Shown: piece after piece, positions 1 through 64,000 of the stretch
How the letters are laid out: each line of letters opens with the position of its first letter
Position numbering within the stretch: the first letter of the stretch is position 1
From: Candidatus Kerfeldbacteria bacterium
GTDB lineage: Bacteria > Patescibacteriota > Patescibacteriia > UBA9570
Direction of reading: 5' to 3'
Length of the DNA stretch: 64,000 nt
NCBI GenBank assembly: GCA_016182495.1
Contig: JACPGK010000032.1
Coordinates: 23,917 to 87,916 of the forward strand
Made by a program: the position numbers and the translations under genes
The notes under the pieces: generated by a model
Databases searched by the model: none
What the model saw: only the letters and a program-made list of their open reading frames with translations
Told to the model about the DNA's origin: nothing

Positions 1-515
1 CATTCATTGCCAATGATAGTTCGCCCGCTCGACGGCAACGTTTACGCCAGGTGCTGAATGATTACGGTTTTTCCGATACTACGGTCAGCGGAAAAAAAGC
101 TGAAATTATCTATCAACGTCAACCAAATTATTTCGATAAAATTTTATTGGATGCTCCGTGCAGTTCAGAACGTCATGTTTATAACAGCCCAAATCATTTA
201 CAGTTATGGTCGCCCAATCGAGTGCGATCATTACAACAACGTCAGTTGGCGCTACTGGGCGGATTACTGTTAGCCCTCAAACCAGGTGGCCGATTAGTAT
301 ACTCTACCTGCGCCTTAACGCCTGAAGAAAATGAACTGGTAGTGCAAAAATTTTTGGATAAACGCGGCGCCATGATCACACTACGCTCTTTTGCAGACTG
401 CGTTAGCTTACCTGTGCCGGGTGAACCCAGCCAATTGCTACCTGCTACCTGGCGGATATTTCCTCATCGGCATCAGCTTGACCCGATGTTTATAGCGGTA
501 TTCGAAAAAAAATAA
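1..515 (+). CDS. 16S rRNA m5C methyltransferase of the RsmB/RsmF (NOL1/NOP2/Sun) family, C-terminal portion; the 5' end runs off the window
   Basis: Translation contains LDAPCSSE (motif IV) and GGRLVYSTCALTPEENE (motif VI catalytic Cys). The frame stays open upstream of the GTG at 51 back to nt 3. Confidence 0.7.
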   Translation, partial: FIANDSSPARRQRLRQVLNDYGFSDTTVSGKKAEIIYQRQPNYFDKILLDAPCSSERHVYNSPNHLQLWSPNRVRSLQQRQLALLGGLLLALKPGGRLVYSTCALTPEENELVVQKFLDKRGAMITLRSFADCVSLPVPGEPSQLLPATWRIFPHRHQLDPMFIAVFEKK

Positions 516-519
516 TTAT

Positions 520-1071
520 TTATTTCGCCCATTTCTCCGGATTCTCCCAAATATACCGCCGGACCATTTGTAATTCCCGTGGGGTACGAATAATCCGTTC
601 ATAAAACCGGGGTTGCCATTGAAATTGTGGATATCCAATGGATCGAATCCGTTTGGTACATATTGATTTGAATTGATTGATGATGGATCCTAATGTATTG
701 GGTTGCCACCGATGTGTTGTAGAGACGCCCCGCCGGGGCGTCTCTACCCCATGACCGTACGGATGGAATATACCTGGTATATGGTGATGATCACCAATCA
801 CCAGAATGCCATGAAAATGATCCGGCATAATTATCCAGGCATCCAATGTAATATTGGATCGAATAATAGGTGTACGCAACCATTCATCCAATACAATCAT
901 CCCCATATCCGATAATTGTACGATACCATCAATAATATTCCCAAAATATCGACGGTGACGCTGACGGGTACAGAGAGTGACAAAATACCAGCCAGGGGAG
1001 GCATAATTCCAATAAGGTAGACGAATGGATGCAATGCGATAACGATTGGCAAACCGGGTGACCATATACAA
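520..1071 (-). CDS. REP-associated tyrosine transposase (RAYT) / IS200-like HuH transposase
   Basis: HuH motif MPDHFHGILV and tyrosine motif WQPRFYERIIR (compare RAYT WQRGFYDHVIR); a size of about 180 aa fits RAYTs. Confidence 0.75.
   Translation of the reverse strand: MYMVTRFANRYRIASIRLPYWNYASPGWYFVTLCTRQRHRRYFGNIIDGIVQLSDMGMIVLDEWLRTPIIRSNITLDAWIIMPDHFHGILVIGDHHHIPGIFHPYGHGVETPRRGVSTTHRWQPNTLGSIINQFKSICTKRIRSIGYPQFQWQPRFYERIIRTPRELQMVRRYIWENPEKWAK
719..747. repeat. 29-nt perfect palindrome GTAGAGACGCCCCG-C-CGGGGCGTCTCTAC (REP-like, GTAG-initiated) lying inside the RAYT coding sequence
   Basis: Read directly from the sequence: two 14-nt arms that are exact reverse complements around a single C, GC-rich relative to the flanks. 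Confidence 0.8.
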
Positions 1072-1133
1072 AAACGCTCTCCGTGTTGCAGACAGCGCTC
1101 ATTTGAGTAGAATGGTAGCATAAAATAAAATCA

Positions 1134-1162
1134 TTGACAAGTTCCGTGATTGCCCGTATAGT
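1134..1162 (+). promoter_or_regulatory. Sigma-70-type promoter for typA: TTGACA (1134-1139), 17-nt spacer, TATAGT (1157-1162)
   Basis: Consensus -35 with near-consensus -10 and 17-nt spacing, 13 nt upstream of the ATG at 1176. Confidence 0.6.
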
Positions 1163-1175
1163 ACGCGCGATCTCT

Positions 1176-2990
1176 ATGAATCAAATTCGGAACGTCGCCA
1201 TTATTGCACACGTTGACCATGGTAAAACTACCTTGGTGGATGCTTTATTGCGTCAATCAAAAACCCACCTGGGTAAAGAATTAGCCGACTCCGATTTAAT
1301 CATGGATAGCAACGAGCTTGAACGTGAACGCGGTATTACCATTTTTTCAAAAAATGCCGCCATTCAATGGGGCGATACCAAAATTAATATCATTGATACC
1401 CCTGGTCATGCCGATTTTGGTGGCGAAGTAGAACGAGTGCTCACTATGGCCGATGGCTGCTTATTGTTAGTGGACGCCAAAGAAGGCCCCATGCCGCAAA
1501 CTCGGTTTGTGTTAAAAAAAGCTTTGGCCATGAAGCTAAAAACCATTGTAGTGATTAATAAAATTGATAAAGCCGATGCCCGCTGTAACGTAGTGCTCAA
1601 TAAAACCTTTGATTTGTTTATTGAATTAGGGGCCGATGATGCGGCTGCTGATTTTCCAGTCATTTACGCCTCGGCCAAACAAGGCAAAGCTGGCCTGGAA
1701 GCCAACTTAAACACGATGCAAAATATCACACCAATTTTTGAAGCGATCATCCAACATGTTCCAGCCCCAACTGGTGATGCCAGTCAACCTTTGCAATTAC
1801 TAGCCAGCAATATTACAGCTGATAATTTTAAGGGACGGGTAGCTACTGGGAGAATTTATAATGGTACTATTCAAGCTGGACAAACCGTTACTCATATTAA
1901 TCGACAAGGTGTTCAAAAAAACTATCGCTTAGTTTCGCTAATGACATTCCATGGTTTGCAACGCATTGAAGCCGATCAAGCCAGCGCCGGCGATATTGTA
2001 GCCGTAGCTGGTATCCCTGATATTACCATTGGCGAAACCTTGGCCGATGCGCAGCATCCACAAGCCTTACCGTTGTTAAGCATTGAAGAGCCAACTGTCA
2101 AAATGACCTTTACCGTCAATAATTCACCGTTGGCTGGTAAGGAAGGCGATTTTAGCACATCACGACAAATTCGCGAACGCTTATACAAAGAATTAGAAAC
2201 CGATATGGCCTTACGGGTTGAAGATGATCTCAATGGAGATTGGACAGTATCTGGTCGAGGCGAACTGCATCTAGCTATTTTGATTGAACGAATGCGGCGA
2301 GAGGGATATGAATTTCAGGTATCACGCCCGAAAGTAATCACTCGAATAATTGACGGTAAAACGTTAACACCATATGAACGCGTCTACATTGAAGTACCAG
2401 AAGAACACTCCGGCGTAGTGATTCAAAAATTAGGGAGCCGCCATGGTACCATGCAAGATATGACCAGCGATAATGGCCTGGTGTTTCTTGAATTTGTTAT
2501 TCCAACCCTAGGCCTGTTTGGTTACCGCAGTGAATTTTTAACCGATACCCGTGGTTTGGGCATTATCAACACCATGTTTCATGACTATTTACCTGATCCT
2601 GGCAATTGGCCCGATCGCGATCAAGGCTCATTGGTAGCCCATGAAAGTGGCACCACCAACATGTATGGCTTACTGAATGTGCAAGATCGCGGCGTGCTGT
2701 TTATTGGTCCAGCGGTGACGGTATATAAAGGTCAAGTGGTTGGTCAACATTCTCGACCCAACGATTTAAGCGTTAATGTATGTAAAACCAAACAGCTATC
2801 CAACATGCGTTCAAAGGGTGACGGTACTAGCGAACATTTTAAAAGTCCACGCCTGATGGGATTAGAAGATGCTTTAGAATACATTGGTGATGATGAATTG
2901 GTTGAAGTAACTCCAAAAAATATTCGGATTCGTAAAATGGTATTGGATAAAGTGGATGAGCGGCGCAAACAACTGGGTATTACATCATAG
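1176..2990 (+). CDS. typA: Ribosome-associated translational GTPase TypA/BipA
   Basis: NVAIIAHVDHGKTTLVD, DTPGHADF and NKIDK G-motifs together with an EF-G-like domain order. The start is placed at ATG 1176 (MNQIRN...) because the track start at 1134 lies inside the promoter -35. Confidence 0.9.
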   Translation: MNQIRNVAIIAHVDHGKTTLVDALLRQSKTHLGKELADSDLIMDSNELERERGITIFSKNAAIQWGDTKINIIDTPGHADFGGEVERVLTMADGCLLLVDAKEGPMPQTRFVLKKALAMKLKTIVVINKIDKADARCNVVLNKTFDLFIELGADDAAADFPVIYASAKQGKAGLEANLNTMQNITPIFEAIIQHVPAPTGDASQPLQLLASNITADNFKGRVATGRIYNGTIQAGQTVTHINRQGVQKNYRLVSLMTFHGLQRIEADQASAGDIVAVAGIPDITIGETLADAQHPQALPLLSIEEPTVKMTFTVNNSPLAGKEGDFSTSRQIRERLYKELETDMALRVEDDLNGDWTVSGRGELHLAILIERMRREGYEFQVSRPKVITRIIDGKTLTPYERVYIEVPEEHSGVVIQKLGSRHGTMQDMTSDNGLVFLEFVIPTLGLFGYRSEFLTDTRGLGIINTMFHDYLPDPGNWPDRDQGSLVAHESGTTNMYGLLNVQDRGVLFIGPAVTVYKGQVVGQHSRPNDLSVNVCKTKQLSNMRSKGDGTSEHFKSPRLMGLEDALEYIGDDELVEVTPKNIRIRKMVLDKVDERRKQLGITS

Positions 2991-4317
2991 ACCATAACAA
3001 CCACAAACCCGAGGCCGTCATCACAATTAATAACGCGGTACCCAGCAGGTTCGATAGCCAGTTGTTACGATAGCGCTGCATGATAGTTTTGTTATTGGCA
3101 ATCAACAGAATAATCAAAATCAGTGGTGGCGCACATAACCCATTGAGAATGGCCGTATAATACAACATGGTAAATGGTGGTATACCGCTAAAATTAACCG
3201 CGATGCCAATAATCGTGGCTACGGCAATAGTGCCGTAAAATCCATGAGCCTGATGAAACGATCGGTATAACCCTTCGCGCCAACCCATGATTTCCGATAC
3301 CGCGTACGACATTGAGCCAGCTAATACTGGAATTGCTAGCAAGCCAGTACCAAGAATGCCTAAAGCAAACAACCAATACGTAGCTGGTCCAGCCAGGGGG
3401 CGTAACGCTTCGGCCGCTTCGGCAGCAGTGGTAATAGTAATAATACCGTGTTCCCCCAACGTGGCCGCACTGGTCAGCATGATAAAAAACATTATTACAT
3501 TGGAAAATAACATACCAATCATGGTATCAAGACGCATCGATTGAATATCAGCTCCGGCTACCCGTGGTTTAGTAGTATTCATATTGCGTAGCTTGTGGTT
3601 GGCTACAGCTTCTTCTACTTCTTCGCTGGTTTGCCAAAAAAATAAATAGGGCGAAAAGGTGGTGCCAAATATTGCTACAATGTTCATTATAAAATCTGGC
3701 GTCAAATTAAAACTCGGCAGTACCACCGCTTGAATTACAGTGGGCCAGTGTGGCTGCACTAAAAAGGCGGTTACAATATAAGCTACCAAAGTCACCGTTA
3801 AATATTTCAAATAGCGGGCGTAGACACGATAAGATAAACCAATTTCTAATGCTACGGTTATAATCGCTATACAAAATAACCACCAAATAGCCGGCCCGCC
3901 AAACAATAATTGACTCACCGCCGCCATGGCTCCAAGATTAGCGCCAATATTAACAACATTAGCGATACTTAATAATACAACGGTACCGTAGAGAATCGGC
4001 TTAGCATAATGTTGCTTCATCACCGCCGCTAACCCTCGACCAGTCACTAGGCCAATGCGACCGCACATTTCTTGAATAGCTACCATTAATGGCCAGGTGA
4101 ATAGAGCTGTCCACAATTGTTGATAATGAAACTGGACTCCGGTTTGTGAATACGTTCCAATCCCAGATGGATCATCATCGGAAGCACCAGTGATGAAACC
4201 AGGCCCAAGCTTGTGCCGGAGCGTCTTAAGCAATGAACGAATAGTCACAAAAGAACACAGGTCTTTAAGGCCAAAGCATAGGCAATGCCAAGCATAAAAG
4301 CCAAAATAATAACACAA
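2980..4317 (-). CDS. Nramp-family divalent cation transporter, a divergent NRMT-like variant with DPSG in place of DPGN; the start is uncertain and a GTG about 23 codons in is possible
   Basis: GPGFITGASDDDPSGIGTYSQTG (TM1 motif), about 11 transmembrane helices, and an Nramp-like TM6 region FGTTFSPYLFFWQ. Confidence 0.75.
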   Translation of the reverse strand: MCYYFGFYAWHCLCFGLKDLCSFVTIRSLLKTLRHKLGPGFITGASDDDPSGIGTYSQTGVQFHYQQLWTALFTWPLMVAIQEMCGRIGLVTGRGLAAVMKQHYAKPILYGTVVLLSIANVVNIGANLGAMAAVSQLLFGGPAIWWLFCIAIITVALEIGLSYRVYARYLKYLTVTLVAYIVTAFLVQPHWPTVIQAVVLPSFNLTPDFIMNIVAIFGTTFSPYLFFWQTSEEVEEAVANHKLRNMNTTKPRVAGADIQSMRLDTMIGMLFSNVIMFFIMLTSAATLGEHGIITITTAAEAAEALRPLAGPATYWLFALGILGTGLLAIPVLAGSMSYAVSEIMGWREGLYRSFHQAHGFYGTIAVATIIGIAVNFSGIPPFTMLYYTAILNGLCAPPLILIILLIANNKTIMQRYRNNWLSNLLGTALLIVMTASGLWLLWSMM

Positions 4318-4364
4318 AGCAACAAACAGGTACGGATTATTTTACGAGTCATACGTGTAGTCAA

Positions 4365-5279
4365 TCATACTCTCAAATATCGGCCAATAGATAGCATACT
4401 ACTACCGACGGCTAATACTATTGATACCACCACTTGAAAGGCAAAAATATACCAAAAATGCTCTTGAAAAAATAAACTTAAACTAAAATTATACCCAGTG
4501 AAAAAATTATTAACATAGGGTGTGGCCGCAGCCATGGTTATCCACAACAACACCATAGCAATACTACTCGAAACTAAAGCGTACACTAGCCCTTCTAAAA
4601 TAAACGGAGCGCGCACAAACCAATTAGTCGCTCCCACTAATTTCATAATCCCCAATTCCTCACGATGCGCATAAATCGCCACCCGCACTGTATTAAACAT
4701 CATGATCACAGAAATGATTATAAAAATTAAACTCACTACTAACGCGCCTTGGTATAAACGCCGAATAATACTGGATAAGCGTTCAATCACCAATTGGTGA
4801 TCAGAAAAATTTTTATCTTGCACTAAAGTATCGTATTGTGAAGCCTCGAATTGTTGCGTAATCACAGCATAATCCTGCAAGGCGTAGGCTTGAATCACTA
4901 AACTGGCCGGTAACGGGTTATCGGTTAATTCGGCTAGGGCAGCGGCAATATTAGGATTATTGGCATGACTGGCTTTAAATTTTTCTAAGGCTTCATCACG
5001 TGATACATAACGAACGCTTTTGACTTCTGGGATACTTTGTAGCCACACTTGAGCAGTAATAACATCCTGCTCATCAACTTCGGGCTTGAAATAGATATCA
5101 ATATTAATTTTTTCTTCAACGGCTTGAACAGCTTGATCGGCTACAATGTTGAGCGTAGCCACTAAACTGGTGGTGAGTAAGGTAAGAGTCAAAATAAAAA
5201 TGGTAATAATTGATAACCATAAATTACGCCACACATTTTGGAAAGCAAATTTAGATGTACGATAAACAGTAATCAGCAT
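4365..5279 (-). CDS. ftsX: Cell-division ABC transporter permease FtsX
   Basis: FtsX N-terminus (MLITVYRTSKFAFQNVWRNLWLSIITIF), large extracellular loop, three C-terminal TM helices, and a position directly downstream of ftsE. Confidence 0.8.
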   Translation of the reverse strand: MLITVYRTSKFAFQNVWRNLWLSIITIFILTLTLLTTSLVATLNIVADQAVQAVEEKINIDIYFKPEVDEQDVITAQVWLQSIPEVKSVRYVSRDEALEKFKASHANNPNIAAALAELTDNPLPASLVIQAYALQDYAVITQQFEASQYDTLVQDKNFSDHQLVIERLSSIIRRLYQGALVVSLIFIIISVIMMFNTVRVAIYAHREELGIMKLVGATNWFVRAPFILEGLVYALVSSSIAMVLLWITMAAATPYVNNFFTGYNFSLSLFFQEHFWYIFAFQVVVSIVLAVGSSMLSIGRYLRV

Positions 5280-5281
5280 AG

Positions 5282-5962
5282 TTAAATAATATATTTACCT
5301 GATTGTTGATCAGATACAATGGTGCCATCGTCAATGCTAATCACCCGTTTACGCAAACGATTAACAATATCTTTATTATGCGTTACCAACATAATAGTGG
5401 TGCCAAGGGTGTTAATTTTTAACAGCAGCTCGATAATTTCTTGAGCATTAATAGTATCAAGATTACCAGTTGGTTCATCGGCTACTAATACTTTTGGTCG
5501 ATGAACTAAAGCTCGGCCAATGGCCACGCGCTGGCGCTGCCCACCGGATAGCTGATGCGGAAATTTATCACGTTTCTCATTCAAGCCAACCACTTTTAAC
5601 ACCTGCGGTACAATTCGGTTAATGTGCCCTTGATTCACCCCACACACTTCTAAAGCAAAGGCGACATTTTCATAGACGGTTTTTTTTGGCAGCAGCTTAA
5701 AATCTTGAAACACCATCCCCACCTGCCGACGCAACACCGGAATATCAGCCGACCGAACAGCTGTAATATCCCAGCTACCAATAATCACGCGGCCTTTACT
5801 GGGCCGCTCTTCAGCAATGACCATTTTAGCTAACGTAGTTTTGCCAGTACCCGATTGGCCAACAATCGAAACAAACTCGGCTGGTCGAATATGCAACGAT
5901 AAATCTCGAGCCGCGTAAGTATTATCCGAATAAATCTTGGTTACTTTATCAAACCGAATCAT
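5282..5962 (-). CDS. ftsE: Cell-division ABC transporter ATP-binding protein FtsE
   Basis: Walker A GQSGTGKTT, ABC signature LSGGQRQRVAIGRAL, Walker B VLVADEPTGNLD. Confidence 0.85.
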   Translation of the reverse strand: MIRFDKVTKIYSDNTYAARDLSLHIRPAEFVSIVGQSGTGKTTLAKMVIAEERPSKGRVIIGSWDITAVRSADIPVLRRQVGMVFQDFKLLPKKTVYENVAFALEVCGVNQGHINRIVPQVLKVVGLNEKRDKFPHQLSGGQRQRVAIGRALVHRPKVLVADEPTGNLDTINAQEIIELLLKINTLGTTIMLVTHNKDIVNRLRKRVISIDDGTIVSDQQSGKYII

Positions 5963-5980
5963 GCCACCCAGTATAGCACA

Positions 5981-6742
5981 TTACTGAACTTGTTGTACGG
6001 TTACAGCCACTACGCCAGCTGATAAATCAGCGATTTTAGCAAAATCGTCACGAGGTAAATCTACCACTCGCCCAGGAACAAACGGTCCAGTTGATACAAC
6101 AGTGCTATCAACTGATGCTTGGGTAGAAACATTGGTCACCCGAATCACGCTACCCAGCGGAAAATCATTGCTGGCGGCACCGTGCCAATCATACCAACTG
6201 GCATACCCTGCAATCATATCGCCAGAGCTGCTGGCTGATGCCTGAAATACAGCTACAATAGCGCTGCGATGACGAATACTAGCGCGCACCACTAAATGAG
6301 CGCTATCATCTTTTGTTTTCAAGCGCTGCCAGCGTTGTTGAGCAGGGTTCCATAGTTTGATTATTTTGGTGGTTTGTATTTGATCGGCTGGATATGATAA
6401 TTCAAGCCATACTTTTTTACGCAACTGTACCGGTTGACTATGACGTAATGTATAACGATACAAATCACCCACGAGCGGTTGATCACCAACCGGATACCGC
6501 TGTGGTTGGCGAACTTGTTCAATAGTCATCCCCACTCGTTTGAGTTGGCGCCAATGTTTAAAACTGCGCCCCGGTATGCCTACGGCAAAGGTACCAGCCA
6601 AATTGCGTAACGTATACCCTTGCCGAATAGTGGCTTGATGCAACACTGTACGCGCTGTGTTAGCGTTCGCAGCCTGACTGATTCCAGGAATGACTAAACT
6701 ACTTAGACTAATGATAATGGCTATACTCAAGCCGCGACGCAT
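5981..6742 (-). CDS. Secreted RlpA-like / 3D-type double-psi beta-barrel (DPBB) protein, a putative peptidoglycan-binding or lytic factor
   Basis: Signal peptide MRRGLSIAIIISLSSLVIPGISQA; C-terminal GYASWYDWHG...VIRVTNVS...GPFVPGRVVDLPRDDFAKIA matches the RlpA/DPBB pattern. Confidence 0.6.
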   Translation of the reverse strand: MRRGLSIAIIISLSSLVIPGISQAANANTARTVLHQATIRQGYTLRNLAGTFAVGIPGRSFKHWRQLKRVGMTIEQVRQPQRYPVGDQPLVGDLYRYTLRHSQPVQLRKKVWLELSYPADQIQTTKIIKLWNPAQQRWQRLKTKDDSAHLVVRASIRHRSAIVAVFQASASSSGDMIAGYASWYDWHGAASNDFPLGSVIRVTNVSTQASVDSTVVSTGPFVPGRVVDLPRDDFAKIADLSAGVVAVTVQQVQ

Positions 6743-6753
6743 AGGTGTAGAAG

Positions 6754-7173
6754 CTAGGATAAAAATGGTGAAATTTGTTCAACAATATCGTGTGGTACAA
6801 TATTGGATTTCACAAAATAGCCTTGAGCGCCAAGTTCTTCGGCTCGTTGCCGATCTTCCAAACCATCTAAATTGGTCATCACAAATACTGGTACATCTTT
6901 AAATTGTGACAAAGAGCGTAAATGCTGCAGTACCACAAAGCCACTACGCTGACTAAAATCTAAATGATCACCGGTTTTTTGAGGAATTAACAAATCCAAC
7001 AATATTACTTTAGGAAGCTGTTGTGAAGTAATGCACTCTTGAATAATGGCTTTGGCTTCCGATACAGTGGTGGCAGTCAGAATATCTTTAACAACCCGCT
7101 GTAAGGCTAAGCGATAAAGACTTAATAAACTGGGCTCGTCTTCAATCAATAAAATTCGAGATGAGCTTGACAT
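6754..7173 (-). CDS. Stand-alone response-regulator receiver domain (CheY-like)
   Basis: ILLIEDEP, phospho-acceptor context VILLDLLIP, conserved T/K positions (VFVMTNL...YFVKS); no output domain is present. Confidence 0.7.
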   Translation of the reverse strand: MSSSSRILLIEDEPSLLSLYRLALQRVVKDILTATTVSEAKAIIQECITSQQLPKVILLDLLIPQKTGDHLDFSQRSGFVVLQHLRSLSQFKDVPVFVMTNLDGLEDRQRAEELGAQGYFVKSNIVPHDIVEQISPFLS

Positions 7174-7217
7174 ACGGCAATTATATTACTATGTTTATAC
7201 TCGTTCGTCAAGAGTAG

Positions 7218-7290
7218 GCCCGCGTAGCTCAATTGGTAGAGCGACGGTATCGTAAACCGTAGGTCGTCAGTTCAAACCTGACCGTGGGCT
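7218..7290 (+). tRNA. tRNA-Thr (anticodon CGU); no CCA is encoded
   Basis: A cloverleaf was folded by hand: acceptor GCCCGCG/CGTGGGC (one G-U pair), D arm GCTC-AATTGGTA-GAGC, anticodon stem ACGGT/ACCGT with loop ATCGTAA, T arm GTCAG-TTCAAAC-CTGAC. Confidence 0.85.
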
Positions 7291-8276
7291 CAAAATGGTA
7301 CAGCTGTAGGCTCAACTAAAATACGCACCTGGGCTTGTTCGCGTTGTTGTTCTAGATAACTATCCAAATCAAATTTAATCAAAATATGACGGGCATGCAC
7401 CTGTTCAGGTTCGGTATCAGTGGCAGCTTTACGTTCGATCAGTTGAATCAAATGAAAACCAAATTCAGTTTGTACAATATCAGATAGTTGATTTGGCTCG
7501 GTTAAAGCAAAGGCCGCTTCTTCGAACGGTGCCACCATTTGGCCACGACTAAACCAACCCAAATCACCACCATTACTGGCCGAACCATCTTGGCTGTACT
7601 GCTCGGCTAAACTAGCAAATTGATTAGGATCAGCTTGGAGTTGCTGTTGTACATCGACCAGTTGTTGCCTAGCCGGAGCACCGTAACTATCGAACTCATT
7701 AGCCAATAAATAGTCCTGCAATTTTTGACGTAACACTAATTCTCGCACCACTTGCTGTTTAAAGTCATCAATCGTCCAACCATATAATTCTTCCAAGGTA
7801 GCTGCGATATCGGCTTCACTACCTTGAATTTGCGTAGCCACGAATTCCTGATAACTTTTATCAATTTCATCACTGGTAACAATCAAATCACGGTCGGCCG
7901 CTAACTGTTCAAGAAGAATCAATAAAATTTGACGGTCGAGTTCAGCGGTGGCGATTTCGCTTTTTTCTGGCAAAGCGCCCACTTGATCAACAAATGATGG
8001 ATCACTGGAAAACTGTTCAACTACTCGCCAAGCATCCGCCAAACTCTGCTGAAAATCTCGATAGGCAATCGACTGTTGATTAACCGTGGCAATAGGATAC
8101 GGAAACCACTGCACCATGTTAGCGGTAAATTGGTTTGATTGATTGAGTGTATAAAGGGCTGTGGCTGTATAGATAAATGGTGATACTACCAACACCAGTA
8201 GTACAATACTACCAATAATAATATACCGGCGTAAGTGATGCACTGCTTTGGTCGTTTCGGAAATAGCTTGATCCAT
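7290..8276 (-). CDS. Membrane-anchored PpiC/parvulin-type peptidyl-prolyl isomerase (PrsA/SurA-like foldase)
   Basis: N-terminal TM segment and C-terminal rotamase motif [21 protein letters not shown]...[10 protein letters not shown]. Confidence 0.7.
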
Positions 8277-8298
8277 AAAAAATGCGCTAGAAATTAGT

Positions 8299-8712
8299 TT
8301 AATGAAAAAAATACTGTTGCCATTTAATGATATTCGATTCGCTACTGGTTCCAGTTGCTACCGTAGTTGAGTCACTGACTAGTCCAGTTGATGCAGCGGT
8401 ATCAGCCTGGGGAATGACTACGACAGTTTCGCCAGCTTTTTTTAAACCGAGCTTTTGCCGAGCTTGTTTTTCTTGAAATGATGATGAATTGAAATAGGCA
8501 ATTAAATCCTCCAGGTTGGCATTGTCGCGTTCTAATGCCACAATATCATGTTCTAAACCGGCAATTTGTCGACGGACTTCAATTTGACGGATAGCCTCTT
8601 TGGCGGCAGCGATACCAACCACCACTACCGCTGTTAAGCCAATCACTGTAAAAACACGTGATCGTAAAACCACTTGAAGAGATTTAAATTTAGGAGCTGG
8701 TCGAGAACGCAT
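8299..8712 (-). CDS. FtsB/DivIC-like septum-formation initiator (single TM plus coiled coil)
   Basis: Short basic N-terminus, TM segment [18 protein letters not shown], and a coiled coil [31 protein letters not shown]. Confidence 0.5.
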
Positions 8713-9190
8713 GTTTGGCTAGTATATCACGAATTCGTTGGGGTTGATAGACATGCTGCAGCGTTATGCGATCAACGCCCGACTGTGGTGTAATAATAAT
8801 AGTGCCGTATTTAAACACGGTAGCCCATAGACCAATTTGTTCATATTGCACATCGCGTATCTGGGGCCAAAGAATTTCACTGACTGTTTTCGACCATACA
8901 CCATGTTGCCGGACATCAATCAAGCGCTGCTCGGTGAGCACTACCAAATCATTTCTCCATAGTAACCAATGACGTCCAAACCATAGCAACGTAATGCACA
9001 ATACTAGTATAAATACGATCAAACCTTTACTGCCCCACCGAGCAAACCAAGCCAATAAGAAAAAATTTCCAAAATATACTACTACCCCTAGGCTAAATTG
9101 TGGTAATTTTGTTATACTATGTTCGCGAATGACGAGCACGATAGTTTCGTCAGGCCGCAATTGATTTATTAAATGACGAGGTACTTTCAT
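8690..9190 (-). CDS. Membrane protein with a bacterial PH domain (bPH_2 / YdbS-like)
   Basis: Two TM helices followed by a PH-like fold segment LVVLTEQRLIDVRQ...YGTIIITPQSG. Confidence 0.45.
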   Translation of the reverse strand: MKVPRHLINQLRPDETIVLVIREHSITKLPQFSLGVVVYFGNFFLLAWFARWGSKGLIVFILVLCITLLWFGRHWLLWRNDLVVLTEQRLIDVRQHGVWSKTVSEILWPQIRDVQYEQIGLWATVFKYGTIIITPQSGVDRITLQHVYQPQRIRDILAKHAFSTSS

Positions 9191-9318
9191 ATGGCTAAAG
9201 CCAAAATTTCTTCAAAAAAAGTGATGCGCTGGGTTTGGATAGGAGTGTGTATTATCATGCTACTAGCCATGGTTATTTTTACCGTGTTGCCTGGCCTGAA
9301 TTCTGTACAATATAGCAT

Positions 9319-10350
9319 TTAACGGTCAAGTAAAAACAACATTAAACCTAAACTGGCAGTCACCATAGCAATAATCCAAAACCGCATTACTATTTTAGGT
9401 TCGGGCCAGCCGTTGGCTTCTAGATGATGATGAATCGGTGCCGATGTAAACAGTTTTCGACCAAACAGTTTTTTTGAAATCATCTGTAGTAAAGCCGATA
9501 CGGTTTCAATAACAAACACGAACCCAATTAATGGTAGTAAGGCGGCATAATTAGTCAGTAAAGCAATCACGCCTAGAGTAACGCCTAAAGACATGGCGCC
9601 GGTATCGCCCATGATAAATCGAGCCGGAAAAATATTAAACCACAAAAAGGCTAACAGCGCTCCACCGATTACTCCACAAAATGCCGCTAAATCATAACGC
9701 CCTAACAAAAACGCCACTATCCCATACACCGAAAAAGCCGCCATCAAGGTACCGCCGGCTAGACCATCCAAACCATCAGTTTCGTTGACCGAAAAACTAG
9801 TGGCTACAATCACACCGATAAATACCGGTATATACCACCAACCAATTTGGATGTTGCCAAAAAATGGAATGTGCAGTACATCCCAATCTAATTTAAAGTA
9901 AAACCAAACTGCTCCCACCAGCGCAATGGCCGTATAAATCAATAGGCGATGACGCATGCGCAACCCACCGCCGTGTGAACCTTGGCGACGAATATTAAAA
10001 ATATCATCAACCAACCCCACCCCGGCCGAAACTAACAAAACGCCTAACGGTAAAAAAGTTTCAGAACGGGATAAAAAGTTCAAAAAACCTAATTTAGGCC
10101 ATACGCCTGCAACCACACTGCCAGCTAAGGTTAGCATTGCTGTAGTTCCCCAAATTAATATTCCACCCATGGTGGGGGTGCCCGCTTTACTAGCATGTAA
10201 TTGCGCATACACCGGGGCTTCACTCGCCAAACGAATCTGCTTACCCAATTTATATCGGTATAAAAAATGAGTCAGCACAGGCGTACAAACTGTGGCAACA
10301 ATAAAGGAACTGGTTCCTAAAAATAATATTCGCACCAACTGATCCACCAT
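9319..10350 (-). CDS. mraY: Phospho-N-acetylmuramoyl-pentapeptide transferase
   Basis: PTMGG, VNETDGLDGLAGG and HHHLE motifs with a 10-TM architecture. Confidence 0.9.
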   Translation of the reverse strand: MVDQLVRILFLGTSSFIVATVCTPVLTHFLYRYKLGKQIRLASEAPVYAQLHASKAGTPTMGGILIWGTTAMLTLAGSVVAGVWPKLGFLNFLSRSETFLPLGVLLVSAGVGLVDDIFNIRRQGSHGGGLRMRHRLLIYTAIALVGAVWFYFKLDWDVLHIPFFGNIQIGWWYIPVFIGVIVATSFSVNETDGLDGLAGGTLMAAFSVYGIVAFLLGRYDLAAFCGVIGGALLAFLWFNIFPARFIMGDTGAMSLGVTLGVIALLTNYAALLPLIGFVFVIETVSALLQMISKKLFGRKLFTSAPIHHHLEANGWPEPKIVMRFWIIAMVTASLGLMLFLLDR

Positions 10351-10733
10351 TATGAATGCTGGGTAATAATAATTAAGGCTATAGCTAGGCCTAACAATAA
10401 CTCTAACAGCACTGTACTGCTTAGCAACAGGTAACTTATCATGATATCACGTTGCCGCCAGTGCCAGGCCAAAATACCGTTCAATAGCAGTATCACTGTA
10501 CCAGATAATGGCATATACAGTAGCTGATACCACTCGCCAACCAAATCGACACCAAAATAAATAGTATAGTGCAGAGGCACTAAATCACTGGTTGGTGGAA
10601 TAAACCAATACAGTGCTAGCCACTGGCCGGCCTGTAGTAACCCAGCTATTAGACTGCTCCATACCAGTATCGGTTGCTGCCACCAGTGTCCGGCACTAGC
10701 TGCTTGAGCAATAAGTGTGCGCGTTGTTGCCAT
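10350..10733 (-). CDS. Hypothetical small membrane protein (3-4 TM)
   Basis: Hydrophobic ORF whose stop overlaps the mraY start; no recognisable motif. Confidence 0.35.
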   Translation of the reverse strand: MATTRTLIAQAASAGHWWQQPILVWSSLIAGLLQAGQWLALYWFIPPTSDLVPLHYTIYFGVDLVGEWYQLLYMPLSGTVILLLNGILAWHWRQRDIMISYLLLSSTVLLELLLGLAIALIIITQHS

Positions 10734-10763
10734 TGATCTATACTATACCAGATTGCAAAAAAA

Positions 10764-10772
10764 TGGTATAAT
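10764..10772 (+). promoter_or_regulatory. Extended -10 element TGgTATAAT placed 6 nt before the pilB ATG, implying a near-leaderless transcript
   Basis: TG at 10764-65 and TATAAT at 10767-72, with the ATG at 10779. Confidence 0.45.
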
Positions 10773-10778
10773 TTTTTC

Positions 10779-12506
10779 ATGATTCATCCTGATCGAATCA
10801 AGCGTGTGTTGCTGAAGCATAGTATTGTTACAGAAAAAATTGCAGATGACTTAATTGCTCAAGCCAAACAAAAAAATGTCAACTTATTGATTTTTTTAGA
10901 ACAGCAAGAGCTTATTCCTGAAGAAGATTTATATGAAAAATTAGCCAGCGACTTTGCTGTACCGTTTATCAATCTGCAAAACGTTACTATCCCGCAACCA
11001 GTACTGGAAATACTACCTGAAGCCATTGCTCATACTCATGAAGTGGTAGTATTTGAATATAATCAAGCGGATCATAGCATTAAAATTGCCACCACTGACC
11101 CAGACGATTTGCAAACCATTGATTTTTTACGCAAAAAAACTGGCTGCACTGTAACGGTATACTTTACTACTCCAGCCAGTATTACAGCCGTCGTCAGCCA
11201 GTATCATAGCCATATTGAAAAAGAATTTGCTCTGTTTCAGCAACCCCTCGAGCGCGGTAATCAATTATCAGCTAGCGATATTACGCAAAATATCCCGATT
11301 ATTAAAATGGTGGATACCATTTTAGATTATGCCATTTTTCAAAATGCTTCAGATGTGCATATTGAACCGACCGATAAAAATATTGTTATTCGATTTCGGG
11401 TAGATGGTATTTTGCGTGACGTGATGACTTTACCAAAATCGATTCAATCTGGTTTAGTAGCCCGCATAAAAATTTTAGCTAACCTGAAATTAGATGAGCA
11501 TCGCTTACCACAAGATGGCCGACTGAATATTACAGCTAATGCGAAACGAGTGGCTGTACGGGTATCAATTTTGCCAGTGTACGATGGGGAAAAAATTGTC
11601 ATGCGGTTATTGGACGAATCAAAAAATATTTTAACACTAGAACAGCTTGGTTTAAATACTGTCGCTTTAGCCGTGTTGCGGCGACACATCACTAAGCCAC
11701 ACGGTATGATTTTAGCCACTGGTCCAACTGGTTCAGGCAAAACCACCACTTTATACACCGTGTTGAGCATTATGAATACTCCTGGGGTGAACATTTCAAC
11801 CATTGAAGATCCTATCGAGTACCGCATGAACCGAATCAATCAAAGCCAGGTGAATCCTAAAATTGGCTTTACCTTTGCTTCTGGTTTACGCTCACTGTTA
11901 CGCCAAGATCCTAATATTATTATGGTTGGAGAAATTCGTGATGACGAAACAGCTCAAATCGCTGCTCATGCGGCCATGACCGGGCATTTAGTACTATCAA
12001 CCTTACATACTAATGATGCTATTAGTGCCGTTTTTCGATTAGCGGAAATGGCCGTGCCTCATTTTTTAATTGCTTCAACTGTCAATGTTATTGTAGCGCA
12101 ACGTTTAGTCAGACGCATTTGTTCGGATTGCGTGCAAAGCTATCAATTAAATAAAGCCAGCATTGATGAAATTAGTCAGCGTTATAATTTAACCGATGTG
12201 CTGGATGGTTTTAAACGATTAGGTGAGGAATTAACTGAAGATGGCAGTTTAGAACATTTAAACTTTTTTCGGGGCGGAGGGTGCGCCAAATGTGGTGATA
12301 CTGGTTATCGCGGTCGTTTGGGTTTATACGAGGTGTTTGAAATGACTGAAGCGGCTAGTCAAGCCGTGTTGCGTCAGGCTAGTAAAGAAGAGCTATTACA
12401 GATTGCGATGCGAGATGGTATGATTACCATGGCACAAGATGGTTTTGTAAAAGCCAAGCGCGGTTTAACAACGATTGAAGAAATACTACGGGTAGCTAAA
12501 GAATAA
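10779..12506 (+). CDS. pilB: Type IV pilus assembly ATPase PilB (GspE family)
   Basis: N-terminal T2SSE_N-like domain, Walker A GPTGSGKTTTLY, Asp/His boxes, and a tetracysteine CSDC...CAKCGDTGYRGR. Confidence 0.9.
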   Translation: MIHPDRIKRVLLKHSIVTEKIADDLIAQAKQKNVNLLIFLEQQELIPEEDLYEKLASDFAVPFINLQNVTIPQPVLEILPEAIAHTHEVVVFEYNQADHSIKIATTDPDDLQTIDFLRKKTGCTVTVYFTTPASITAVVSQYHSHIEKEFALFQQPLERGNQLSASDITQNIPIIKMVDTILDYAIFQNASDVHIEPTDKNIVIRFRVDGILRDVMTLPKSIQSGLVARIKILANLKLDEHRLPQDGRLNITANAKRVAVRVSILPVYDGEKIVMRLLDESKNILTLEQLGLNTVALAVLRRHITKPHGMILATGPTGSGKTTTLYTVLSIMNTPGVNISTIEDPIEYRMNRINQSQVNPKIGFTFASGLRSLLRQDPNIIMVGEIRDDETAQIAAHAAMTGHLVLSTLHTNDAISAVFRLAEMAVPHFLIASTVNVIVAQRLVRRICSDCVQSYQLNKASIDEISQRYNLTDVLDGFKRLGEELTEDGSLEHLNFFRGGGCAKCGDTGYRGRLGLYEVFEMTEAASQAVLRQASKEELLQIAMRDGMITMAQDGFVKAKRGLTTIEEILRVAKE

Positions 12507-12513
12507 GTATACT

Positions 12514-13578
12514 ATGGCAAAAAAAATAACGTTCGCGATTCGGTCGGTACCGCCAGTTGATAAAATCTTTTTTGTACAAAATTTAGCGTTAATGGTGAAA
12601 ACCGGTTTCTCTATTTCTGATGCATTACAAGCCCTGATTAAGCAAACAAAAAATAATCTGTTTAAACGGACCATTGCCCAATTGCATCATGATGTATTGG
12701 CCGGGGTCAATTTTGCTTCAGCCTTAAGCAAACACCCGGCGGTATTTAATGAATTGTTCGTCAATTTAGTCGCCACTGGAGAAATCAGTGGTAATTTAGA
12801 AAATACGCTCCAAGAAATTGCCGTTCAACTCAAAAAAAGCTACGCCTTAAAACGTAAAATTCGCAATGCCATGATTTATCCGGCATTGATAGTGACGGTG
12901 ATGATTATTGTTGGAGTCGGTGTATTCGTGTTTGTGGTGCCAAAAATTCTTGATCTGTACACACAAAATAACTATGTGCTGCCTCTGCCTACTCGAATTA
13001 TTTTGTGGTTAAGCACTTTTCTGCAACACAATGCTCTAGTGATCAGTGTCAGTGTGATTGCTATAGTACTTGGCATGATTGGTTTGTGGCGCACAACCGG
13101 CGGACGGCAGGTATTCGACAAATTATTACTGCGCTTACCAATTGTTGGAGAAATTATTAAAAAAGTGACCATTGCAAAAATGATGCGGATTCTTAATTCA
13201 TTAATCGTCACGGATATTCCAATTGTCAAAAGTTACCAATTGATCGCCCATGCGTTAGGCAATACCAGTTACCGTAACCATTTATTACAATCGAGCGAAT
13301 TACTGACTAAAGGCGGCAGCTTGTATTCAACCATTTCAAGCCGAGCAGATTTATTTAACCCCGTAATCGCTCAAATGGTGAATGTTGGTGAACAAACCGG
13401 AGCATTGGATAAAATTACTGCAGAAATTGCTACCTTTTATGAAGATGAGGTAGAGGCAGTGATGTCTAACTTAACGGTTATTATTGAACCAGTACTGATG
13501 GTAGCCATTGGTGCTGGCGTTGGATTTTTAGCCGTTGCCATTGTTATGCCAATTTATGCCTTGGTGGAACAAATCTAA
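12514..13578 (+). CDS. pilC: Type IV pilus platform protein PilC (GspF family)
   Basis: Two T2SSF-like repeats and three TM helices, immediately downstream of pilB. Confidence 0.8.
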   Translation: MAKKITFAIRSVPPVDKIFFVQNLALMVKTGFSISDALQALIKQTKNNLFKRTIAQLHHDVLAGVNFASALSKHPAVFNELFVNLVATGEISGNLENTLQEIAVQLKKSYALKRKIRNAMIYPALIVTVMIIVGVGVFVFVVPKILDLYTQNNYVLPLPTRIILWLSTFLQHNALVISVSVIAIVLGMIGLWRTTGGRQVFDKLLLRLPIVGEIIKKVTIAKMMRILNSLIVTDIPIVKSYQLIAHALGNTSYRNHLLQSSELLTKGGSLYSTISSRADLFNPVIAQMVNVGEQTGALDKITAEIATFYEDEVEAVMSNLTVIIEPVLMVAIGAGVGFLAVAIVMPIYALVEQI

Positions 13579-14884
13579 CGGCGTTACTATTCTTGAAGCC
13601 ATTATTGCCGTAGCGGTGATGGCGTTAGTTTCTGGCAGTGTATTGGGGTTGTTATGGGGTGGCTTAAAATCAGCTGATGCTAATCAACGCCGCCAACTGG
13701 CGGTTGGTTTAGCCAATCAGCAACTCGAAATTATTAAAAATTTACCATACGATTCTGTTGGTACAACTGGTGGCGTACCATCTGGCAACTTGCCACAGAC
13801 ACAAACCAGTGTCATTAATAATACTACTTATACTATTACGACAGATGTGCATTATGTCGACGATAACTATGATCAAAAAACTCCTAATGATACTTTAAAT
13901 ACCGATTATAAACGAGTTGAAATTATTGTAACTTGGCCACACACTGATCAGGTGGTTGAAACATCAACGCTGATTGTTCCAAATGGTATTGAAAACAATG
14001 CTACTGGTGGCACCTTGTGGCTAGAAGTGTATGATCCTACTACTGATCCAGTCACACTCATTAATAAAGCCACGGTTACCATTTTGGCACCAACCGTAAC
14101 GCCCGCTGTATCGTTGAGCGTTAAAACTGATACTGATGGCCGCTATATTTTACCAGGCGCACCGGTTGGCACAGAAGCGTATCAAATTACGGTAACAAAA
14201 ACTGGTTATGGTTCAGCCCGTACCTATACAGCTGATATCGAGATGAATCCTAATCCCAATCCAGCCGATTTAAGTGTAGCGCAAGGTGAAGTGACGACAG
14301 AATATTTTCAAATTGCTCGCTTAGCCGACAGTATTAGTTTGCATACGCGAGATATCACGACTGATGCACCAGTGACTGTAGCCTTTGCTATACATAGTGA
14401 TAGTGTAATTGGCAGCGATGGTAGTGGTAATGAAATTTATGAATACAGTACTATCAATCTAACTGATGCGGCTGGCGGCTGGCAGTTGAATGATCCCGAA
14501 TCTGGTAACTATACTATTATTTTTGATGAAGCTGCCATTGGTTATGTGGTCGCTGGCACAACTCGCGATATTCCATTTGAAGTATTACCAAACGCTAACG
14601 AATCAGTCACGATCTATTTGCACAGCGCTATTCCATTTTCTGGTTTACTAACGGTGGTGGATGCGAATAACGCTCGCTTAGCCGACGCTACCGTACGTTT
14701 GTACACGGCTGATTTAACGTTCGATGTCACGCAAACAACTACCAGTTACGGTCAGACATTTTTTGATACGATTACGGCCGGCTCGTATTTAATTGATGTT
14801 ACCGCAACGGGGTATGCCGTGTATAATGGTTCAATCATCATTGGTGGTAATGATGAACAGACTATTTATATGGCTACGCTTTAA
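13556..14884 (+). CDS. Large pilin-like protein (about 440 aa) with a prepilin-type N-terminus and beta-rich repeats (carboxypeptidase-regulatory-like); possibly the major pilin
   Basis: Class III signal KSNG|VTILEAIIAVAVMALV with Glu at +5 and repeated VT(K/A)TGY segments; the start is set at Met8 of the track ORF. Confidence 0.55.
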   Translation: MPWWNKSNGVTILEAIIAVAVMALVSGSVLGLLWGGLKSADANQRRQLAVGLANQQLEIIKNLPYDSVGTTGGVPSGNLPQTQTSVINNTTYTITTDVHYVDDNYDQKTPNDTLNTDYKRVEIIVTWPHTDQVVETSTLIVPNGIENNATGGTLWLEVYDPTTDPVTLINKATVTILAPTVTPAVSLSVKTDTDGRYILPGAPVGTEAYQITVTKTGYGSARTYTADIEMNPNPNPADLSVAQGEVTTEYFQIARLADSISLHTRDITTDAPVTVAFAIHSDSVIGSDGSGNEIYEYSTINLTDAAGGWQLNDPESGNYTIIFDEAAIGYVVAGTTRDIPFEVLPNANESVTIYLHSAIPFSGLLTVVDANNARLADATVRLYTADLTFDVTQTTTSYGQTFFDTITAGSYLIDVTATGYAVYNGSIIIGGNDEQTIYMATL

Positions 14885-14886
14885 TT

Positions 14887-15510
14887 ATGATATCAATCAA
14901 CCGCCGTGGCTTTACCTTGATTGAAGCGGTGGTAGCTATGCTGATTACTGCCTTAATGATATTGGTTGGATCTGATTTATTAATTAATGGCAATCGTTTA
15001 GCCAACACCATCAGTGAACAAACTGATGCTATTACTACGGCCCGAGTAGCCCTTGATCCGGTAGGTAAAATTGTGCGCGAATTACGCAGTGGTGAAAATG
15101 GTGAGTACCCAATTATAGTAGCTGAAGCTGATTCATTCATTTTTTATTCTGATGTTGATAGCGACGCCCTCACTGAACAAGTTGAATACACCGTGGTTGG
15201 CACCGAATTGCGGCAACGCCTAATTGAACCAAGTGGTGATCCTGCCACTTATGATCCCGCCGCTACAGTTGAAACAGTTATTGCTAATGGCATTGTCAAC
15301 ACCAGTCTTACGGCTGAACCAATTTTCCGCTATTATACCAGTGACTATCCAACTGATACTACGAACAATCCTTTACCAACTCCGGCTGATGTTACTGCTA
15401 TTACGTTGGTAGCAATTCACCTTGACATCAATATTAATCCAAACCAGTTACCCGAAACGAGCGCCGTGGAGACATTTATTCAACTACGTAACCTTAAAAC
15501 CAACTTATGA
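14887..15510 (+). CDS. Type IV minor pilin / pseudopilin
   Basis: Canonical prepilin motif RRG|FTLIEAVVAMLI. Confidence 0.7.
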   Translation: MISINRRGFTLIEAVVAMLITALMILVGSDLLINGNRLANTISEQTDAITTARVALDPVGKIVRELRSGENGEYPIIVAEADSFIFYSDVDSDALTEQVEYTVVGTELRQRLIEPSGDPATYDPAATVETVIANGIVNTSLTAEPIFRYYTSDYPTDTTNNPLPTPADVTAITLVAIHLDININPNQLPETSAVETFIQLRNLKTNL

Positions 15511-16871
15511 AACGAGGCAGCAACCTTATTATCGCCATTATCTTTGGTGGTTTAATTGTGATGAGTAGCGGTGCTTTAATTAGTTTATTAATTGTGCAAC
15601 AACGTACCGTGCGTAACAACGTTGCTAAAGAACAAGCTCTGCAAGTTGCCGAGGCTGGTTTAAATCGCTACCGTTGGATATTAGCGCACGACCCTGAAGA
15701 TTTTGCGGGCCAAGATAAAGATTATGTAGACGCCGATGGTGATACCATCGGACACTATACCGTAACAGTGACGCCTCCTCAAATTGGCTCGACAGTGGTG
15801 ACTTTAACGGCTACTGGTTGGACCACAGCCTATCCAAATGTTCAACGAACCCTACGCGCCCGCTATGGTCAAGGATCATACGCCGAATATGCCGTGCTGA
15901 CCGATGCGAATATTTGGTTTGGTGAGGAAGAAGAAGTGCACGGAAAATTACATTCTAATGGCGGTATTCGAATGGATGGCACGGTAGATTCACAAACTAC
16001 CTCCATTCAAGAAACCTACATTTGTGGAGCTGAACATGGCTGTGATGATGAAGAAAAACCAGGAATTTGGGGTGATGGCGGTGATACTCAATACTGGGAT
16101 TTTCCAATTGCCGACGGGGTTGATTTTGATGCTATCACTCTAGATTTAGAAACGATGCATGAGGTGGCTGAAATTGATGGTATTTTATTAGGAGATTCGG
16201 GTGAATATGGCTATCATATTGTATTTAATAATACCGGCACGTTCACGGTGTATGTGGTGACGAAATTAAAAAATTCCGCCTATGGTTCGGATGGAAAAAG
16301 TTGGCGCTATTTTTCCTATGATATTAAACAGGAATCTGTGTTAGCTGGATATGAAAACGTAGCCTTACCAGCCAGTGGCATTATTTTTGTAGAAGATGAC
16401 ACTTGGGTATCGGGTCAAGTGGCTGGTCGAGTAACTGTTGCGGCCGCCAAGTTGCCAGAACCAGGCGATGAAACCATCGATATTATGATTCCAGATAACA
16501 TTACCTATTATCCTGATCGCACCAGTGGATCGGTACTAGGGTTAGTGGCGCAGCACGACGTGACTATTTCATTGGAAGTGCCAACTGATCTGACTATTGA
16601 TGCCGCTTTGCTGGCTCAAACTGGCCAAGTGTATCGAGTGTATTTTCATCCTAATTCAAATAAAACCCATGCGGTAAAAAATTATATTGAAACCTACGGC
16701 ACAGTGATTACGCATGGTATTTGGACCTGGAGTTGGGTGAATGCCAGTGGCAATGTTACCTCTGGCTTCCAACAAACCAACTCGATTCATGATCCAGCCT
16801 TAGTATATGCTCCGCCACCTTATTTTCCCACCAAAGATGAGTACACCTTTTTATCGTGGGAGGAGCTATGA
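15507..16871 (+). CDS. PilX-N-domain minor pilin-like protein (454 aa)
   Basis: N-terminal TM segment followed by ALQVAEAGL (the PilX_N signature A.QAAEAGL); large Gly/Asp-rich C-terminal region. Confidence 0.5.
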   Translation: MKRGSNLIIAIIFGGLIVMSSGALISLLIVQQRTVRNNVAKEQALQVAEAGLNRYRWILAHDPEDFAGQDKDYVDADGDTIGHYTVTVTPPQIGSTVVTLTATGWTTAYPNVQRTLRARYGQGSYAEYAVLTDANIWFGEEEEVHGKLHSNGGIRMDGTVDSQTTSIQETYICGAEHGCDDEEKPGIWGDGGDTQYWDFPIADGVDFDAITLDLETMHEVAEIDGILLGDSGEYGYHIVFNNTGTFTVYVVTKLKNSAYGSDGKSWRYFSYDIKQESVLAGYENVALPASGIIFVEDDTWVSGQVAGRVTVAAAKLPEPGDETIDIMIPDNITYYPDRTSGSVLGLVAQHDVTISLEVPTDLTIDAALLAQTGQVYRVYFHPNSNKTHAVKNYIETYGTVITHGIWTWSWVNASGNVTSGFQQTNSIHDPALVYAPPPYFPTKDEYTFLSWEEL

Positions 16872-17770
16872 TTTTCTTTAATGGCCAAACCAGAGTAGGC
16901 ATCGATTTAAGCGACTATAAAGTGCGCTTAATTGCCTTGACTGGGACTCGTAAACCAAGTATTCGAACATTTTGCGAAATAGACATACCAACCGGCACTA
17001 TCAATGAAGGGGCTATTCAAAAAACCGAAGTAGTGGTGCAGTTACTCAAAACCCTAGCTCGTCATTGTAAAGGATTACACTGGCACGATCGTACTGTACG
17101 AGTTGGTATACCAGAACAACAAAGTTTTATTACCACCGTATCGCTCGATAGTAACCACAAAGGTGATAACATTGATCAAGTGTTAGAAGTGATACCGTTT
17201 AAAAAAGAAGAACTCTACTATGATGTGCATGAACACCGTACCAGACAAGCTATGTCCATCGCAGCTGCTCGCAAAGCGTTTGTTGATCAGTATTTACAAA
17301 TATTTTCAGCGGCCAATTTCCATGTGGTAGCATTATATAGCGAAGCCGAGGCGATGGCCACTGCCTTGCTCGATAAAACAACCTCGACCACTGCCGGGAT
17401 TATTATTATTGATCTTGGTCGGGCTCGTACTACGGTAATTTTTTGCTGTAAAGGGTTAGTTTATTTTACAACCAGTTATCCTAGCGTGCTGACTGGAGAT
17501 ACTCTGAATCAAGGCAATTTCTTGGCGGTAACGCAACAAGCCATGGCTTTTTATGGTCAGCATTATGCTCAATATGCTACACTGCAACAACTCGTATTGT
17601 GTGGCAGCGGTGCCTATCAGCCAAATCTGGCCACTACTACGCAAACGGCCTGTGCTATTACTACTGTGCTCGGTAATCCATTACAACATATTCGCAGTAA
17701 CCACTTTACTAAAAAATTAAATCGTCCGCTAACATTTACTACGGCTATTGGCTTGGTATTGTATGCTTAA
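16868..17770 (+). CDS. pilM: Type IV pilus assembly protein PilM (actin-like ATPase fold)
   Basis: VGIDLSDYKVRLI, IIIDLGRARTT and LCGSGA motifs. The start is set at the ATG that overlaps the upstream stop (ATGA), with GGAGG just upstream. Confidence 0.7.
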   Translation: MIFFNGQTRVGIDLSDYKVRLIALTGTRKPSIRTFCEIDIPTGTINEGAIQKTEVVVQLLKTLARHCKGLHWHDRTVRVGIPEQQSFITTVSLDSNHKGDNIDQVLEVIPFKKEELYYDVHEHRTRQAMSIAAARKAFVDQYLQIFSAANFHVVALYSEAEAMATALLDKTTSTTAGIIIIDLGRARTTVIFCCKGLVYFTTSYPSVLTGDTLNQGNFLAVTQQAMAFYGQHYAQYATLQQLVLCGSGAYQPNLATTTQTACAITTVLGNPLQHIRSNHFTKKLNRPLTFTTAIGLVLYA

Positions 17771-18299
17771 CATTTTACCAGCTGAACAAAAAAATATTCT
17801 CGAACAACAACAGTGGTACTGGGTATTGCGCCAAAGTGCTGTTATTATTATTGCCACTATCCTGCTGGTAAATGGATTAATTATCGGCTGTCAGCAACTG
17901 TTACAACTATGGCAACGTAGCTTAGCCCAACAAACTGATACCATTATTTTAGATGATGACACGGAAAACCGTCTTAAAGCCAAACTCGATCGACTGAACA
18001 ATTTGATTCGAGGCACAAAAAATATTCAAACTACACAGGCTGAACCAGTCAGTATTATCACTGCTTTAATGCCAGCTATCCCCGATCAAGTAGTAATAAG
18101 TAAACTGACCATAGAAATGACTGATAGTAGTGTAACCATTATTGGTACCGTGCGCGACCGAGCGATGTTATCAGTTGTCCGCCAACAATTAGAACAAGCC
18201 GCCATTGATTCTGATCGTTTAACCGAACCTAATTTTGTGGTGACTAATTTAACTTCCGGGGACACTATTCCGTTCACCTTTAGTGCTAGTATACTATGA
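17763..18299 (+). CDS. pilN: PilN-like bitopic membrane protein
   Basis: MLNILPAEQK (the PilN INLLP motif), a TM segment, and a periplasmic coiled-coil domain. Confidence 0.6.
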   Translation: MLNILPAEQKNILEQQQWYWVLRQSAVIIIATILLVNGLIIGCQQLLQLWQRSLAQQTDTIILDDDTENRLKAKLDRLNNLIRGTKNIQTTQAEPVSIITALMPAIPDQVVISKLTIEMTDSSVTIIGTVRDRAMLSVVRQQLEQAAIDSDRLTEPNFVVTNLTSGDTIPFTFSASIL

Positions 18300-18838
18300 A
18301 ATTCACCAAACCATCCTATTTAATTCGAGGGATCATTTGGTTCGGCACAGCAGTGTTACTGCTACTGATTAGTATAATTTTTATTATCCGGCCAGGACAG
18401 AGTGCTATTGGCACTACCACTGCTGCTGTTCGTACTGTCATAGCCGAACAAACTACTCCACAATCAGCTACCTCAAATTTAGTACGAGCCGTAAAACGAG
18501 AACAGGATATTGATGCCATGACCATTCAGTTATTAAATAATTACATTGATCCAGCCGCCCCACTCGATTTTATCAACCTACTTGAACAGGCGGCGACTAG
18601 TCGATCGGTTGATGTATCATTTACTATTACTGATCCTATTCCTAGCCATATTCAAGCTGGAGAACCAGCTCCGGTTCGTTTAACGCTGGCAATAACTGGT
18701 GAATTAGTAGCTGTGCTTGAATTTATCAATGATGTTGTAACCCAGCCAATGCAATTAGATATTGCAGCCATCACTATCCAACCAGCTGAACATGGTGCGA
18801 TTCAAGCAAATGTAACAGTAACATCTCACTGGCAATGA
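18296..18838 (+). CDS. pilO: PilO-like bitopic membrane protein
   Basis: N-terminal TM segment plus a roughly 150-aa extracytoplasmic domain, translationally coupled (ATGA) to pilN. Confidence 0.45.
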   Translation: MKFTKPSYLIRGIIWFGTAVLLLLISIIFIIRPGQSAIGTTTAAVRTVIAEQTTPQSATSNLVRAVKREQDIDAMTIQLLNNYIDPAAPLDFINLLEQAATSRSVDVSFTITDPIPSHIQAGEPAPVRLTLAITGELVAVLEFINDVVTQPMQLDIAAITIQPAEHGAIQANVTVTSHWQ

Positions 18839-19152
18839 ACAATTATCAATCCCTGGTTAAAAAATATCTGCCATTCAGCTGCAGTGTACTAGCACTTGGC
18901 TATGTTGGTTACATGATTTGGTTTATTGTGCAAACCAGTGTCTTGCCACTGTTTTCTGATCAAACGTTATTACTGAACAGCGAACAGTATAGTATCCCCG
19001 ATGCAGCCGTACAACGACAAATTGATTTTGCTGACCAGCGCCGTACTAACCGGCCCAATACTGCTGATGTGATTGATCGCTTTGATCATGGTAATGAAGG
19101 AGTTCTTACCAGCACGAATGATGCCTCCGTTGAACAATTACCTACTCCTTAG
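18835..19152 (+). CDS. Small membrane protein at the end of the pil operon (possible PilP analogue)
   Basis: One TM helix and an ATGA overlap with the pilO-like gene. Confidence 0.3.
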
Positions 19153-21715
19153 CTTGATGACTGTTAAAAGTTAACTTACCTTGACGATAATCAACCGTGA
19201 TAGTAGTGCCAGCCGGTAACTTACCTTCAATTAACCGCCAAGCTAATTCATCGGTGATGGTATTTTGAATAATGCGTTGTAATGGACGCGCCCCAAACAC
19301 TGGATCAAAACCAATGCTGACCAAATGGTCAGTGGCCGCTGCCGTACACTGTACCGTTACTCCTTTATCAGCCAATCGATCAATCACTCGCTGCAGCTGC
19401 AGCTGAACAATGGCCTGCATATCAGTGGCCGTGAGTTGCTGAAAAATAATACTATCATCAATCCGATTTAAAAACTCTGGACGAAATGCCTGACGCAGCA
19501 CTGTTTGTACAGCTTGACGCTGTTGATCGGGTTGGTTAGCTAACTGCATAATTTCTGGACTGGCTAAATTTGAAGTCATAATAATGATGACATTCTTAAA
19601 ATCAACTGTTCGACCTTTGGCATCGGTTAATCGTCCATCATCTAATACCTGCAGTAATATGTTCAATACTGCTGGATGGGCCTTTTCAATCTCATCAAAT
19701 AAAATTACTGTATAGGGGTGACGCCGAACAGCCTCGGTGAGTTGGCCGCCTTCTTCGTACCCAACGTAACCAGGCGGTGATCCAATTAATCGGGCTACAC
19801 TATGTTTTTCCATATACTCCGACATATCAATCCGTGTGAGCATTTTTTCACTGGTAAACAATACCTGGGCAAGGGCTTTGGCCAATTCTGTTTTACCTAC
19901 GCCAGTTGGCCCTAAAAAAATAAATGATCCAAGTGGCCGATCTTCGGCCTGAATCCCAGCCCGACTGCGCCGAACCGCTCGGGCTACTGCGGTGATGGCT
20001 TGGGTTTGTCCAATCACCCGTTCACCCAACTGCTTCTCTAAATGTGTCAACTGCTCGGTTTCAGTGGTAAGCATTTTAGTCACCGGAATACCAGTCCAAC
20101 GTGATACCACTTGGGCAATATCTTCTTCCGTCACTTCATCTTTCAAAATTTTCTGATCGCGTTGAATATCGGCTAACTGTTGCTGGGCTTGGTGGATAGT
20201 TTTTTCCAGAGCAGGAATTTTACCATAAGTAATTTCGGCCACGGCCTGTAAATCGCCTAACCGTTCTGCCTGAATGGCCTGCTCCTTCAGTTGATCAATG
20301 TGCTTACTGGCGGTTGAAATTTGATCAATGTATTTTTTTTCATTCTGCCAGTGTAATTGTATTTCTTTTAACTGTTCCCCCAGTTCAGCCAAATCGTGTT
20401 CTAGGGCAGTTAAACGCTGCTGCGATTGGGTGTCGTGTTCTTTAGTCAAAGCCGCCCGTTCAATTTCTAACTGACGAACTCGTCGTTCTAAACGATCCAG
20501 CGCTGTTGGTTTACTATCACGCTCAAGCTGTAATACCGAACAGGCTTCATCCATCAAATCAATGGCTTTATCTGGTAAAAAACGATCAGTAATATAGCGA
20601 GTCGATAACAACACCGCTGCCACTACAGCGTTATCGCGAATTTTAACCCCATGATGAACTTCATATTTTTCTTTAATACCGCGTACAATAGAAATGGCAT
20701 CGGCTGTAGTGGGCTCTTCTACCATGACTGGTTGAAATCGTCGTTCCAGCGCCGCATCTTTTTCAATATAACGACGGTATTCTTTAATAGTGCTAGCGCC
20801 AATGGCATGTAATTGGCCACGCGCTAACGTTGGCTTCAATAAATTGCCAGCATCCATAGCACCTTCAGCACTGCCAGCTCCAATAATCGTATGCAATTCA
20901 TCAATAAATAAAATGATTTGGCCATTGGACTGTTCAATTTCTTTCAACAAGGCTTTTAAACGATCTTCAAACTCGCCACGATATTTGGTACCAGCCACTA
21001 GGGCTCCTAAATCTAGGGCTAGTAACTGTTTGCGCTTTAAGCTTTCTGGCACATCACCATCAACGATCTTTTTAGCTAGACCTTCAACGATGGCGGTTTT
21101 ACCAGTACCGGGTTCGCCTACTAATACCGGATTATTTTTACTACGCCGTGATAATATTTGCATGACGCGACGAATTTCATCATCCCGACCAATCACCGGA
21201 TCAATTTTTCCAGTTCGAGCCAAAGCTGTAAAATCGTGAGTATATTTAGCCAACACCTCATACTTACTTTCCGGTTCTGCATCAGTGACGCGTTGTGATC
21301 CACGAATGGTTTTAAGCACATCTAATACTTGTTGTTGAGTGAATGGCAGCAGTTTGGTAATAGCAGTATTATCTAGTAAAGCTAATAATAGATGCTCGGT
21401 GCTAACGTAATCATCCTTCAATTGAGCCGCTGACTGTTCAGCCCGGGTTAAAACCTGTCGTAAATCGTTACCAATATACGGTTCACCGCCAGTAACCTTA
21501 GGTAGAGCGTCCAGTTCAGCCTGCAGGCTACGTTGCACGGCTGCGGGTTGATGATTTAACTTCAGTACCAACTTTGGTACCAAACCTTCTGATTGTTGTA
21601 CTAAAGCCAAAGCCAAGTGTGGTGGCTTAATTTCTTGATGTGAACTGTGCTCGGCCAGCTGTATAGTATGCTGGATAGCTTCAGCCGCTTTGGTAGTAAA
21701 ACGATTTAAATTCAT
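19142..21715 (-). CDS. clpB: Disaggregase chaperone ClpB
   Basis: Two AAA+ modules (GEPGTGKTA / GPTGVGKTE) separated by a long coiled-coil M-domain, plus a Clp_N repeat N-terminus. The preferred start is ATG 21715 (MNLNRF). Confidence 0.9.
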
Positions 21716-21726
21716 TAGCACTCTCT

Positions 21727-21756
21727 AGTATAGAGTGCTAATTATCAATTCGTCAA
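21727..21756 (-). promoter_or_regulatory. Candidate promoter for clpB (TTGACG, 18-nt spacer, TATACT on the minus strand)
   Basis: The reverse complement of 21751-21756 is TTGACG and that of 21727-21732 is TATACT. Confidence 0.35.
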
Positions 21757-21763
21757 GTGCTGG

Positions 21764-22282
21764 CTAGCGCTGATACAAAAAAATAGTAATAGCCTGTTGT
21801 CCTGGCTTATCAACTATAGTAGGCTGCCAACCGACAATTGGAAAAACATAAGAAATAACTCGACTGCCTGGTTTCAGTTCACGTTCTAATTTTAAGCGCA
21901 AGGTATGACGTAATTTTTCGGGCATACCAAACACATACACCACATCAGCGGTAGCTAAATTAATTCGGAACAGGTTGCGCCAATAAAACTGCACATTGGT
22001 TCGGCCTGAACGCCATTGTCGAAACTTACATACCAGCCATAACGGCCAGGCTAACTCCACGCCAATAGCTTGGCCAGAACAATGTTCAGCAACATACAAT
22101 ACCGTTTTACCGTTACCACAGCCTAAATCATAAAACGTTTCTGTTGGTTGTAGCTGGGCTAAGCGCAGTATCCGCGGTAAATCCTTTTGCCACATTGGTA
22201 CCCATGGAGCCAGCGACCAGCTAGGTAGAGCCATCATTGCCACCAACCCAAACAGTAGAATGAATAGTAGCCACCACATCAC
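21764..22282 (-). CDS. Class I SAM-dependent methyltransferase (small, membrane-anchored)
   Basis: Motif I YDLGCGNGK and an N-terminal hydrophobic segment. Confidence 0.55.
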   Translation of the reverse strand: MMWWLLFILLFGLVAMMALPSWSLAPWVPMWQKDLPRILRLAQLQPTETFYDLGCGNGKTVLYVAEHCSGQAIGVELAWPLWLVCKFRQWRSGRTNVQFYWRNLFRINLATADVVYVFGMPEKLRHTLRLKLERELKPGSRVISYVFPIVGWQPTIVDKPGQQAITIFLYQR

Positions 22283-25047
22283 TAAATTGGTTCAGCTTTA
22301 ATCACAGTTACTTCACCGCCGGGTTGTAGTTCCACGCTATCGCGACGTGATAATTGTTTATCCAGTAATAATTTGGCAATGCCATCTTGCACTGTATCTT
22401 GAATTAAACGACGCAACGGACGAGCTCCAAATTGACGATTATAGCCACGCTGAACCAAATCAATCACCGCAACTGGTGTCCATTGTAATGTAATACCCTT
22501 GGCTTGCAGCTGATGAGCTAACTGCTGCAACATTAATTCACCAACTTGCACCAGTTCTTCGGGCGTGAATGGAGTAAATACTGCAATATGATCGAACCGA
22601 TTTAAAAATTCTGGCCGAAAATAATGCCGTAATAAATCTCCGGACAATAATTCTTGCTCAATCGCCTGGGTGGTGGCGCCTTGATCGTAACGCTGTTGAA
22701 TAGTATCGGTACCAGCATTGGATGTGGCAATAATCATGGTATTGCTAAAATCAATCGTGCGGCCAGTACCATCAGTCAGTCGGCCATCTTCCATCACTTG
22801 TAAAAAAACATTGAGTACATCGCTATGGGCTTTCTCGAGCTCATCGAGCAACACAATGCCGAATGGCGTGCGCCGAACAGCTTCGGTGAGATGTCCTTGC
22901 TCACCGGCAGCACCGATCAGTTTAGTTAAACTGTCAGGGGTATCATATTCCGACATGTCAAATCGCAACATGGCTTGCTCGTTGCCAAAATAAACAGCCG
23001 CAATAGCTTTAGCGGTTTCGGTTTTACCTACTCCGGTGGGACCTAAAAATAGTAAGGAGGCGATTGGCCGAGTTGTATCGCGAATATCCTCTCTAGCCCG
23101 CCGTAACGCTCGCGCAATGGCTTGAATAGCTTCAGTTTGACCAATAACGCGTTCAGCTAAAATCTGTTCGAGATGCAACAACTTTTGAGCTTCAGTTTGA
23201 GAAATAGCACTTAACTGCACATTGGTTTTTTCGGACATAATCCGTTCCACCACCGCTTTAGAGACTAAAGCATGCTCACCCAATTGTTCACGGGCATAAA
23301 TAGCCGCCTCTTCCATAATGTCGAGTGCTTTAGCCGGTAAATGACGATCTTTCATAAATCGTTCAGTTAATTCGACAGCCGCTACTAAAGCATCGTGCGT
23401 AAAATATACTTTTTGCTTACTTTCTACATAGAGTGCTCGACTAGCTAACACGCGTACCGCATCGGCTGGTGCCAGTTCTGCTACTGTGACTACTTGAAAT
23501 CTGCGTAAAAATGTTTCGTTATTTTCAATATATTTCTGAAACTCTGGCGTGGTAGTAGTGCCTACTACCTTAATATACCCCTGGGAAATATAGTTCATTA
23601 AAATTTTCCCAATATCAATATTAGAACCAGTTGAGCCGGCCCCCAATAACGTATGGATATCTTCAATGCCCCAAATCACGTTGCCGGCCATAATAATATC
23701 TCGAATGATTAATTCCATCCGTTGTTCTATGCCACCAACGCCGCCGGCGCCGGCAATAATAGCACCGGGTTCCGACACTACAAAACGTTTATCCTGCAAC
23801 GATACTGGCACATCTTCGGCTGTCATTAACTGGGCAATGCCCTGCAATAGGCTGGTTTTGCCGCTGCCAGATTCACCGACAAATAACACACTGCTATGAC
23901 CTTCTTGCAACACCCGAAAGGCTTCTTGCACAGCTTGGTTCCGGCCAATCACTGGTAAAAAGTGACCGGCTCTGGCTTGCAGGGTAAAATCTTGCGATAC
24001 AGCGTCGAGTTGGTTGGTGGGTCGAGCGGTCATGGCTCGATTCATAATCGTTTTAGGTTTACTGCGACCTAAATGATACCGTCGCTGTTGTTGTTGCAGC
24101 ATATCATCCACTATATTGCTCCATTCCACCAGGCTACGCACTTTATCAAGTGTCACTTCGCGTTCGTATAAAGCGTCATTAATTAATTGATCCGCTAAAA
24201 TACAACCAACTAACGCTTCTACCGGTTTTACTTGGGGGCGATGATGGTCACGCGCTTCAGCATAGGCTAACAGTAAAGCCCGTCGCAGCTCGGCCCCTAA
24301 ATCAGGTGTTGTGAATGGATGCGCACTTTTCTCTAATCGATTAGTCAAACGCGCCAAGGTACGCTGCAACTCGCGATTATCAATTTCTAAACGATACAAC
24401 AATGCTCGAATATCACTACGCTCGTACAACGTCAGCAAGAGATGGAGGGGCTTCACTTCAGTGTGATGCCACCGTTCAGCCAACAAATACGCCTGTTCTA
24501 AAGCAGCCGTGGTGGTATCGTGCAGGTAGAGTGATGCCTCAATTTTTTTCTGATCAGGAACGTTACGCCAATATTTCCAATCCGTAGCGCTGCCGGTAAT
24601 AGTAAAATGCGCTAATTTATTTTCGGCAGTAATATAGCGATGTTGGTTGCTACGGACCAATCGGTAATATAAAAATAAATCAGCTACTACCGAGGCCCAA
24701 AAGCCTAAAATTAATGGCGAGCGCTGACTAAATAAATGCACTAACGGTTGATGCGTCACTTGCAATTCAATGATCTCTAACAGTAATGCTATTAAGCCGG
24801 CGCTGGCGGCAACGATGAACACAGTAGTCACTATCCAGTTGATGGTACGTTCGAGTTTTTTTTCAAGTACGCTGCTTACCGATAATTGCTCGCCCCAATA
24901 CACTAAATCATTTTCAATAAAACCTAACACTGATTGTTCAGCCCGACACCAGCTGCAGATGACGTGTTTACCGGCCGGAGTAATGGTATAACCAAACCCA
25001 TGACACTGTGGACAATCAATCCAAGCAGCTGATAGCGCTACAGCCAT
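22282..25047 (-). CDS. Clp/Hsp100-family double-AAA+ ATPase with an N-terminal CxxC...CxxC zinc ribbon and two predicted TM helices
   Basis: CPQC...CSWC; TM segments INWIVTTVFIVAASAGLIALLLEII and LILGFWASVVADLFLYYRL; two Clp_N-like repeats; Walker A GESGSGKTS and GPTGVGKTE; Walker B-2 IVLLDELEKAH; no long M-domain. Confidence 0.8.
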   Translation of the reverse strand: MAVALSAAWIDCPQCHGFGYTITPAGKHVICSWCRAEQSVLGFIENDLVYWGEQLSVSSVLEKKLERTINWIVTTVFIVAASAGLIALLLEIIELQVTHQPLVHLFSQRSPLILGFWASVVADLFLYYRLVRSNQHRYITAENKLAHFTITGSATDWKYWRNVPDQKKIEASLYLHDTTTAALEQAYLLAERWHHTEVKPLHLLLTLYERSDIRALLYRLEIDNRELQRTLARLTNRLEKSAHPFTTPDLGAELRRALLLAYAEARDHHRPQVKPVEALVGCILADQLINDALYEREVTLDKVRSLVEWSNIVDDMLQQQQRRYHLGRSKPKTIMNRAMTARPTNQLDAVSQDFTLQARAGHFLPVIGRNQAVQEAFRVLQEGHSSVLFVGESGSGKTSLLQGIAQLMTAEDVPVSLQDKRFVVSEPGAIIAGAGGVGGIEQRMELIIRDIIMAGNVIWGIEDIHTLLGAGSTGSNIDIGKILMNYISQGYIKVVGTTTTPEFQKYIENNETFLRRFQVVTVAELAPADAVRVLASRALYVESKQKVYFTHDALVAAVELTERFMKDRHLPAKALDIMEEAAIYAREQLGEHALVSKAVVERIMSEKTNVQLSAISQTEAQKLLHLEQILAERVIGQTEAIQAIARALRRAREDIRDTTRPIASLLFLGPTGVGKTETAKAIAAVYFGNEQAMLRFDMSEYDTPDSLTKLIGAAGEQGHLTEAVRRTPFGIVLLDELEKAHSDVLNVFLQVMEDGRLTDGTGRTIDFSNTMIIATSNAGTDTIQQRYDQGATTQAIEQELLSGDLLRHYFRPEFLNRFDHIAVFTPFTPEELVQVGELMLQQLAHQLQAKGITLQWTPVAVIDLVQRGYNRQFGARPLRRLIQDTVQDGIAKLLLDKQLSRRDSVELQPGGEVTVIKAEPI

Positions 25048-25427
25048 AGGTAAATATTAGTATCAATGATGCCAAATTGGTATACAATATTATACACTAC
25101 AAATACCGGAGCCAGTAACCACACCGCTAGTAACGCTAACAACAGTATAATATAGGCGGTGGCTTGCAAAGTGAGTAAACTAAAATGTACCAAACGTACC
25201 GGAAAACTAATCAACCGACTCCAAATATCGGTTAAGCCATACATGGGCACAAACAAGTATTGTGCCAATATTTTTAAATTGAGTGACCGAACAATATCTT
25301 GAGCCTGCCAACTTAATACTCGAATTATTTTTATGGTACCAGCGCCATACCACCACACTGGAAAATACATCACCATTAAAACGATATCAACCACCAAAAA
25401 TCGTACCACCTGTGTAAACGTTGACAT
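25038..25427 (-). CDS. Hypothetical small membrane protein
   Basis: Hydrophobic ORF overlapping the start of the Clp-like gene by 10 nt. Confidence 0.4.
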   Translation of the reverse strand: MSTFTQVVRFLVVDIVLMVMYFPVWWYGAGTIKIIRVLSWQAQDIVRSLNLKILAQYLFVPMYGLTDIWSRLISFPVRLVHFSLLTLQATAYIILLLALLAVWLLAPVFVVYNIVYQFGIIDTNIYLWL

Positions 25428-25454
25428 GGCATCAGTATACCACCGCCCAGGTGG

Positions 25455-25823
25455 TTATTCAAAATGCCAATACGGCCCTAGGGCTAACAATACTACTAGG
25501 CTAGTGATAAAAAAAATACTAAACCACCAATTCCAGCCGTAACTTAAAAAAGCCATCAAGCCAACTAGAGCAATAACATCGGCCATTGCCCAGGCAATAT
25601 ACTCCTGCTGTAAAATACGTTTAAACACAATCGCCAATAGCGCGCTCATTAAGCCCACAGCGATTAAAGCATACAGCATGGCAGTGGATTTTGTAGTGAT
25701 GTACGGCGTAGTGTACTGTAACCAATACGCTAGCGCAAAATAAACCAAGGTACTAGTCAACAGACTGGCCCATACAGTATACACGGCCGGCATATTACGA
25801 TGATTGATAATTGAATCAACCAT
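25455..25823 (-). CDS. Hypothetical small membrane protein
   Basis: 4-TM hydrophobic ORF in the same operon. Confidence 0.4.
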   Translation of the reverse strand: MVDSIINHRNMPAVYTVWASLLTSTLVYFALAYWLQYTTPYITTKSTAMLYALIAVGLMSALLAIVFKRILQQEYIAWAMADVIALVGLMAFLSYGWNWWFSIFFITSLVVLLALGPYWHFE

Positions 25824-25829
25824 GTTTCT

Positions 25830-26156
25830 TTAACACGTATAAGTTGAAGCTACTACATACAATAAACTAGCGGCGGCCAGGCTCATGCTAATTGAAATCA
25901 TAACCAACCACGATACGTGATGGCGGTGGTGTTCAAATAAATTATAGGCTTCGAGTAGTAACCCAATTAATAACACTGCTACTCCTCCGTAGCCAAACTT
26001 AGCTGCTCCTAATAATAAGGTATTAGCGCATACTTCTGTAAATACGGGAAACAACATCATACCAAACACTACGCTGACCATGACAGTTCCAATGAAAACT
26101 ACTAACACAGGTAAAGCTGGGTGTAAACCGGTTTTGGAAGGTGGGTGATGAACCAT
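25830..26156 (-). CDS. Hypothetical small membrane protein
   Basis: 3-TM hydrophobic ORF with a His-rich loop EHHRHH. Confidence 0.4.
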   Translation of the reverse strand: MVHHPPSKTGLHPALPVLVVFIGTVMVSVVFGMMLFPVFTEVCANTLLLGAAKFGYGGVAVLLIGLLLEAYNLFEHHRHHVSWLVMISISMSLAAASLLYVVASTYTC

Positions 26157-26187
26157 AGACAGTAATTAGTATAGCTAGTTCAATTGG

Positions 26188-26928
26188 TTAGGGCAAATAG
26201 AGTACGGCTGGCACTGGTAAAGAATTTTCTTGATACTGTACAGCTGGTGTACTAATCACTAACCCAGTAGATGTGCCACCATCCAGATTCAATGCCATAG
26301 TTAAATCGAGCTTCAGTTCATGAGTCACTATGTCAGCTAATTGGCTAAGTGACAGCACTCCATATTCAGCCACCATCAAATAGATGGCACCGGTTTTATC
26401 GGTGGCCAGCACAGTGCGTTGGGCGGTATCAGCTGATCCAGCTGTGTACACGTCTGCCCCGTGTAGCAGTATCGGATACGATTCCACTGCATACAAAGCA
26501 TCGCTAGCCGTTGTGGCACTCGGTTGTAAAGACCAACCTTGCCCTGTTAGGCTTTGGGCTACCCCGGTGCCAGCGCGCAGTTTTGGTCCGTACGTTTCAC
26601 CGTTAATCACCAACCGAGTAGTGGGTTGATACTGTTCATCAAAATAACTGGCATTAATCACCACCTGGGCTTGTAACTGTTGCTGCCATTCGGCTACTGT
26701 TTTTGGGTTAGACTGATCGTAGGCTAATAGTAGCGCTTGTTGGCTGGGAGCGATTTTGACAATCGAAAATAATTCTTGACCAGAAGCTTGATTAACCACC
26801 ATCTGTTTAAAGCGCACCCCTGTGACTACTGTAGTCCACTGTTGGTATTGCGTTGGTGGCGTGATTGTGGTAGTGCAACTGGTACCAAGCACAATGACTG
26901 TTAAAAGAATACAAAAAAAATAACGCAT
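26188..26928 (-). CDS. Phosphodiester glycosidase-family (NAGPA-like) lipoprotein
   Basis: Lipobox LGTSC and the C-terminal LNLDGGTSTGL motif typical of PF09992. Confidence 0.5.
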   Translation of the reverse strand: MRYFFCILLTVIVLGTSCTTTITPPTQYQQWTTVVTGVRFKQMVVNQASGQELFSIVKIAPSQQALLLAYDQSNPKTVAEWQQQLQAQVVINASYFDEQYQPTTRLVINGETYGPKLRAGTGVAQSLTGQGWSLQPSATTASDALYAVESYPILLHGADVYTAGSADTAQRTVLATDKTGAIYLMVAEYGVLSLSQLADIVTHELKLDLTMALNLDGGTSTGLVISTPAVQYQENSLPVPAVLYLP

Positions 26929-26934
26929 GGTTTA

Positions 26935-28059
26935 TCAGTATAGCGCGAGATTAATTCGAATGTCACGTAACAGTTGAATATAAAAACTAACATTGTGCAC
27001 GGTGGCTAAGCGGGCAGCTAACGGTTCGTGTACAGAAAATAAATAACGCAGATAGGCTCGACTATAGCCGCTGGTGCACGTGGAACAATCACACAGTGGG
27101 TCAAGTGGTTGAGAATCAGTTTGATAGCTTAAATTATCAAGCGATAATTTAGTATAGTGCACCAGGCTTAAATTCTGTTCCACTAACTGTGAGGCAGTGT
27201 GTACATACACCTGGCCATGACGAGCGTTGCGGGTTGGTAACACACAATCAAACATATCTATCCCTCGCTTCACCGCTTGAAGAATTTGCTCTGGTTGACC
27301 TACGCCCATTAAATAGCGTGGCTGTTCAGCTGGTAATAATGGTACCGTCGCATCCAACACGTGATACATTATTTCTGGCGGTTCACCAACGGCTAAGCCA
27401 CCAATAGCATAACCATCAAACCCAATGGCGCGCAATTCACTGGCGCTGCGGGCCCGTAAATCAGGCCAAGTGGAACCTTGAACGATGCCGAACAGTAGAG
27501 ACCTTTCGCGGGACGTTTCTACACTATGTACCGCTCGACACCGTTCTGCCCAGTTGGTAGTTAAACGAACCGATTCTTCCACCTGGGCACGATTAGCTGG
27601 GTAGCCAGGAAAATAATCAAAACACATTCGAATATCTGAACCAATGGCTGCTTGAATATCCATGGCTAATTCTGGCGTGAAAAAAAATTCATGGCCATCA
27701 ATGTGCGAATTAAAACGCACGCCATCGGGTGATACCAAGCGCAAACGGGCTAAACTAAATACTTGGTAGCCGCCGGAATCTGTTAAAATTGGCTTAGTCC
27801 AGTGCATAAACTGATGTAAGCCACCTACCTGTTTGAGCACCTTTATACCTGGGCGTAAAAATAAATGATAGGTATTGGCCAAGATAATATCATTACCAAT
27901 GGTTGTTAAATCGCTGTTCGCTAAATGTTTAAGGCTGCCCCGAGTAGCAATGGGCATGAAGGCCGGTGTTGGCACCAAACCATGATCGGTGTGCAATTGG
28001 CCACTGCGGGCCTGCTGCCAGCGGTGAGTAATCGTGAACATCGTTTTAATTGGATTCAA
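26935..28059 (-). CDS. tgt: Queuine tRNA-ribosyltransferase
   Basis: DCVLPTRNARHGQ, GVGQPE and the CDCSTC Zn site. Confidence 0.9.
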   Translation of the reverse strand: MNPIKTMFTITHRWQQARSGQLHTDHGLVPTPAFMPIATRGSLKHLANSDLTTIGNDIILANTYHLFLRPGIKVLKQVGGLHQFMHWTKPILTDSGGYQVFSLARLRLVSPDGVRFNSHIDGHEFFFTPELAMDIQAAIGSDIRMCFDYFPGYPANRAQVEESVRLTTNWAERCRAVHSVETSRERSLLFGIVQGSTWPDLRARSASELRAIGFDGYAIGGLAVGEPPEIMYHVLDATVPLLPAEQPRYLMGVGQPEQILQAVKRGIDMFDCVLPTRNARHGQVYVHTASQLVEQNLSLVHYTKLSLDNLSYQTDSQPLDPLCDCSTCTSGYSRAYLRYLFSVHEPLAARLATVHNVSFYIQLLRDIRINLALY

Positions 28060-29815
28060 CCACTACCCCATCATCGGTAGCGGCTGGATCGGTATTGAGC
28101 TTGGTAGTCACTTGGTCGGTTTGGGTTTGCATTGGCTGATCGGTTGCTTGATCGGTAGCTGTAACAATGGCTTCGTTTACCAACACGACCAGTTTATTCA
28201 CATCACCTTTGCTTGGCGTAATGGATACTGAAAAATCGGCTTGTTTGGTAACACCACTATCAACTGATTTTAAAGTGAAGGTAACACTACGATCGCTGGC
28301 ATTGTAACTTAGTCGGTTGTCATCAGTATCAATAAAGGTAGTAGTATCGGGCAAGCTGGCTGTCATGGTAATGTTTTCCATAGTACTACCCGTGGCCGTT
28401 ACCAGCCAACGAATTGTATAGGTAGTTGTTTCTCCAACCTGTGGTGGAGTAGGGCCACTGCCAAGTTTTGTTAAGTCGTCATCGTAGTAACGACCAAATG
28501 ATGCCGCTGTTAAACTACCACTTAAAGTTGTGGTTACCGTGGCAATTTGCTCAAAACTCACCGGAATATCGGCTGTGTGAGCGCTCATTACTGCTAGAGT
28601 GGCAGTAATAGTACTGGCATCTTCTATGGCGGTATTGGGAACAACCAATTGATACCCCAGGGTAGCGGTTTGATTTGATTTTAATTCATCAATCGCCTCT
28701 AACGTTACTGCTGCTGAATCGACTGCCTCACCGCTAAATTCTAGCTGTAGAGTAACATCATCTAAGCTAACGGTTGAAGTATTTTCAATAGTAATATCGT
28801 AATCAATGGTTTCGCCAGGAGAAACAAATTCAGGCGCATTGAGCTGTAAGCGTAATTCTGGATTAATCACTGTAATGATTGTACTGGTTTCTGCTTGCAC
28901 ATTAAAAAAACCATCCGGTTCTAGTAAGCCTAACTGGACAATAAATTCTTCCGTACTGCCATCTTTAGCTGCCAGATCACCGCTCACCGTAACCGTGACT
29001 GAACTATTCTGATCAATTTGATCAAACACCCAAGTATGATTACTTTGAGTAGCGCTCGGATCAGCTGAACTCGGACTAAAGGTATCAGGATACTGCACGT
29101 ACGCTTTGACATTGGTGAGTGGTAAACTAGCCGTATTGGTAACTGTAAAAACATAATCAATCACTTCGCCAGTGCGGGCTTGTTCCGGAGCAGTCACCGC
29201 TACTTTCATAATTGAATCATTCAGTTGCATGGAGATATGACTGGACGTTTGAAAATCGGAACTAAAATTGACTGGCTGATAGGTAAATAGTACGGTGAAA
29301 TCTTTACTATCCCCTTTTTGACCAACCAGTTGACCAGTGAAATCAATAGTGGCACTGGCTCCGGCCGGTAATTGGCTGACTGACCAGCTGGTGGTGTTTG
29401 GCGCATTTGGTTGTGGTTGAGCAGATCGTAAATAAAATCCAGCCGGTAGCACTAATTCGATGTCGCCGTGGTCAATCGCTACCGAGCTGTTATTGGTATA
29501 TGTAATCGTCAACGCCACTTCGTCACCCGAGGCTACGGCCGCTGGTGCAGCTAGCGCAATAATCACATCGCTCGAGCTTACTCCCGGCCGACTAGCACCA
29601 AATACGATATAGCCCAAGGCTGTAGCCACCAGTGATAGCACCATAATGGCTAACACCAATAATCCAATTGGTTTACGCGCTGTGGTTGTACGACGTTCCA
29701 GGGTAGTCATATCAACAGCCCCTTGAGTATGATCGTTTTGATACAGTTTGATCAATTCATCGTGATGATCAACATTAGCAGTAGTTGCTGTGCTCACCTT
29801 TTTTTTCTTGGACAT
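28046..29815 (-). CDS. N-terminally membrane-anchored, Thr/Ser/Val-rich surface protein with DUF11/CARDB-like beta repeats
   Basis: Lys-rich cytoplasmic tail, a single TM segment, then repeated ...TVTNTASLPLTNV.../...VTVSGDL... modules. Confidence 0.5.
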   Translation of the reverse strand: MSKKKKVSTATTANVDHHDELIKLYQNDHTQGAVDMTTLERRTTTARKPIGLLVLAIMVLSLVATALGYIVFGASRPGVSSSDVIIALAAPAAVASGDEVALTITYTNNSSVAIDHGDIELVLPAGFYLRSAQPQPNAPNTTSWSVSQLPAGASATIDFTGQLVGQKGDSKDFTVLFTYQPVNFSSDFQTSSHISMQLNDSIMKVAVTAPEQARTGEVIDYVFTVTNTASLPLTNVKAYVQYPDTFSPSSADPSATQSNHTWVFDQIDQNSSVTVTVSGDLAAKDGSTEEFIVQLGLLEPDGFFNVQAETSTIITVINPELRLQLNAPEFVSPGETIDYDITIENTSTVSLDDVTLQLEFSGEAVDSAAVTLEAIDELKSNQTATLGYQLVVPNTAIEDASTITATLAVMSAHTADIPVSFEQIATVTTTLSGSLTAASFGRYYDDDLTKLGSGPTPPQVGETTTYTIRWLVTATGSTMENITMTASLPDTTTFIDTDDNRLSYNASDRSVTFTLKSVDSGVTKQADFSVSITPSKGDVNKLVVLVNEAIVTATDQATDQPMQTQTDQVTTKLNTDPAATDDGVVVESN

Positions 29816-29822
29816 GGCGATA

Positions 29823-30440
29823 TTATACTAAAAGAATATTGGCTTGTACATGTGCCGGGCCATGCTGTATCAACCAGCGCTGCATACTAGCCACAATGCC
29901 TTGCCATTGACTATTGGTTAAGCGCAACTTTTGCACGCTCTGATAAGGTGTACTGGTTAACCACTGGATAATTTTAATCACCTCGGACTGATTCGTTTGA
30001 GCGGCTAAATCATAGCCTAATACCCGAATCACTTTGCAAGCAAAACTACACAACACGGTGCGATGAGCTCCGGTTTGATCAATCCAGGCTAAAATTTCAT
30101 ACAGCAATTGGTATAATACCGTATCGGCGGCCCCTTCGGGAGTAAGATCACCTACTAATTGGGTACACCAATGAGCGGCCTGCCACGACTGTTGCTGGGC
30201 TGTAATATGTTTAAACCGATGCCGGATAACGGCGCCACCTATTTTTGGACGTTGCCGAGCAGCGATTAAATATAAATCAATTTCGGCAAACGGTTCTAGG
30301 CTGCCAGCTAGCTTTGATTGCAGTTTGCGTACGCCATGTCCACGGACAATTTGCTTACCGGCTGTTTCAGAATACACTGTGTATACTCGATCGGCTTCTC
30401 GCCAGGCGCGATAGTACAGCACAATCGCTCGAGTATTCAT
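29823..30440 (-). CDS. recO: DNA repair protein RecO
   Basis: N-terminal OB-fold pattern RAIVLYYRAWREADRVYTVYSETAGK...LEPF; typical length. Confidence 0.6.
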   Translation of the reverse strand: MNTRAIVLYYRAWREADRVYTVYSETAGKQIVRGHGVRKLQSKLAGSLEPFAEIDLYLIAARQRPKIGGAVIRHRFKHITAQQQSWQAAHWCTQLVGDLTPEGAADTVLYQLLYEILAWIDQTGAHRTVLCSFACKVIRVLGYDLAAQTNQSEVIKIIQWLTSTPYQSVQKLRLTNSQWQGIVASMQRWLIQHGPAHVQANILLV

Positions 30441-33313
30441 CGCTGCAATACCACCGATATTTTTGCCTGATTGACGGTTAATTCTACAGCGGCTGCATCA
30501 AGTTGAGTAGCTGGTTCCAACCGATTGGCCAGTACGCTGCGTTGTAATAATTCAGCCTGCTGACTGAATATACTCTGCAGCACTGGATCGCTAGTCATGT
30601 ACTGTAGCACCACCTGATCGTGAATACTTAAACCTTGTTGTTTACGCAAAGCATTAATTTGACGAACTAATTCTCGCAGCATGCCTTGCTGGGCTAACTC
30701 GGGAGTAATAACGGTATCTAATTGATAATCTGCCCCGGGCTGAATCTGCTGCACATTCACTTCTGCCGCCACTACGCTGATCAGCTCATTTGACCATTGC
30801 TCACTGTGCGGAACGGTAGCACTGGTTAATGGTTGACGCACTTTCAGGCCAGCGTGTTCACGCAGGGCCAATATTTTTTCTACGGCCTGACGCGCTAACG
30901 CCATCTGTTCCAGCACCGTGGCATCATAGTACGATTGATCAAAGGCTGGCCAATCTGCCAAATGCACTGAATCACCAGTACCACCCAACTGTTGATAAAT
31001 ATGGTCACTAATAAAAGGAGTAAATGGAGCTAATAATTTAGTGACGGTTAATACCACATAGCGCAAAGTAGCTAAAGTCGATTGAGCTTGATCGTCGGAT
31101 AATTTAATTCGATCACGACTACGCCGGATATACCAGGTTGATAATTCTTGAATAAAACTTTCCAATTGATGAGTGGCGCTGGCTAAATCGTACTGTTCCA
31201 TTGCCGTGGTGACCTGTTGTACTGTTTGCTGGCACAAGCTAACAATCCAACGATCCATAATGTGCTCCGTGCTTGGTTGGGCTGATGGCGTTTGATCACG
31301 GGCAAACAGTTGATAGAACGTAAAGATATTCCACAATGTTAACAGCACTTTTTTCATCACCAAATCAACTCCTTTTTCGGAAAAACGTAAATCTTCTGCC
31401 TGCACTACCGGTGAACTCATCAAATAAAACCGTAAAGCATCGGCTCCGTATTTATTTAATACCAATTCGGGTTCAGGATAATTTTTTAAACGTTTACTCA
31501 TTTTTTTACCATCTTCAGCCAATACTAACCCATTCACAATCACGTTACGAAAAGCCGGTTTATCAAATAACGCCGTGCTTAACACCATCAAGGTATAAAA
31601 CCAACCACGAGTTTGATCTTGCCCTTCGGCAATAAATTGGGCCGGAAAGTTAGCCTCAAACTCGGCTTTATGTTCAAAAGGATAGTGTTGTTGCCCATAC
31701 GGCATGGCACCAGATTCGAACCAACAATCCACTACCTGGGGGATGCGCTTAAACTGTTTGTTATCCTTTGTAATCACAATTGGATCAACATATTGTTTAT
31801 GCAGATCAGTTACGGTGACGCCGGATAATTCAGCCAATTCAGCCATACTACTCACACAAATCACCTCACCGTCAGCTGCCTTCCAAATAGGCAATGGCGC
31901 GCCCCAATAACGATCACGTGAAATGGCCCAATCTTTGGCTCCGGCTAGCCACTTACCAAACCGGCCAGCTTTAATATGATCGGGCAGCCAGTGAATTAGG
32001 TCGTTATTTTTAAGCAGACGTTCTTTTAGATTTGTCACCCGAACAAACCAAGAAGTTGTGGCATAGTTCAACAAGGGAGTATCACAGCGCCAACAGTGCG
32101 GATAGTTATGGCGATACGTTTCAGTGCGCCACACTAGACCAGCTGATTGGACTAATTCCAATAACTTAGCTTGCCCCCGTTTCACTGGTAAGCCAGCCAA
32201 CGGTTTAGTTAACTGGTTAAAGGTACCGTCCATATCAACATCCATCACCATTGGCAAATGATTGGTTTGGGCTGCTTGCATATCAATATCCCCATAGGAA
32301 CCGTTAATAGTGACAATGCCCGTACCCTCGGTGACTTCAACATAATCGGCGGCAAACACATGGTACACGTTGGGATTATTTTTTACTTCCGGTACATCAC
32401 GGTAATAGTCAACAATCGGTTGATAGGCTAACCCAACCAGCTGATCACCTTTGAATTCATCAATCACTTGGTAATGAGTAACGTTCTGCATCACTGTGGC
32501 CAGGCGATCTTTCACGCAAATCACATAGTCGTCACCCACTTTAACTTTCACATACGTATGCTGTACACCAACCGATAATCCCATGGTAGTTGGCGTGCTC
32601 CAGGGTGTAGTGGTCCAAGCCAGTAAGTAGGTGTTTGGTTGATTGAGCACTTTAAATTTCCAGGTGACGGCGATATCATCAACCTCGCGATAGCCTAAAG
32701 TGACTTCAAAATTCGATAACGGCGTGACACAACGTGGGCACACATGCATGGCTTTTTTACCTTCGTAAATTAAGCCTTGTTTATATAATTCACTAAATAC
32801 CCACCAGACCGATTCCATAAAAGTGGGATCCATAGTGCGGTAGTCGTTATCCATATCCACCCACCGCCCTAATCGCTCAATGGTACTGCGCCATTCTTTG
32901 GTGTAGCGTAACACACTATCGCGGCAGGCATCGTTAAATTTAGCCACCCCAATGGCTTCAATATCCTGTTTGGTTTTTAGGCCCAATTCTTGTTCAATCA
33001 AATTTTCCACTGGCAAGCCGTGACAATCCCAACCCCAACGCCGTTCTACTCGATAGCCACGCATAGTGGCATAACGTGGTACGACATCTTTGATAGTGGA
33101 AGCAACAATATGACCATAATGGGGTAAGCCGGTAGCAAAGGGCGGGCCATCATAAAATACAAAGGAACGATCAACTGGTCGCTGGCTGACGGATCGTTCA
33201 AAAATGTTTAGTTGTTTCCAACGCTCACTGACTTGTTGCTCAAGTTGGGCAAAATTTGGTTGCGGCATAATAAAATTTGCCCGAACTATAGCATTGTTTG
33301 GCGTGAATGGCAA
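30437..33313 (-). CDS. ileS: Isoleucine--tRNA ligase
   Basis: PHYGHIV (HIGH), GWDCHGLPVE and KMSKRLKN (KMSKS), with the domain order of a class I editing synthetase. Confidence 0.85.
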   Translation of the reverse strand: MPFTPNNAIVRANFIMPQPNFAQLEQQVSERWKQLNIFERSVSQRPVDRSFVFYDGPPFATGLPHYGHIVASTIKDVVPRYATMRGYRVERRWGWDCHGLPVENLIEQELGLKTKQDIEAIGVAKFNDACRDSVLRYTKEWRSTIERLGRWVDMDNDYRTMDPTFMESVWWVFSELYKQGLIYEGKKAMHVCPRCVTPLSNFEVTLGYREVDDIAVTWKFKVLNQPNTYLLAWTTTPWSTPTTMGLSVGVQHTYVKVKVGDDYVICVKDRLATVMQNVTHYQVIDEFKGDQLVGLAYQPIVDYYRDVPEVKNNPNVYHVFAADYVEVTEGTGIVTINGSYGDIDMQAAQTNHLPMVMDVDMDGTFNQLTKPLAGLPVKRGQAKLLELVQSAGLVWRTETYRHNYPHCWRCDTPLLNYATTSWFVRVTNLKERLLKNNDLIHWLPDHIKAGRFGKWLAGAKDWAISRDRYWGAPLPIWKAADGEVICVSSMAELAELSGVTVTDLHKQYVDPIVITKDNKQFKRIPQVVDCWFESGAMPYGQQHYPFEHKAEFEANFPAQFIAEGQDQTRGWFYTLMVLSTALFDKPAFRNVIVNGLVLAEDGKKMSKRLKNYPEPELVLNKYGADALRFYLMSSPVVQAEDLRFSEKGVDLVMKKVLLTLWNIFTFYQLFARDQTPSAQPSTEHIMDRWIVSLCQQTVQQVTTAMEQYDLASATHQLESFIQELSTWYIRRSRDRIKLSDDQAQSTLATLRYVVLTVTKLLAPFTPFISDHIYQQLGGTGDSVHLADWPAFDQSYYDATVLEQMALARQAVEKILALREHAGLKVRQPLTSATVPHSEQWSNELISVVAAEVNVQQIQPGADYQLDTVITPELAQQGMLRELVRQINALRKQQGLSIHDQVVLQYMTSDPVLQSIFSQQAELLQRSVLANRLEPATQLDAAAVELTVNQAKISVVLQR

Positions 33314-36300
33314 TTAGCCAGGAAATTCAAATAATTGTTTGGCTTGAATGGCTTTATTTTTTAAGCGCTCAACCAACGTAGCCATACCCGCGGGAGTATC
33401 TAAGTGAAAAGCAGCCACTAATGCTGGTCCGCGCAAGGCTTTGGCGCGGTCATCATCGCGCAGGCCATCACGTAATTTTGTGACAATAGGTTTGATAAAT
33501 ACTCCTTCGTTTGTTAAAGCTTCGCGTAAAGCTGTTACTACCGCAGGCGATTTGATCCAGTCAGGAACTTGTTTGCCGAGATTACCAAATTTAACCCATT
33601 GTTTTGCTTCAGCTTTTAATGCGTCTGGTTCAACTGCCACGGGTTCAGCAACCGGTACTACTGCTTCCTCGACTGGAGCTGGAGTTTCTGCTGCCGACGC
33701 TGCCTCGTCTGCAATTGGAACAGCTGCTTGAATTTCAGCTGGTGCTGCTGCAGCCGGCGCTTCAACTGGTTCAGCCGCAAGTGCTTCGGCCACAATTGGT
33801 TTACGTGATTTTCGTGCTGGCTTGTTTACGTCTTGAACAACTGGTTCATCAACTCTAGTTTTAGCTTTAACTCTACCTTTTTTAATTGGTATTGCTGGGG
33901 TGGCAGCTGGTTCTTCAACTGCAACAGCTGCTGGGGCAGGTGCTGGCACTGGTTCAGCTGGTGGTTGGGGTAAATCACGCAGAATTGTTTTTAAGTTTAC
34001 TTGGTTAGGTTTTTTGCCTAGTGTTGTTAACAAAGCAGCCACCGCTGGTTGATACGGTTCATCATTAGCTTGCACTAAACCAACGGCTTTGAGAGTATCG
34101 GCCACTGTTCGACCGGCGTTGTTATCGGGTGATAATGCTAATTGCAAACTATCCAAATTGGGTTTGCGGCGAGTTTCTTTAACATGCACCAAACCTACTC
34201 GTAAGGCTTCAATTAAAGCTGGATGATTCAACATTGTTCTCAAGTCTATAAATTCTGGCAAGGCATTAACTTTAGCTTGTTCTCCATTGAATAGTTCAGC
34301 TAGGTTGCCAAGACCTTTATGTTCATCAACCCCTGCTGCTACTACCACTCGCGGAGCTTCTGTAACCCAAGGCCTAGCCCCTGCTGCACTTGACCGACCG
34401 CTGCGACCGGATTTTTTGCCAAGATCAATTGGATAATCAAATACATCAGCTGCCAAAGTTTTACCGTTCTTAATATTAGTCAGCACTGTTCCTAAACGCT
34501 CGTTGCTAAATTGATGTTCAGCTGAAACTAAACCACTAGCCCGCTGCACTGCTACACCAATATTTTCTGTGGCTGCTGGCTGTACGGTAGCATGTAACTC
34601 TTGAACAGCCTGGGCAAGGGTTTGCGCCTGTGGTGCTTGTAGTAATTCATTGGGTAAATCGAGTAAGCGGGCAAAAATGAAATCGGTAAAGGTGCCGCCA
34701 AAATTGCGTACAATCACGCGCATGGCCTGGGCTAATTGATTATGTCGCTCAAGCTCTGCACCGGTTGGTTCAGCTTCACCACTATCCCGGTAAATATTAG
34801 CTTCGCCGCGATTGGCTCGTTCCACAATTTCAGTCAGTCGTTCAGTGTTCGGTGTGTCATCTTCTACTAAGCCAGTGGCTATCCCCAAATCCTGCTCAAA
34901 CCGACGATCAACCAAATTACGATTCAACCGCCGTTCGTTCAGCAAATGATCAATGATTCTAATCTGATCAACTGGGTTAGCAACCAGAGTTGTTATTCGA
35001 TGGGTGATATCTTTGCCTAATTTATCACCAAAAATTTTAGTAATTCTTTCCTGTTTACTAGCTAACCGTTCGGGTAAATCCACTTGCGCTCTAAAAAATC
35101 CATCCAGCACTTGGCGAAAGCCATTGATAGCTCCTATTAATTTATTATAATCACGTTGAGCTTGCTCACTGGCGCGAGCATCAGCTGGCGGTAATTCCAA
35201 TACCTTTCCATCAGCTTGAATTAAGGCCAAACGTGGCTCAATAGTATCAGTTAAAACCGTTCGGTAAGCTTGGGCTCCAGCTACATCGAGTGGTGGTTTT
35301 TTAGGAATTTTCGGCACCTCTACATGAGCTATAAACCAGCGTAACCGAGCTTTCAAAGCACCATTTAATACGTAGGAGCGATTATCTAATTCACGCTGAC
35401 ATAGCGCCGCAAAGCTTGCCGGATCGGTAAAGCCCCTACCACTTGGATTACGCACCGGTGCGCGTTTCAGTTCATCAGGCATAGCTGTTTGCACGGTATT
35501 CAAAGTAGCTTGTAAAGCAACCAGCCGTTGCTTGAGCCCTTGTTCAACTGTCCGAGTAGTATCATCAGATACCCGCGAAGCTGCTGAATCGGCGTTTTCA
35601 CAGTGTTTCTTCACTTCGCCAATTTGTACAAAAACTTCGTTGGCTGGCTGGAGTACTTCAGTGTTCAGCCGACTGACTAATGCAGTAGCTGCAGCCACTT
35701 GTTCAGTGGTAATTGGAGTTCGTTCAGAGGGAGAAGGTGCACCTGAAGCAACTGGGTTGGCGACGGTTGTCTGTGCTAAATCAGCAACGCACTGCTTTAC
35801 AATTGTGTCGGCACCGGCGATGATGTTTGCTTCGGATACAGTGGCTAAATCGGTAATGGTGTGACCATTAAATTCGGCGGCTGGGATAGTAGTAAGAGCA
35901 TCAGCTACTTGTGTCCGGAAATACTCTAGCACTGCTAATTGTTGTGATAGTGTTAAACCACGAGTGGTCATGGCTTCGGTAAAGCCACGTACGAACACAT
36001 TACCATATAAATCACGCAACTCACTTAATTGGCGATCCAGCTGAAGTTGTTCTTCTGGAGTATGAAAGGCTATATCCATTCTAAATAAAGGTTTTTGATT
36101 TTTGGCTAAACGTTCAGCCATGGCGGTTACTTCAGCTTCATTTACAAGATGAGTTGCGGAATCAACTAAACCGAGAGCAGCTAATAACGGTAGGTCTAAA
36201 GCTACGTTACGTAATGGCTGCCATTGTAGGCTCACTCGCAATGCCCTTACCGTATTGACTAACCGGCGCATGGCGGCGGCTTGCTTATCGGGATTAGACA

Positions 36301-39300
36301 AATGAGTACGTAAGCTTGCTAACAATGGAGTAAAAAAACTGTCATCAAAGTCAAAGCTAGTTCGTAAATCTTCGATGATAGCCGTGGTAGGATCAGTGGT
36401 TTCAGGTATCAGTTGAATGATATCTCGTTCAAAATTAACGGCTCGTGCCACCATGGCAGAAACATCGTCCGCTAGTACAGCTACGCGCTGATCGGGAGTA
36501 GCCGCGGTTAAAGCCAGTCCGCGTGGGCCAACCAAATGACGATTCCAACTGCCAATAAATGCAAGCAAAGCATTACGTTGTGATTCTAACTCTGGAGCAG
36601 CGCCCGTTAAAGCAAGCATCAATTGATCGCGAAATGATTCGCCAAACGTAGTTCCAACTACATCGCGTAGATGATTAATTTCACTGCGTAATTCGGCTGG
36701 GGTTTTTTTCAATTCAAAAATGCTAGCTGACCGTTGAATGATTCGGGTAAAAATATCTTGTAACCGCCGACGTTGGAGTCGACCAAGTCGATCGACAATA
36801 CGAACTTCAGCAAAAAAATCCATGTTGTTATCGGCTGTCACGGTTGATCCATCCGCTAACCGAAAGTTCCGTAATTGCTGCAGCAGATTATCTAACATCT
36901 CAACCACTACGTTATCAGTAAAAGGAACATTAGCGTCAGTTTCGGCAGTGCGTATGGCAGCTTGTAAGTCATTAGAAAAGCGTTCACCAAGCACCTGTTC
37001 TAATTGACCACCCAGTTGCCGAATACGTTCAGCAGGATTGGTTGGTACACCGAGATCAAAAATATTAGGCTGACGATCAATAATATCATACATTAAGCGC
37101 TGCCACACCGCTGGATTATCAGTACCATCTGCCTGGTGCACGCCAATGGCTTGAAAAAACTCACCCCGGGTAGCTTGGCTTACTGTTCGATTACCAGATA
37201 AGCGGTACGTGGTGATGGCCTGAAGGGCATGCCGTAACATTGCGGTAATTTCGCTGTTAGGAATGCTTTGCTGGCGCTGATGTTCAATGCCTTGAATGGT
37301 TGTTTCAAAACGACCCATGAAAGCCTGGCCAACAATGGCTTGTAATTGATTAAATTGGCGGCCTAAGTCTTGTAATTCGGCTTGTTGAGCAGCATTGCCC
37401 ACAGGGGCTGTAGCCACCCGTCGTTCCAGCGCCTGGCGAGCTAACTCGGCTGGGTTAGGTGCCGCTTGAGGGGGATGTGGTGGTACTGGGGCACCTGGTG
37501 CAGCGCCAGCAGCAGCAGCCGGGCCAGCACCAGCCGCGGTTGGCAGGGCAAAAATATCAGCCGCCGTTGCCATGATGCCAGCACATACTTGGCGCACCCG
37601 AGTTGGTACTAACTGACCACGGACATCGACTAAACCAACGTGTTGTAAAAATTCAACCCCTAATTGCATACCGGTTTGAGCAGCTAGTACGGTTCGCGCT
37701 TGAACAATAGCTAAATGATACATCCCTAACCGTTCAGCCGCAGTATAATTACGGCCGGTAGCTACTTCACTGGCTTGCACAGCGGCTGCCAAAGCAGTAA
37801 AAAAGTTATCACCAAAAATCTGCTTGATACGATTCACCTCTTGTTCTACCGCTTGGCCTTGCTGACGTTCTTGATTAATGGTCACTAATACATTTGGCGT
37901 ACCACGAATAATACCTTGCAATACTCGTCGTAACGGTGCCCCGGTGGCTAAGCGGCCACTGGTATCAGTCAACCCTAAATGTTCTAATAATTCATTACCA
38001 ACCCCTAAACCAGGGTGTAATCGCATCACTGCTTGTGCCTGTACCACAGCAAAATTATACATCACGACGCGGGCAGGGCGATTGAATTGGTGGCTAGTGC
38101 GAGTAGCTTCTTGCTGAATTTCAGCATCAAGCGCTGTAATAAATGGATCGCCAAAATGATGACGTAGTTCTGCTAAAGCATGATCGTGTGCTTCATAACT
38201 AGCCACGGCTGAAGCAAACTGACCTTCCAGTGCGGTAATGGCGGCATGTAATCCAGTCACCTGTGTTTGCATTGCCAAATACACTGGGGGGTTTAAAAAT
38301 TGAGGAAGTTGCGTTACTGTGGTTACATCCAGGTGCAGATCGTTTATTGGATTAAGCGCAGTGGCTCGTAAATTAGCCAATAACGTTTGCCATTCAACCA
38401 AGGTACCATTACCACTGGCCAAGCGGGCTTGGATATCGGTAGCCAATGGCTGCCAGGCAGTGGTTACTGCTGTAGCCAGACGGGTAGTGCGATCACAAAT
38501 GGTTTGATCTAACAAGCGGCCATGAGTTTCGGTTTGTTGATTAATAGCCGTCAAACGATCATTCAAGGTGGCTCCATTCTGTAAACGCAGTGACCCAACT
38601 CCCGAAAAAGTTGCCATACAATGTATGCGATACAGTTCCCGTAACTTATTTAATCGATCTTTAGCATCATGTTCTTTGGTGCGTACCTCGGCAGTAAGTT
38701 CGTTACGTTGCCAATGTTGTTGCAGTTCTGTCATTAACCGTTGCACGGCAACTAAATCTGGCTGGGCTTGAGTTTCAACTTGGCTATCAGTCTGTTCAGC
38801 TTGAGCTATTGCTTCTGGATGATCCAAATTAACTGCCCTCACCTGTTCATCGGTACTTATGATATGTTCCGAATGATTAGCCGAACGGTTATTATCAGCA
38901 ATAGCTGATGCTCCCAACATTTGTTCACCCAAAATACCGCCAGCTAATATTACACTGGCGCCTAACTTATCAACTAAGCCTGCTTCCCAGCGATCAGCCG
39001 CACTGGCTAAGGCCAGTTCAGTCAATACCCGACTAGTGCCCACTGGTTGATAAATATCTTGCAATAATAGTAAACGCACATCAGGATTAGTAGACACTAT
39101 GTCACCAACAATGGTATCGCCGGTTGGGGCTGGTGCCGCCGCGACAGCAGCGGCTTCGCGTATCGCTCGAGCTTGTTCTACTAATTGCATCCACCGTTGA
39201 TTAACTCCAACATAGTCTGGGGCGCCGGAACCATCAACAAAGCGCAATTCGTGACTACGAATAAAGGCAGTATCTTTTCCTTGAAAAGCTTCATGTAAAG

Positions 39301-41854
39301 CAGCTGATTTATCTAAGTGTGGTCCATTATCATGTAATATATTTCGAGTGGCGCGTTCTAACCGAGCCACCACCACGGCTGGATCTTCGGCAGCGTTAAT
39401 TAAGCCTTGCTGTTGAGCTTGTAAAAATAATTCTAACCGAGTTTGGCGCCAGCCAGTGGCTACCTTGGCGGCTTTGTCTAAATATTCACCGGGTTGAATA
39501 GCATTAGGAGCAATGTTGAAGTCAGACCCACTAACTTGAATATCTTGGGCATTGGCTAACCCCATTTTTTCTAAAATTACTTTAATTGATGGTGTGGCAA
39601 ATAACCGCTCCATAAAATTACCACCCGTTAATGGCGTAGCTGGGGGCGGTGGTGGAGCAGCCGCCGTAACGCCTGAATCAGTTAATGCCAAGGTCGTAAT
39701 GGGTTTGCCATCAAAAGCAGATTTTATCACTACATGATTCTGATCAGTTTGTTGAATAATAAACTGGGCGGCTTTATCGTGCAGGTCAGTTAATTTAGCT
39801 TTTATTTCTTCGGAGAGTAATGCAATTGGCTGTCCTACCGGCACTGTTTCACCGGCGTTATCTTTAAATACTTCCAACAACCCTTGGGCACTAACTGCTA
39901 AACGATATTGCAAAGTATCGGATAGTTTTACCACAAAGGCTTTATCTGGTGATAGATCCACTAGGGTAGGTTCAACGGCGCGCATCACGGTTTCTCCTGC
40001 GTCAACTGTATCTACCGTAATACGCATTTCTCCCAAAGGTTTGCCAGTTTGCTCATCAAATAATTTTAAATTCGAACCATCGGCTTTAACCTGCAAATTA
40101 TTAGGATCAATGTTACTGGGTAATTCACTACTGGTCATAACCTGATGCGCTTGATTAAACACAGTAATGCGACCATCAGCGGATACTTCTGCTACAGCTG
40201 ATTGACCGCCTACTGTTAATTGAGTTGGGTGTGGTAATGATGGTGCCGGCGGCTTTGACCAGGGTAGATGTTCTTTAAGATAAGTAACAGGCCAAGTAGC
40301 TGCCAATGCATCCATGGCCATAGCGGCTGCTCCACCAAAGGCGCCACTCACAATAGCCGATCGCACTATAGCGGCTCGTTCACCTTTTTCTAAATGTTTT
40401 TTAAGATGAGCTTCGTTGGCTTTTAATGTCAATAAATTAGTTGAAGCAATCCGAGCCAGAGTTTGTTTAAGATGATCCTGCTGACCAGTATTGCTAGTAG
40501 CATTATGCCGTTCCAAGGCTTGATCAAAGGTCATCACGGCGCGCTGAAAATTATCTAACAAATCATTTTGCGCTTTAAAACGATTATCGAGTCCGAACGA
40601 AATATAATCTTGACGCTCATCACCTTTGGCTAGGCGCGTGCGCAATAACCGATTTTGCACATCGGCAATCACCGCATACGATTGTTCTAAGGTATGCTCG
40701 ATACTATTCCCACTGCCAATAACGCCTTGCAAAGCTTGCGTAACGGCTGCTAAATCGCGATTGATATCGGAAGCACTACGCACAATTCCAGCTGGGCCTG
40801 CGCCAACAGCGGCATCAATCCGACGCTGACGTTTACGTTCTTTACCATTAAAATATTCACGCACCGCTCCGGCGGCTGCTCCAGCCCCAAAGGCCACTGC
40901 TAAACCACCGCCACCGGCCAGTAGACCAGCGCCCAAGGTGCCACCAATCATCAAGCGGTTAATACCAAGACGAGTAGCAGCTCCCCACACTGTGCCACTC
41001 AATAACACCATCCGACGAACTCGGCCCCACTTGGTTTGATCGTGCCGATAATCGGTTGAGCTTAATACTTCTACTGATTGCGCTTGGGCTAGTTGAGCTA
41101 CTTCAGAACGTAAAATAAAACGGAGATGATTTTCTACGGCTCGTTTTATATTGGGATCAGCGGCGTTAACATATTCTGGATCCCCCGGTTCACCAATGTC
41201 GAGCAGATTATCAAAATCGAGTTCGGCTACTATTTTATTAATACCAGTCCGATAATCGACGTTAGCTAATAATTCTGGCAATTCCAATTCACCGCGCTGA
41301 AAGCGTTCAATTAAATTTCTAAAAGCAACATTACGATCATTAGCCAACTCTAGATACTGTTCTAAACGTTGCTTGCGAGCTTGCCGTTCTAAAGCATCCT
41401 TGGCTAACGCCATCATATCGGACTTATGAGCTATGATACTAGCTTTTCTCTCTTTAACATCAGTGCCTAACCCTTGACCAAATACTTCAATAGCTTCGTG
41501 CCAGCGGTTGGCAATATGGCGATGTAATTTGTACCACGAGGTGGATCGTTTTTTCTGATTGAATTCATGACGTGCCTCAACATTGGAACGTAATGTAACA
41601 TGACGTTCAATTTCTGCTACCACTTCGGCTAGTTCACTGCTTTTTAAGCCTAGCTCATTAGCATGATCAACTAAATCATCAATCACGTCGTCTTCGAGTA
41701 AAGCAGAACTAGCTAACGATTCAGCTCGATTGCGATTTTGTAAATGATTACGCAATTGATCAGCACTAATGTTTTCACCTGACCGCCGGCCAGCTCGGCT
41801 AGTTTCAACCTGTTGCTGCAATGGGCGACGAAATCGTTCAGCAGATATAGCCAT
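33314..41854 (-). CDS. Giant (2,846 aa) membrane-anchored protein of unknown function, helix-rich with Pro-rich hinges, internal repeats, an Ala/Pro/Glu-rich spacer and a roughly 110-aa C-terminal domain
   Basis: Single uninterrupted ORF. Gly-zipper TM pair around residues 285-330 and a third hydrophobic segment around residue 500; no catalytic motif recognised. Zero-nt gap to ileS. Confidence 0.8.
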   Translation of the reverse strand: MAISAERFRRPLQQQVETSRAGRRSGENISADQLRNHLQNRNRAESLASSALLEDDVIDDLVDHANELGLKSSELAEVVAEIERHVTLRSNVEARHEFNQKKRSTSWYKLHRHIANRWHEAIEVFGQGLGTDVKERKASIIAHKSDMMALAKDALERQARKQRLEQYLELANDRNVAFRNLIERFQRGELELPELLANVDYRTGINKIVAELDFDNLLDIGEPGDPEYVNAADPNIKRAVENHLRFILRSEVAQLAQAQSVEVLSSTDYRHDQTKWGRVRRMVLLSGTVWGAATRLGINRLMIGGTLGAGLLAGGGGLAVAFGAGAAAGAVREYFNGKERKRQRRIDAAVGAGPAGIVRSASDINRDLAAVTQALQGVIGSGNSIEHTLEQSYAVIADVQNRLLRTRLAKGDERQDYISFGLDNRFKAQNDLLDNFQRAVMTFDQALERHNATSNTGQQDHLKQTLARIASTNLLTLKANEAHLKKHLEKGERAAIVRSAIVSGAFGGAAAMAMDALAATWPVTYLKEHLPWSKPPAPSLPHPTQLTVGGQSAVAEVSADGRITVFNQAHQVMTSSELPSNIDPNNLQVKADGSNLKLFDEQTGKPLGEMRITVDTVDAGETVMRAVEPTLVDLSPDKAFVVKLSDTLQYRLAVSAQGLLEVFKDNAGETVPVGQPIALLSEEIKAKLTDLHDKAAQFIIQQTDQNHVVIKSAFDGKPITTLALTDSGVTAAAPPPPPATPLTGGNFMERLFATPSIKVILEKMGLANAQDIQVSGSDFNIAPNAIQPGEYLDKAAKVATGWRQTRLELFLQAQQQGLINAAEDPAVVVARLERATRNILHDNGPHLDKSAALHEAFQGKDTAFIRSHELRFVDGSGAPDYVGVNQRWMQLVEQARAIREAAAVAAAPAPTGDTIVGDIVSTNPDVRLLLLQDIYQPVGTSRVLTELALASAADRWEAGLVDKLGASVILAGGILGEQMLGASAIADNNRSANHSEHIISTDEQVRAVNLDHPEAIAQAEQTDSQVETQAQPDLVAVQRLMTELQQHWQRNELTAEVRTKEHDAKDRLNKLRELYRIHCMATFSGVGSLRLQNGATLNDRLTAINQQTETHGRLLDQTICDRTTRLATAVTTAWQPLATDIQARLASGNGTLVEWQTLLANLRATALNPINDLHLDVTTVTQLPQFLNPPVYLAMQTQVTGLHAAITALEGQFASAVASYEAHDHALAELRHHFGDPFITALDAEIQQEATRTSHQFNRPARVVMYNFAVVQAQAVMRLHPGLGVGNELLEHLGLTDTSGRLATGAPLRRVLQGIIRGTPNVLVTINQERQQGQAVEQEVNRIKQIFGDNFFTALAAAVQASEVATGRNYTAAERLGMYHLAIVQARTVLAAQTGMQLGVEFLQHVGLVDVRGQLVPTRVRQVCAGIMATAADIFALPTAAGAGPAAAAGAAPGAPVPPHPPQAAPNPAELARQALERRVATAPVGNAAQQAELQDLGRQFNQLQAIVGQAFMGRFETTIQGIEHQRQQSIPNSEITAMLRHALQAITTYRLSGNRTVSQATRGEFFQAIGVHQADGTDNPAVWQRLMYDIIDRQPNIFDLGVPTNPAERIRQLGGQLEQVLGERFSNDLQAAIRTAETDANVPFTDNVVVEMLDNLLQQLRNFRLADGSTVTADNNMDFFAEVRIVDRLGRLQRRRLQDIFTRIIQRSASIFELKKTPAELRSEINHLRDVVGTTFGESFRDQLMLALTGAAPELESQRNALLAFIGSWNRHLVGPRGLALTAATPDQRVAVLADDVSAMVARAVNFERDIIQLIPETTDPTTAIIEDLRTSFDFDDSFFTPLLASLRTHLSNPDKQAAAMRRLVNTVRALRVSLQWQPLRNVALDLPLLAALGLVDSATHLVNEAEVTAMAERLAKNQKPLFRMDIAFHTPEEQLQLDRQLSELRDLYGNVFVRGFTEAMTTRGLTLSQQLAVLEYFRTQVADALTTIPAAEFNGHTITDLATVSEANIIAGADTIVKQCVADLAQTTVANPVASGAPSPSERTPITTEQVAAATALVSRLNTEVLQPANEVFVQIGEVKKHCENADSAASRVSDDTTRTVEQGLKQRLVALQATLNTVQTAMPDELKRAPVRNPSGRGFTDPASFAALCQRELDNRSYVLNGALKARLRWFIAHVEVPKIPKKPPLDVAGAQAYRTVLTDTIEPRLALIQADGKVLELPPADARASEQAQRDYNKLIGAINGFRQVLDGFFRAQVDLPERLASKQERITKIFGDKLGKDITHRITTLVANPVDQIRIIDHLLNERRLNRNLVDRRFEQDLGIATGLVEDDTPNTERLTEIVERANRGEANIYRDSGEAEPTGAELERHNQLAQAMRVIVRNFGGTFTDFIFARLLDLPNELLQAPQAQTLAQAVQELHATVQPAATENIGVAVQRASGLVSAEHQFSNERLGTVLTNIKNGKTLAADVFDYPIDLGKKSGRSGRSSAAGARPWVTEAPRVVVAAGVDEHKGLGNLAELFNGEQAKVNALPEFIDLRTMLNHPALIEALRVGLVHVKETRRKPNLDSLQLALSPDNNAGRTVADTLKAVGLVQANDEPYQPAVAALLTTLGKKPNQVNLKTILRDLPQPPAEPVPAPAPAAVAVEEPAATPAIPIKKGRVKAKTRVDEPVVQDVNKPARKSRKPIVAEALAAEPVEAPAAAAPAEIQAAVPIADEAASAAETPAPVEEAVVPVAEPVAVEPDALKAEAKQWVKFGNLGKQVPDWIKSPAVVTALREALTNEGVFIKPIVTKLRDGLRDDDRAKALRGPALVAAFHLDTPAGMATLVERLKNKAIQAKQLFEFPG

Positions 41855-41856
41855 AG

Positions 41857-42168
41857 TTATGGTTGAGTAAATTCAACATACTCTTGCTCAAATTGTTTGA
41901 TGGCCGTTTGTAACTGTTGCGATAAATCTGGAATGCGACTATTTAAAAAAGTTGTCACCTCGTTTTGGGGTGCTTCGCGTTGTATTAAGCTGGCATACTC
42001 AACGGCATCATTATCGGATAATTGTTCGGTGATAATAGTTTCTAAACGCTGCTCTAATTGCAACGATAAATCCATAATCATTTTTTCTTCCAGGGCTTCA
42101 GGCAACACCGTGGCATGCACGGTGCGAACAAGATTCTTTAAAAAGGCGTATAAACGTGGGTCAGTCAT
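41857..42168 (-). CDS. Small acidic helical protein (103 aa) encoded 2 nt upstream of the giant gene
   Basis: ORF translationally coupled to the giant ORF (stop 41857, giant start 41854); sits directly behind a consensus promoter. Confidence 0.5.
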   Translation of the reverse strand: MTDPRLYAFLKNLVRTVHATVLPEALEEKMIMDLSLQLEQRLETIITEQLSDNDAVEYASLIQREAPQNEVTTFLNSRIPDLSQQLQTAIKQFEQEYVEFTQP

Positions 42169-42180
42169 AAATAACAGAAC

Positions 42181-42208
42181 ATTATATACAAAAAACCAAT
42201 TTTGTCAA
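42181..42208 (-). promoter_or_regulatory. Near-consensus sigma-70 promoter (TTGACA, 16-nt spacer, TATAAT on the minus strand) driving the small-ORF / giant-gene operon
   Basis: The reverse complement of 42203-42208 is TTGACA and that of 42181-42186 is TATAAT; the start codon at 42168 implies a very short leader. Confidence 0.55.
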
Positions 42209-42258
42209 GAGCAAATGACAAATAATTATTAACTCACTGATACACAAAAATAATTATA

Positions 42259-42843
42259 TCACAATTTTTTACTTCTGGCAAGCGGCGGCGGAAAAATTTC
42301 AAAATAAATTCCAAAATTTGTTGAGTCTCCGGCACGATGAGAATAAAACTTGTCGTTATTACATTGTGTGCAGGCGCGCAGCATTTCGATGTGCCCCAGT
42401 GGCACTCCACAGCGTTTAGCTTGGTGTACATTTTCTACTTGAATATCAATATCGTTATAACAACATGGGCCGATCGCCGGACCAATGCCAACGTAACTAT
42501 CACGCGCGCCTAATTTAATTAGGGCTTGCGGTAAAATTTGTTTGATCGTTCCTAAAAAACCAGCATGCAACACACCACCAAAACCGCGTTTGGGATTATA
42601 TACCAAAATCGGTACGCAATCAGATACACCAATACGTAAGCGGATGCCTGGTTGTCGGGTAATTAAACCATCGGTTTGTGGCAATATGTTAACGGCTGCA
42701 TTCGTTACCACGGTAACGGTATTGCTATGCACCTGTTCAGCTTTCACATGATACGGTTGGCGGTGCTCGGTGTGACGCGTAGAAATACCGTGATCAATTG
42801 TTGAAAACTGTTGAAATAATTTGAATTGAATTAAATCAGCCAT
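42259..42843 (-). CDS. pgeF: Peptidoglycan editing factor PgeF / YfiH (DUF152 laccase-domain) family
   Basis: DHGISTRH, VHSNTVTVV, DGLITRQPGIRLRIGVSDCVPIL and HAGFLGT motifs. The start is moved to MADLIQF (42843), giving an 8-nt overlap with the upstream gene. Confidence 0.75.
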   Translation of the reverse strand: MADLIQFKLFQQFSTIDHGISTRHTEHRQPYHVKAEQVHSNTVTVVTNAAVNILPQTDGLITRQPGIRLRIGVSDCVPILVYNPKRGFGGVLHAGFLGTIKQILPQALIKLGARDSYVGIGPAIGPCCYNDIDIQVENVHQAKRCGVPLGHIEMLRACTQCNNDKFYSHRAGDSTNFGIYFEIFPPPLARSKKL

Positions 42844-43978
42844 GATACACTTGATCATACACTTGTAAGGTCTCTTGAGCACATTTGGTCCAAGAAAACT
42901 GTTTAACGCGCTGACGGCCAGCTCTGCCTAACCGTTGGCGCAGAGCAGCGCTACCAACGACTCGATCAATCGCTTGTTGCACAGCTCGAGTAGATTGTGG
43001 GTTCACTAATACACCGGCTTTCCCCACTACTTCGGGCAGTGACGCTACGTTTGAGGTAATCACTGGCACACCGTAACTCATGGCTTCGACTACCGGCAAA
43101 CCAAAACCTTCATAAAAAGATGGAAACACAAAGGCTGTGGCACAGCGCAGCAAAGCTGCTTTTTGCAGACCAGTGACATAACCAACATAACGAATGTGGC
43201 CTGATTTGACTGCTTGAATGGCTTCATAGTTTTTATGAAACTGATAACCCTTGGCACCAGCAATCACTAGTTGCACGTCGTGGTAGCGTTTTGGTTTAGC
43301 TTTGGCCAAGCTATCGAAAGCCGTAATCAGGCCAGCAATATTTTTGCGTGGTTCTAATGTACCGATATATAACAGGTAATGCTCCTGCAAATGCCAGGGT
43401 CGCAACACTCGGTAAGCCCCTAACTTGGTAGGCAACTGGGGAGCAGCATAACCTTCATAAATTACTCGAATATGGTTGGCTGGCACTTTAAACTGACGTC
43501 GGATATCTTGAGCGGTTGATTGCGATACGGCGATTACTGCATTAGCTCGCTGGACACTTTTTGGAACTAATACGTTAATGGAAAAATTTTGCTTGGGTGG
43601 AAACCATTCCGGGTGTTGGTAAATAGCCAAATCATGAACCGTCACCACGGTAGGCTTATGGTACTGTAATGGAATACTGTTGGCTGGAGCATGAAATACA
43701 TCTAACTGGGCTTGATTAAGCGTTCGGCTAACCATCAAGTGAGAATAGGCATAGGGTAAGTAGCGCTTATATTCCGATAATGGAAAACGCACAATTTCGG
43801 TACGACGACGTTTAAATTCGTGCGCGTTATTAGCGCGGTGATCAAAAAATAACACATAGGTATTACGCTGATCAATCTGTAATAAATTTTTAACTAAATA
43901 ATACGTATAGTGCCCTACTCCGGCTTTTTCACCATGCGCCGGACTAAGGATAGTGCGACAATCAATACCAATGCGCAT
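42836..43978 (-). CDS. GT4-family glycosyltransferase
   Basis: C-terminal EGFGLPVVEAMSYGVPVITSNVASLPEVVG on a GT-B fold. Confidence 0.8.
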   Translation of the reverse strand: MRIGIDCRTILSPAHGEKAGVGHYTYYLVKNLLQIDQRNTYVLFFDHRANNAHEFKRRRTEIVRFPLSEYKRYLPYAYSHLMVSRTLNQAQLDVFHAPANSIPLQYHKPTVVTVHDLAIYQHPEWFPPKQNFSINVLVPKSVQRANAVIAVSQSTAQDIRRQFKVPANHIRVIYEGYAAPQLPTKLGAYRVLRPWHLQEHYLLYIGTLEPRKNIAGLITAFDSLAKAKPKRYHDVQLVIAGAKGYQFHKNYEAIQAVKSGHIRYVGYVTGLQKAALLRCATAFVFPSFYEGFGLPVVEAMSYGVPVITSNVASLPEVVGKAGVLVNPQSTRAVQQAIDRVVGSAALRQRLGRAGRQRVKQFSWTKCAQETLQVYDQVYHG

Positions 43979-43981
43979 AGC

Positions 43982-45616
43982 TTACATTTTTTCCGGTGCG
44001 GAAATGCCCATTAATTGCAAGGCATTGCGCAACACCACTTGGGTAGCCTGCACTAATTGTAACCGCGATCGTTCTACTGAACCATCGTGTTGAATAATCC
44101 GGTGACTGGAATAAAACTTATGAAAGGCGCGGGCTACATCTAACGTGTACTGGGGCAGCTTGTGCACTTGATAGTTCTCCCCTATTTGGGCCAGTACATC
44201 GGGGAATTGAAATAACTTTTTGGCTAAATCTTCTTCGGCAGCGGTGGTTAATTGAATCGAAGCCGGCGTATGATCAGTCACTTTTTGCAACAAGCTACAA
44301 ATACGGGCATGAGCATACTGCACGTAGTACACTGGATTTTTATCGGATTGTTCGCGGGCTAAATTTAAATCAAAATCCATGTGAGTATTAGAATCGTACA
44401 TTAAAAAGAACCACCGAGCGACATCTAAACCAATCTCTTCAATTAATTCTTGCAACGTTACAAAGGTGCCCTTACGTTTCGACATGCGTAATTCTTTACC
44501 ATTAAACATCAACCGCACCAACTGCACAAAAATAATATCCATTTGCTGGCGATGTCCAATGGCTGCTAGAGCTGCTTCCATCCGCCCTTTAAAGCCGTGA
44601 TGGTCGGCCCCCAATAACCATACCCAATGATCGATGTTACGATCTTCAAACTTATCCAATAAATATAAAATGTCTGAAAAAAAATAGGTCTTGCTGCCAT
44701 CCTGTTTAATAATCACCCGATCTTTATCGTCGCCAAACCGGCTGGAAGCAAACCACGTGGCGCCAGCTTGTTCATAAATTAATTGATGGTCGCGTAAAAA
44801 AGCCATGGCCCGTTCCAGGTTGGCTGGTGTATGCAAACTTTTTTCTGATTTCCACACATCATAATGAATCTGCAACGTATCTTCTACAAACGATTTAATC
44901 TGGCTAGTCATTTTTTCTAACGCCCAATCTTTAATTTGATCACGTAAGCCAGCTAGAGCTGCTTGGCTACCAAGTTGCACATCCGGCAACTGCACTTGCT
45001 TGGCCAGATCAATAATATAGTCTCCCCGGTATAATTCATCGGGATAATCCACCTTAATACCTTGATGCTGTAGATATCGTCGTAACACCGATTCGGCTAG
45101 CACTTCTACCTGATTACCAAAATCGTTAATGTAGTATTCAGCAATCACTGTATAGCCGTTAGCGCGCAACACTCGCACAATCACATCGCCAGTAAAGCCA
45201 CCGCGACCGTTGCCCAAATGTAATGGTCCGGTTGGATTAGCTGATAAAAACTCTGCCAGAATAGTTTTGTGTTTTGGTTTACCGCGACCATACTGATCGC
45301 CTTGTTCCAAAATTAAACGCACCCCGCCAGCTAAAAATTCATCATTGACAAATATATTTAAAAAACCTGGGCTCACTACCTGCACATGATCAAGGCCAAC
45401 CATATCTAACTGGCTGGCTAAATCGTTGCCAATCTCAATGGGGTTGCGTTGTACCAACTTGGCTAGCTGCATGGCTACGTTACTGGCGTAATCACCTTGA
45501 GTGCGATATGGCGGATTAGTGACATCGAATTCAGGCACAACAAAACTCGGCCAAGTATGACTTTGCTGTAAAGCAGTAATGGCCTGATTAATTTTATCAA
45601 CGATAATAGCTTTCAT
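43982..45616 (-). CDS. argS: Arginine--tRNA ligase
   Basis: SANPTGPLHLGNGRG and an anticodon-binding (DALR) C-terminus. Confidence 0.9.
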   Translation of the reverse strand: MKAIIVDKINQAITALQQSHTWPSFVVPEFDVTNPPYRTQGDYASNVAMQLAKLVQRNPIEIGNDLASQLDMVGLDHVQVVSPGFLNIFVNDEFLAGGVRLILEQGDQYGRGKPKHKTILAEFLSANPTGPLHLGNGRGGFTGDVIVRVLRANGYTVIAEYYINDFGNQVEVLAESVLRRYLQHQGIKVDYPDELYRGDYIIDLAKQVQLPDVQLGSQAALAGLRDQIKDWALEKMTSQIKSFVEDTLQIHYDVWKSEKSLHTPANLERAMAFLRDHQLIYEQAGATWFASSRFGDDKDRVIIKQDGSKTYFFSDILYLLDKFEDRNIDHWVWLLGADHHGFKGRMEAALAAIGHRQQMDIIFVQLVRLMFNGKELRMSKRKGTFVTLQELIEEIGLDVARWFFLMYDSNTHMDFDLNLAREQSDKNPVYYVQYAHARICSLLQKVTDHTPASIQLTTAAEEDLAKKLFQFPDVLAQIGENYQVHKLPQYTLDVARAFHKFYSSHRIIQHDGSVERSRLQLVQATQVVLRNALQLMGISAPEKM

Positions 45617-45776
45617 AAAACCGATTGGAATTATAGCATACTTTTATATTGAAAAATTATAGTAAACAAAAAACTCTTGTTCTTTAGGCAAATCACCATA
45701 GGGTGAAGCTTAACAATTTATACATATAAGTATAAAATAACAACTATGATTAAGCGTCAACATACTGCACCAGCTT

Positions 45777-46715
45777 GTGATTATTGATGAAATCCAGCAT
45801 CTGCCAACATTATTTCCATTGTTACGAGCGTTGATTGATCAGCAGCGCCAACCAGGGCAATTTCTAATTTTAGGCTCTGCTTCTCCACACCTTTTACGAC
45901 AGGCTTCTGAATCATTGGCTGGACGAATCATTTATCATGAATTAACACCGTTGACATTAGCTGAATGCACGCCTCACCCATATACCTGGAAACAATTATG
46001 GTTGCGCGGAGGATATCCTGAAAGCATGCTAGCAAACACCGATACTATTAGTTACCAATGGCGGCAATCATTTATTCGTAACTATATTGAACGTGATATC
46101 CCACAATTACAGGCAATCCGAACATCAGGCGCGCAGTTACAACGACTATTATTAATGTTAGCCCATAGTCATGGTCAGCTATGGAATCGATCAGCCATTG
46201 CTAAGGCCCTCGGTATATCAATGCGTACCATTCAACAGTTTGTTGATTTATTCATTGATACATTTCTAGTACGACAACTCCAGCCTTATCATGTTAACCT
46301 CAAAAAAAGATTAATTAAAACTCCAAAACTCTATTTCCGAGATAGCGGTATTATCCATACACTGCTGAATATTCAAACTCTAGATCAACTGCATAATCAT
46401 CCGGCCGTTGGTGCTTTATGGGAAGGATTTGCCATCGAGCAACTACTGAATATATTACCGTCCACTTGGCAATATTATTTTTATCGTACACACACTGGCG
46501 TAGAAGTTGACTTGCTGCTAATTTCACCAACTCATCAGCACATTCTTGTAGAAATAAAATATACTCTATCCCCCACTCTATCACGAGGTTTTTGGGAAGC
46601 CTACCAAGATTTATATTGTCACAAAGCCTATATTCTTTATCCAGGGACAGAACACTATAACCTAGCTAAACATGTAACAGTGTTGCCTATAGCTGCGATA
46701 TCGACGGTAGCATAA
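45777..46715 (+). pseudogene. N-terminally truncated DUF4143-type AAA ATPase (begins at the Walker B, lacks the Walker A)
   Basis: Starts IIDEIQHLPTLFPLL (Walker B region); only about 160 nt of non-coding sequence lie upstream, and a short out-of-frame ORF MIKRQHTAPACDY precedes it. Confidence 0.45.
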
Positions 46716-46770
46716 TTGAAGAGCAGCCACACTGTTCAGAAGCACAATTCTAGGCTATGCTTACACACCT

Positions 46771-47217
46771 ATGCCTACGTTGGTACACAATCAGCGTCTT
46801 AAATTCGACTATGAAATTTTGGAGAATTTCACAGCTGGTATTGTATTAACCGGTGCTGAAGTAAAATCATGCAAGCGTAAACAAGTGAGCTTACAAGGGG
46901 CTTACATTATTATTGAAGGCGGTGCGGCCTGGTTAAAAAATGCTCGCGTCAGCCCCTACCAAGCCAACAATCAACGACACTACGACCCGTTACGCCTGCG
47001 TAAATTACTGCTGCGCCGAGTAGAACTAGCTAGCCTAACTGGAAAACTCCAACAGGCTGGCTTGACATTACTGCCGGAATCCTTGTATACTCAAGGCGGT
47101 TTAGTGAAAGTTAAACTGGTTCTAGTGCGCGGCCGTAAAAAAGTTGATAAGCGCGCTTTGATCAAAAAACGAGATGTTGATCGTCGCATTGCTCAAGCTT
47201 TGCGCCGAGCAATATAG
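46771..47217 (+). CDS. smpB: SsrA-binding protein
   Basis: KFDYEILENFTAGIVLTGAEVKS and a basic C-terminal tail. Confidence 0.9.
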   Translation: MPTLVHNQRLKFDYEILENFTAGIVLTGAEVKSCKRKQVSLQGAYIIIEGGAAWLKNARVSPYQANNQRHYDPLRLRKLLLRRVELASLTGKLQQAGLTLLPESLYTQGGLVKVKLVLVRGRKKVDKRALIKKRDVDRRIAQALRRAI

Positions 47218-47286
47218 TTAATAAACGTTCCCACCCACGTTGCTTCGTAGAGGGCTTACCCATCGGAGCCACGCAGTGGCGTAGGT

Positions 47287-47684
47287 GGGGATGTGTATAT
47301 CATTGATAGGTTCGTTCTTTATAGTATCGGCTAGCAATGCCCAGCATCATTTCAAAGGCTGAAACTTCTAAGTGCAAACTTAGTTCAAAAAGTAAAAGCC
47401 AAGGTGGCCGCGTTATCTAACGCGTTCCGTCCAGCTTTTGCTCCTGTTGTAGCTTAATTCTACAACCATCCAGCAGGCTGATCTCTGATAGGCCTGTGCG
47501 GGTGTCATATTCATCGGGGTCGGTAGCTGTGTAGCTGGTGCTTAGCTGCCTAAACTATGGCCAGATCGGTTAACACTGTTTGGTGTCATTTTCAGGTGTT
47601 AGCTTAAATTCAAACGGCACTACGCTAGTAGATGATATTATCAAGCCAACCTAGACGCGGGCGTAATTCCCGCCATCTCCACCA
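47287..47684 (+). ncRNA. ssrA: tmRNA (SsrA), standard one-piece; predicted tag ANLVQKVKAKVAALSNAFRPAFAPVVA
   Basis: 3' end GACGCGGGCGTAATTCCCGCCATCTCCACCA (T arm plus acceptor plus CCA); the 5' GGGGATG pairs with CATCTCC; the resume context TAAGTGCAAAC resembles E. coli TAGTCGCAAAC; an in-frame TAA lies at 47455; the gene is adjacent to smpB. Confidence 0.7.
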
Positions 47685-47715
47685 CGTTTTACCTAATCGT
47701 TAAATCAGCACAGGT

Positions 47716-48228
47716 ATTTCCAATAAAGATTTTCGCCGGAATGAACAAATCCGATCAGCCCAGGTACGGGTGATCGATGCCCAGGGTAACCAATTAGGTG
47801 TATTATCAATTGCCGATGCCCTGCAACGAGCGCGCGAGCAAGAGGTAGATTTGGTTGAAGTATCACCGTTGGCTAATCCACCAGTTTGTAAATTGATTAA
47901 CTACGGCCAACTGCTGTACGAAAAAAATAAACGCGAACGTAAACAAAAAGCCAAACAAAAAAAAGTTGAAGTTAAAGGTATTCGGCTATCCACTACCATT
48001 GGCGATCATGATTTCAGTATTCGCGTCAATCAATCTCAAAAATTTTTAGAAAAAGGTCATAAAGTGTCAATCGAGTTGCTACTACGCGGGCGACAAAAAG
48101 CCCATCCCGAAGTAGGTTTAGAAGTTATGACCAAATTCCTAGCGGCTATTGCCAGCTGGGCGGTAGTAGAATCACCAATTAAACGACAAGGTGGAAAATT
48201 TAATGCCATTGTAACAGCGAAAAAGTAA
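47716..48228 (+). CDS. infC: Translation initiation factor IF-3, starting at a non-AUG codon (ATT at 47716 or ATC at 47704)
   Basis: The in-frame N-terminal extension KDFRRNEQIRSAQVRVIDAQGNQLG matches the conserved IF-3 N-terminus and no ATG is available; PVCKLINYG motif. Confidence 0.8.
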   Translation: MSNKDFRRNEQIRSAQVRVIDAQGNQLGVLSIADALQRAREQEVDLVEVSPLANPPVCKLINYGQLLYEKNKRERKQKAKQKKVEVKGIRLSTTIGDHDFSIRVNQSQKFLEKGHKVSIELLLRGRQKAHPEVGLEVMTKFLAAIASWAVVESPIKRQGGKFNAIVTAKK

Positions 48229-48229
48229 T

Positions 48230-48436
48230 ATGCCTAAAAAAAAGTTAAAGACAGTAAAAACCATCAGCAAACGTATTAAAGTGTCGCACGGTAAAAAGAA
48301 AACCTTACTGATGCGCTCATCCGGCCAAGATCATTTTAATGCACGCGAACGCGGTAAAACGACTCGCAAAAAACGTCGTCATAATACTGTAGCTCGAGTG
48401 AATGAACGTAATGTTCGCCGTGCACTGAACGGATAA
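48230..48436 (+). CDS. rpmI: 50S ribosomal protein L35
   Basis: MPKKKLKTVKTISKRIKVSHGKK. Confidence 0.9.
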   Translation: MPKKKLKTVKTISKRIKVSHGKKKTLLMRSSGQDHFNARERGKTTRKKRRHNTVARVNERNVRRALNG

Positions 48437-48496
48437 CCGAAAGTAATTTTCAATAATCAATTTTCAAAGTATTATTCATAATTCATTGTTAACGAT

Positions 48497-48844
48497 ATGC
48501 CACGTGTTAAACGAGGAACCACTCATGTTCGCCGCCGCAAAACCTTATTAAAACGAGCTAAAGGTTTTCGCCTTGGCCGCCGCAAAACCATTCGCCTTGG
48601 CCGCGTAGCGGTGATTAAATCGGGTGTGCATGCTTATCAAGGTCGCAAATTAAAAAAACGCACTCGCCGCGGTGAATGGAATATCAGTATTAATGCCGCT
48701 GTCCGCGAACATGGCCTATCGTATAGTAAATTTATGAACGGTTTAAAACGCTCCGGCATTACCTTAGATCGTAAAGTATTGAGTCAGTTAGCCAAACAAC
48801 ATCCGGCGGTATTTGCCGAATTGGTCAAAGCCGTAAATGCCTAG
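48497..48844 (+). CDS. rplT: 50S ribosomal protein L20
   Basis: MPRVKRGTTHVRRRKTLLKRAKGFRLGRRK. Confidence 0.9.
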   Translation: MPRVKRGTTHVRRRKTLLKRAKGFRLGRRKTIRLGRVAVIKSGVHAYQGRKLKKRTRRGEWNISINAAVREHGLSYSKFMNGLKRSGITLDRKVLSQLAKQHPAVFAELVKAVNA

Positions 48845-49430
48845 CGTGCAACAGCAGTGCACACCCCAACAGTGGCAATTACTGTTGCGATTTATTGCGG
48901 TAGTGAAAAGCTGGAATACTAAAATCAATCTGATATCACGGCGTGATGTGGATCATATTATGGAACATCATGTAATGCCCTGTTTGTTATTTAAACAACT
49001 GCACCGCTTACATGATCATGAAACCATTATTGATATTGGTAGCGGGGGCGGTTTTCCAGGGGTGATTAACGCTATTGTATTTCCAACCAGTCAATTTGTA
49101 CTGGTTGATGCAACACAAAAAAAAGTTAAAGCCCTCCAAGATATTTGCGCCACTCTAGGCCTGCATAACACCGAGATAGTGTGGGCTCGCATTGAACACC
49201 TGGCTACGAGGTCTGATTATCAGGCTCGCTTTGACCACACCACCAGCCGAGCAGTAGCGCCATTGGCTACACTAGTAAGCTGGAGTCAGCCACTGCTTAA
49301 ATCAGGTGGCACAGTCGAAGCCTTAAAAGGTGGTAACTTGGCTACAGAAATTGCCGCCGTGTCGCAACCAGTCAAGCAATACCGGGTAACGCCATCAGCC
49401 GCTTTAGTGATTGCCAGTGTAATGGTATAA
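48837..49430 (+). CDS. rsmG: 16S rRNA m7G527 methyltransferase RsmG (GidB)
   Basis: IIDIGSGGGFPGV and LVDATQKKVKAL. Confidence 0.85.
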   Translation: MPSVQQQCTPQQWQLLLRFIAVVKSWNTKINLISRRDVDHIMEHHVMPCLLFKQLHRLHDHETIIDIGSGGGFPGVINAIVFPTSQFVLVDATQKKVKALQDICATLGLHNTEIVWARIEHLATRSDYQARFDHTTSRAVAPLATLVSWSQPLLKSGGTVEALKGGNLATEIAAVSQPVKQYRVTPSAALVIASVMV

Positions 49431-49438
49431 TACTACTC

Positions 49439-51244
49439 ATGAAACGTTGGTGTATTGTTTTCATAGTTATACTTAACTTGGGGTTGAGTGATGCGGCCCA
49501 AGCCAAGCCTGCTAAATTTGATACGTTGGCTGATGCTGCCATTGGCACCACTAGTGTAACGGTACGGTATTATAATATAGCCGCTACCAAAAAATTTCAG
49601 TTTCAACTATGGGATAAACGGGCTGGTCGAACCAGCTATCGTAGCATAGACAGTTGGTTTATTAAACGAACCAATAAGAAGAAAAAAATTTTTGAGACCC
49701 CCATTGCCGATTTAAAATCCAATCGTGATTATCGTTTGCGTTATCGTCCAATCTACGGCGGTGATCGACCGGGTTTATGGTCTAATTACCTGTTGTTTCG
49801 TACCAAAAATCAATCTGTTACTTTTAATTTAACTTCGGCCGTTACGTTAGCAACCGATGATGTGCCGCAGGTGGTGATGGCCGATTCAGGACCACATCCT
49901 ATGACATTACAAAACGATGGCAGCTGGAGCTTTGAATTAGAAGGCGTCAGCCGTGATGATGTGATTCAATTTGTATTGTCGCGTAATTTTTTAAGTACCA
50001 TTGGCTATGAACAATTTGAACCAGATGATCCTACAGCCTGGCGCGAGTTTACCGTAACAGATTTACCGCTCGAACGTAACGTTACCGTAGAACAATGGCG
50101 CTGGTTTGATCCTAGTGTAAGCAGTGGTACGGTATCTACCGATGCCTGGGTAGTAACCGATCGTGACCAGTTTGTTGTGAGTGCTATGTTACCGAGCGAT
50201 TATACCGATGCCAGCGATAGTTATTTAGTAGCTTCAACCATGCAAACACTAGCCGAAGCTGGTTTTAATTATGTCACTATCCCCTACTCTGCTCGATTTT
50301 TGTTAAGTGCTAATCCGCTTACAGCCGAAAGCCGATCGAATAAAAATACCCCTAGCACCGAACAACTAGAAAGTATCCTCACTGAAGCCACTAGCACTGG
50401 CTTAACACCAATACTATATTTACAAATGAAACTTGATCCCGATAATGCTGATGCTATAGCTAATGATTTAGCTGGCACGCACGATACTTCGTATCTGACG
50501 AGTTATTTAACGGAGTGGCGTCAAACCATGCGTGATGGAGTGGAATTCGCTATGGCTCATGCTATTACCACGGTAGTGCTTGAACCAACTTTTGACACGT
50601 TAGAGTACAGCGATGACGCTCAACAACAGTATATCAGCTTTATTATTGCTAATGATTTATTACCAATGATTGCTGATGGTTACAGCGGTATATTAACAAG
50701 CGGGGCTGTGAACAATGACGGCGATTTTAGTTGGTATGCAGCTAGCCAATTAGATTGGGTGGGCATTAATTGGCAACCGGATTTAACTGATAGTTTGGAG
50801 CCTACCATGGCAAATATGTATACTACCGCAGTAACTGCTGTAACGAACGAGCTAGCTAGCCTAAACGCTTTATACAACAAACCAATCTACCTAGCCGGTT
50901 TTACGCTGGCCAGCTGGGATGGCGCAGCGGGAGCTTTACCAGCTAGCCTAGTGCCAACTAATGCCGTTGATCCGGCTGAACCAATCAATGATGCTTATCC
51001 GCGCGACTATCAAGAACAAGCTGATGCCTATGAAGCCGCCTGGCGGGTTGTGGCCGACAGTAACTTTATTGTTGGCGCCACTACGCAACGATACGGCTAC
51101 TTTGATATTCACGATACCACCGAGGCGATTCGTAACAAACCAGCCGAACAGGTGTGGAGCCGGTGGATAGATTTGTTTAGCGATGCTCCTACCACCGTGC
51201 TCTTGCTGGCGTCGTTCAATTTTTCGATTCACTTCTCCAGGTAA
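49439..51244 (+). CDS. Secreted hypothetical protein (601 aa), possibly a TIM-barrel carbohydrate-active enzyme
   Basis: Signal peptide MKRWCIVFIVILNLGLSDAAQA; no motif assignable by eye. Confidence 0.45.
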   Translation: MKRWCIVFIVILNLGLSDAAQAKPAKFDTLADAAIGTTSVTVRYYNIAATKKFQFQLWDKRAGRTSYRSIDSWFIKRTNKKKKIFETPIADLKSNRDYRLRYRPIYGGDRPGLWSNYLLFRTKNQSVTFNLTSAVTLATDDVPQVVMADSGPHPMTLQNDGSWSFELEGVSRDDVIQFVLSRNFLSTIGYEQFEPDDPTAWREFTVTDLPLERNVTVEQWRWFDPSVSSGTVSTDAWVVTDRDQFVVSAMLPSDYTDASDSYLVASTMQTLAEAGFNYVTIPYSARFLLSANPLTAESRSNKNTPSTEQLESILTEATSTGLTPILYLQMKLDPDNADAIANDLAGTHDTSYLTSYLTEWRQTMRDGVEFAMAHAITTVVLEPTFDTLEYSDDAQQQYISFIIANDLLPMIADGYSGILTSGAVNNDGDFSWYAASQLDWVGINWQPDLTDSLEPTMANMYTTAVTAVTNELASLNALYNKPIYLAGFTLASWDGAAGALPASLVPTNAVDPAEPINDAYPRDYQEQADAYEAAWRVVADSNFIVGATTQRYGYFDIHDTTEAIRNKPAEQVWSRWIDLFSDAPTTVLLLASFNFSIHFSR

Positions 51245-51265
51245 AAATACCATAAACAATCAAGG

Positions 51266-52438
51266 TTACTCTAGATATTGCCGTTGTGTCAACTGTTCGG
51301 GTAAGTTGCTTTGTCCTTGATGTTGGCCATAGCCTACTTGTTTCATCAGGGTGGTAGGAGCATTGCGTAAATGCATTGGTACGGGAGCGGCCTCGGTTTC
51401 GCGAATATCGCTTAACACTTGTTGGGCAGCTTGGTACACGACCCGCGATTTTGGAGCTTGAGCGCAATAGGCCACCGCTTGAAATATAGCGTACTGACCT
51501 TCAGGCATACCCAAAAAATGAACGGTTTGGTAGGCGGCGACACATAGGGATAAAGCTTGCGCATCGGCCAAACCAATATCTTCGGAAGCAAATTCGACTA
51601 CTCGACGCATCACGTATAACGGATCTTCTCCCGAATTCAACATGCGCCCACACCAATACAAGGCGGCATTCACATCGCTAGCCCGCATGGTTTTATGTAA
51701 AGCTGAAATTAAATTGTAATGTTCTTCACCGGCTTTATCGTAGCGTAAGGCTACTTTAGTTAAAATATCTTTTACTTGAGAATGGGTCAATTGGCTAACA
51801 TCTGTAAAATTCTTCTGCAGTAGTTCAATAGTGTTCAACGCTACCCGAGCATCACCATCAGCCATATTGGCAATCAAGCCAACTACCTCGGTTGGTAACG
51901 ACAATTTAGTGTGGCTGATAATTGTGGTAATGTCGGCAGTGGTCAGACGTTCAAACACAAACACTTGGCAACGCGATAGTAAGGCCGAATTCAACTCAAA
52001 CGATGGATTTTCGGTGGTGGCACCAATTAAGGTGATAATGCCCTGCTCAATAAACGGCAGTAAGGAATCTTGCTGGGCTTTATTCCAACGGTGAATCTCA
52101 TCAATAAATACCACGGTGCGCTTAGCATGCAATTCTTTATCAGTTTTGGCTTGGCTGGTAATATCACGCAGTTCTTTTACGCCAGCGGTGACGGCTGATA
52201 ACGTGACAAATTTAGCTTGACTGGCTTGGGCGATAACATGGGCCAGAGTGGTTTTGCCGCTACCAGGTGGGCCCCAAAAAATCATCGATAGCAACTGATC
52301 TTGCTCAATCAGGCGTCGAATACTGCCAGTGTTACCTACCAATTTAGCCTGACCAACAAACTGGGCTAACGTACTGGGTCGCAATTGTTCCGCCAGTGGT
52401 TGATGTTGGGCAAGATTATGCTGAAATAATGAATCCAT
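51266..52438 (-). CDS. rarA: Replication-associated recombination protein A (MgsA/RarA AAA+ ATPase)
   Basis: FWGPPGSGKTTLAHVIA, VVFIDEIHRWNKAQQDSLLP and a MgsA C-terminal domain. Confidence 0.85.
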   Translation of the reverse strand: MDSLFQHNLAQHQPLAEQLRPSTLAQFVGQAKLVGNTGSIRRLIEQDQLLSMIFWGPPGSGKTTLAHVIAQASQAKFVTLSAVTAGVKELRDITSQAKTDKELHAKRTVVFIDEIHRWNKAQQDSLLPFIEQGIITLIGATTENPSFELNSALLSRCQVFVFERLTTADITTIISHTKLSLPTEVVGLIANMADGDARVALNTIELLQKNFTDVSQLTHSQVKDILTKVALRYDKAGEEHYNLISALHKTMRASDVNAALYWCGRMLNSGEDPLYVMRRVVEFASEDIGLADAQALSLCVAAYQTVHFLGMPEGQYAIFQAVAYCAQAPKSRVVYQAAQQVLSDIRETEAAPVPMHLRNAPTTLMKQVGYGQHQGQSNLPEQLTQRQYLE

Positions 52439-53442
52439 TAGCTTTGACGTTGGCGCATGGCTTGACGAATTTTTCTGATACTAGCTCGGGCAATAAAGAA
52501 TACAGGTACAAAAATAACACTATAAACGGCCAACCAAATAAAGAATACGGTTATTTTACCAGTGGAACGAATTAATGAATAGATTGCTCGGCCAAATTCG
52601 TATTTCACCATGCCAGCGAAAGTTGAGCGATCATATTGATAGTAATTGCCTTCCCAAAATGATACATATTGAGCAATATGCACGGTCACATTCACTAAAT
52701 TATATTGAGCAATGGTTTCATCGCGCGCTTGTTTTGAATCTTCAATGATTTGCCGGGTGGTGACGAGTTGCTCTTGAGCAGCGCTGCGGGCGGCGTCGGT
52801 TGATTGTGGTGAAGCAATAACATTTTCTAATTTGGTCACTTGTTGTTGAGCAAAATCAAGGTACTCATCCATCGCCACCACTTCTGAACTGACATTAGCT
52901 ACCGTATATTGAGTGACTTCAACTTCGTTATTGGCATCCAGTGTTTTGAGAGTATCTTCAAAGCTTTGTAATTGATCATTGGGTAATTGAATATCAATTG
53001 TGCCGCTGGTATCGTAATAAGAAATATTAACAATGTAGCCACCTAATCGGGTTACTTCTTCGCGCACACTATTGATAATATCTAACGTATCATTTTTAAC
53101 ATCAAGGGCCAACTCAATTGATTCACTAAACACTGATTTTGACTGCCCATCATCTTGATAGGTATACTCTTGGTCAACCTCATCATTATAACGAGGTTCA
53201 TCACGATCAAAAAAATCAAGCTCTTCCACCTGAATACCATTACTCGATAAACCACTCACTTCCGGAGAACCTAAAGCCAATGAATCACCCAGTGCCTTCT
53301 CTTTCGGCATTGAACGGTTCGAGGTGGCGTACGCAGTAATTAATGCCAAGCCAGCTAAACCTAGGCCACCGATAGTATAGCCTAGCACTGCCCAGGACTT
53401 TTTTTTGGTTGATTGAGCTTGTTCCATAGAAATGGTAGTCAA
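52438..53442 (-). CDS. DUF4349-like membrane protein (N-terminal TM, coiled-coil ectodomain, two C-terminal TM helices)
   Basis: Architecture only. Confidence 0.4.
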   Translation of the reverse strand: MTTISMEQAQSTKKKSWAVLGYTIGGLGLAGLALITAYATSNRSMPKEKALGDSLALGSPEVSGLSSNGIQVEELDFFDRDEPRYNDEVDQEYTYQDDGQSKSVFSESIELALDVKNDTLDIINSVREEVTRLGGYIVNISYYDTSGTIDIQLPNDQLQSFEDTLKTLDANNEVEVTQYTVANVSSEVVAMDEYLDFAQQQVTKLENVIASPQSTDAARSAAQEQLVTTRQIIEDSKQARDETIAQYNLVNVTVHIAQYVSFWEGNYYQYDRSTFAGMVKYEFGRAIYSLIRSTGKITVFFIWLAVYSVIFVPVFFIARASIRKIRQAMRQRQS

Positions 53443-53557
53443 TGAATTAGAGTTGATTGATGATTAAATTGAGTGATAAAGATGGTTTGAATAGTATGAC
53501 TAAAATCATAAAAAATTACAATGAACAACGCTCCACTACAATACCTGCAGCAGAGCG

Positions 53558-54538
53558 CTATTCCTCCATCTGGTCATGTGAGCCTCCGTTAGCAGCCAAC
53601 AGCTCGGCATGATGCTCACGCCGTTGCGTTTGCACCAACGCCCTAATTTCCAGGCCTATTTGAATGTAGACCAAGAAATTAAATAGAGCGGTATGGCCAA
53701 AGTGGCACCACAGTGGGCGAGCGTAGTACCAGCGGGTACGCAGCTCGGCCAGGCTGATGCCGTCATCTTCGGCCGGACGGCTAAACCGAGCCTCGCTGGG
53801 ATGCACAATCATATCGGCCTTCGTAGCACAGAAGAACCGATAGATAATGCTCTCCCGGGCACGCAACTGTTGACCCAACGCCTCAACTGCCTTGAGGTGT
53901 ATATCGTCGGGCTTAAAGTGCTCTGCCCCGGGCAGCGAGCTCATGGCCCACAGCCGCGATCCCTGCCAAGGAGTGGAGATGCACAGTACGGCATCTAGGC
54001 GAATACCCTGCTGTTGCAGCAGCTGGTGCGCCAGTACCGTAAGATCTTGTCCACCCTTGCTAAAACCCAAGCCGATGATTGGAACACCGGCTTGATAGTC
54101 GGGTAACAAAACTTCAGCCACCCAAGTTTGGTTAAGCAACGCTAACCGGTGGTAGAAGTTATACCCACCGTATATATCCACGTTGCCACCATTGGGCGTG
54201 CGCAGTACCAGTACCCGACAGCTCCAGCTGCGGCTTAGCCTACGGGCAAACCAGTAGGCGTGAGCTGGTACTTGGCCAAAGCCGACCCCCAGTACCACGG
54301 TAGCTAGCTGCGCTCCCCGTGGCTTGAACTCACGCGGCATTTGGCCATGGTATCGCCGCACGTGATAATGCGTGTAGCGTTCCAGTGGCCGAACTATGCC
54401 GTGAGTGAAAATCAACTGAACAATCTGTTTGATACTAGCCTGCTGACGTTGCAGCCGAAGAATATGAAACTTCAGCCACCGGCGCCACAGACTGAACTGA
54501 AACTTCCAACCACGGTTATGGTTGTTTATCTTGTCCAC
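53558..54538 (-). CDS. Alpha/beta-hydrolase (lipase/esterase-like) carried on a GC-rich segment
   Basis: Nucleophile-elbow IIGLGFSKGG (GxSxG followed by G); GC clearly elevated compared with the flanks, with multiple antisense ORFs that are a high-GC artefact. Confidence 0.55.
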   Translation of the reverse strand: MDKINNHNRGWKFQFSLWRRWLKFHILRLQRQQASIKQIVQLIFTHGIVRPLERYTHYHVRRYHGQMPREFKPRGAQLATVVLGVGFGQVPAHAYWFARRLSRSWSCRVLVLRTPNGGNVDIYGGYNFYHRLALLNQTWVAEVLLPDYQAGVPIIGLGFSKGGQDLTVLAHQLLQQQGIRLDAVLCISTPWQGSRLWAMSSLPGAEHFKPDDIHLKAVEALGQQLRARESIIYRFFCATKADMIVHPSEARFSRPAEDDGISLAELRTRWYYARPLWCHFGHTALFNFLVYIQIGLEIRALVQTQRREHHAELLAANGGSHDQMEE

Positions 54539-54621
54539 TACGAATCACTCCATGAGCTGCCCTTTGTGGCAGCATGTGGTAGCAGCGCCAGCGTAGTACC
54601 AATACTAGGTAATGTCAAACC

Positions 54622-56385
54622 TTAAACGATGTGGCGAGTACGATAATTACGCCGCCAGTTATGCTCGTGTTTTTCTTTACGTTCTAATTCTAAAGCTGGT
54701 CGATACAATATATCAATGTACTCTTCCAGCATGCGACGGGCAGAAAATTTTGTCCATACCAATTTCATGGTAGCTTTCATCCGTTGTACCCAATCAGACG
54801 ATATCCCTTGATTGTTACGTTGATAATATAATGGCACGACCTGCTGTTCTAAAATGTCATATAATTCACCAGCTCCGTCATCGGGAATTTCCCAACCAAT
54901 ACCGGTTAGTTTGGCTTCTACCACCCAACCATCACTCACCGAACACTGCAACACGCCATTGGCGCCAGCTTTCATACCACTGGTACCACTGGCTTCTTGC
55001 CCACGAATGGGAGTGTTCAACCAAACATCGGATCCAGATACTAATACATCGGCTAAGGCTAAACTATAATTTGGAACAAACACCACCTGATCCTGCAGTT
55101 GAAATTGTTTAATCAGCTGGTTAATATGAACAATCGCTTGATGCATAGTGGCATCATTGGGATGTGCCTTGCCGGCTAACACAATTTGCACTGGCCTAGC
55201 TGTTTGCGTTACTAACCGTTGTAATCGTTTCATATCACTAAACAACATGGTAGGGCGTTTATAGGCAGCAAAGCGGCGCGCCCACGTAATGATAATATGA
55301 TCTTGCTGTAAATGTTTGCCAGTGCGATATTGAATTTCATCAATCAAACGATGTTTAGCCATGTCATGCACTCGCCATAATTCGTGTTCTGGCATATCAG
55401 TAATGGCTTTAGTATCAAAATACGGCGCTTGGGCTTTAATATCGGCATTCACCCAAGTAGCCAGGTGCACGCCGTTGGTAATAGCTGGCATAGTAACATC
55501 GGGCCACATTTGTTTGGCCATGGTGGAATGATACTGACTAACGGTATTAGTGTGACAAGCCATGTTTAAGGCTAGTCGAGTTAAACTAAAATCATTGGGC
55601 GACCCAGCCACCGTACCTTGAGCTAACATATCATTCATTGGCAAACCGAGTTGTTTAGCATAGGTACTCAATTGATCCGTCACCTGCGTACAGGTAAACA
55701 CTTCGTTACCACCCGGAATTAAGGTGTGGTTGGTAAACACAATTTTTTGGCGGCCATAATTGTAGGCATCATAAAATGACATGCCATATTCGTTCATATA
55801 ATGGTAAGTGATTTCAAATATGGCCAACGCCGAATGACTTTCGTTCAAATGAAAAATCGAAGGATGAATGTGTAAAGCCATTAAAGCGCGCACCCCGCCA
55901 ATGCCTAGGACAATTTCTTGCAATAACCGATTAGCACGATCATTACCGTATAACCGACGCGTAATTAAGCGATGCTCTGGGGTATTTTGCGGAACATCGG
56001 TATCTAATAAATACACCGACACATCGCCTTCTAAATATTCCCAAATTTGAAAAAAAATCTCTCCTTGAGCCACTGGGATACTTACCAATAATGGATCTCC
56101 TTGCATGGTGGCTACTAATTCAATCGGGGCGTCAGAAATGTTCAGTAGCGGGTAATCCTCTTTTTGCTCGCCAGTTAAGGTAAGGCGCTGCTTAAAATAG
56201 CCCTGCTTGTAGAACAAGCCTACTGCCACAAAGGGTAGTTCTTGGGTATTGGCTTGGCGAACAATATCGCCAGCTAACACACCTAAACCACCGGCATAAA
56301 TTGGCAGCCGTTCATCCACAGCGAATTCCGCACTCATGTAGGCTAGTGGATGTTCGCCCAAGGTACTACGAAACTTGCGTAAATT
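54622..56385 (-). CDS. Alpha-glucan (glycogen/maltodextrin) phosphorylase, short GT35 form
   Basis: AYMSAEFAVDERLPIYAGGLGVLAGD...VAVGLFYKQGYFKQ; the start is set at MNLRKF (56385) rather than the track start. Confidence 0.8.
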   Translation of the reverse strand, partial: NLRKFRSTLGEHPLAYMSAEFAVDERLPIYAGGLGVLAGDIVRQANTQELPFVAVGLFYKQGYFKQRLTLTGEQKEDYPLLNISDAPIELVATMQGDPLLVSIPVAQGEIFFQIWEYLEGDVSVYLLDTDVPQNTPEHRLITRRLYGNDRANRLLQEIVLGIGGVRALMALHIHPSIFHLNESHSALAIFEITYHYMNEYGMSFYDAYNYGRQKIVFTNHTLIPGGNEVFTCTQVTDQLSTYAKQLGLPMNDMLAQGTVAGSPNDFSLTRLALNMACHTNTVSQYHSTMAKQMWPDVTMPAITNGVHLATWVNADIKAQAPYFDTKAITDMPEHELWRVHDMAKHRLIDEIQYRTGKHLQQDHIIITWARRFAAYKRPTMLFSDMKRLQRLVTQTARPVQIVLAGKAHPNDATMHQAIVHINQLIKQFQLQDQVVFVPNYSLALADVLVSGSDVWLNTPIRGQEASGTSGMKAGANGVLQCSVSDGWVVEAKLTGIGWEIPDDGAGELYDILEQQVVPLYYQRNNQGISSDWVQRMKATMKLVWTKFSARRMLEEYIDILYRPALELERKEKHEHNWRRNYRTRHIV

Positions 56386-56428
56386 CATTGAGACTAATAG
56401 TATAGCATAATAGTAGCCTGACGTATAT

Positions 56429-57070
56429 ATGGGACGCAGAAAAAAATTAGAAAAATTTGCCGACTTAAACACATTTGCTTCAGTATTACAGTATCCGTTA
56501 GCCATGGCTGGACAGTGGACTGCCTGGTTTGGTAATACTCAACCAATCGTGTTGGAATTAGGCTGTGGTAAAGGCGATTACAGTTTGGCTCTGGCCAGCC
56601 AACACCCTGAAAAAAATTATATTGGCATTGATATTCAAGGTGAACGTTTATGGTATGGCGCCAGGGCTGCAGACCAAGCTCAATTAAACAATATGGCCTG
56701 GTTACGCCTGCCGATTGAACAACTAAACGAACAATTTTTAGCCGGCGAAGTTGCCGAACTGTGGTTAACATTTCCAGATCCGTTTCCACGTGACCGCCAA
56801 GCCAAAAAAAGGCTCACCTCTCCTCGATTTTTACAGATGTATAAAACTATTCTTCAACCAGATGGTGTGATGCACCTAAAAACTGATTCGGCCGAACTAT
56901 TTGACTATAGTGTAGCCATGGTGACTGCTGACAATGGCTATATTCTAGCCGCCGTATCGGATGTGTATCGCGATCAACCCGTACCGTCTGAATTGGCTAT
57001 TACCACTACCTTTGAACGCCGCCATTTAGCCGCCGGAAAAACCATTCACTATTTAGCGTGGCAGTGGTAA
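56429..57070 (+). CDS. trmB: tRNA (guanine46-N7)-methyltransferase
   Basis: VLELGCGKGDY, IGIDIQ and WLTFPDPFP. Confidence 0.85.
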   Translation: MGRRKKLEKFADLNTFASVLQYPLAMAGQWTAWFGNTQPIVLELGCGKGDYSLALASQHPEKNYIGIDIQGERLWYGARAADQAQLNNMAWLRLPIEQLNEQFLAGEVAELWLTFPDPFPRDRQAKKRLTSPRFLQMYKTILQPDGVMHLKTDSAELFDYSVAMVTADNGYILAAVSDVYRDQPVPSELAITTTFERRHLAAGKTIHYLAWQW

Positions 57071-57082
57071 CATGCTCTAATT

Positions 57083-57592
57083 ATGGAACAAGAACCGATC
57101 CAAGAAGTATGGGGTTATCAACGCTTAAAAACTGGCATTATTGATGCTTTCGAAAATAATCAGTCCGGATTAACAGCTTACGAGCACTTACCCCGCCAAT
57201 TATCACTCGGTGATCACACGGTACCTGGTTCGTTTGCTGGTATGATCCACTCTCATTCCAATGGACTAACATTCTCCCCGTTCGATATTGCCAACCTTCT
57301 CACTATACCTGATCTTAAATTTTCGCTAGTGTCATTTAGCGATCGAGCGGCGGCTTTAGTGACCACCGCCGACACCCAGTGGTTGCCTATCACTAATCGC
57401 GAACACCAAGCCGAGCGCTGGACTAGTCAAATCGACCAACGCCTAGATCGTTTTCATACAAACGATGCAGCGGTTAATCTAGTCAATACACAGCAAGCGA
57501 TACTGGCCATGGTAAAAACACTGGCATCACGCTATCGTTTAGGTTATTACGAAGGATCATTAACTAGTGATTCGCTTCAGCGCGTTGCTTAA
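57083..57592 (+). CDS. Hypothetical protein with a JAB/MPN-like E...HSHx6Sx2D motif
   Basis: YEHL...MIHSHSNGLTFSPFDI. Confidence 0.35.
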   Translation: MEQEPIQEVWGYQRLKTGIIDAFENNQSGLTAYEHLPRQLSLGDHTVPGSFAGMIHSHSNGLTFSPFDIANLLTIPDLKFSLVSFSDRAAALVTTADTQWLPITNREHQAERWTSQIDQRLDRFHTNDAAVNLVNTQQAILAMVKTLASRYRLGYYEGSLTSDSLQRVA

Positions 57593-57594
57593 GG

Positions 57595-59292
57595 TTACCA
57601 CGACCCGCCGCCACCGCCGCCAAAACCGCCACCGGAAGAACCACCGCTAGTTGAAGCCGATTTGGCTGAAGCCGCCTGCAAACCGCTGGTCATACTGTTG
57701 GTAAAAGTAGAAAAATTACTGACAAACTGACTGGCTACAAAATACCCTCCGGCTGTACCAATATACCAATCGGGCGCTGGAATATTGATATCTTTAAATT
57801 GCTCGGCCCATTGTTGTTCTACTCCCAGGGCAACGGCGTACGGTAAATATTCCATAAATTGGGTTGGTTTTTTGGCGGGAGCATTATGAAATGTAAAGCG
57901 CGCTTGATCGGTTACTCGCAAAAACCATTTAAAACCAACCACGTCATCTTTCGTTTCAGCGCCCAATTTAGTTTTACGAGCCATCAACCAACCAAATATC
58001 ACAATCACTGCGCCGGTGACAAAATTCATAGCCAGGCTGATGCCAGTACGATACTGCTCAACACTTAACACTAAAATACCGGTTACTGCCACGGCTAAAA
58101 AGATAAAGATAACTCGAACAATGGTTGGATTATGCTTATACAAACCACGTTTGACTAACTCTCCATAAATATCCGAGCGCAGAGCTTGTAACTTTTTACC
58201 ACGTTGAAGATCGTTACGAATCGTTTTTAAAGTAACCGAGGTTTCACTTTGAAAAATTAATTCGGCGATGCGTTGTTCGATCGTTTCTGTAATCGAATTT
58301 AATGGTTTACGCAGTGTTAAGCGGTAATCCGGTTTTTTTAGTATGCCACCTGCTGATAACTGTTCAATGGTGATAAAGCCTTGCTGGGCTAACCATAAAA
58401 TTCCAGCCGTAATATCACGGTTGTGAACGTGTTCATCAATCAAAGTGCCCACCAGTGTTGGTTTCAGTTGGGCTGGCGGTTCGTACTGCGGCACAATAGT
58501 AGGTCGACCTTTGGGATCTTTACCAAACAATAACCATACCAACGCCATAACTACAGTAACACTACCAAAAACAATTATGCCCCAATAACGCCACCACCAT
58601 AGCCGAGCCTGCAGCCAAACACCTGGCTCGCTAACAATATTTTTTGGCCAACCAACGGCAATAGTTAAACCATCTGCCACCAGTAAATCATCAACCTGCG
58701 CTGTGATTCGGCCATCACGTACTGTAATCGGACAGGTGTTAGTGCCTTCTACTGGGCCAACGTAACAAGCCAATCGGAGATCGTTATCAGATACTGTACC
58801 TGGTAATCGCACCATGGCTTCAGCATGATCGATTACTACCGTCCATTCATTGCCGGTAATATTCCAATACAATTCGTCAAGATCATTAAAATAATTGATC
58901 GCTCCTTCCACGCGGTAACGAATACGATACGTATGTTTACCGTCAATAGTGCTATCAGGGTCCCCTATTTTGATTTGGCGATAGCGACCAACACTGCTCA
59001 CTGTATATGGTTCCAGTTGATCATCACGGAGCACACTATCTACTGTCAGCCACAACCATCGGGTATCGCCGGTATCCGTATCATAGCGTACGGGGATATT
59101 GCGAAAAATGCCATGACGATACGCATAGCCAAAATCGTAGGTGATTGATTCTTCAATAAACACCGTGGCATCTGGTTGAATATCGATGCGGACGATAAAA
59201 TTATCAATTGATTCAGCCTGAACCGTGCCAACCCAGGCAATGTTTGCTGCCAGCACCACCACACCAATAATTAACCGCCACCAAGTATACAT
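57595..59292 (-). CDS. DUF2207-family membrane protein with a Gly-rich C-terminus
   Basis: Signal peptide or TM segment, a large ectodomain, TM helices, and the tail SGGSSGGGFGGGGGGSW. Confidence 0.65.
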   Translation of the reverse strand: MYTWWRLIIGVVVLAANIAWVGTVQAESIDNFIVRIDIQPDATVFIEESITYDFGYAYRHGIFRNIPVRYDTDTGDTRWLWLTVDSVLRDDQLEPYTVSSVGRYRQIKIGDPDSTIDGKHTYRIRYRVEGAINYFNDLDELYWNITGNEWTVVIDHAEAMVRLPGTVSDNDLRLACYVGPVEGTNTCPITVRDGRITAQVDDLLVADGLTIAVGWPKNIVSEPGVWLQARLWWWRYWGIIVFGSVTVVMALVWLLFGKDPKGRPTIVPQYEPPAQLKPTLVGTLIDEHVHNRDITAGILWLAQQGFITIEQLSAGGILKKPDYRLTLRKPLNSITETIEQRIAELIFQSETSVTLKTIRNDLQRGKKLQALRSDIYGELVKRGLYKHNPTIVRVIFIFLAVAVTGILVLSVEQYRTGISLAMNFVTGAVIVIFGWLMARKTKLGAETKDDVVGFKWFLRVTDQARFTFHNAPAKKPTQFMEYLPYAVALGVEQQWAEQFKDINIPAPDWYIGTAGGYFVASQFVSNFSTFTNSMTSGLQAASAKSASTSGGSSGGGFGGGGGGSW

Positions 59293-59302
59293 AGTTGTCA
59301 GT

Positions 59303-60583
59303 TTAGCAGATACCTTGGCGTTGTGTTAAGTATTGTTTAGCTTCGGCTGCTAAATATAGCCCTCCTAAAATCAAAATGACTGTTGTTGTATTGGCTAGTT
59401 GTTCGGCTTGAACAATAGCTTGAGCCACGCCAGCTGGCTGCGATATTGTTTGTCGAGCACTAGAAGGTAAGTGCGTTACATACTGAAACAACTGATCAAC
59501 TGGCACAGCTTTATACTGGGCTTGCGTAATAATAAGCTCATCAGCCAGTGGGCAAATAATATCAGCCATGGCTTGATATGGTTTATCGTACGAGCAACCA
59601 AAAATGATAATTTTTTTATAGTGCGGTAACACTGTCGATACCAACCGACTAACTGCTTGCAAGCCAGCTGGATTATGTCCAACATCCGCTATTAATAGCG
59701 GGTTAGCTTGCAGCACTTCAAAACGTAACGGCCAGCGTACCGTGGCTAAACCATCATATAAGGCAGCGTCGGAAATATCCCAGCCACGCTGGCGTAGGGC
59801 TGCTATGGCTGCAATTACTCCGGCGGCATTGGTTAATTGATGTTCTCCCAGTAATGAAAGCTTGATGGCTGAATAATGTTGGTACGAAAATTCTTGCCCA
59901 GTCATAGTAACAGGCCCGGCTATAGTATCGCTGGGCTGAACTACTATCAGCTGGGCGTGTTGCTTGGCAGCGCTAGTTTCGAAAACCTCTATCATTGCTG
60001 GATCGCGCTCGGTAGTAATACAAATACTATTTGATTTGATAATACCGGCTTTCTCCTGGGCAATAGCCGCTTTAGTTTTGCCTAAAATTTCAGTATGATC
60101 TAAATCGACATTGGTAATCACCGATACAGCGCTAGTAATAATATTGGTGGGATCGTATCGGCCACCGATGCCAACTTCAACCACTACTGTATCAACCTGC
60201 TGATCAACATAATATTGCAGAGCCATGGCCCAGAGCACTTCAAAAATACATGGTTGAACTGCCTGTACTAACGGCTGGAAGTGTTCAAAATATGCTAAAA
60301 AATCAGCCTCACTAATATCGATCCCATTGATTTTAATACGCTCGTTATAGTGCAACAAATGAGGCGAGGTAAATAATCCAGTACGATAGCCAGCCTGTTG
60401 CAATACCCTGGCCAGCATAGCGCAGGTGGAACCTTTACCATTAGTACCGGTAACATGAACAAATCGTAACGCTTGATAATTACAGCCACTAGCAGCCAGT
60501 AATTGTTCAATCCGCTGCAACCCAGCCGTAGCCGGATAGCGTGGTAATGTATGTAAATACTGCAGCACTGCCTGATAGGTCAT
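59303..60583 (-). CDS. folC: Folylpolyglutamate synthase / dihydrofolate synthase
   Basis: Mur-ligase P-loop HVTGTNGKGST. Confidence 0.85.
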   Translation of the reverse strand: MTYQAVLQYLHTLPRYPATAGLQRIEQLLAASGCNYQALRFVHVTGTNGKGSTCAMLARVLQQAGYRTGLFTSPHLLHYNERIKINGIDISEADFLAYFEHFQPLVQAVQPCIFEVLWAMALQYYVDQQVDTVVVEVGIGGRYDPTNIITSAVSVITNVDLDHTEILGKTKAAIAQEKAGIIKSNSICITTERDPAMIEVFETSAAKQHAQLIVVQPSDTIAGPVTMTGQEFSYQHYSAIKLSLLGEHQLTNAAGVIAAIAALRQRGWDISDAALYDGLATVRWPLRFEVLQANPLLIADVGHNPAGLQAVSRLVSTVLPHYKKIIIFGCSYDKPYQAMADIICPLADELIITQAQYKAVPVDQLFQYVTHLPSSARQTISQPAGVAQAIVQAEQLANTTTVILILGGLYLAAEAKQYLTQRQGIC

Positions 60584-60592
60584 GCGGTTTCA

Positions 60593-60985
60593 TTATTGGT
60601 GGGATAATTTTGGTTTCACTTTAAGCACGTAAACCAAAGTGTTGGTGATCAAACTAATCACGATCACTAAAATAATATACGTACTCACTACCGATAGAGC
60701 AAAGCTTTGTTCCCAGCCAACTGCTACATAAATATCTCTGGCTTGAACCAACACGGTTACTACAGCGAAACAGAGCCATAACCAAATACTCTGCCAAAAT
60801 TGGCCGGGTTGGCGATGACGCATACTATATTTAGCACCCAACACAAACAATACCAGTGGTGGAATCACTACGTAGGCCGCCATCGCTATAACTATAGCCA
60901 GATACCAATCGGTATAGCGCAATCCAGCAAATACTCCAGCACACACTAGAGTTACGATTGTCAGAATAATGAGGTAACGTTTCAT
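60593..60985 (-). CDS. Hypothetical 4-TM membrane protein
   Basis: Hydrophobic ORF. Confidence 0.35.
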   Translation of the reverse strand: MKRYLIILTIVTLVCAGVFAGLRYTDWYLAIVIAMAAYVVIPPLVLFVLGAKYSMRHRQPGQFWQSIWLWLCFAVVTVLVQARDIYVAVGWEQSFALSVVSTYIILVIVISLITNTLVYVLKVKPKLSHQ

Positions 60986-61005
60986 GGTATAGTACTATTA
61001 TAATC

Positions 61006-62610
61006 ATGAAACTGACCGCAGAGCAACAACAGGTAGTTAAAACCATTACTGGACCAGTGTTAGTGGTGGCTGGTCCGGGCAGCGGTAAAACTGCTACTGT
61101 GGTGGCTCGAGTACACTATCTGGTACAACAGCATCAGGTAAAGCCAGTCCATATTTTGGTTATTAGCTTTACAAATAAATCAGCAGCCGAAATTAAACAC
61201 CGGTTGGCTGATGTTCACCCGTGGGTAGGTACGTTTCATGCTTTAGCTTGGCAAATTTTACACACTACCAAGCATCTACTGCTGGAACATGAACAACGTA
61301 TCATCGTGGCGCAACTCATACAACAAAACCCTGTCTGGAATATATCAATGCGTACTGCCTTACAAACCCTAACCCGAGAACGAGCCGATCGCTCTAGAAC
61401 ACCGTCGGCCTTAACTAAGGCGTATCAAGCAGTATTAGCTGAACAATCTGCCATTGATTTTGATGAAGTGTTATTGCAAGCAGTGGCGTTATTAGAACAC
61501 AATGCTGATCTGCGGCAACACTATCAAACACTGTGGCAGTATGTAATGGTTGATGAAATGCAAGATACCAATCCCATTCAAAATGAATTACTGGGGTTGT
61601 TCATCAATCAGTCGGCTAATCTGTGCGTGATTGGTGATCCTGATCAAGCTATTTATGGTTTCCGCGGTGCTACCATTGATCATCTATTAAATTTCAGTAA
61701 GCAGTACCCGGCTAGTCAGCAACTAACCTTATCAAACAATTATCGCTCCAGTGCTACCATTGTCCAGGCGGCTGCTGGTTTGATTGCACATAATCAAGAT
61801 CGTTTTATACAGCACAGTAAAGCCATTCAACCTGCTGGATCACTGATTACCGTCATTCAACCAGCTGCTATTACCGCTACTATTGAGCAACTGATTGGTG
61901 GATCATCGCACCAACAAATTGATCAACATCATCAATTAGGCAACGTCGACCAATCGTATAGCTTTGGTGATATGGCTATTATTGTTCGCTTTAATTATTT
62001 GGGGCGTCAATTGCAAAAAAAGTTGACGGCCGCCGGTTTGCCCCATCAACTGGTGGGTGAGACTAATTTTTTTGAACGATTAGAAATTCGTACGATCCTG
62101 GAGGTACTAGAAAAAAATATTATTACTGATAGTTCCCTATCACAGCAATTACAACAATGCGTTACAGCTGAACAAGCTCATTACAGCATCGTTCAGCAGC
62201 AACGGCTGGAACAACTACTGACTCTAGCCATGAGTTATAATGATCTACCAGCGGATGTGGCCTATCAACAATTGCACGATCAAGCTGCCTTGAGTCGCAA
62301 CGAAGATTACTGGAATCAGCAGCGAGATGTCATTACTATTATCACCGCTCATGCCGCTAAAGGTTTAGAGTGGCCAGTAGTGTTTATTGCTGGAGTAGAA
62401 GCAGGGGTGTTTCCGGCTGAACCAACTGAAGCAGAACGCCGGTTATTTTATGTAGCCATGACTCGAGCTCAACAGCAACTCTATCTGGTGAGTAAGGCTG
62501 ATAGGCCATCTATTTTTTTATCCGAATTGCCCGATGCCTGTCTGCAGCATCAATTAGATCAGGGATCAAAAAAAACTAAACCGACCAAGCCTCAATTACG
62601 TTTATTGTAG
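61006..62610 (+). CDS. Short UvrD/PcrA/Rep-family superfamily-1 DNA helicase
   Basis: AGPGSGKTAT (motif I), VDEMQDTN (motif II), GDPDQAIYGFRGA, and ITAHAAKGLEWPVVF (motif VI). Confidence 0.8.
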   Translation: MKLTAEQQQVVKTITGPVLVVAGPGSGKTATVVARVHYLVQQHQVKPVHILVISFTNKSAAEIKHRLADVHPWVGTFHALAWQILHTTKHLLLEHEQRIIVAQLIQQNPVWNISMRTALQTLTRERADRSRTPSALTKAYQAVLAEQSAIDFDEVLLQAVALLEHNADLRQHYQTLWQYVMVDEMQDTNPIQNELLGLFINQSANLCVIGDPDQAIYGFRGATIDHLLNFSKQYPASQQLTLSNNYRSSATIVQAAAGLIAHNQDRFIQHSKAIQPAGSLITVIQPAAITATIEQLIGGSSHQQIDQHHQLGNVDQSYSFGDMAIIVRFNYLGRQLQKKLTAAGLPHQLVGETNFFERLEIRTILEVLEKNIITDSSLSQQLQQCVTAEQAHYSIVQQQRLEQLLTLAMSYNDLPADVAYQQLHDQAALSRNEDYWNQQRDVITIITAHAAKGLEWPVVFIAGVEAGVFPAEPTEAERRLFYVAMTRAQQQLYLVSKADRPSIFLSELPDACLQHQLDQGSKKTKPTKPQLRLL

Positions 62611-62613
62611 AAT

Positions 62614-63924
62614 TTAAAATAGAGAGCGTTGTTGAGCTGTGTTTAAGGCGGCTCGTTCTTCAGCAGTAAACACTGTAATCACACCATATTCACCATCGTA
62701 ACCGCCTTGACGATGTACCTGGCCAGCTCGCATTCGTTTAATGGCTTCCGCCAGTATCGGCGTACTGTGGGCAGCGATTTGTGCAAGTGGAATGGTTAAT
62801 AAAATACTAAACTCGTTACCCAGGGCGGCTAATAAACGATGATGTTCTGCCACCACTCGCTTACTACTGGGTGAAACAGTAAAAATTTCAGCAATAATTT
62901 CTGGTAGTGGAATAATACTAGTGAATGGACGGGCTAGGTTTGGTTTGGCGCCAATTGGTCGATCGGCTAAAGCTTGTACCCGATTAAGCACCCCAATGGT
63001 GAGTGGTTGACCACACCGTGGACACAGCCCTTGATGCTGCTGGCTTTGGGTGGGTTCAAGTTTTACTTGGCAAGTACGATGACCATCTAAATGGTATTTA
63101 CCTTCCTCGGGAAAAAATTCAATGGTTGACTCGAAACCAGTTGGATCGTTGGTTCGTAGCGCCGTAATAATACCAGCATAACTCAATTCGGTATCAAAAA
63201 CATTAGCTTCGCGCCCCAACTTACCAGGTGAATGGGCATCGGAATTTGATACTAAAGCAATGTTATCTAATTGAGATAATCGCCAATTCATGGCTGGATC
63301 GGAGGATAAACCAGTTTCAATGGCGTAAATATGTTTGGTTAAATCATCAAAGGCTTCGGTGAGTGTGTCGAAGCCTGATTTAGAACCAAACACTGAAAAA
63401 TGGGGTGTCCAAGCATGCGCTGGAATCAGCATGGCTTGATCATCGGCCATCAACACGATTTTCAATAGCTCCTTAGCATCTAAGCCTAAAATGGGCCGGC
63501 CGTCGGCGGTAAGGTTACCAATGGTTTGCAGCGCGGTATTAATTTTAGCAGCAGCTGTAAAACTAGGCGCCAGTACCAAGCAATGCATTTTACGAACTCG
63601 GTCATTCTTTTTATAAATACAACTGATTTCGACCGTCAGTAAAAACCGCATAGTTTGGCGACAACTAGGTGGCACGGCTAATTGCGTAGTTTGATCGTAA
63701 ATGGATTTCAGACGAAACAAGCCTGGTTCGGCCGGCTCTAATTTTTCTTGCATCTCTTTAAACCAACGGGGATGTGTAAAATCGCCGGTACCCATCACGG
63801 CAATGCCTTTTAACTGGCCCCACTGGTTCAGACTAACAATATTCATGTTTTTTGAAGTGGCTCGAGAATAGTGCGAATGAATATGGAAATCGGCAATAAA
63901 CTGTTGACGAGCAAGTTGTATCAT
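62614..63924 (-). CDS. PHP-domain nuclease, endonuclease Q-like (TIGR00375-type)
   Basis: N-terminal DFHIHSHYS PHP motif and a Cys cluster HRTC...CPRC. Confidence 0.5.
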   Translation of the reverse strand: MIQLARQQFIADFHIHSHYSRATSKNMNIVSLNQWGQLKGIAVMGTGDFTHPRWFKEMQEKLEPAEPGLFRLKSIYDQTTQLAVPPSCRQTMRFLLTVEISCIYKKNDRVRKMHCLVLAPSFTAAAKINTALQTIGNLTADGRPILGLDAKELLKIVLMADDQAMLIPAHAWTPHFSVFGSKSGFDTLTEAFDDLTKHIYAIETGLSSDPAMNWRLSQLDNIALVSNSDAHSPGKLGREANVFDTELSYAGIITALRTNDPTGFESTIEFFPEEGKYHLDGHRTCQVKLEPTQSQQHQGLCPRCGQPLTIGVLNRVQALADRPIGAKPNLARPFTSIIPLPEIIAEIFTVSPSSKRVVAEHHRLLAALGNEFSILLTIPLAQIAAHSTPILAEAIKRMRAGQVHRQGGYDGEYGVITVFTAEERAALNTAQQRSLF

Positions 63925-64000
63925 ACTTTGGGTATACCATATTATAAAAACGAAGTATACTAATGCTACGTAATATATTTAATAAGCCATAAAAAATAAT

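Follow-up and report, generated by a model that had tools for sequence, protein, structure and literature searches.

The function of RAYTs and REPs is unsettled, and proposals for it include a domesticated transposase, a replicator of REPs and a nuclease that structures the genome. The closest described systems are those of TnpA_Y1 subclass 2.4 (TnpA_REP), defined by Quentin, Siguier, Chandler and Fichant (2018, BMC Genomics 19:475; PMC6006769) and corresponding to the group 4 RAYTs of Bertels et al. (2017, PMC5581495). Proteins of this subclass carry the motifs NH[IFV]H, WQ and YIxNNP and have an insertion between strand beta3 and helix alphaC that varies in both length and sequence; their REPs are of the "long" and the "double foot" (5' GT[AG]G, 3' C[TC]AC) types (PMC6006769). 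Double-foot REPs lying in-frame between the HuH and Tyr motifs are a hallmark of the subclass, are drawn as stems of 12-13 bp with loops of 3-4 nt, and are read as harmless additions to a peripheral loop with little effect on activity (PMC6006769). Table S1 of that work contains double-foot REPs of the form GTAGAGACG...CGTCTCTAC, for example from Chloroflexus aggregans and Cyanothece, and short repeats in the same linker are mentioned by its authors. The presence of a REP within a RAYT gene is thus already documented for subclass 2.4; the host in the present case belongs to the Patescibacteria, and a search of the literature from 2018 on for intragenic REPs or RAYTs in Patescibacteria found nothing relevant.

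According to Corneloup et al. (2021, PMC8266576), the GTAG motif, the stem and the loop are what TnpA_REP uses to bind REPs that are folded and single-stranded, and in E. coli only one of the two strands is a REP substrate (PMC8266576). TnpA of IS200/IS605 is likewise a Y1 HuH enzyme that recognizes hairpins in single-strand DNA, but its hairpins are found at the ends of the element and not within tnpA; its Tyr motif has the form Y-x-x-x-Q, and the IS moves as a single unit and is multi-copy. Rickettsia palindromic elements, which Ogata reportedly described in 2000, are said to be short palindromic repeats lying in-frame in coding genes. Intragenic GTAG/CGTC REPs in unrelated genes, described by Di Nocera et al. 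(2013, PMC3733652), resemble the case considered here in being short palindromes that lie in-frame and lengthen the protein by a short peptide where this is tolerated. The hosts of the GTAG/CGTC REPs and of the Rickettsia elements are unrelated genes, and these elements are considered neutral, whereas the host gene here encodes the presumed cognate enzyme, and the site is common to the subclass.

The gene in question lies in a 64,000-nt (64-kb) stretch of DNA from Candidatus Kerfeldbacteria, hereafter the window, and its features are collected in Table 1. A deposited protein of 181 aa (P0001, "transposase [Candidatus Kerfeldbacteria bacterium]") is 100% identical to the translated ORF and would start at the ATG at 1065, two codons into the 183-aa reading frame. 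The window protein was aligned with its 67 closest homologs, of 45-60% identity (alignment A1). It has the HuH motif and the C-terminal catalytic tyrosine that characterize the Y1 HuH superfamily, H85-F-H87 and Y173 being invariant in the 67 homologs, and its Tyr motif, YIWENP (173-178), has the form Y-x-x-x-N-P of class 2 RAYTs (versus Y-x-x-x-Q in IS200; PMC6006769) and aligns with the Tyr motif YIYINP of 4ER8. Scores against the curated families fall below their cut-offs (18.3 bits against 23 for Pfam PF01797 Y1_Tnp, 45.5 against 80 for NCBIfam NF047646 REP_Tyr_transpos), and the 183-aa protein is a divergent Y1 HuH member. In an AF2 model (pLDDT 83.6), the core is confident, and residues 93-126, which include the palindrome-encoded residues 109-118, form a low-confidence coil. 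Foldseek against solved structures places 4ER8, E. coli TnpA_REP with a REP hairpin, at the top (E=1.5e-6), followed by ISDra2 and IS608 TnpA, and a profile search of PDB gives 4ER8 as its sole match. The ORF is the only one of RAYT type in the 64 kb and has as neighbours a methyltransferase-like ORF and typA; the loci of homologs offer varied housekeeping contexts.

Table 1. Coordinates of the features discussed (window positions unless a locus is named)
Feature	Position or member	Strand	Remarks
RAYT / TnpA_REP-like Y1 HuH transposase ORF	520..1071	-	183 aa, TTG start
Catalytic tyrosine motif Y173-I-W-E-N-P178	538..555	-	Y173 and N177 invariant, P178 at least 90% in A1
W152-Q153, 'WQ' motif of REP-associated subclasses	613..618	-	invariant in A1
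Variable linker, residues 93-126	694..795	-	low-pLDDT coil between HuH strand (beta3) and helix alphaC; indel-rich in A1
'Double-foot' REP palindrome, 29 nt, perfect	719..747	.	GTAG...CTAC on both strands; family covariation; frozen codons
HuH motif H85-F-H87, context MPDHFHGI	811..819	-	H85 and H87 invariant in A1
External REPs	L201:3540-3567, L206:5433-5460		internal copies at L201:3280-3308, L206:3328-3356
Arm tandem duplications, proteins	P0032, P0044, P0041, P0037, P0038, P0047, P0052, P0074
Arm tandem duplications, loci	L010, L017, L060, L064, L113, L117
Nostocales ~95-nt element, forward	L002, L009, L036, L042, L061, L072, L077, L090, L106, L116
Nostocales ~95-nt element, reversed	L007, L013, L041, L056, L074, L080, L087, L118, L120

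Set beside subclass 2.4, the locus has the HuH, WQ and Y-x-x-x-N-P motifs, the variable insertion between beta3 and alphaC (residues 93-126 are coil, in a region rich in indels in A1), and an in-frame GT[AG]G/C[TC]AC REP between the HuH and Tyr motifs (residues 109-118 of 183); the GTAGAGACG...CGTCTCTAC foot of Table S1 and a scattered phyletic distribution are shared as well. It differs in its host, Candidatus Kerfeldbacteria, and in two motifs, since DHFH stands in place of NH[IFV]H and YIWENP in place of YIxNNP, each one residue off (the consensus of the homologs in A1 is MPNHxHGI and YIxxNP). It differs also in its inner stem, CCCCG/CGGGG, which is absent from Table S1 of PMC6006769, and in lacking flanking REPs, hence a REPtron, in the 64 kb.

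The palindrome itself, GTAGAGACGCCCCGCCGGGGCGTCTCTAC at 719-747, consists of two 14-nt arms that are 100% complementary around a single central C (GTAGAGACGCCCCG-C-CGGGGCGTCTCTAC, a perfect 14-1-14 arrangement). An inverted-repeat search of the window for perfect arms of at least 14 nt finds this case only, where by our own arithmetic chance would supply about 64000 x 4^-14 = 2e-4. Within the ORF it reads V109-E-T-P-R-R-G-V-S-T118. The preliminary description, made from the sequence alone, had pointed to a perfect 14-C-14 palindrome at this position, REP-like with its GTAG foot and placed in-frame inside a RAYT ORF, encoding VETPRRGVST, rather than beside the gene, and in both respects it was right. 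The palindrome is 72% G+C, as against 44% for the window and 44% for the host gene. Neither a further good copy of an arm (matches with 3 mismatches occur at chance level) nor any flanking or other double-foot or GTAG-footed hairpin, such as would make up the flanks of a REPtron, was found elsewhere in the 64 kb; the element is therefore single-copy in the window, whereas a REP in the strict sense would have many extragenic copies in its genome. A fuzzy scan of the window for double-foot sequences gave as its next best a 10/14 match at 27495-27522. That weak look-alike (GTAGAGACCTTTCGCGGGACGTTTCTAC, 10/14 paired, reading VETSRERSL) lies in the ORF 26935..28059 (-), of 374 aa, which we take to be tgt-like, and it was rejected as a second REP copy, the fuzzy pattern yielding by our own estimate about 2 per window by chance.

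With GTAG at its 5' end, CTAC at its 3' end and 14/14 pairs, the palindrome is of the double-foot type, and its perfection, together with a GTAG foot at each end, means that both strands show the identical REP. It is predicted to fold into a 13-bp stem with a 3-nt loop, at centroid energies of -15.9 kcal/mol as DNA and -28.8 as RNA (z about -4; no shuffled sequence folds equally well). An earlier objection, that a 1-nt loop cannot form a tight hairpin, fails on this account, and the corollary that a cruciform or a site for a dimeric protein is likelier than a stem-loop finds no support: Quentin et al. draw a hairpin (PMC6006769), and the enzyme family binds hairpins in single-stranded DNA (4ER8, PMC8266576). 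Rfam has no family at the hairpin, and no U-tract lies 3' of the stem. (Two Rfam matches in the window, a tmRNA at 47287-47684 (+), 76 bits, and a tRNA at 7218-7290 (+), are unrelated to the palindrome.) The likeness to E. coli TnpA_REP and its REPtron (4ER8; Messing 2012, Ton-Hoang 2012, Corneloup 2021) lies in the fold, in the GTAG-footed hairpin and, presumably, in single-strand binding and cleavage. The two proteins are about 20% identical in sequence. In E. coli the REPs are extragenic and flank the gene; they are also imperfect, bulged and specific to one strand (REP versus iREP). The window hairpin is perfect, symmetric (both strands being 'REP') and inside the ORF.

A motif that is so well preserved within a gene might owe its preservation either to the peptide or to the DNA. 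Among the 67 closest homologs, conservation of the peptide ETPRRGVST is 90% or more, in the midst of a linker that is hypervariable in length and sequence. The codons are more telling. DNA was compared from 7 homologs whose products are 51-59% identical in amino acids to the window protein in A1; they were picked for having VETPRRGVST, which leaves the choice of codon unbiased. In this small sample, 7 of the 10 codons of VETPRRGVST are identical in all 7 homologs, and variation is confined to the unpaired centre (CGG/CGC/CGT), a single TCT/TCC wobble and, just outside the palindrome, the third base of T118. Elsewhere in the gene, 40 columns with invariant, degenerate residues served as control; there the codon identity averages 0.41 between pairs of genes, and just 3 of the 40 keep to a single codon.

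Variants of the peptide point the same way. In VETFRRNVST, CCC/GGC is replaced by TTC/AAC (GTAGAGACGTTCCG-T-CGGAACGTCTCTAC, 14/14 paired), in VETSRWDVST by TCC/GAC (13/14 paired), and in VGTPRRGAPT, GAG/TCT has become GGG/CCT (13/14 paired). The amino-acid changes in these compensatory variants are radical ones, yet the pairing is preserved. Frozen codons here, scrambled synonymous sites elsewhere in the gene and compensatory variants together indicate that the nucleic acid is the selected object: what is conserved is the DNA sequence and its pairing, with the VETPRRGVST peptide a tolerated by-product. Conservation at the level of the nucleotide suggests in turn a selected cis element, not merely a tolerated insertion, and here the data depart from the harmless insertion of PMC6006769. 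What this adds to the published arrangement is evidence of an internal REP that is conserved base for base and covaries, a point unaddressed in the literature examined. The preliminary description had held that lack of another copy, together with a peptide conserved among RAYT homologs, would mark the palindrome as incidental. The window has no second copy, and the peptide is conserved, yet the palindrome is not incidental, because the codon-level data show the DNA as the conserved entity.

How general the internal REP is can be judged from 80 more distant homologs (metagenomic, 30-46% identity), retrieved with three protein patterns, one of them the peptide itself. A foot-based fuzzy search finds a double-foot palindrome inside the gene in 52 of the 80, at a median relative position of 0.54, and none in the other 28; a strict hairpin finder under-counts, recovering 21 of 80. 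Two reading frames are used, GTA-GAG (VET..VST) in 38 instances and xGT-AGA (RD..RLY) in 16, and the frame that would read TAG in none. At these loci palindromes are about 10-fold denser within the gene (1.27 per kb) than in its flanks (0.12 per kb). The feet vary (GTAGAGACG, GTAGGGGCG, GTAGGGACG), and the inner stems do too. Stems of the class CCCAA/TTGGG, corresponding to peptides with [PS][KN][LF]G, come from one tight protein clade, from which it follows that the internal REP was inherited with the gene; this comparison of peptide class with clade is informative only once the fine classes, which split variants differing in loop bases alone, are merged. Internal and flanking copies are identical in L130, L133, L178, L192 and L210. 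In two close homologs, L201 and L206, an external REP has the inner stem TTGCATGCAA, as against CCCCG-N-CGGGG in the internal copy, so that local external copies need not be templated by the internal one. Compared across taxa, the internal copy is the better conserved, ahead of the external REPs near it.

The same element occurs well beyond RAYT genes. A scan of 185,579 genomes, one per species, for GTAGAGACG-N11-CGTCTCTAC (outer 9+9 nt fixed, inner 5+5 free) yielded at least 120 loci. The 129 matches listed come from Nostocales, Chloroflexota, Bacteroidota, Patescibacteria, Acidobacteriota, Omnitrophota, Rhodothermales and others. In 88 of these 129 the inner 5+5 nt are fully complementary and in 30 more 4 of 5 are; among the matches listed there are 15 distinct perfect inner stems, the centre base being free; some variants of the family use G-U pairs. 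Among the matches listed, 88.7% of cells are paired, compared with 56.8% in shuffles (0 of 500 reach the observed value) and 33-45% in slid controls, a symmetric covariation that by itself fits a hairpin and a dyad-symmetric duplex site alike. A gene-specific motif would be expected to have most of its matches in RAYT genes. Of the 129 matches listed, however, RAYT-like ORFs (a broadened profile included) hold 4, with 2 more just upstream of one, and 123 have no RAYT-like ORF in a locus of up to 8 kb. This is therefore a dispersed REP family and not a gene-specific motif. The matches listed lie mostly in short-ORF or intergenic DNA, in both orientations, with several copies in some genomes, a distribution that is as expected for a REP family. 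The search for more copies, which the preliminary description had proposed, thus came out empty in the 64-kb window and positive in other genomes, where the same family is dispersed.

Long ORFs as hosts of these REPs were mostly rejected: the REP sits at the extreme ends of stop-to-stop frames, and those copies are therefore extragenic. Some, however, are true in-frame cases. One is at L112:5540-7006 (+), where a family REP (reading VETRHCLVST) lies at about residue 357 of a ComEC-like ORF, within its Pfam Competence domain, so that an unrelated gene carries the insertion in-frame. A full-text search of the literature for the 9-mer GTAGAGACG returned only primer lists.

We propose that the subclass 2.4 TnpA_REP has its cognate REP hairpin in this palindrome within its own gene, held in a permissive loop as a seed copy under selection, and we put the probability of this at about 0.6. 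According to the model, a REP of the double-foot type, with GTAG at the foot of either strand, would be embedded in the sole permissive, disordered loop of the protein, that between beta3 and alphaC. When the region becomes single-stranded in replication or transcription, either strand could fold into the identical 13-bp hairpin, which the encoded HuH/Tyr enzyme would bind by way of its stem and GTAG foot, in the manner of E. coli TnpA_REP and its REP. A copy inside the ORF would tie the enzyme to its substrate: loss of the copy would destroy the gene, and horizontal transfer of the gene would carry the copy along, so that the internal REP could serve as a heritable seed, or master copy, of a REP family. 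The internal hairpin may also damp expression of the nuclease. Under these proposed roles (substrate, seed and damping), selection would act on the DNA or RNA sequence. The 64 kb contain no further copy, and the REP 'population' to be seeded is therefore not visible in the window. One might go further and regard the internal REP as a cis element that is obligatory in RAYT genes of subclass 2.4 and has long been maintained there, each base being conserved from phylum to phylum; we put this forward tentatively, and of the two outcomes its failure would surprise us less. If it is obligatory, then the gene would be a minimal, self-contained REP-RAYT unit, and the internal copy could serve as an autoregulatory site, as a seed from which REP families are founded anew after transfer, or in both ways.

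The main rival to a selected seed copy is the published reading, in which a RAYT acting preferentially near its own gene put a REP into the one loop that takes an in-frame insertion without harm. The internal copy would then have no function and would seem conserved in being recent or repeatedly refreshed. Besides the judgment of PMC6006769 that insertions in the peripheral loop have little impact on activity, this reading has in its favour a disordered loop in which indels and tandem repeats abound, family REPs that lie in-frame in unrelated genes (the ComEC-like ORF of L112; PMC3733652), and the 28 of 80 homologs that do without an internal REP. It must contend, however, with 29 nt conserved in 7 lineages whose synonymous sites are otherwise scrambled, with a class of inner stem that tracks the protein clade, and with external REPs that can differ from the internal one beside them. 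Nor is a source of refreshment apparent in the 64 kb, where the window copy is perfect and has no other copy to refresh it, and the equal G+C of gene and window leaves no compositional sign of recent arrival. Weakened by the freezing of synonymous sites, by stems specific to a clade, by the lack of a donor in the 64 kb for the perfect copy and by composition, passive insertion seems unlikely to us, though not so unlikely that it can be neglected. Perhaps, instead, the constraint lies in the message. Transposases are commonly held at low expression, and a stem in mid-message that slows ribosomes, attracts an RNase or terminates transcription early might keep the nuclease low. The strong predicted RNA fold (roughly -29 kcal/mol), the G-U pairs among family variants and the constraint at the level of the nucleotide would all suit such a hairpin, but the family is mostly intergenic and occurs in both orientations, which points to a DNA element, and no U-tract follows the stem. 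A role in the mRNA is in any case compatible with the seed-copy proposal, not exclusive of it; as the explanation of the palindrome we consider it improbable.

The symmetry of the palindrome might also be that of a duplex or cruciform site, either a dyad-symmetric operator for a dimeric protein or a pair of restriction-type sites. Its dyad symmetry is perfect, and a site for a homodimer would give symmetric covariation as well. The inverted GAGACG/CGTCTC that is present in the conserved foot (at 719-747 and in the whole family) is the recognition site of BsmBI/Esp3I. But related members have the feet GTAGGGGCG or GTAGGGACG, without CGTCTC; at least 15 unrelated inner stems are tolerated provided they pair, which fits base pairing better than read-out by a protein; and the associated enzyme family binds single-stranded hairpins. 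The restriction-site idea was rejected because sister REPs carry other feet (GGGGCG or GGGACG), and the BsmBI/Esp3I site is probably a coincidence; duplex sites as a whole strike us as very improbable. Least credible of all, to the point where we would give it almost no weight, is an incidental palindrome, that is, selection for VETPRRGVST with a symmetry in the DNA that is coincidental. The conservation of the peptide (at least 90% in the 67 closest homologs) is what such a reading would have in its favour. Against this, codon choice is frozen at paired bases only, compensatory variants alter the chemistry of the residues drastically, the peptide lies in a low-confidence coil, and the same DNA is found in non-coding DNA and in another frame (RD....RLY). 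The codon test and the compensatory variants refute it, and coincidence, which the preliminary description had allowed for, is excluded.

Should selection act on the internal hairpin, as the synonymous sites suggest, the published view of a harmless insertion would need revising, and the gene would offer a clear case in which the sequence of a protein loop is dictated by a constraint on DNA structure. A frozen putative substrate inside the ORF of its enzyme also makes a compact pair for experiment, a 183-aa protein and a 29-nt hairpin in one gene, in a small Patescibacteria genome with no further copy in 64 kb. For annotation, peptides such as VETPRRGVST, VETLHCNVST, RDVAMQRLY and GRDAINRVST, when met in hypothetical proteins, mark the REP family and are not protein motifs.

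Several further features of these sequences were seen in passing. Tandem duplications of one arm plus a few bases adjoin the full palindrome in the proteins and loci given in Table 1. P0044, for example, has five units of the type ETPRRET[VI] upstream of VETPRRGVST, and other examples are RGVST repeated three times and the 'ggcagggcgtctctac' repeats in L113. Repeats tend to expand in the hairpin region, by slippage or as scars left by the enzyme. In one clade, comprising P0097, P0110, P0112, P0113 and the L212 gene (3001-3768), extra, part-decayed REP units (VETPDSGVS) lie at a second site in the N-terminal half in addition to the usual linker, and a second loop therefore tolerates the element; in the L212 gene, the peptide motifs stand at residues 45, 131 and 172.

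Among Nostocales, where about 100 nt were examined around each match, the REP lies within a conserved element of about 95 nt, TAGACATCTCC-AGAAATTAAATATGCGTTAcCCAGAACCCTT-[GTAGAGACGTAGCAnTGCTACGTCTCTAC]-ATTCATTTTCG-GAGATGTCTA, for which Rfam has no family. With terminal inverted repeats at its ends, this resembles a miniature transposable element carrying a double-foot REP. A MAG of Rhodothermales has five copies with shared arms, GTAGAGACGCATCG-[C/G]-CGATGCGTCTCTAC, at L018 (98, 1410, 1518, 3949) and L019 (1461). Four fall within 4 kb; this REP family is clustered locally, in a genome of high G+C, and the long ORFs around these copies may be artefacts of the G+C. Finally, in a gammaproteobacterial MAG (L069:6024-6112), CCCCG-G-CGGGG is nested in a longer, REPIN-like inverted repeat, ttcctttcaaagagaacaattaacgat ... 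ggtaacgattgttatctttgaaaggaa, and the stem extends past the feet in L007, L043, L066 and L108 as well.

Follow-up and report, generated by a model that had tools for sequence, protein, structure and literature searches.

A conserved unit in Candidatus Kerfeldbacteria joins ftsEX to the gene of a secreted ZU5/GAIN-like and DPBB protein, a candidate new type of FtsEX partner

The window analysed here, a 64-kb stretch of DNA from a MAG of Candidatus Kerfeldbacteria, an uncultured and ultrasmall bacterium, carries a lineage-specific and conserved FtsEX module with a new candidate type of partner, a secreted two-domain wall protein ending in a DPBB domain. This protein is a strong candidate, though not a proven one, for a wall-cutting factor of a new, division-controlled kind. 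We lean towards the reading that FtsE, FtsX and a cognate extracytoplasmic partner form a dedicated module for wall remodelling at the division site, with two-component input. An FtsEX-linked wall factor had been proposed in a preliminary description of this DNA, and the idea is strengthened by our survey because the protein carries a signal peptide and, as we confirm, a DPBB fold, and because the genes keep their arrangement in relatives.

The unit comprises four minus-strand genes in the order response regulator (6754..7173), DPBB protein (5981..6742), ftsE (5282..5962) and ftsX (4365..5279), separated by gaps of 11, 18 and 2 nt, and the sequence thus bears out the gene order and spacing first described. 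It is bounded upstream by a tRNA-Thr(CGT) gene on the opposite strand (7218..7291, plus strand; ARAGORN), and the unit is directly preceded by the same antisense tRNA in L081, L083-L086, L089 and L090. Between the tRNA and the first gene is a promoter-like site, TTGACG-17 nt-TAATAT (7183..7211, minus strand), ending 9 nt before the ATG of the response regulator; TTGAC(G/T)-17-TA(A/T)NNT recurs with the identical 9-nt spacing to the ATG in L081, L084 and L089. The consensus match and its conservation suggest that the site functions as a promoter, and the mRNA of the unit may then be leaderless or near-leaderless. Together, the tRNA-Thr gene and this conserved site mark the start of the unit, whose surroundings form a division and envelope cluster with MraY, DivIC and a PpiC/SurA-like protein (Pfam). 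That the ORFs are no functional unit but a product of chance or annotation has a negligible probability in our judgement. All that speaks for it is a general reservation: ORF lists and scans for a promoter consensus are drawn up mechanically, and the number of promoter matches in the region is that expected for shuffled sequence. This reading is effectively refuted by significant family matches for all four products, the conserved synteny and promoter position, the high-confidence fold of the DPBB protein and its at least 45 homologues under clear purifying selection.

FtsE (226 aa), an ABC ATPase encoded directly upstream of ftsX, has its best match to TIGR02673 (E 3e-78; 262.4 bits, marginally under the cut-off of 264.85), and in every related locus the FtsE encoded after the DPBB gene is 59-85% identical to it. 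FtsX (304 aa) matches the Pfam families FtsX_ECD (E 1.6e-16) and FtsX (E 1.1e-15). Of its four TM helices, TM1 and TM2 flank a large extracellular domain made up of Porter and X-lobe segments (residues about 46-172; nt 4764-5144, minus strand), and throughout this domain, including the X-lobe segment, it aligns with the solved FtsX of E. coli, P. aeruginosa and V. cholerae. With 184-186 bits, the scores of the NCBIfam FtsX models fall short of the equivalog cut-offs of 225-255, indicating a divergent FtsX orthologue. On these matches we assign the pair to canonical FtsE and FtsX, and hence to the divisome type VII ABC mechanotransmitters.

The arrangement is conserved in relatives, a check that the preliminary description had suggested. 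The order DPBB gene, ftsE, ftsX is found in 11/11 independent loci, although their independence is incomplete, all of them belonging to one broad lineage; across them the identity of the DPBB protein falls to 29-35% and that of FtsX is 42-67%. Intergenic distances range from -4 to +23 nt, and stop and start codons overlap by 1 or 4 nt in L083, L088, L089 and L094, suggesting translational coupling. The genes downstream of ftsX vary in nearly every locus. In contrast, ftsX does not occur within 7 kb of ordinary RlpA/DPBB genes in any of 80 control loci, four of them from other Patescibacteria (Fisher p 2e-14, phylogenetic non-independence ignored). These controls were obtained by a contig search with full-length alignment and are mostly ordinary RlpA of other phyla, because the search patterns were derived from shared DPBB motifs. 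No relatives came out of a metagenome scan that used FtsX as the query. The alignments of the N-terminal domain are too variable for deriving peptide patterns, and a degenerate DNA pattern for W-Y-D-W-H-G-A-A returned one more independent locus (L096/L097) along with four chance matches.

Such adjacency bears on the reading that the genes are merely expressed together, the DPBB protein being a wall enzyme made at division time whose N-terminal domain binds the wall, as a stand-in for SPOR, rather than FtsX, while FtsEX works with another partner or acts only in the cytoplasm with FtsZ and FtsA. The unit does lie inside a conserved MraY-bPH-DivIC-PPIase cluster, where co-regulation alone could hold genes together. 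However, the immediate, fixed-order and often overlapping adjacency in every locus outlasts the loss of that larger cluster, since L093 and L094 keep the block of three genes without the MraY-DivIC-PPIase neighbourhood. It is also never seen for ordinary DPBB/RlpA genes, and coupling so tight at about 30% protein identity is rarely kept by co-regulation alone. We therefore hold co-expression without contact to be rather unlikely, though it draws further points in its favour from the N-terminal domain discussed below.

The DPBB protein (253 aa) begins with a signal peptide (residues 1-24, MRRGLSIAIIISLSSLVIPGISQA, followed by AN; 6671..6742, minus strand), read from the sequence, with a type I cleavage site between ...PGISQA and AN and without a lipobox Cys. 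The secretion signal on which the earlier proposal depended is thus present, and a helix of low pLDDT occupies its position in the AF2 model. Next come an N-terminal beta-sandwich (residues 28-168; 6239..6661, minus strand), which resembles ZU5, GAIN subdomain B and FIIND and matches no Pfam family, and a compact DPBB domain (residues 176-253; 5984..6217, minus strand). The fold is predicted with confidence (AF2 pLDDT 91.3), which settles the presence of the DPBB fold. Outside the signal peptide the protein is all-beta but for short helices, and no coiled coil is found in the AF2 model or by fold comparison.

While the preliminary description recognised the DPBB half, it missed the larger one. 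The N-terminal domain, about 140 aa long, shares the beta-sandwich fold of the ZU5/GAIN/FIIND superfamily, with no sequence match to Pfam ZU5 or GPS. Members of this superfamily (ZU5, GAIN with its GPS, FIIND) are autoproteolytic, and in bacteria ZU5 domains are found in polymorphic toxins and in proteins of the cell surface (Zhang et al. 2012, PMC3482391). We considered self-cleavage for the domain studied here and rejected it: the superfamily carries its cleavage motif in the turn leading into the last strand and has Ser, Thr or Cys at the +1 position, whereas the motif is degenerate in the window protein, which has R157-H158-R159 at this place (R-H-R in its clade), and the sister clade has H-L-P, Pro replacing the +1 nucleophile in most members. 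A complete H-[LF]-[STC] motif occurs in 0/45 aligned family sequences, and self-cleavage has thus probably been lost, judging from the alignment; HLS, TLS or SLT survives in a few copies of the domain from longer variants. Of the two halves of the protein, this domain is the likelier docking or regulatory module. It is also portable, being found on two types of peptidoglycan-active domain, DPBB and S11, and L094 has two copies. The family is represented by 25 clusters among 1.84 billion cluster representatives.

Three observations on the protein speak for co-expression without contact. One variant (L092), in which the domain is fused to an S11 DD-carboxypeptidase, does not adjoin ftsEX, as for a generic wall-targeting module, and the domain is therefore not always genetically tied to FtsEX. 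Moreover, the protein has no coiled coil, and charge complementarity between the N-terminal domain and the extracellular domain of FtsX, which we tried as a sign of contact, is not conserved (net charge of the N-terminal domain from +17 to -7).

The label 'RlpA-like' holds for the DPBB domain and fails for the whole protein. RlpA is a septal-ring lytic transglycosylase that is active in P. aeruginosa and V. cholerae and inactive in E. coli. With RlpA the window protein shares the DPBB fold, the ASWY, GPF and R-x-(I/V)-D-L motifs, and the residue D228 (codon 6059-6061, minus strand), the equivalent of the catalytic D168 of P. aeruginosa (numbering of PMC9712689). By analogy, a role in septal wall processing may be presumed for it too. 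Unlike RlpA, it is not a lipoprotein, lacks an expansin-type second domain and has no SPOR domain detectable by Pfam, its chain terminating with the DPBB domain; RlpA in turn lacks the ZU5-like N-terminal domain, and rlpA genes do not adjoin ftsEX, that of E. coli lying between mrdB and dacA. The score against TIGR00413 is 30.1, compared with a cut-off of 82.15, and the match is limited to 86 residues. In addition, the whole family has lost about 17 residues that form a loop between WY and AA(H) in RlpA.

Since NDRGP of RlpA is VSTGP in the window protein, we also tried the reading that the domain is catalytically dead (NDRGPF aligned to VSTGPF), and rejected it. The alignment with E. coli RlpA, which has RVISLS, and with active-type RlpAs, which have RxIDLS, together with the finding that Asp to Ser in IDLS inactivates the E. 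coli protein (PMC9712689), places the catalytic Asp in IDLS, where D228 is invariant. Both D228 and the ASWY motif are unchanged across the 45 aligned sequences, and GPF and R225 are kept as well, while the second Asp, that of NDRGP, is absent from the family and S217 stands in its place.

A wall-cutting activity has to be weighed against a non-catalytic one, in which the DPBB domain binds glycans as a loosening factor in the manner of expansin or loosenin, or in which the protein is an EnvC-like activator or scaffold for another hydrolase. The top fold matches of the protein include the non-lytic expansins, loosenin and papain inhibitor, as well as PA4485, a protein of unknown function, and the replacement of the NDRGP Asp by S217 and the loss of the RlpA loop fit such a role. 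There are also precedents, as E. coli RlpA shows that DPBB proteins of division can be non-catalytic (PMC9712689) and EnvC is an inactive FtsEX partner (PMC11627006). However, the invariance of D228 together with ASWY, GPF and R225 indicates that a groove resembling an active site is under selection, and the operon brings no gene for a second hydrolase with it; we find an adaptor or loosening factor distinctly improbable. Expansins and loosenins, which are non-lytic, act on plant or fungal polysaccharides. PA4485 (PDB 4avr), other stand-alone mini-DPBB proteins, bacterial expansins (EXLX1) and fungal loosenins differ from the window protein in being single-domain or DPBB+CBM63 proteins with no link to FtsEX. 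Many DPBB proteins that keep the equivalent Asp (expansins, loosenin, papain inhibitor) are non-lytic.

The first gene of the unit encodes a single-domain response regulator (139 aa; Pfam Response_reg, E 2.4e-11), a receiver with no output domain found by Pfam. Its acceptor set D12, D60, T100 and K122 is intact and kept in four orthologues, so that the protein is predicted to be phosphorylatable and of the CheY-like single-domain type. A two-component gene is adjacent in 9/9 loci in which the gene upstream of the DPBB gene is visible, namely a response regulator in five and a GAF histidine kinase in four. The receiver, called an orphan at first, is one within the window; in the lineage it is not, as the GAF histidine kinase holds the same position in the sister clade, which indicates that the two-component link is conserved and not incidental. 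The 64-kb window itself contains no cognate GAF kinase (tblastn, E 1e-3) and no HisKA/HATPase domain (Pfam, almost all ORFs of >=120 aa). We infer the target and role of the regulator; since it lacks an output domain that binds DNA, it most probably works on the cytoplasmic side through contact with other proteins.

In the dedicated module that we favour, the cytoplasmic ATPase FtsE and the membrane mechanotransmitter FtsX would be made together with their extracytoplasmic partner. In a cell that lacks an outer membrane, a soluble enzyme has to be retained in some way once it is secreted, and after Sec-dependent secretion the ZU5/GAIN-like domain would retain the partner at FtsX or at the septal wall. 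The compact DPBB domain would cleave or loosen the glycan strands of peptidoglycan, as an RlpA-type lytic transglycosylase does, and the ATP cycle of FtsE, acting through the extracellular domain of FtsX, would gate the activity or positioning of the partner, so that the septal wall is cut during division only. A two-component signal would enter through the phosphorylatable regulator here and through the GAF kinase in the sister clade. The contact between FtsX and the partner, the enzymatic activity and the gating by ATP are all putative.

The gating logic proposed is equal, by analogy, to that of the known systems EnvC-AmiA/B of E. coli, PcsB of S. pneumoniae, RipC of M. tuberculosis and CwlO of B. 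subtilis, with which the unit shares a canonical FtsE and FtsX and a secreted peptidoglycan-active protein genetically tied to them. All documented partners (EnvC, PcsB, CwlO and RipC) bind the X-lobe through a coiled coil (reviewed in PMC11627006), whereas the candidate partner has a ZU5/GAIN-like beta-sandwich instead. Its DPBB domain is of the lytic transglycosylase or expansin class, in contrast to an amidase activator, CHAP or NlpC/P60 peptidase, and its gene lies directly upstream of ftsE in one operon with a two-component gene attached. We found no report in the literature of a DPBB/RlpA-type or non-coiled-coil FtsEX partner, nor of any partner for Patescibacteria. M23, NlpC/P60, CHAP and amidase domains were not found in the 64-kb window (Pfam, almost all ORFs of >=120 aa), and the genome may encode a canonical partner with a coiled coil outside the window.

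The GAIN/ZU5-like fold is a force-sensitive module of eukaryotic adhesion GPCRs. A bolder version of the scheme, which we regard as speculative and on balance improbable, is a coupling mode without precedent, in which the extracellular domain of FtsX does not pull on a coiled coil but engages the degenerate GAIN/ZU5-like sandwich and thereby unmasks a mini DPBB lytic transglycosylase at the septum, while a phosphorelay of GAF kinase and single-domain regulator directly tunes the ATPase of FtsE. If true, FtsEX would here have its first effector that cleaves glycan strands and lacks a coiled coil, and would for the first time receive direct input from a two-component system.

FtsEX is a paradigm for how dangerous wall-cutting enzymes are switched on from the cell interior, and to our knowledge all of its partners studied so far act on peptide bonds, directly or via amidases. 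A conserved partner that docks through another fold and carries a domain which cleaves or binds glycans would make FtsX more versatile than current structural models assume. The attached regulator or kinase suggests that division-site hydrolysis can come under two-component control at the protein level, and the ZU5/GAIN-like domain on peptidoglycan enzymes represents a new and small family of bacterial domains, whose genomic context is clear enough to guide work on its function. As far as we know, knowledge of the cell biology of CPR/Patescibacteria is almost nil, and the module would offer a first handle on the separation of daughter cells in these organisms.

The preliminary description had placed ftsE and ftsX in one transcription unit with an RlpA-like protein and an orphan receiver, and re-reading of the window returned the four minus-strand genes exactly as claimed: a receiver-only response regulator (RR) of 139 aa (6754-7173), a 253-aa protein with a C-terminal DPBB_1 domain (5981-6742), FtsE (226 aa, 5282-5962) and FtsX (304 aa, 4365-5279, including its specific extracellular domain), all identified with Pfam/NCBIfam and separated by gaps of 11, 18 and 2 nt. 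A hypothetical protein encoded in a Candidatus Kerfeldbacteria MAG matches the 253-aa product at 100% identity, which places the window in a CPR/Patescibacteria genome. MraY, a bPH protein, DivIC and a PpiC/SurA-like PPIase (Pfam) are encoded upstream on the same strand, indicating a division and envelope cluster as the setting. Divergent from this MraY-to-FtsX block runs a type IV pilus or T2SS-like cluster (10779-18838, plus strand) with a PilB-type ATPase, T2SSF, PilM and pilin-like proteins with N_methyl motifs; a PilB-type gene occupies the same divergent position in the related loci L081, L083, L084, L085 and L089. Elsewhere on the minus strand are two almost tandem ClpB/Clp-type double-AAA+ genes (19142-21721 and 22282-25047), separated by a methyltransferase-like small ORF (21764-22282), the second of which is extended at length at its N-terminus and is weaker in its first AAA module; a giant ORF of 2846 aa (33314-41854) for which Pfam gives nothing at E 1e-3; and a 183-aa ORF (520-1071) whose H-F-H-G (HUH-like) motif recalls IS200/REP-type Y1 transposases, likewise unmatched in Pfam at E 1e-4.

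In all eleven independent loci that join the N-terminal domain of the 253-aa protein to DPBB (the window, L081, L083, L084, L085, L086, L088, L089, L093, L094 and L096), this N-DPBB gene is directly followed by ftsE, and in 10 of them ftsE by ftsX, the L093 contig stopping within ftsE; conservation in relatives was a point that the preliminary description had left to be checked. Genes within the block are spaced by -4 to +23 nt, several loci having overlaps of 1 or 4 nt, and identity to the window is as low as 29-35% for the DPBB proteins and 42-67% for FtsX. Gene content downstream of ftsX varies from locus to locus, and the block is intact in L093 and L094 although the MraY-DivIC-PPIase neighbourhood is absent there. 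No ftsX lies within 7 kb in any of the 80 ordinary RlpA/DPBB loci used as a control, a set that includes four from other Patescibacteria (Fisher p 2e-14 against the N-DPBB loci, with relatedness of loci ignored), and in E. coli rlpA lies between mrdB and dacA. The association is real and conserved. Most relatives (L081, L083, L085, L086, L089 and L094) carry a same-strand tRNA-Gln(TTG) 3' of ftsX; the window has an Nramp transporter gene (2980-4317, minus strand) there instead.

Upstream, the unit is bounded by an antisense tRNA-Thr(CGT) (7218-7291, plus strand) between the RR gene and the PpiC/SurA-like gene, and the same boundary is seen in L081, L083-L086, L089 and L090. A promoter-like TTGACG-17 nt-TAATAT (7183-7211, minus strand) lies between this tRNA and the RR gene, ending 9 nt before the ATG. 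Such sites are as numerous in the region as in shuffled sequence, and the window's copy alone is a consensus match only; however, TTGAC(G/T)-17-TA(A/T)NNT stands exactly 9 nt from the RR ATG in the window, L081, L084 and L089, and the final bases before the ATG (..CGT or ..TGT) are likewise conserved. Because tRNA and promoter geometry recur in three orthologous loci, we infer a conserved promoter whose transcript would have no leader or almost none.

Directly ahead of the DPBB gene, five loci (window, L081, L084, L089, L094) carry a single-domain RR and four, which form the sister clade (L083 4614-5918, L085 4644-5972, L086 3196-5238 and L096/L097), a GAF-HisKA-HATPase kinase; in the other two of the eleven this position is out of view. 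The kinases of L083 and L085 are soluble, while that of L086 has N-terminal TM segments. No kinase gene occurs within the 64-kb window, as the term orphan implied, but with an RR or a GAF kinase recurring at this position the receiver, which retains D12, D60, T100 and K122, belongs to a conserved two-component association. The RR-to-DPBB gap of -1 to 11 nt supports co-transcription in the RR clade. In the kinase clade, however, the DPBB gene has its own promoter (TTGAC(A/G)-17-TAnnnT), and in L094 an antisense tRNA-Gly separates RR and DPBB gene; we therefore take N-DPBB-ftsE-ftsX as the invariant core and the two-component gene as a constant neighbour that is not always co-transcribed.

The N-terminus of the 253-aa protein is a classical Sec signal peptide ending SQA/AN, in which inspection found no lipobox Cys, and the protein's AF2 model (input 45 homologues) has two beta-rich domains at a mean pLDDT of 91.3; together with the DPBB_1 match this establishes the fold. 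E. coli RlpA is inactive because its catalytic Asp has become Ser (PMC9712689), and alignment at this site (RVISLS in E. coli, RxIDLS in other RlpAs, VVDLPR here) identifies the equivalent Asp as D228, a residue that all 45 aligned family members share. A dead-enzyme reading taken from a PDB profile alignment (NDRGPF vs VSTGPF) was wrong, since the catalytic Asp lies elsewhere, and it seems quite improbable that the protein is a non-catalytic adaptor or an expansin-like factor. The designation RlpA-like suits the domain and fails for the whole protein: unlike RlpA, it has S217 at the Asp position of NDRGP, is shorter by about 17 residues from WYD to AASN and has no SPOR domain, and it scores 30 against a TIGR00413 cut-off of 82. 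Judged by these comparisons it carries an RlpA-type DPBB domain and is ruled out as a member of the RlpA family. A Patescibacteria DPBB protein of 321 aa (L003 7001-7315, Moraniibacteriota chromosome CP175956.1) also has a shortened WY...AAN loop, retains NDRGPF and has no adjoining ftsX; proteins of the CPR may share this deletion more widely, whether or not their genes are linked to FtsEX.

Residues 28-168 match no Pfam family, and their fold resembles that of the ZU5, GAIN subdomain B and FIIND group, with a Foldseek E of 1.8e-5 to ankyrin ZU5A-ZU5B. Members of this superfamily self-cleave between H-(L/F) and (S/T/C), at the turn that precedes the final strand (PMC3482391). The same turn in the sister clade and longer variants reads I-H-L-P-Y-A-I-V-G-V-F-E, strikingly like the GPS motif but with Pro at the nucleophile position; in the window protein it is R-H-R, and the 45-member alignment holds no complete motif. 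We read the domain as of probable ZU5/GAIN ancestry with self-cleavage lost. A few copies keep Ser/Thr at the nucleophile position as HLS, TLS or SLT (among family members, P0063 copy 1, HLSYAILAVFE, with complete H-L-S; P0048, TLSY; P0043, SLTH; P0072 copy 2, TLSF), and some might still self-cleave. In an exhaustive HMMER search, just 25 of 1.84 billion cluster representatives contained the domain. NCBI assigns one member, P0041, to 'Candidatus Thermoplasmatota archaeon', probably a binning error because the family is otherwise confined to Patescibacteria. The four architectures of the domain, namely one copy with DPBB, two tandem copies before DPBB (P0060, P0062, P0063, P0068, P0072; L093, L094), one copy with an S11 DD-carboxypeptidase (P0057, P0071; L092 6001-7284) and one with DPBB and S11 (P0050), indicate a portable module of secreted peptidoglycan-active proteins. 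In L092 the gene for a HAMP histidine kinase is two positions away from the fusion.

All cognate FtsEX partners in a 2024 review (EnvC, PcsB, CwlO, RipC) are coiled-coil proteins engaging hydrophobic residues of the FtsX X-lobe (PMC11627006). The window FtsX is alignable with solved FtsX proteins through the X-lobe segment, whereas the candidate partner lacks a coiled coil; searches of full texts returned no paper tying FtsEX to an RlpA/DPBB-type partner or treating FtsEX partners in Patescibacteria. The main rival, co-expression without contact and with the N-domain as a wall-binding module, draws on the S11 variant, whose one examined gene (L092) has no ftsEX nearby, and on charge complementarity, which is not conserved; we consider it rather unlikely. 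On balance we lean towards N-DPBB as the cognate FtsEX-associated wall factor of this lineage. The scheme would involve FtsX contact, enzymatic activity, gating and a target for the regulator: the secreted enzyme would cleave or loosen glycan strands, FtsX would hold and gate it through the ZU5-like domain, and phospho-signalling would feed in on the cytoplasmic side. The proposal that an RlpA-type protein serves as the FtsEX-regulated factor came through all the tests it had set itself that were run here (signal peptide, DPBB fold, conserved order), and the protein is more unusual than first described, a ZU5/GAIN-like module with a miniature DPBB and no true RlpA. As a candidate for a new variation on the FtsEX-hydrolase theme, it is well supported.

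Follow-up and report, generated by a model that had tools for sequence, protein, structure and literature searches.

The ATPase at the centre of the locus described here, which we call mClp, can be compared with several described systems, of which ClpB/Hsp104 is one of the closest. Like ClpB, mClp has a Clp N-domain, two AAA modules and a ClpB_D2-small domain; its D2 is 42–49% identical to that of ClpB, a ClpP-docking loop is absent in both, and mClp is often encoded beside clpB. It differs in its N-terminus, which carries a transmembrane (TM) hairpin and in most cases a Zn ribbon, in having a non-canonical Walker B in D1, and in lacking, in the clade analysed here, the pore-loop tyrosines. 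It also has no M-domain and therefore lacks the Hsp70 docking site of ClpB, and its score is far below the ClpB equivalog cut-off (540 vs 1232 bits). ClpA, ClpC and ClpE share with mClp the domain order N-D1-D2, with the M-domain missing or short, as well as its length and fold; the best PDB matches of mClp are ClpC protomers, and ClpE also begins with a Zn ribbon. In contrast to these proteins, mClp has no IGF/IGL-type ClpP loop, is membrane-anchored and has a degenerate D1; it also appears to depend on a small membrane partner, s129, as an obligate companion. For these reasons its public annotation, “ATP-dependent Clp protease ATP-binding subunit”, probably misleads.

In their topology, FtsH and Msp1/ATAD1 resemble mClp: an N-terminal TM anchor holds the ring on the cytoplasmic side with its entry face towards the membrane, as expected for pulling membrane proteins. 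However, they belong to the classic clade of AAA proteins, with a single ring and aromatic pore loops, and FtsH has a protease domain, whereas mClp is a two-ring Hsp100 protein that has no protease and, in this clade, lacks a pore-loop aromatic. The torsins with LAP1/LULL1 (PMC5425593) are Clp/Hsp100-related AAA+ proteins which, like mClp, have no aromatic pore loops, act at a membrane and need a membrane-spanning partner; they differ in being eukaryotic, lumenal and single-ring, and LAP1/LULL1 provides an arginine finger from an AAA-like fold, whereas s129 is a 129-aa helical hairpin.

Two further systems bear on neighbouring genes. The crenarchaeal protein-lysine methyltransferase aKMT4, which is reported to methylate MCM, an AAA+ protein (PMC4639711), resembles the methyltransferase of the locus over its full length, in its DLGCGNG SAM motif and in its equally small size; the latter is, however, bacterial, has an additional N-terminal TM anchor, and falls under the NCBIfam equivalog cut-off (59.7 bits against NF041081, cut-off 200). 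HrcA/CIRCE regulation has its classical place ahead of groESL and dnaK. In many bacterial heat-shock operons, as here, a perfect inverted repeat overlaps a sigma-70-type promoter, but here the repeat stands ahead of clpB, its spacer contains the -10 box, and there is hardly any leader.

The locus and its gene packing

The window, by which we mean the whole stretch of 64,000 nt that was analysed, comes from a Candidatus Kerfeldbacteria bacterium MAG. The first-pass annotation placed six genes on the minus strand here as one co-directional cluster, and the ORF list confirms all six at the same coordinates (Table 1). Their tight co-directional packing is real, but it is the norm in this genome: 96% of the window is coding, same-strand neighbours have a median gap of 6 nt, and 26 of 40 such pairs are separated by no more than 10 nt. 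A 12-gene run on the minus strand, to which ileS, recO, a DUF11 protein, tgt and a 2846-aa ORF also belong, ends with the six genes. In this genome, chance alone would give as much co-directionality and gaps as small. The gaps among the six genes are 42 nt at most, and no terminator-like site was found between them on the minus strand.

Table 1. Features of the locus in window coordinates. Promoter calls are consensus matches in AT-rich DNA, and all are predicted.
Feature	Position	Strand	Basis
Putative promoter TTGCCC-17-TATACT, 11 nt 5' of s108	26168..26196	-	Consensus match in the window only
s108, 108-aa membrane protein, ~3 hydrophobic segments	25830..26156	-	ORF, hydropathy
s122, 122-aa membrane protein, 3–4 hydrophobic segments	25455..25823	-	ORF, hydropathy
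Putative s129 promoter TTGAAT-17-TATACT, TG extension (TGgTATACT)	25434..25462	-	Consensus scan
s129, 129-aa membrane protein, conserved mClp partner	25038..25427	-	ORF, alignments, hydropathy, linkage
mClp, 921-aa membrane-anchored two-ring Clp/Hsp100-type ATPase	22282..25047	-	Pfam, NCBIfam, alignment, AF2
mClp Zn ribbon CPQCHGFG...CSWC, residues 12–34	24946..25014	-	Alignments, AF2
mClp TM hairpin, residues 68–133, including FWxSxxxDLxLYYR motif	24649..24846	-	Hydropathy, AF2
mClp Clp_N-like domain, residues ~157–330	24058..24579	-	Pfam Clp_N, E = 1.4e-4
mClp D1 AAA module, residues ~345–590	23278..24015	-	Alignment, family counts
mClp D2 AAA module and D2-small domain, residues ~620–921	22285..23190	-	Pfam, alignment, family counts
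Membrane-anchored aKMT4/DOT1-like class I SAM methyltransferase, 172 aa	21764..22282	-	PDB matches, hydropathy
Putative clpB promoter TTGACG-18-TATACT	21727..21756	-	Consensus scan
CIRCE operator (HrcA site, predicted), TTAGCACTC-N9-GAGTGCTAA	21715..21741	.	Perfect match
clpB, canonical ClpB disaggregase, 857 aa from ATG 21715	19142..21715	-	TIGR03346, alignment

The locus was compared with 110 related loci (designated L001 onwards); all compared sequences are metagenome assemblies. Within the subclade of the window the gene order is largely kept, DUF11-tgt-NAGPA included. The order s108-(s122)-s129-mClp-methyltransferase is complete in L001, L002, L010 and L011, and is kept without s122 in L003, L005, L033 and L036. 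Also in this subclade, pilM and three following genes lie convergent beside the cluster; these three have no Pfam match and are pilN/pilO-like by position and size only. Loss of synteny and transcript boundaries within the cluster had been named in advance as observations that would count against it, and each is seen in part: synteny decays among relatives, and boundaries are predicted between genes. Of the proposed six-gene cluster, the s129–mClp pair stands, but the comparison divides the whole into four units.

The s129–mClp gene pair

The TAG stop of s129 (25040–25038) sits 10 nt inside the mClp ORF, whose ATG is at 25047. This arrangement is very general: s129 directly precedes an mClp-type gene, and as a rule overlaps with it, in all 23 genome loci found via mClp, and an independent search via s129 found it adjoining mClp in 64 of 65 dereplicated lineages, with start–stop distances mostly between -25 and +26 nt. 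Adjacency persists in pairs with as little as 28–35% identity. At 28–40% identity s129 is still beside mClp, usually overlapping, while all other neighbours differ, being glyS, an M16 peptidase, a permease and metG in the distant loci. Such linkage fits an obligate partner of mClp, as anchor, adaptor or regulator, and on this evidence s129 and mClp appear to make up a two-gene operon. The first-pass annotation had suggested all three small membrane proteins as substrates, adaptors or anchors of mClp; this holds up for s129 but not for s108 and s122. The pair is widespread in tiny-genome Patescibacteria and has never been described before. No natural s129–mClp fusion was found, the one candidate being rejected as a frameshift artefact.

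The putative s129 promoter sits in the 27-nt gap ahead of the gene. Its -10 box ends 6 nt ahead of the ATG, so that the mRNA would be leaderless or nearly so. An extended -10 box is present within the last 33 nt upstream of the s129 start in 32 of 73 dereplicated lineages, against backgrounds of 1.3% of random windows and 4% ahead of other ORFs.

Hydropathy analysis gives s129, s122 and s108 between two and four hydrophobic segments each, and none of the three has a match in Pfam or NCBIfam. The s129 family comprises 545 representatives, nearly all 105–170 aa long. In alignments, the motifs YFPxWWYxxG and PMYGxxDxxSRxISFxVR flank a positively charged loop, which is presumably cytoplasmic, and WWY...PMYG...S..R is invariant. 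AlphaFold2 (AF2) predicts a helical hairpin (pLDDT 86.7), and no fold match was found in the PDB. We note that s129 could instead be a substrate or regulator and not a structural subunit.

Architecture of mClp

The AF2 model of mClp (pLDDT 86.4) has ClpC and ClpB protomers as its best structural matches, with a TM score of ~0.8 over ~590 residues. Residues 7–50 are predicted as β strands, and C12, C15, G17, C31 and C34 of the Zn ribbon are invariant or nearly so in two alignments. The ribbon is present in 36 of the 61 full-length family members on which all motif counts are based. Hydrophobic segments follow at approximately residues 68–97 and 111–133, modelled as helices 57–97 and 111–133; all 61 members have at least one hydrophobic segment within the N-terminal 230 residues. 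The Clp_N-like domain is followed by a family-specific linker, KPKxxMNRAMTARPT (residues 330–344), which is invariant or nearly so, aligns opposite a gap in ClpB, and has low pLDDT at residues 335–339.

The two rings differ in their conservation. D1 has a Walker A motif (GESGSGKT), but its Walker B reads IED where ClpB has IDE, and its pore loop is GGVGGIE in place of KYRGEFE; a canonical D1 Walker B “DE” occurs in none of the 61 members, and a D1 pore-loop aromatic in one. There is no M-domain after D1, the distance from LPxKA to the D2 Walker A being 99 aa compared with 222 in ClpB. In D2, Walker A, Walker B, sensor 1 and sensor 2 are all intact, and the Walker A, Walker B “DE”, TSN and GARP motifs are each found in 61 of 61 members. 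The GYVGY pore loop of ClpB is replaced or deleted here (GAAGEQGH), so that mClp in this clade has no pore-loop tyrosine. A G[YFW]xG sequence is kept in D2 in 8 of 61 members, so the family may differ in mechanism. None of the 61 members has a ClpP-docking loop insertion, and the M-domain is absent from them as well.

The s108 and s122 genes

Only 11 close homologues of s108 were found, and it lies upstream of s129 in close relatives only. It is separated by 6 nt from s122, the least conserved of the three small proteins. By tblastn, s122 is recognised at 29–49% identity in L001, L002, L010-L013, L024, L037, L038, L040 and L041; it is displaced in L004 and missing in L003 and L005. Both genes were considered as s129 paralogues, and this was rejected on comparison. 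The putative s129 promoter parts them from s129. Taken together, the sequence comparisons indicate that s108 and s122 are a subclade-specific orphan pair behind a separate putative promoter.

The methyltransferase gene

Base 22282 is common to the mClp stop codon and the GTG start of the methyltransferase gene; NCBI starts the protein at the ATG at 22279 (171 aa). Residues 25–170 match PDB entries 5fa8 and 5jwj, the crenarchaeal protein-lysine methyltransferase (E = 7e-19), and there is a match to DOT1 (E = 4.6e-6). With a hydrophobic helix at residues 1–26, the earlier description of a small membrane-anchored SAM methyltransferase is borne out. Its inclusion in the cluster applies more narrowly: the gene is coupled 3' of mClp in nine loci (L001, L002, L003, L005, L006, L010, L011, L033 and L036), but in L008 it sits at another place, and in the remaining related loci none was found. 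The tight coupling downstream of mClp thus appears to be confined to the subclade of the window.

The clpB gene and its operator

The clpB product scores 1263.4 bits against the TIGR03346 ClpB equivalog (cut-off 1232.1), carries both pore-loop tyrosines (KYRGEFE and GYVGY), and has an M-domain insertion of ~120 aa in the alignment. Translation most likely begins at the ATG at 21715 (MNLNRF...) and not at the GTG at 21721. The 42-nt gap upstream is filled by the putative promoter and CIRCE: the -10 box falls within the CIRCE spacer, and CIRCE ends on the A of the clpB ATG. The same layout, with TATACT within the spacer, is seen in L002 and L005, and CIRCE also adjoins clpB in related loci. The CIRCE ahead of clpB is the sole match in the window when up to 3 mismatches are allowed, where shuffled sequences give an expectation of 0; no hrcA gene is present within the window.

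The position of clpB varies. It is directly 3' of the methyltransferase gene in L005, one or two genes apart in L001 and L002, absent at the corresponding place in L003, L010 and L011, and divergent upstream in some relatives; in L105 a hairpin and T-run lie between clpB and s129. The grouping of clpB in one cluster with mClp is therefore not upheld: its own putative promoter, perfect CIRCE and variable position place it, as far as sequence can tell, outside the conserved operon. With no terminator between the methyltransferase gene and clpB, transcription of the upstream unit could run on into clpB.

The suggestion that the two Hsp100 genes are linked nevertheless receives some support. Among 36 dereplicated lineages with enough flanking sequence, counted without regard to kinship, clpB is near s129–mClp in 13 (8 divergent upstream, 4 co-directional downstream and 1 co-directional upstream) and not nearby in 23. 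This recurrence suggests a shared origin through duplication or else a functional partnership; it could also be inherited synteny, from one ancestral arrangement with a few inversions.

A model for the locus and its alternatives

We propose, with moderate confidence, that the locus is made up of four units, namely an s129–mClp core, a methyltransferase add-on, s108/s122, and a clpB heat-shock unit, and that the core is a D2-driven membrane remodelling complex. In this complex, s129 and mClp would be embedded together in the membrane, with the mClp hexamer suspended at the cytoplasmic face via its N-terminal TM hairpins. Anchoring in this way would turn the N-domain (substrate-entry) face towards the membrane. 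s129 would contribute two or three more TM helices and its conserved positive cytoplasmic loop, which may touch mClp as anchor, adaptor or regulator. The machine would be powered by D2, non-proteolytic, and independent of Hsp70 and ClpP, and would remodel or extract proteins at the membrane, in membrane-protein quality control or assembly. Its grip on substrates may be weak or unconventional: because neither ring has aromatic pore loops, classical threading is doubtful, and we therefore infer extraction or remodelling from topology and family, not from motifs. The methyltransferase, presumably added in the subclade of the window and translationally coupled 3' of mClp, would methylate mClp or nearby membrane proteins. 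clpB would be a separate heat-shock unit under an HrcA/CIRCE-type operator, with the option that ClpB and mClp are the cytosolic and membrane arms of one disaggregation system.

The first-pass annotation implied a single six-gene operon, with the small proteins as mClp substrates, adaptors or anchors and the methyltransferase and ClpB in the same pathway. The co-directional genes, short gaps and lack of terminator-like sites are consistent with this, as is the gene order kept in the nearest relatives, with clpB following in L005. We consider it unlikely, since such packing is the norm genome-wide, putative promoters stand ahead of s129 and clpB (the latter with CIRCE), s108, s122 and the methyltransferase gene are missing from most lineages with s129–mClp, and the position of clpB is variable. 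It is similarly improbable that mClp is a catalytically limited scaffold which, with s129 as membrane receptor, recruits ClpB (or the Hsp70 system) to the membrane via mixed hexamers or ring stacking and does not remodel substrates itself. The degenerate D1, the non-canonical pore loops in this clade, the similarity between the D2 modules of mClp and ClpB, and the recurrence of clpB in three arrangements would all suit a scaffold. However, the invariant D2 catalytic motifs are expected of a working ATPase, most lineages in view have no nearby clpB, and mClp has no M-domain and shows no indication of mixed assembly.

More doubtful still is that s129–mClp drives protein export or a surface structure serving an episymbiotic lifestyle, in the way that HSP101 works on the PTEX pore or accessory ATPases work in secretion systems. 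The complex would be at the membrane, a hexamer would gather 12 TM helices plus those of s129 about one axis, and pilM and its three companions are convergent next to the cluster in the subclade. Against this, the TM hairpin would lie at the entry (N-terminal) face, which is the topology of FtsH/Msp1 and not of PTEX, the pore-loop tyrosine is absent, and no secretion or pilus gene is linked across lineages. Finally, that mClp is a diverged paralogue of ClpC/ClpB standing on its own, beside small ORFs that reflect only compact-genome gene order, would agree with the broad conservation of order in the subclade, DUF11-tgt-NAGPA included, but is very improbable given that s129 stays beside mClp in highly diverged pairs while other neighbours change.

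Organization of the gene cluster

The first-pass annotation described six co-directional genes as one cluster, a putative operon: clpB, a methyltransferase, mClp (a membrane-anchored ATPase of the Clp/Hsp100 type) and the small membrane proteins s129, s122 and s108, named for their lengths in residues. ORF calling recovers all six on the minus strand with the same boundaries, as listed in the table below. The overlap between s129 and mClp is also real, the s129 stop lying 10 nt inside the mClp ORF, and the methyltransferase start abuts the mClp stop.

Positions of the genes and of the mClp domains (A1, alignment of mClp including ClpB; AF2, AlphaFold2; D1 and D2, first and second AAA modules)
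Feature	Position	Strand	Basis	Remark
clpB	19142-21721 (ORF); 19142-21715 (from ATG)	-	ORF call	
Methyltransferase, 172 aa	21764-22282	-	ORF call	
mClp, 921 aa	22282-25047	-	ORF call	
s129, 129 aa	25038-25427	-	ORF call	
s122, 122 aa	25455-25823	-	ORF call	
s108, 108 aa	25830-26156	-	ORF call	
mClp Zn ribbon	residues 12-34		A1/AF2/Foldseek	CxxCxGxG...CxxC
mClp transmembrane helices	residues ~68-97, 111-133			basic residues on both cytoplasmic sides
mClp Clp N-domain	residues ~157-330			
mClp linker	residues 330-344			family-specific, KPKxxMNRAMTARPT
mClp D1	residues ~345-590			
mClp D2 and D2-small	residues ~620-921			
pilM	16856-19152	+	Pfam PilM_2 (pilM; the span also takes in the three small ORFs after it)	
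2846-aa ORF	33314-41854	-		
AAA_14 + DUF4143 ATPase gene	45777-46715	+		
tmRNA gene	47287-47684	+	Rfam RF00023, 76 bits	

Coding sequence occupies 96% of the window; neighbouring genes on one strand are separated by a median of 6 nt, and by 10 nt or less in 26 of 40 pairs. The six genes are themselves the end of a 12-gene minus-strand run, the other members being ileS, recO, a DUF11 surface protein, tgt, an NAGPA-like gene and a 2846-aa orphan. Since such packing is typical of this genome, co-directionality and overlaps say little, and comparative data are needed; for annotation of these genomes, dense same-strand packing should not count as operon evidence. The GC content is 0.43-0.46 throughout, a profile with no compositional sign of foreign origin, and Rfam gave no match in the cluster region.

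Conservation of the s129-mClp pair

Synteny was analyzed from both genes, using comparison loci (L001 and so on) from related genomes and metagenomes. Scanning one genome per species for the mClp family motif MN[RK][AS]MTARP, followed by tblastn and ORF clustering, gave 24 loci, and s129 is directly upstream of mClp in all 23 that have upstream DNA. A metagenome scan using an s129 motif derived from a 16-sequence alignment gave 433 confirmed stretches; 80 loci were kept and dereplicated at 80% s129 identity into 73 lineages. Among the 65 of these with room downstream, an mClp-type ORF starts within 400 nt of s129 in 64, and the sole exception, L069, is an ORF-calling artefact, as tblastn finds mClp adjacent there. 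The distance from the s129 stop to the mClp start is mostly between -25 and +26 nt across the dereplicated lineages, with a gap of 943 nt in L044. Three distant members of the s129 family were looked up individually, and in each a Clp-like gene of 851-919 aa comes next. By both counts the two genes are thus on the same strand and close or overlapping across divergent lineages.

The rest of the cluster is much less widely conserved. Among the loci found with the mClp motif, s108 and s122 occur in closer relatives only; the methyltransferase is directly downstream of mClp only in L001, L002, L003, L005, L006, L010 and L011; and clpB follows downstream in three loci alone, adjacent in L005, after one intervening gene in L001 and after two in L002. 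Within the window's subclade, nine related loci have the methyltransferase coupled to the mClp stop; in L008 it is 4 kb away. Conservation of gene order, which the first-pass annotation proposed as a check, is therefore universal for s129-mClp but does not extend to the remaining genes. The cluster is composite: its conserved core is s129-mClp, and s108, s122 and the methyltransferase are subclade-specific additions.

In nine distant loci (L004, L007, L009, L014, L016, L017, L019, L021 and L023), mClp is followed by genes that, from reading the sequences by eye, we take to be glyS, an M16 peptidase, an AI-2E-type permease and metG. A guess from size and number of transmembrane segments had suggested a cell-wall (mur/mraY) cluster at this place, and was dropped when the sequences read as housekeeping genes. 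An M16 peptidase so close to a Clp-like ATPase may merit attention.

No genuine fusion of s129 to mClp was found. The only candidate, a Rosetta-stone protein of 414 aa (P0242), is a frameshift artefact of its contig, in which uvrC and clp are split into pieces. This contig (L111, ena ERZ1286166 contig_6296) is riddled with frameshifts, which break uvrC into three pieces and the Clp gene into about seven and account for the false 's129 fusion' entry in the protein database.

We note that nine loci (L005, L006, L009, L010, L012, L013, L015, L020 and L021) come from assemblies titled 'uncultured Gammaproteobacteria bacterium'. In all of them mClp is 41-54% identical to the Kerfeldbacteria protein, and several share the DUF11-tgt synteny. 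These labels look like placeholders or errors.

Promoter-like sites and the predicted control of clpB

The 27-nt gap between s122 and s129 is filled by a promoter-like site, TTGAAT-17-(TG)gTATACT, which ends 6 nt before the ATG. Similar sites precede s108 (TTGCCC-17-TATACT) and clpB (TTGACG-18-TATACT, within the 42-nt gap upstream of the gene). In 32 of the 73 lineages, the 33 nt leading up to the s129 start contain an extended -10 box, versus 1.3% of random windows and 4% of the corresponding stretches before other ORFs. Taken together with the adjacency, the recurrent -10 box argues that s129 and mClp constitute a conserved two-gene unit, usually with its own promoter.

The gene identified as clpB is a canonical one, passing the TIGR03346 equivalog at 1263.4 bits (cut-off 1232.1), with both pore-loop tyrosines (KYRGEFE and GYVGY) and an M-domain in alignment A1. 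Its 42-nt upstream gap contains a CIRCE element, the operator of HrcA, of sequence TTAGCACTC-TATACTAGA-GAGTGCTAA, which matches the consensus used (TTAGCACTC-N9-GAGTGCTAA) with 0 mismatches. The element is unique in the 64 kb even when three mismatches are allowed, and none was found in 100 shuffles. Within 21715-21756, the -10 box (TATACT) lies inside the 9-nt spacer of CIRCE, a layout shared with L002 and L005, and the final base of the element is the A of an ATG at 21715 (MNLNRF), which is likely to be the true start of clpB. The transcript would then be nearly leaderless and without the full inverted repeat, so that CIRCE here could act only as a DNA operator. No hrcA was found among the window ORFs of at least 150 aa that were scanned, all but about a dozen of that size. 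CIRCE with up to two mismatches also lies beside clpB in L002, L005, L028, L047, L048, L051, L054, L060, L067, L074, L078, L080, L081, L086, L094, L095, L105 and L106. We conclude that clpB carries its own predicted CIRCE-type control.

The predicted promoter-like sites before s129 and clpB and the CIRCE element before clpB argue against a single transcription unit of all six genes. What survives of the operon proposal is the s129-mClp pair, which is kept across lineages, whereas s108, s122 and the methyltransferase are confined to the subclade and clpB is under its own CIRCE.

A canonical clpB, M-domain included, often adjoins s129-mClp in the distant loci, in varying arrangements. For 36 dereplicated lineages the sequence covers 3 kb or more upstream and 5.5 kb or more downstream, and clpB is near s129-mClp in 13 of them: divergent upstream in 8, co-directional downstream (the arrangement in the window) in 4, and co-directional upstream in 1. 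The chance of finding a given gene within about 6 kb is roughly 1-2%, assuming a genome of about 1 Mb as an estimate for the group, and the lineages are not independent; by this comparison the two Hsp100 genes adjoin more often than chance. In the divergent arrangement CIRCE might serve as a shared operator for clpB and s129. This was rejected, as CIRCE hugs the clpB promoter and the s129 -10 box is 60-100 nt or more away; in L105, a hairpin and T-run lie between the two genes. In three short contigs (L057, L075 and L110), CIRCE is slightly upstream of s129 with no clpB ORF in view. The promoter-like sites and operators thus mark clpB and mClp as predicted separate transcription units.

At several genes in the window (25434-25427, 26168-26156 and 26937-26928), a TATACT or TATAAT box ends 6-11 nt ahead of the start codon, and a Shine-Dalgarno sequence is not visible. 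The pattern suggests that leaderless or short-leader mRNAs are widespread in this organism.

Sequence and predicted structure of mClp

The protein has the layout of a class I Clp/Hsp100 ATPase, with tandem D1 and D2 modules, a Clp N-domain and a D2-small domain (Pfam AAA_2, 5.7e-53; ClpB_D2-small, 1.9e-20; AAA_lid_9, 3.4e-10; Clp_N, 1.4e-4). The AlphaFold2 model has a pLDDT of 86.4 and a pTM of 0.76, and Foldseek matches it to ClpC and ClpB protomers (E = 1e-46 to 1e-56, TM about 0.8). It reaches no NCBIfam equivalog cut-off, scoring 540 bits against 1232 for ClpB (TIGR03346) and 476 against 993 for ClpA (TIGR02639). There are about 50 full-length orthologues at 37-66% identity, beyond which the scores drop sharply to ordinary ClpB, matching in D2 only. 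All orthologues with organism names are from Patescibacteria or an unclassified bacterium.

Motifs were counted in 61 full-length family members. All have one or more N-terminal hydrophobic segments and an intact D2, with Walker A, Walker B 'DE', sensor 1 (TSN) and sensor 2 (GARP); the Zn ribbon is present in 36. In D1, no member has the Walker B 'DE', which is replaced by ED, DD, DN, EN, PN and others, while GK[TS] is found in 38, the RR arginine finger in 23 and a pore-loop aromatic in one. The G[YFW]xG motif of the D2 pore loop is found in 8/61. The window's mClp retains the D1 Walker A and RR finger and has IED as its D1 Walker B. Its pore loops are GGVGGIE (D1) and GAAGEQGH (D2), compared to KYRGEFE and GYVGY in ClpB, and lack the aromatic residue. 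In one sublineage (L014, L015, L016, L017, L019, L023, L082 and L089) the D2 pore loop is still canonical and reads GAPPGY[KR]G; the window's clade has lost it. Judged by these motifs, some family members may thread their substrates and others not.

The M-domain is absent, leaving a gap of about 120 aa in A1; LPxKA and the D2 Walker A are 99 aa apart, versus 222 aa in ClpB. Nor is there an insertion for a ClpP-docking loop: the segment from TSN to FRPEF is 31-32 aa long, as in ClpB, in the 41 of 61 members where it can be delimited, and in three members with an MGL triplet its length is unchanged. Pfam and NCBIfam scans found no M41 metalloprotease domain, as expected of an FtsH, or other peptidase domain. 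The exact mClp, s129 and methyltransferase proteins are present in NCBI from a Candidatus Kerfeldbacteria MAG, as 'ATP-dependent Clp protease ATP-binding subunit', 'hypothetical protein HYV33_05480' and 'class I SAM-dependent methyltransferase', respectively. The first of these names is probably wrong, because mClp has no ClpP loop.

The small membrane proteins and the methyltransferase

All three small proteins are hydrophobic, and none has a Pfam or NCBIfam match even at E <= 10. They are not recognizable as paralogues of one another (phmmer scores of at most 5 bits). A profile of s129 finds 545 representatives after clustering at 50%, with 291 below 1e-10; nearly all of the best 150 of the 545 are 105-170 aa long, and the family has no Pfam model. 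AlphaFold2 predicts a hairpin of two long helices, residues 3-48 and 68-117 (pLDDT 86.7), for which Foldseek found no match in the PDB better than E = 5. The residues invariant in the alignments (W25, W26, Y27, G30, P61, M62, G64, D67, R71, S74, F75 and R78) gather where the first hydrophobic segment ends and in the loop that connects it to the second. This loop has six K/R and two D, and positively charged loops face the cytoplasm according to the positive-inside rule. This should put the loop in the cytoplasm, where the Zn ribbon, the N-domain and the rings of mClp would lie too.

Residues 25-170 of the methyltransferase align with the crenarchaeal lysine methyltransferase aKMT4 (PDB 5fa8, E = 6.9e-19; 5jwj, E = 1.2e-17), its SAM motif DLGCGNG being aligned to DLGCGDG. 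With a Pfam match to DOT1 (E = 4.6e-6), its catalytic domain and SAM glycine motif place it with aKMT4/DOT1-like enzymes; it misses the NF041081 equivalog (59.7 bits, cut-off 200). Residues 1-24 are an added hydrophobic anchor. aKMT4 is reported to methylate MCM, an AAA+ protein (PMC4639711), and by analogy mClp is a candidate substrate of the methyltransferase, which we regard as only a lead.

A possible function for s129-mClp

The arrangement of domains suggests how the pair might work. s129 and mClp would form one membrane complex, in which D2 would be the motor and D1 a structural or regulatory nucleotide site. The complex would be non-proteolytic and would have no Hsp70 docking via an M-domain. 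Anchored at its N-terminus, the mClp ring would turn its entry face to the membrane, as FtsH and Msp1 do, an orientation that suggests membrane proteins as its targets. In the window's clade both pore-loop tyrosines are lost, which argues against classical processive threading there and leaves room for a partner-dependent mode like that of Torsins (PMC5425593).

A fuller reading, which we consider rather unlikely, is that s129-mClp is an unrecognized two-subunit membrane AAA+ machine widespread in Patescibacteria, with D1 as a pseudo-ATPase ring. In the window's clade, having lost both tyrosines, it would be non-threading and partner-dependent, as a bacterial analogue of Torsin and its membrane cofactor. 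The targets that it remodels could be membrane proteins or assemblies of the envelope, ClpB might act alongside it, and in the subclade the dedicated membrane-anchored lysine methyltransferase could tune it.

Our literature search on membrane-anchored Hsp100 proteins in CPR/Patescibacteria found no description of the mClp family. The s129-mClp family is thus probably undescribed, and the public name of mClp is generic and probably misleading. Patescibacteria have minimal genomes, yet a large ATPase and a dedicated small partner are kept in hundreds of lineages, so the pair is probably important for membrane or envelope biology. For the AAA+ field, mClp is a natural Hsp100 with a membrane anchor and a degenerate D1 ring, and in some clades the pore-loop tyrosines of both modules are missing. 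It is a test case, provided by nature, for the features that are essential to an Hsp100 motor, and it may be a bacterial counterpart of Torsins and other AAA+ proteins that depend on a partner.

Other features of the region

The 2846-aa ORF, which belongs to the same minus-strand run as the cluster, is flanked by ileS and a short plus-strand ORF and has no Pfam match at E <= 0.001. Convergent on clpB are pilM and, after it, three small ORFs, each with one TM segment and no Pfam match. The last of these overlaps the clpB stop by 11 nt, and the convergent trio also follows the cluster in L002, L005, L010 and L011. The tmRNA gene found with Rfam is absent from the ARAGORN output. Just before it is an ATPase gene with AAA_14 and DUF4143 domains, a type often tied to mobile or defence elements.

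Follow-up and report, generated by a model that had tools for sequence, protein, structure and literature searches.

A membrane-anchored Clp/Hsp100-like ATPase, here called mClp, is encoded by the open reading frame 22282..25047 on the reverse strand of the window, by which we mean the whole 64,000-nucleotide stretch analysed, from the uncultured, groundwater-type Candidatus Kerfeldbacteria (Patescibacteria). Our reading of the locus, to which we give a probability of roughly 45%, is that it specifies a two-component membrane AAA+ machine which is powered by its second ring (D2) and acts on or through a small membrane partner in a Torsin-like way, not by threading.

Gene product and N-terminal membrane module

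The gene starts with ATG and runs for 921 unbroken codons (ORF call, with Pfam and NCBIfam matches), and its 921-aa product is 100% identical to an NCBI protein (P0001). The initial annotation had allowed for a true start downstream of the hydrophobic region; there is no second in-frame Met within the first 200 codons, and residues 1-355 are 25-49% identical across 16 homologues, so that this region is coding and not an artefact of upstream extension. The protein consists, in order, of a CxxC-x15-CxxC zinc module, two predicted TM helices, a Clp N-domain, D1, D2 and D2-small. The double-AAA+ Clp architecture originally proposed is borne out by motif alignment and by Pfam, which matches AAA_2 (180 bits), ClpB_D2-small (73 bits), AAA_lid_9 and a single Clp_N repeat at 186-234. 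A PDB sequence search gave S. aureus ClpC as its first match, with the ClpE structure 29hb also among the matches. NCBIfam scores lie far under the trusted cutoffs of all named Clp families (540 against 1232 for the ClpB model TIGR03346 and 476 against 993 for the ClpA model TIGR02639, the latter giving the best full-length alignment in a single stretch, residues 179-905). Such scores could point to a wrong start, a pseudogene or a decaying, functionless clpB/clpC duplicate, an idea that is hardly credible in view of the intact frame, an N-terminal module conserved in the protein with invariant Cys, Trp and Arg, and the presence of the gene with conserved synteny in dozens of independent assemblies.

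The zinc module (residues 12-34, CPQCHGFG...CSWC; 24946..25014, reverse strand) is a DnaJ/Anti-TRAP-like CxxCxGxG knuckle in which C12-P-Q-C15 and C31-S-W-C34 flank a 15-residue spacer; its first half is the DnaJ-type motif itself, and sub-threshold Pfam matches fall here to Anti-TRAP in 10 of 17 members and to DnaJ_CXXCXGXG in 9 of 17. The zinc ribbon noted at the outset recurs in the family, the CxxC...CxxC pair being found in 39 of the 42 full-length homologues, with C12, C15, C31 and C34 invariant in alignment A1. In the AlphaFold2 model of residues 1-355 (pLDDT 85.9, pTM 0.80) the knuckle sits in a beta-rich domain, residues 7-50, with strands at 7-11, 20-22, 28-30, 40-44 and 47-50.

The two TM helices that the initial annotation had predicted also stand. 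TM helix 1 (residues 68-97; 24757..24846, reverse strand) reaches 2.56 on the Kyte-Doolittle scale (19-residue maximum), with values of about 1.95 or above in 42/42 members, and lies within AlphaFold2 helix 57-97. TM helix 2 (residues 111-131, PLILGFWASVVADLFLYYRLV; 24655..24717, reverse strand; AlphaFold2 helix 111-133) is weaker, at 1.5 in mClp and under 1.3 in several members, and this moderate hydrophobicity makes a re-entrant or interfacial helix possible; it carries aromatic belts, formed on one side by the invariant pair F116-W117 and on the opposite side by Y-Y-R129, whose invariant Arg lies at the predicted cytoplasmic end. From the charge distribution, and because the ATPase is necessarily cytoplasmic, we infer an N-in/C-in topology in which the zinc module and the whole of the protein beyond TM2 lie in the cytoplasm and the external loop measures about 13 residues. 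The D1 (entry) face of a hexamer would then point to the membrane.

A membrane hairpin N-terminal to the N-domain is the geometry of FtsH, which likewise has two TM helices per subunit. It fits the main rival to our reading, namely that mClp extracts or unfolds membrane proteins by a non-canonical form of threading, which we consider possible though doubtful: a hexamer seated beneath the membrane, its D1 ring towards the bilayer, would, like FtsH or Msp1, use aliphatic or other pore residues to draw membrane proteins that are damaged or in the wrong place into the cytoplasm, the partner would be an adaptor or substrate-delivery subunit, and clients would perhaps be passed to ClpB/DnaK or to proteases. 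Membrane-anchored AAA+ extractases do exist, Msp1 and FtsH being described as such in three papers (PMC12793716, PMC7018516, PMC7949044).

N-domain and connector

The Clp N-domain (residues ~166-298; 24154..24552, reverse strand) contains the two Clp_N-like repeats first claimed, of which Pfam finds one: in Foldseek searches the predicted domain superposes on the complete double-repeat N-domains of ClpB, ClpA, ClpC and Plasmodium HSP101, with TM-scores normalised to the target of 0.8-0.89 over ~138 aligned columns. An N-domain that is complete and of the substrate-binding type is what one would expect of an extractase. The best match is HSP101 (4irf, E 1e-6), by a marginal margin over ClpB, and a SMAX1/D53-type N-domain (9kkx) is also among the matches.

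A family-specific connector, consisting of helix 300-328 and the near-invariant motif K330-P-K-x-x-M-N-R-A-M-T-A-R-P-T344, links the N-domain to D1 (24016..24150, reverse strand; alignment and AlphaFold2). Used as a pattern for a genome scan, the motif recovered 24 species representatives, and distant members carry degenerate forms of it. As initially stated, mClp has no ClpB-type M-domain: in an alignment against ClpB the D1-small-to-D2 spacer is 23-30 residues in metagenome relatives, with which mClp aligns, against 149 in the neighbouring ClpB. The absence of this coiled coil leaves no DnaK coupling site.

D1 and D2 AAA+ modules

The motor motifs were counted over 42 full-length members, and GYVG was scored over 51. 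D1 (residues 346-592; 23272..24012, reverse strand; alignment and column counts) has a Walker A GESGSGKT (391-398) and Arg fingers LRRFQ (514-518), of which RRFQ is retained in 41/42 members. Its Walker B, VIWGIEDIH (457-465), carries ED in place of DE, and the form [IV]ED[IL]H is found in 41 of 42. The canonical KYRG of the D1 pore loop is replaced by G-[IV]-G-G (AGAGGVGGIE in mClp, 432-441, with no aromatic); one member in 42 has an aromatic residue here, and 27 of the 42 retain an aliphatic I/V.

D2 (residues 596-825; 22573..23262, reverse strand; Pfam AAA_2 180 bits and alignment) is followed by D2-small (828-906; 22330..22566, reverse strand; PF10431, 73 bits). Walker A GPTGVGKT (669-676), Walker B VLLDELEK (732-739), sensor-1 ATSN (774-777), the Arg finger FLNRFD (814-819) and, in D2-small, sensor-2 GARPLRR (874-880) are all present, and Walker A, Walker B, TSN, NRFD and GARP[LM][RK]R are intact in 41-42 of 42 members. 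The pore loop LIGAAGEQGHLTEAV (710-724) is without GYVG: G[YFW][VIT]G is found here in 0/51 of the mClp family and in 62/66 of the canonical matches, the loop is 5-6 residues shorter than the canonical one, and its positions are polar and variable within the clade (EQ, QQ, QP, KP, ST and others), which implies that no gripping residue is selected there. An alignment with a ClpC-type sequence (P0052), which has VIGF in an 8-residue insert, settled the ClpP-docking check that had been proposed: the insert is missing from the mClp family, and no IGF/IGL/VGF loop was found.

A wider clade of relatives that have no zinc module includes ~40 more Clp-like partners from metagenomes. Their D1 Walker B is mostly IDNIE and their D1 Arg fingers are lost while D2 is intact, so that D1 in these deeper relatives is, as its residues read, plainly dead, a pseudo-ATPase. 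Their D2 pore loop has 8-10 residues against 14, and in many of them it reads G-T-L-G-Y. Across the ~90 sequences, which span less than 35% identity, the D2 catalytic residues (Walker B Glu, sensor-1, Arg finger, sensor-2) are conserved, and this argues for real ATP turnover that would be coupled to function. D1 would be a nucleotide-binding assembly ring and D2 the sole motor.

These observations bear on the extractase in both directions. The fully conserved D2 motor would serve it, as would the I/V of the D1 loop and the G[TA]LGY of the wider-clade D2 loops, and aliphatic residues in the pore loops may allow weak gripping. Against it, the canonical Ar-Phi-Gly pore loop is absent from both rings throughout the family, the polar and variable D2 positions do not look selected for gripping, ClpB and Hsp104 cannot translocate without their D2 tyrosine, and mClp has neither a protease domain nor a ClpP loop, so that an extracted chain would have no obvious fate. 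The whole N-domain, the strict conservation of D2 and the membrane-facing D1 are features expected of a membrane-protein extractase, and they run counter to a non-threading mechanism. The initial proposal of a dedicated membrane-protein extraction or quality-control machine therefore remains plausible in its tether and in a link to proteostasis, whereas the unfoldase mechanism is doubtful given the missing pore-loop-1 aromatics.

The step-by-step decay of D1 within the family and the loss of the pore loops would also suit a membrane-tethered regulatory scaffold or sequestration factor. In such a factor the N-domain, the zinc knuckle or both would recognise one particular soluble protein, adaptor-like or regulator-like, as client, and ATP binding and hydrolysis would control just oligomerisation or client release and do no mechanical work. 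The plant SMAX1/D53 family, whose members are Clp-like scaffolds and not unfoldases, is a precedent for this and shares the N-domain fold. We regard a scaffold as improbable, since every D2 catalytic residue is kept and since it leaves the obligate membrane partner unexplained.

Small membrane partner and gene neighbourhood

Immediately upstream of mClp lies the gene of a 129-aa helical-hairpin membrane protein (25038..25427, reverse strand), the stop of which shares 10 nt with the start of mClp (ATGGCTGTAG). The protein matched no Pfam family. An exhaustive search gave 181 cluster representatives, nearly all of 100-140 aa, with the conserved motifs YFPxWWYxxG and LFxPMYGxxDxxxRLISFxxR; AlphaFold2 (pLDDT 86.7) predicts helices 3-48 and 68-117 and little extracytoplasmic mass. 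Of the mClp loci found from the ATPase side, 31/31 have the gene of a ~120-aa partner immediately upstream and in the same orientation, and of those found from the small protein, a Clp-like ORF follows in ~66/68 (57 automatic and 9 overlapping cases). In 8/9 loci with called genes the two reading frames overlap by up to 16 nt or stand at most 4 nt apart, overlap being usual, and the pair is co-encoded across a single Patescibacteria lineage. Gene linkage suggests that the two proteins may interact physically. This pairing, together with the conserved N-terminus and the conserved replacement motifs (IEDIH in 41/42, G-[IV]-G-G and KPKxxMNRAMTARPT), which indicate purifying selection on a new function, effectively refutes an artefact. 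The obligate upstream partner, the lost pore tyrosines and the ED-swapped D1 Walker B were absent from the initial annotation.

That mClp is paired obligately and 1:1 with a membrane protein predicted to be a long helical hairpin raises the prospect of an ATP-driven conduit or gate. In this model the small subunits, arranged in a ring, would join six TM hairpins to build a pore atop a smooth, widened AAA+ channel, and cargo, either an envelope precursor or a protein that is at least partly folded, would be moved across or into the membrane without paddle threading, as in Bcs1 or in HSP101-EXP2 of PTEX. The shorter pore loops would widen the channel, the N-domain is closest in structure to HSP101 of the PTEX translocon and envelope-biogenesis genes are frequent neighbours. 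We nevertheless judge it unlikely: the external loop of mClp and the extracytoplasmic part of the partner are small, a pore-forming oligomer is without support, HSP101 itself retains its pore tyrosines and the Foldseek preference for it over ClpB is slight.

Other neighbours are less constant. A gene whose start abuts the mClp stop (21764..22282, reverse strand) encodes a 172-aa protein that resembles class-I methyltransferases and has a TM helix at its N-terminus; it has weak Pfam DOT1 and Methyltransf matches and, as its top NCBIfam match, an archaeal protein-lysine N-methyltransferase at 59.7 bits, under the cutoff. It adjoins mClp in 16 related loci and is specific to the window's subclade. 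Two small ORFs, polytopic by hydropathy (25455-25823, 122 aa, and 25830-26156, 108 aa, both reverse strand), gave no Pfam match and have homologues upstream in 8-12 related loci of the same subclade only. The neighbouring ORF 19142-21721 is, as had been stated, a true clpB (TIGR03346, 1263 bits, cutoff 1232). Its adjacency, first taken as a pointer to function, does recur, since at least 11 of the 115 loci have a clpB within the flank examined, and it does so in two independent arrangements, tandem and divergent, which favours an extractase, but it is not universal and the window's clpB carries its own promoter-like site. A WecA-like gene lies immediately downstream in 22/65 loci, and Bac_transf, GT4, MurJ-like and NAGPA genes are further envelope-biogenesis neighbours. 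The recurrent clpB and WecA/TagO-like polyprenyl-phosphate sugar transferase neighbours hint that mClp may act in membrane proteostasis or in envelope biogenesis, though the genomes behind these hints are compact and syntenic, and common descent rather than function may explain the neighbourhood.

Relation to known AAA+ systems

Tested for membership, mClp fell outside ClpB, ClpA/C/E and ClpV. With ClpB/Hsp104 it shares the class-I double AAA+ layout (N-domain, D1, D2, D2-small), the D2 Walker A and B, sensor-1, Arg finger and sensor-2, ~44-46% identity to ClpB in D2, and the lack of a ClpP-docking loop; it differs in its missing pore tyrosines in both rings, the ED of D1 Walker B and the added zinc module and TM hairpin. 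ClpE and ClpX likewise begin with a Cys4 zinc module, and ClpA too is without a long M-domain, yet mClp, unlike ClpA, ClpC and ClpE, has no ClpP-docking tripeptide and no pore tyrosines and is membrane anchored, and unlike ClpC it has no short M-domain/UVR.

In FtsH and Msp1/ATAD1 an N-terminal TM anchor also sets the ring's entry face against the membrane, but these are single rings of the classical AAA clade whose aromatic pore loops are essential for extraction, and FtsH bears an M41 protease that mClp does not have. Protein translocation by HSP101 and by Bcs1 similarly links an Hsp100/AAA ring with a pore or anchor in the membrane. HSP101, however, is a soluble protein that still has its M-domain and relies for the pore on other proteins, on which it docks, and mitochondrial Bcs1 is a single-ring heptamer. 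SMAX1/D53 proteins are double Clp-like ATPases with degenerate mechanochemical motifs, but they are soluble eukaryotic nuclear co-repressors, while the D2 active site of mClp is fully intact and the protein is membrane anchored.

Torsin is a Clp/Hsp100-related AAA+ protein that has no aromatic pore loops, associates with the membrane through an N-terminal hydrophobic region and depends on the transmembrane partner proteins LAP1/LULL1 (PMC5425593). All these features have an observed or predicted counterpart in mClp. Torsin differs in being a single, lumenal AAA+ ring of the eukaryotic ER and nuclear envelope with an Arg finger supplied by its cofactor, an AAA+-like domain, whereas mClp contains a Clp N-domain and is paired with a small helical-hairpin protein. 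The two rings and the Arg finger in cis run counter to the likeness. The relation is one of analogy, not of membership.

Distribution and proposed mechanism

The architecture was at first thought unique; an ortholog search instead gave ~50 full-length relatives, all from Patescibacteria and annotated solely as "Clp protease ATP-binding subunit", in addition to the zinc-less clade. The literature searched contains no account of mClp.

To our knowledge, every characterised Hsp100 needs aromatic-hydrophobic paddles for processive translocation. With these missing from both rings, and with a D2 loop that is short, polar and variable, mClp most likely would not thread polypeptides. We speculate instead that D2 ATP cycles are probably converted into rigid-body movements that would remodel, gate, assemble or disassemble a membrane complex containing the partner, with the N-domain and the zinc knuckle as the sites that would bind client or partner. 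By analogy, such a logic would be nearest to that of Torsin and its transmembrane cofactors and unlike that of ClpB, ClpAP or FtsH. Thus mClp is probably an undescribed type of membrane-bound, ATP-driven machine and not a classical unfoldase.

A Clp/Hsp100 ATPase outside the named families

The gene for mClp, a 921-residue membrane-anchored Clp/Hsp100-like ATPase (ORF 25047 to 22282, minus strand), is intact, with 921 codons and an ATG start, and a homology search returned a GenBank protein (P0001) that is 100 % identical to it. Its two AAA+ modules, D1 and D2, with a D2 of the AAA_2 type and a ClpB_D2-small domain, are those of a class I Clp/Hsp100 protein: Pfam gives AAA_2 at 180 bits, ClpB_D2-small at 73 bits, AAA_lid_9 at 40 bits and one Clp_N repeat at residues 186-234, while the NCBIfam model for ClpA (TIGR02639) aligns end to end over residues 179-905. 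No named Clp family in NCBIfam is reached, all scores lying far under their cutoffs (ClpB TIGR03346, 540 vs 1232; ClpA TIGR02639, 476 vs 993; ClpV TIGR03345, 452 vs 885). The clpB proper is another gene, ORF 19142-21721 (-), two genes downstream of mClp; its TIGR03346 score of 1263 bits against the cutoff of 1232 substantiates the bona fide clpB that the initial annotation had placed alongside.

Two further identities were rejected. A ClpV/TssH assignment fails on its score (452 < 885) and on gene context, as none of the nine annotated mClp loci contains the type VI secretion genes that were looked for. FtsH combines two N-terminal transmembrane (TM) helices with a single classical AAA module and an M41 zinc protease, and of these mClp shows a predicted TM hairpin alone: Pfam gives no Peptidase_M41 or FtsH_ext match, and the ATPase is of the Clp type, with two rings.

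The N-terminal module and the predicted membrane hairpin

The N-terminus of mClp reads MAVALSAAWIDCPQCHGFGYTITPAGKHVICSWC, a CxxC-x15-CxxC arrangement whose Cys pairs are kept in 39 of 42 full-length homologues. The first motif, CPQCHGFG, is of the DnaJ type (CxxCxGxG) and the second is CxxC alone (CSWCRAEQ); P0051, a protein from the database searches, carries two complete CxxCxGxG motifs, unlike mClp. Sub-threshold Pfam matches among 17 members point to Anti-TRAP (10/17, best E 0.0016) and DnaJ_CXXCXGXG (9/17, best E 0.017), and we describe the module as a DnaJ/Anti-TRAP-like zinc knuckle with predicted metal binding, claiming membership of neither family. Every database match that bears the N-terminal module is itself an mClp, a point read indirectly from the homology results.

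Two hydrophobic stretches follow. Residues 68-97 (TM1; Kyte-Doolittle 2.56) are strongly hydrophobic in all 42 homologues, so that hydropathy leaves no ambiguity about their spanning the membrane; residues 111-131 (TM2; 1.5) are weaker and are flanked in the homologues by an invariant F-W on one side and Y-Y-R on the other. An AlphaFold2 model of residues 1-355, built from a 17-sequence alignment (pLDDT 85.9, pTM 0.80), contains a zinc domain rich in beta strands (7-50). Next come two helices, a long one at 57-97 and another at 111-133, separated by a short external segment, and after them an all-helical domain (166-298), a long helix (300-328) and an ill-defined linker. Of the two TM helices proposed from the sequence, the first is firm and the second, moderately hydrophobic and helical in the model, is plausible. 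In the simplest model the hairpin is N-in/C-in and exposes some 13 residues as an external loop; this orientation would follow from the Lys/Arg residues at the cytoplasmic ends (K63, K64 and R67; R129, R132 and R137) and from the requirement that the ATPase be cytoplasmic. We rejected a mis-called start, because the N-terminus is conserved and the first 200 codons hold no in-frame Met besides the start, which itself overlaps the stop codon of the upstream ORF (ATGGCTGTAG). The CxxC-x15-CxxC and hydrophobic region of the initial annotation therefore withstand comparison across the 42 homologues.

Residues 166-298 of the predicted fold superpose in Foldseek on the whole N-domains of Plasmodium HSP101, ClpB, ClpA, ClpC, Hsp104 and ClpV, with TM-scores normalised to the target of 0.7-0.89 over all six and 0.8-0.89 for ClpB, ClpA and ClpC, and the two Clp_N-like repeats expected at the outset are therefore both present. 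Between this N-domain and D1 lies a connector whose motif is KPKxxMNRAMTARPT in mClp and degenerate, as KPKGPINQAWTS and KPGNNMNRAYTA, in distant members.

The ATPase core

Hsp100/Clp proteins are the textbook AAA+ motors that grip a polypeptide by pore-loop tyrosines; these are required for translocation, in ClpB and Hsp104 above all the Tyr of D2, and the Walker B Glu of AAA+ enzymes is the catalytic base. We aligned the 42 full-length mClp members with the ClpB of the window and canonical ClpB, ClpC and ClpV sequences. D2 is intact throughout: Walker A is GPTGVGKT in 39/42 and varies conservatively in the remaining three, Walker B is hLLDE[LFI]EK in all 42 (VLLDELEK in mClp), and sensor-1 TSN (42/42), the Arg finger NRFD (41/42) and sensor-2 GARP[LM][RK]R (42/42) are conserved. 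D1 keeps a Walker A and, in 41 of 42 members, the Arg pair RRFQ. Its Walker B is [IV]-E-D-[IL]-H in 41/42 (IEDIH in mClp), where ClpB has I-D-E-L-H. The catalytic hhhhDE that class I proteins carry in both rings is consequently found in D2 only, D1 reading ED or, in the wider clade, DN or other pairs.

Both pore loops depart from the canonical pattern. The D1 loop is AG-A-G-G-[IV]-G-G-[LIV]-E family-wide (AGAGGVGGIE in mClp); G, N, D or A occupies the position of the canonical pore Tyr, and an aromatic occurs in one of 42 members, while 54 of the 66 canonical hits used for comparison have the D1 aromatic motif. In D2 the pore region of mClp is G-A-A-G-E-Q-G-H, in a loop six columns shorter than that of ClpB and with a polar centre that varies across the family (EQ, QQ, QP, KP, ST and others); G[YFW][VIT]G occurs in none of 51 family sequences vs 62 of 66 canonical hits.

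Two accessory elements are also missing. The M-domain columns are empty in mClp and its family, which upholds the earlier remark that a long coiled coil of the ClpB type is absent; metagenome relatives have 23-30 residues at this position vs 149 in the ClpB of the window. The ClpP-docking tripeptide (IGF/IGL/VGF) after the D2 sensor-1, for which the initial annotation had advised an alignment, falls in a gap throughout the family: the ClpC-type protein P0052 holds V-I-G-F (KVIGFAP) within an eight-residue insert that mClp and its relatives lack. We rejected on this ground an identity as a ClpP-partner protease.

Read against what is established for AAA+ enzymes, these motif states predict that mClp is a D2-only motor with a slow or non-hydrolysing D1, and that it engages in neither ClpP partnership, DnaK-coupled disaggregation nor canonical threading. 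Because the tested defining features of ClpA, ClpB, ClpC, ClpE and ClpV are each lacking, mClp should not be filed under any of them, and the current annotation of such genes as "ATP-dependent Clp protease ATP-binding subunit" is misleading.

A small membrane protein encoded directly upstream

The gene directly upstream of mClp, overlooked in the initial annotation, encodes a 129-residue helical-hairpin membrane protein (ORF 25038-25427, minus strand), here called the partner, with the conserved motifs YFPxWWYxxG and LFxPMYGxxDxxxRLISFxxR. Neither it nor the 108- and 122-residue ORFs further upstream belong to any Pfam or NCBIfam family. Its predicted structure (pLDDT 86.7) is a long hairpin of two helices, 3-48 and 68-117, whose connecting region holds the invariant polar motif; its structural neighbours are non-specific.

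The pairing holds from both sides. Every annotated homologous mClp locus has an ORF of 100-131 residues directly upstream on the same strand, and one uncalled copy was recovered by translation. In eight of nine loci the spacing lies between an overlap of 16 nt and a gap of 4 nt. A partner profile matched at the expected site in 31/31 loci reached via the ATPase, a 32nd locus having no upstream DNA. Starting instead from the partner, an exhaustive HMMER search yielded 181 cluster representatives, nearly all stand-alone and 100-140 residues long, and a metagenome scan gave 433 matching stretches. In the 68 loci that extend 600 nt or more beyond the partner, automatic scoring found a same-strand Clp-like ORF directly after the partner in 57; nine more have the same arrangement, missed by the scoring through an overlap of more than 150 nt between stop-to-stop frames. 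The Clp-like ORFs found in this way all lack GYVG and are strongly hydrophobic in a segment at the N-terminus; about half have the zinc ribbon.

Two individual records deserve mention. P0247 (1073 residues, nine partial partner matches) was dropped as spurious, being a low-complexity tandem repeat. P0207 (414 residues) carries the partner sequence at residues 163-257 and continues in the same frame into a TM hairpin like that at the mClp N-terminus (…FW…YRR). The two may be naturally fused, which would favour a physical interaction between partner and mClp, or the record may stem from a frameshift or from a contig or assembly artefact.

Distribution and the wider family

Some 40 more distant partner-linked ATPases have lost the D1 Arg fingers, their D1 Walker B is mostly I-D-N-I-E and their Walker A often GKK or GKD, so that D1 would be, by its motifs, a plain pseudo-ATPase. 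D2 is perfect in these relatives, with a short loop of 8-10 residues that is typically G-D-x-D-G-[TA]-[LK]-G-Y. Judged by sequence, what stays constant throughout the family is the small membrane partner, together with the TM hairpin, the N-domain and the connector motif; D1 is always degenerate, and D2 is active with no canonical pore loop. The zinc knuckle and the semi-intact D1 belong to individual subclades.

Among 185,579 species-representative genomes, 24 carry the connector signature MN[RK][AS]MTARP, and each of these is a Patescibacteria or Kerfeldbacteria-type MAG. Nine contigs bearing the module (L014, L016-L019, L021, L025, L028 and L029) are third-party (TPA) records titled "uncultured Gammaproteobacteria bacterium"; in gene content these records agree with the other loci, and the label looks wrong.

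Gene neighbourhood

In the subclade of the window the gene run comprises a NAGPA-like lipoprotein, a 108-residue TM protein, in some cases a 122-residue TM protein, the partner, mClp and a TM-anchored methyltransferase-like protein; across loci the neighbours vary, the partner excepted. The NAGPA-like phosphodiester glycosidase (26188-26928, minus strand; PF09992), with a lipoprotein-like N-terminus (…LGTSC), heads the same-strand run, and about 11 related loci keep it in the upstream position. The two small polytopic membrane ORFs (25455-25823, 122 residues, and 25830-26156, 108 residues, both minus strand) have homologues at the matching position in 8-12 loci, all of the window's subclade, and may be extra subunits or mere synteny.

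The gene directly after mClp (21764-22282, minus strand), which adjoins it in 16 related loci, encodes a 172-residue protein that has a TM helix at its N-terminus and a fold of the class-I methyltransferase type. Its best NCBIfam match, under the cutoff, is an archaeal protein-lysine N-methyltransferase (59.7 bits), and Pfam gives weak DOT1 matches. As the connector motif of mClp holds the invariant lysines K330 and K332, their methylation by this neighbour is conceivable, by analogy with VCP-KMT and p97.

A WecA/TagO-like polyprenyl-phosphate sugar transferase stands directly 3' of mClp in 22 of 65 cases drawn from 115 loci, and may hint at envelope biogenesis. Examples of this Glycos_transf_4 gene (L034:8403-10019, L005:10704-11789 and L094:6554-7321) are assigned to the polyprenyl-phosphate GlcNAc-1-P transferase family at scores under the NCBIfam cutoffs; the product in L034 additionally bears a QueH domain. 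The tgt gene is near mClp in 31 loci.

Canonical clpB lies inside the fetched flank of at least 11 of 115 loci. Loci of the window type have it downstream in tandem; in another clade it mostly sits immediately before the partner gene and is divergent from it, sharing an intergenic region with the pair (L034:2150-4789, minus strand; also L051, L055, L082, L084, L085 and L098). Because clpB recurs in two arrangements, a link of mClp to proteostasis has modest support, in an association that is far from universal. For the clpB of the window a GTG start is given, and a sigma-70-like site matching 10/12 positions (21756-21727) just upstream suggests that it is transcribed apart from the mClp operon, which tempers the proteostasis link; a second 10/12 site (26966-26937) precedes the NAGPA-like gene. 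Both sites are weak hints, and overall the intrinsic-terminator scan (28 vs 19 +/- 5) and the promoter scan (13 vs 9 +/- 3) gave no excess over chance.

Further out, a type IV pilus cluster (10779-19152, plus strand) converges on clpB, with a PilB-type T2SSE ATPase carrying an MshEN domain (10779-12506), PilM (16856-17770) and small PilN/PilO-like TM proteins (17748-19152); such a cluster follows clpB in L003 too. On the other side, a giant ORF of 2846 residues (33314-41854, minus strand) has no Pfam match at E <= 1e-5 and is reminiscent of the very large surface proteins, specific to single lineages, that CPR genomes typically encode; the 958-residue ORF beside it (30437-33313) is probably ileS by synteny with related loci.

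A possible mode of action

Upon the observed gene pairing, domain composition, motif states and conservation we base the following proposal. mClp and its partner would form a membrane complex, with the ring under the membrane and its D1 face toward it; assembly would be the role of the D1 ring and D2 would be the motor, and the N-domain and zinc knuckle would offer binding sites. ATP cycles in D2 would produce rigid-body changes that remodel or gate the membrane assembly containing the partner. We tentatively favour this D2-driven remodelling or gating, in which there is no processive threading, at a probability of roughly 45 %.

The main rival is a non-canonical extractase. It draws support from a geometry like that of FtsH, from the intact N-domain and the linkage to clpB, and from the I/V that is conserved in the D1 loop. 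Processive threading by mClp is unlikely, since neither ring has the aromatic paddles and the loop of D2, short and polar, is under no constraint; we regard extraction as the less likely account. The membrane-tethered Clp paralogue of the initial annotation stands, but the dedicated unfoldase or extraction machine proposed with it is doubtful, the pore paddles being absent from both rings. That the pair acts as a conduit or gate is improbable, and that it is a scaffold more so; an artefact is effectively excluded.

The nearest precedent for remodelling or gating by D2, by analogy alone, is Torsin, whose nearest phylogenetic kin are the Clp/Hsp100 proteins and which has no aromatic pore loops, is membrane-associated and needs transmembrane cofactors (PMC5425593). 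The absence of aromatic pore loops is common to both. Torsin is a single Clp-D2-like ring that has no Arg finger of its own and is activated by its TM cofactor, and mClp does not conform to this definition, for its rings number two and it carries an Arg finger itself (NRFD in 41/42). Our literature searches found no account of any membrane-anchored Clp/Hsp100, nor of this Patescibacteria family; mClp is apparently an undescribed departure within the Hsp100 kind, having an obligate partner and having lost the mechanistic hallmark of that kind.

A bolder extension is that partner and mClp represent an unknown class of membrane-embedded Hsp100 machine, in which a ring of TM hairpins and partner, hexameric or similar, would sit on a paddle-less double ring whose D2 hydrolysis gates or drives the passage, insertion or assembly of cargo at the membrane of the ultra-small Patescibacteria. 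Envelope-biogenesis enzymes, such as the WecA-like transferase whose gene often adjoins mClp, or other membrane complexes would be candidate cargo. We consider this unlikely; if true, bacteria would possess an Hsp100 mechanism that does not thread, to which Torsin and Bcs1 alone offer distant analogies.

For specialists in AAA+ proteins the appeal of the family is high, tempered by its confinement to uncultured organisms. It is conserved and clearly under selection; it has kept a perfect D2 ATPase and discarded the paddles, the M-domain and the ClpP loop. New in it are a zinc knuckle, a membrane hairpin and the small membrane protein as its obligate partner. If mClp is active, either an Hsp100 ring works with no aromatic pore loops, a bacterial counterpart of the Torsin problem, or another pore chemistry drives translocation, and both outcomes would inform the mechanism of AAA+ proteins. 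As mClp and its partner are small enough for heterologous expression and cryo-electron microscopy, the question is directly testable. With this family, the cell biology of Candidate Phyla Radiation bacteria, of which little is understood, gains a probable membrane machine specific to one lineage.
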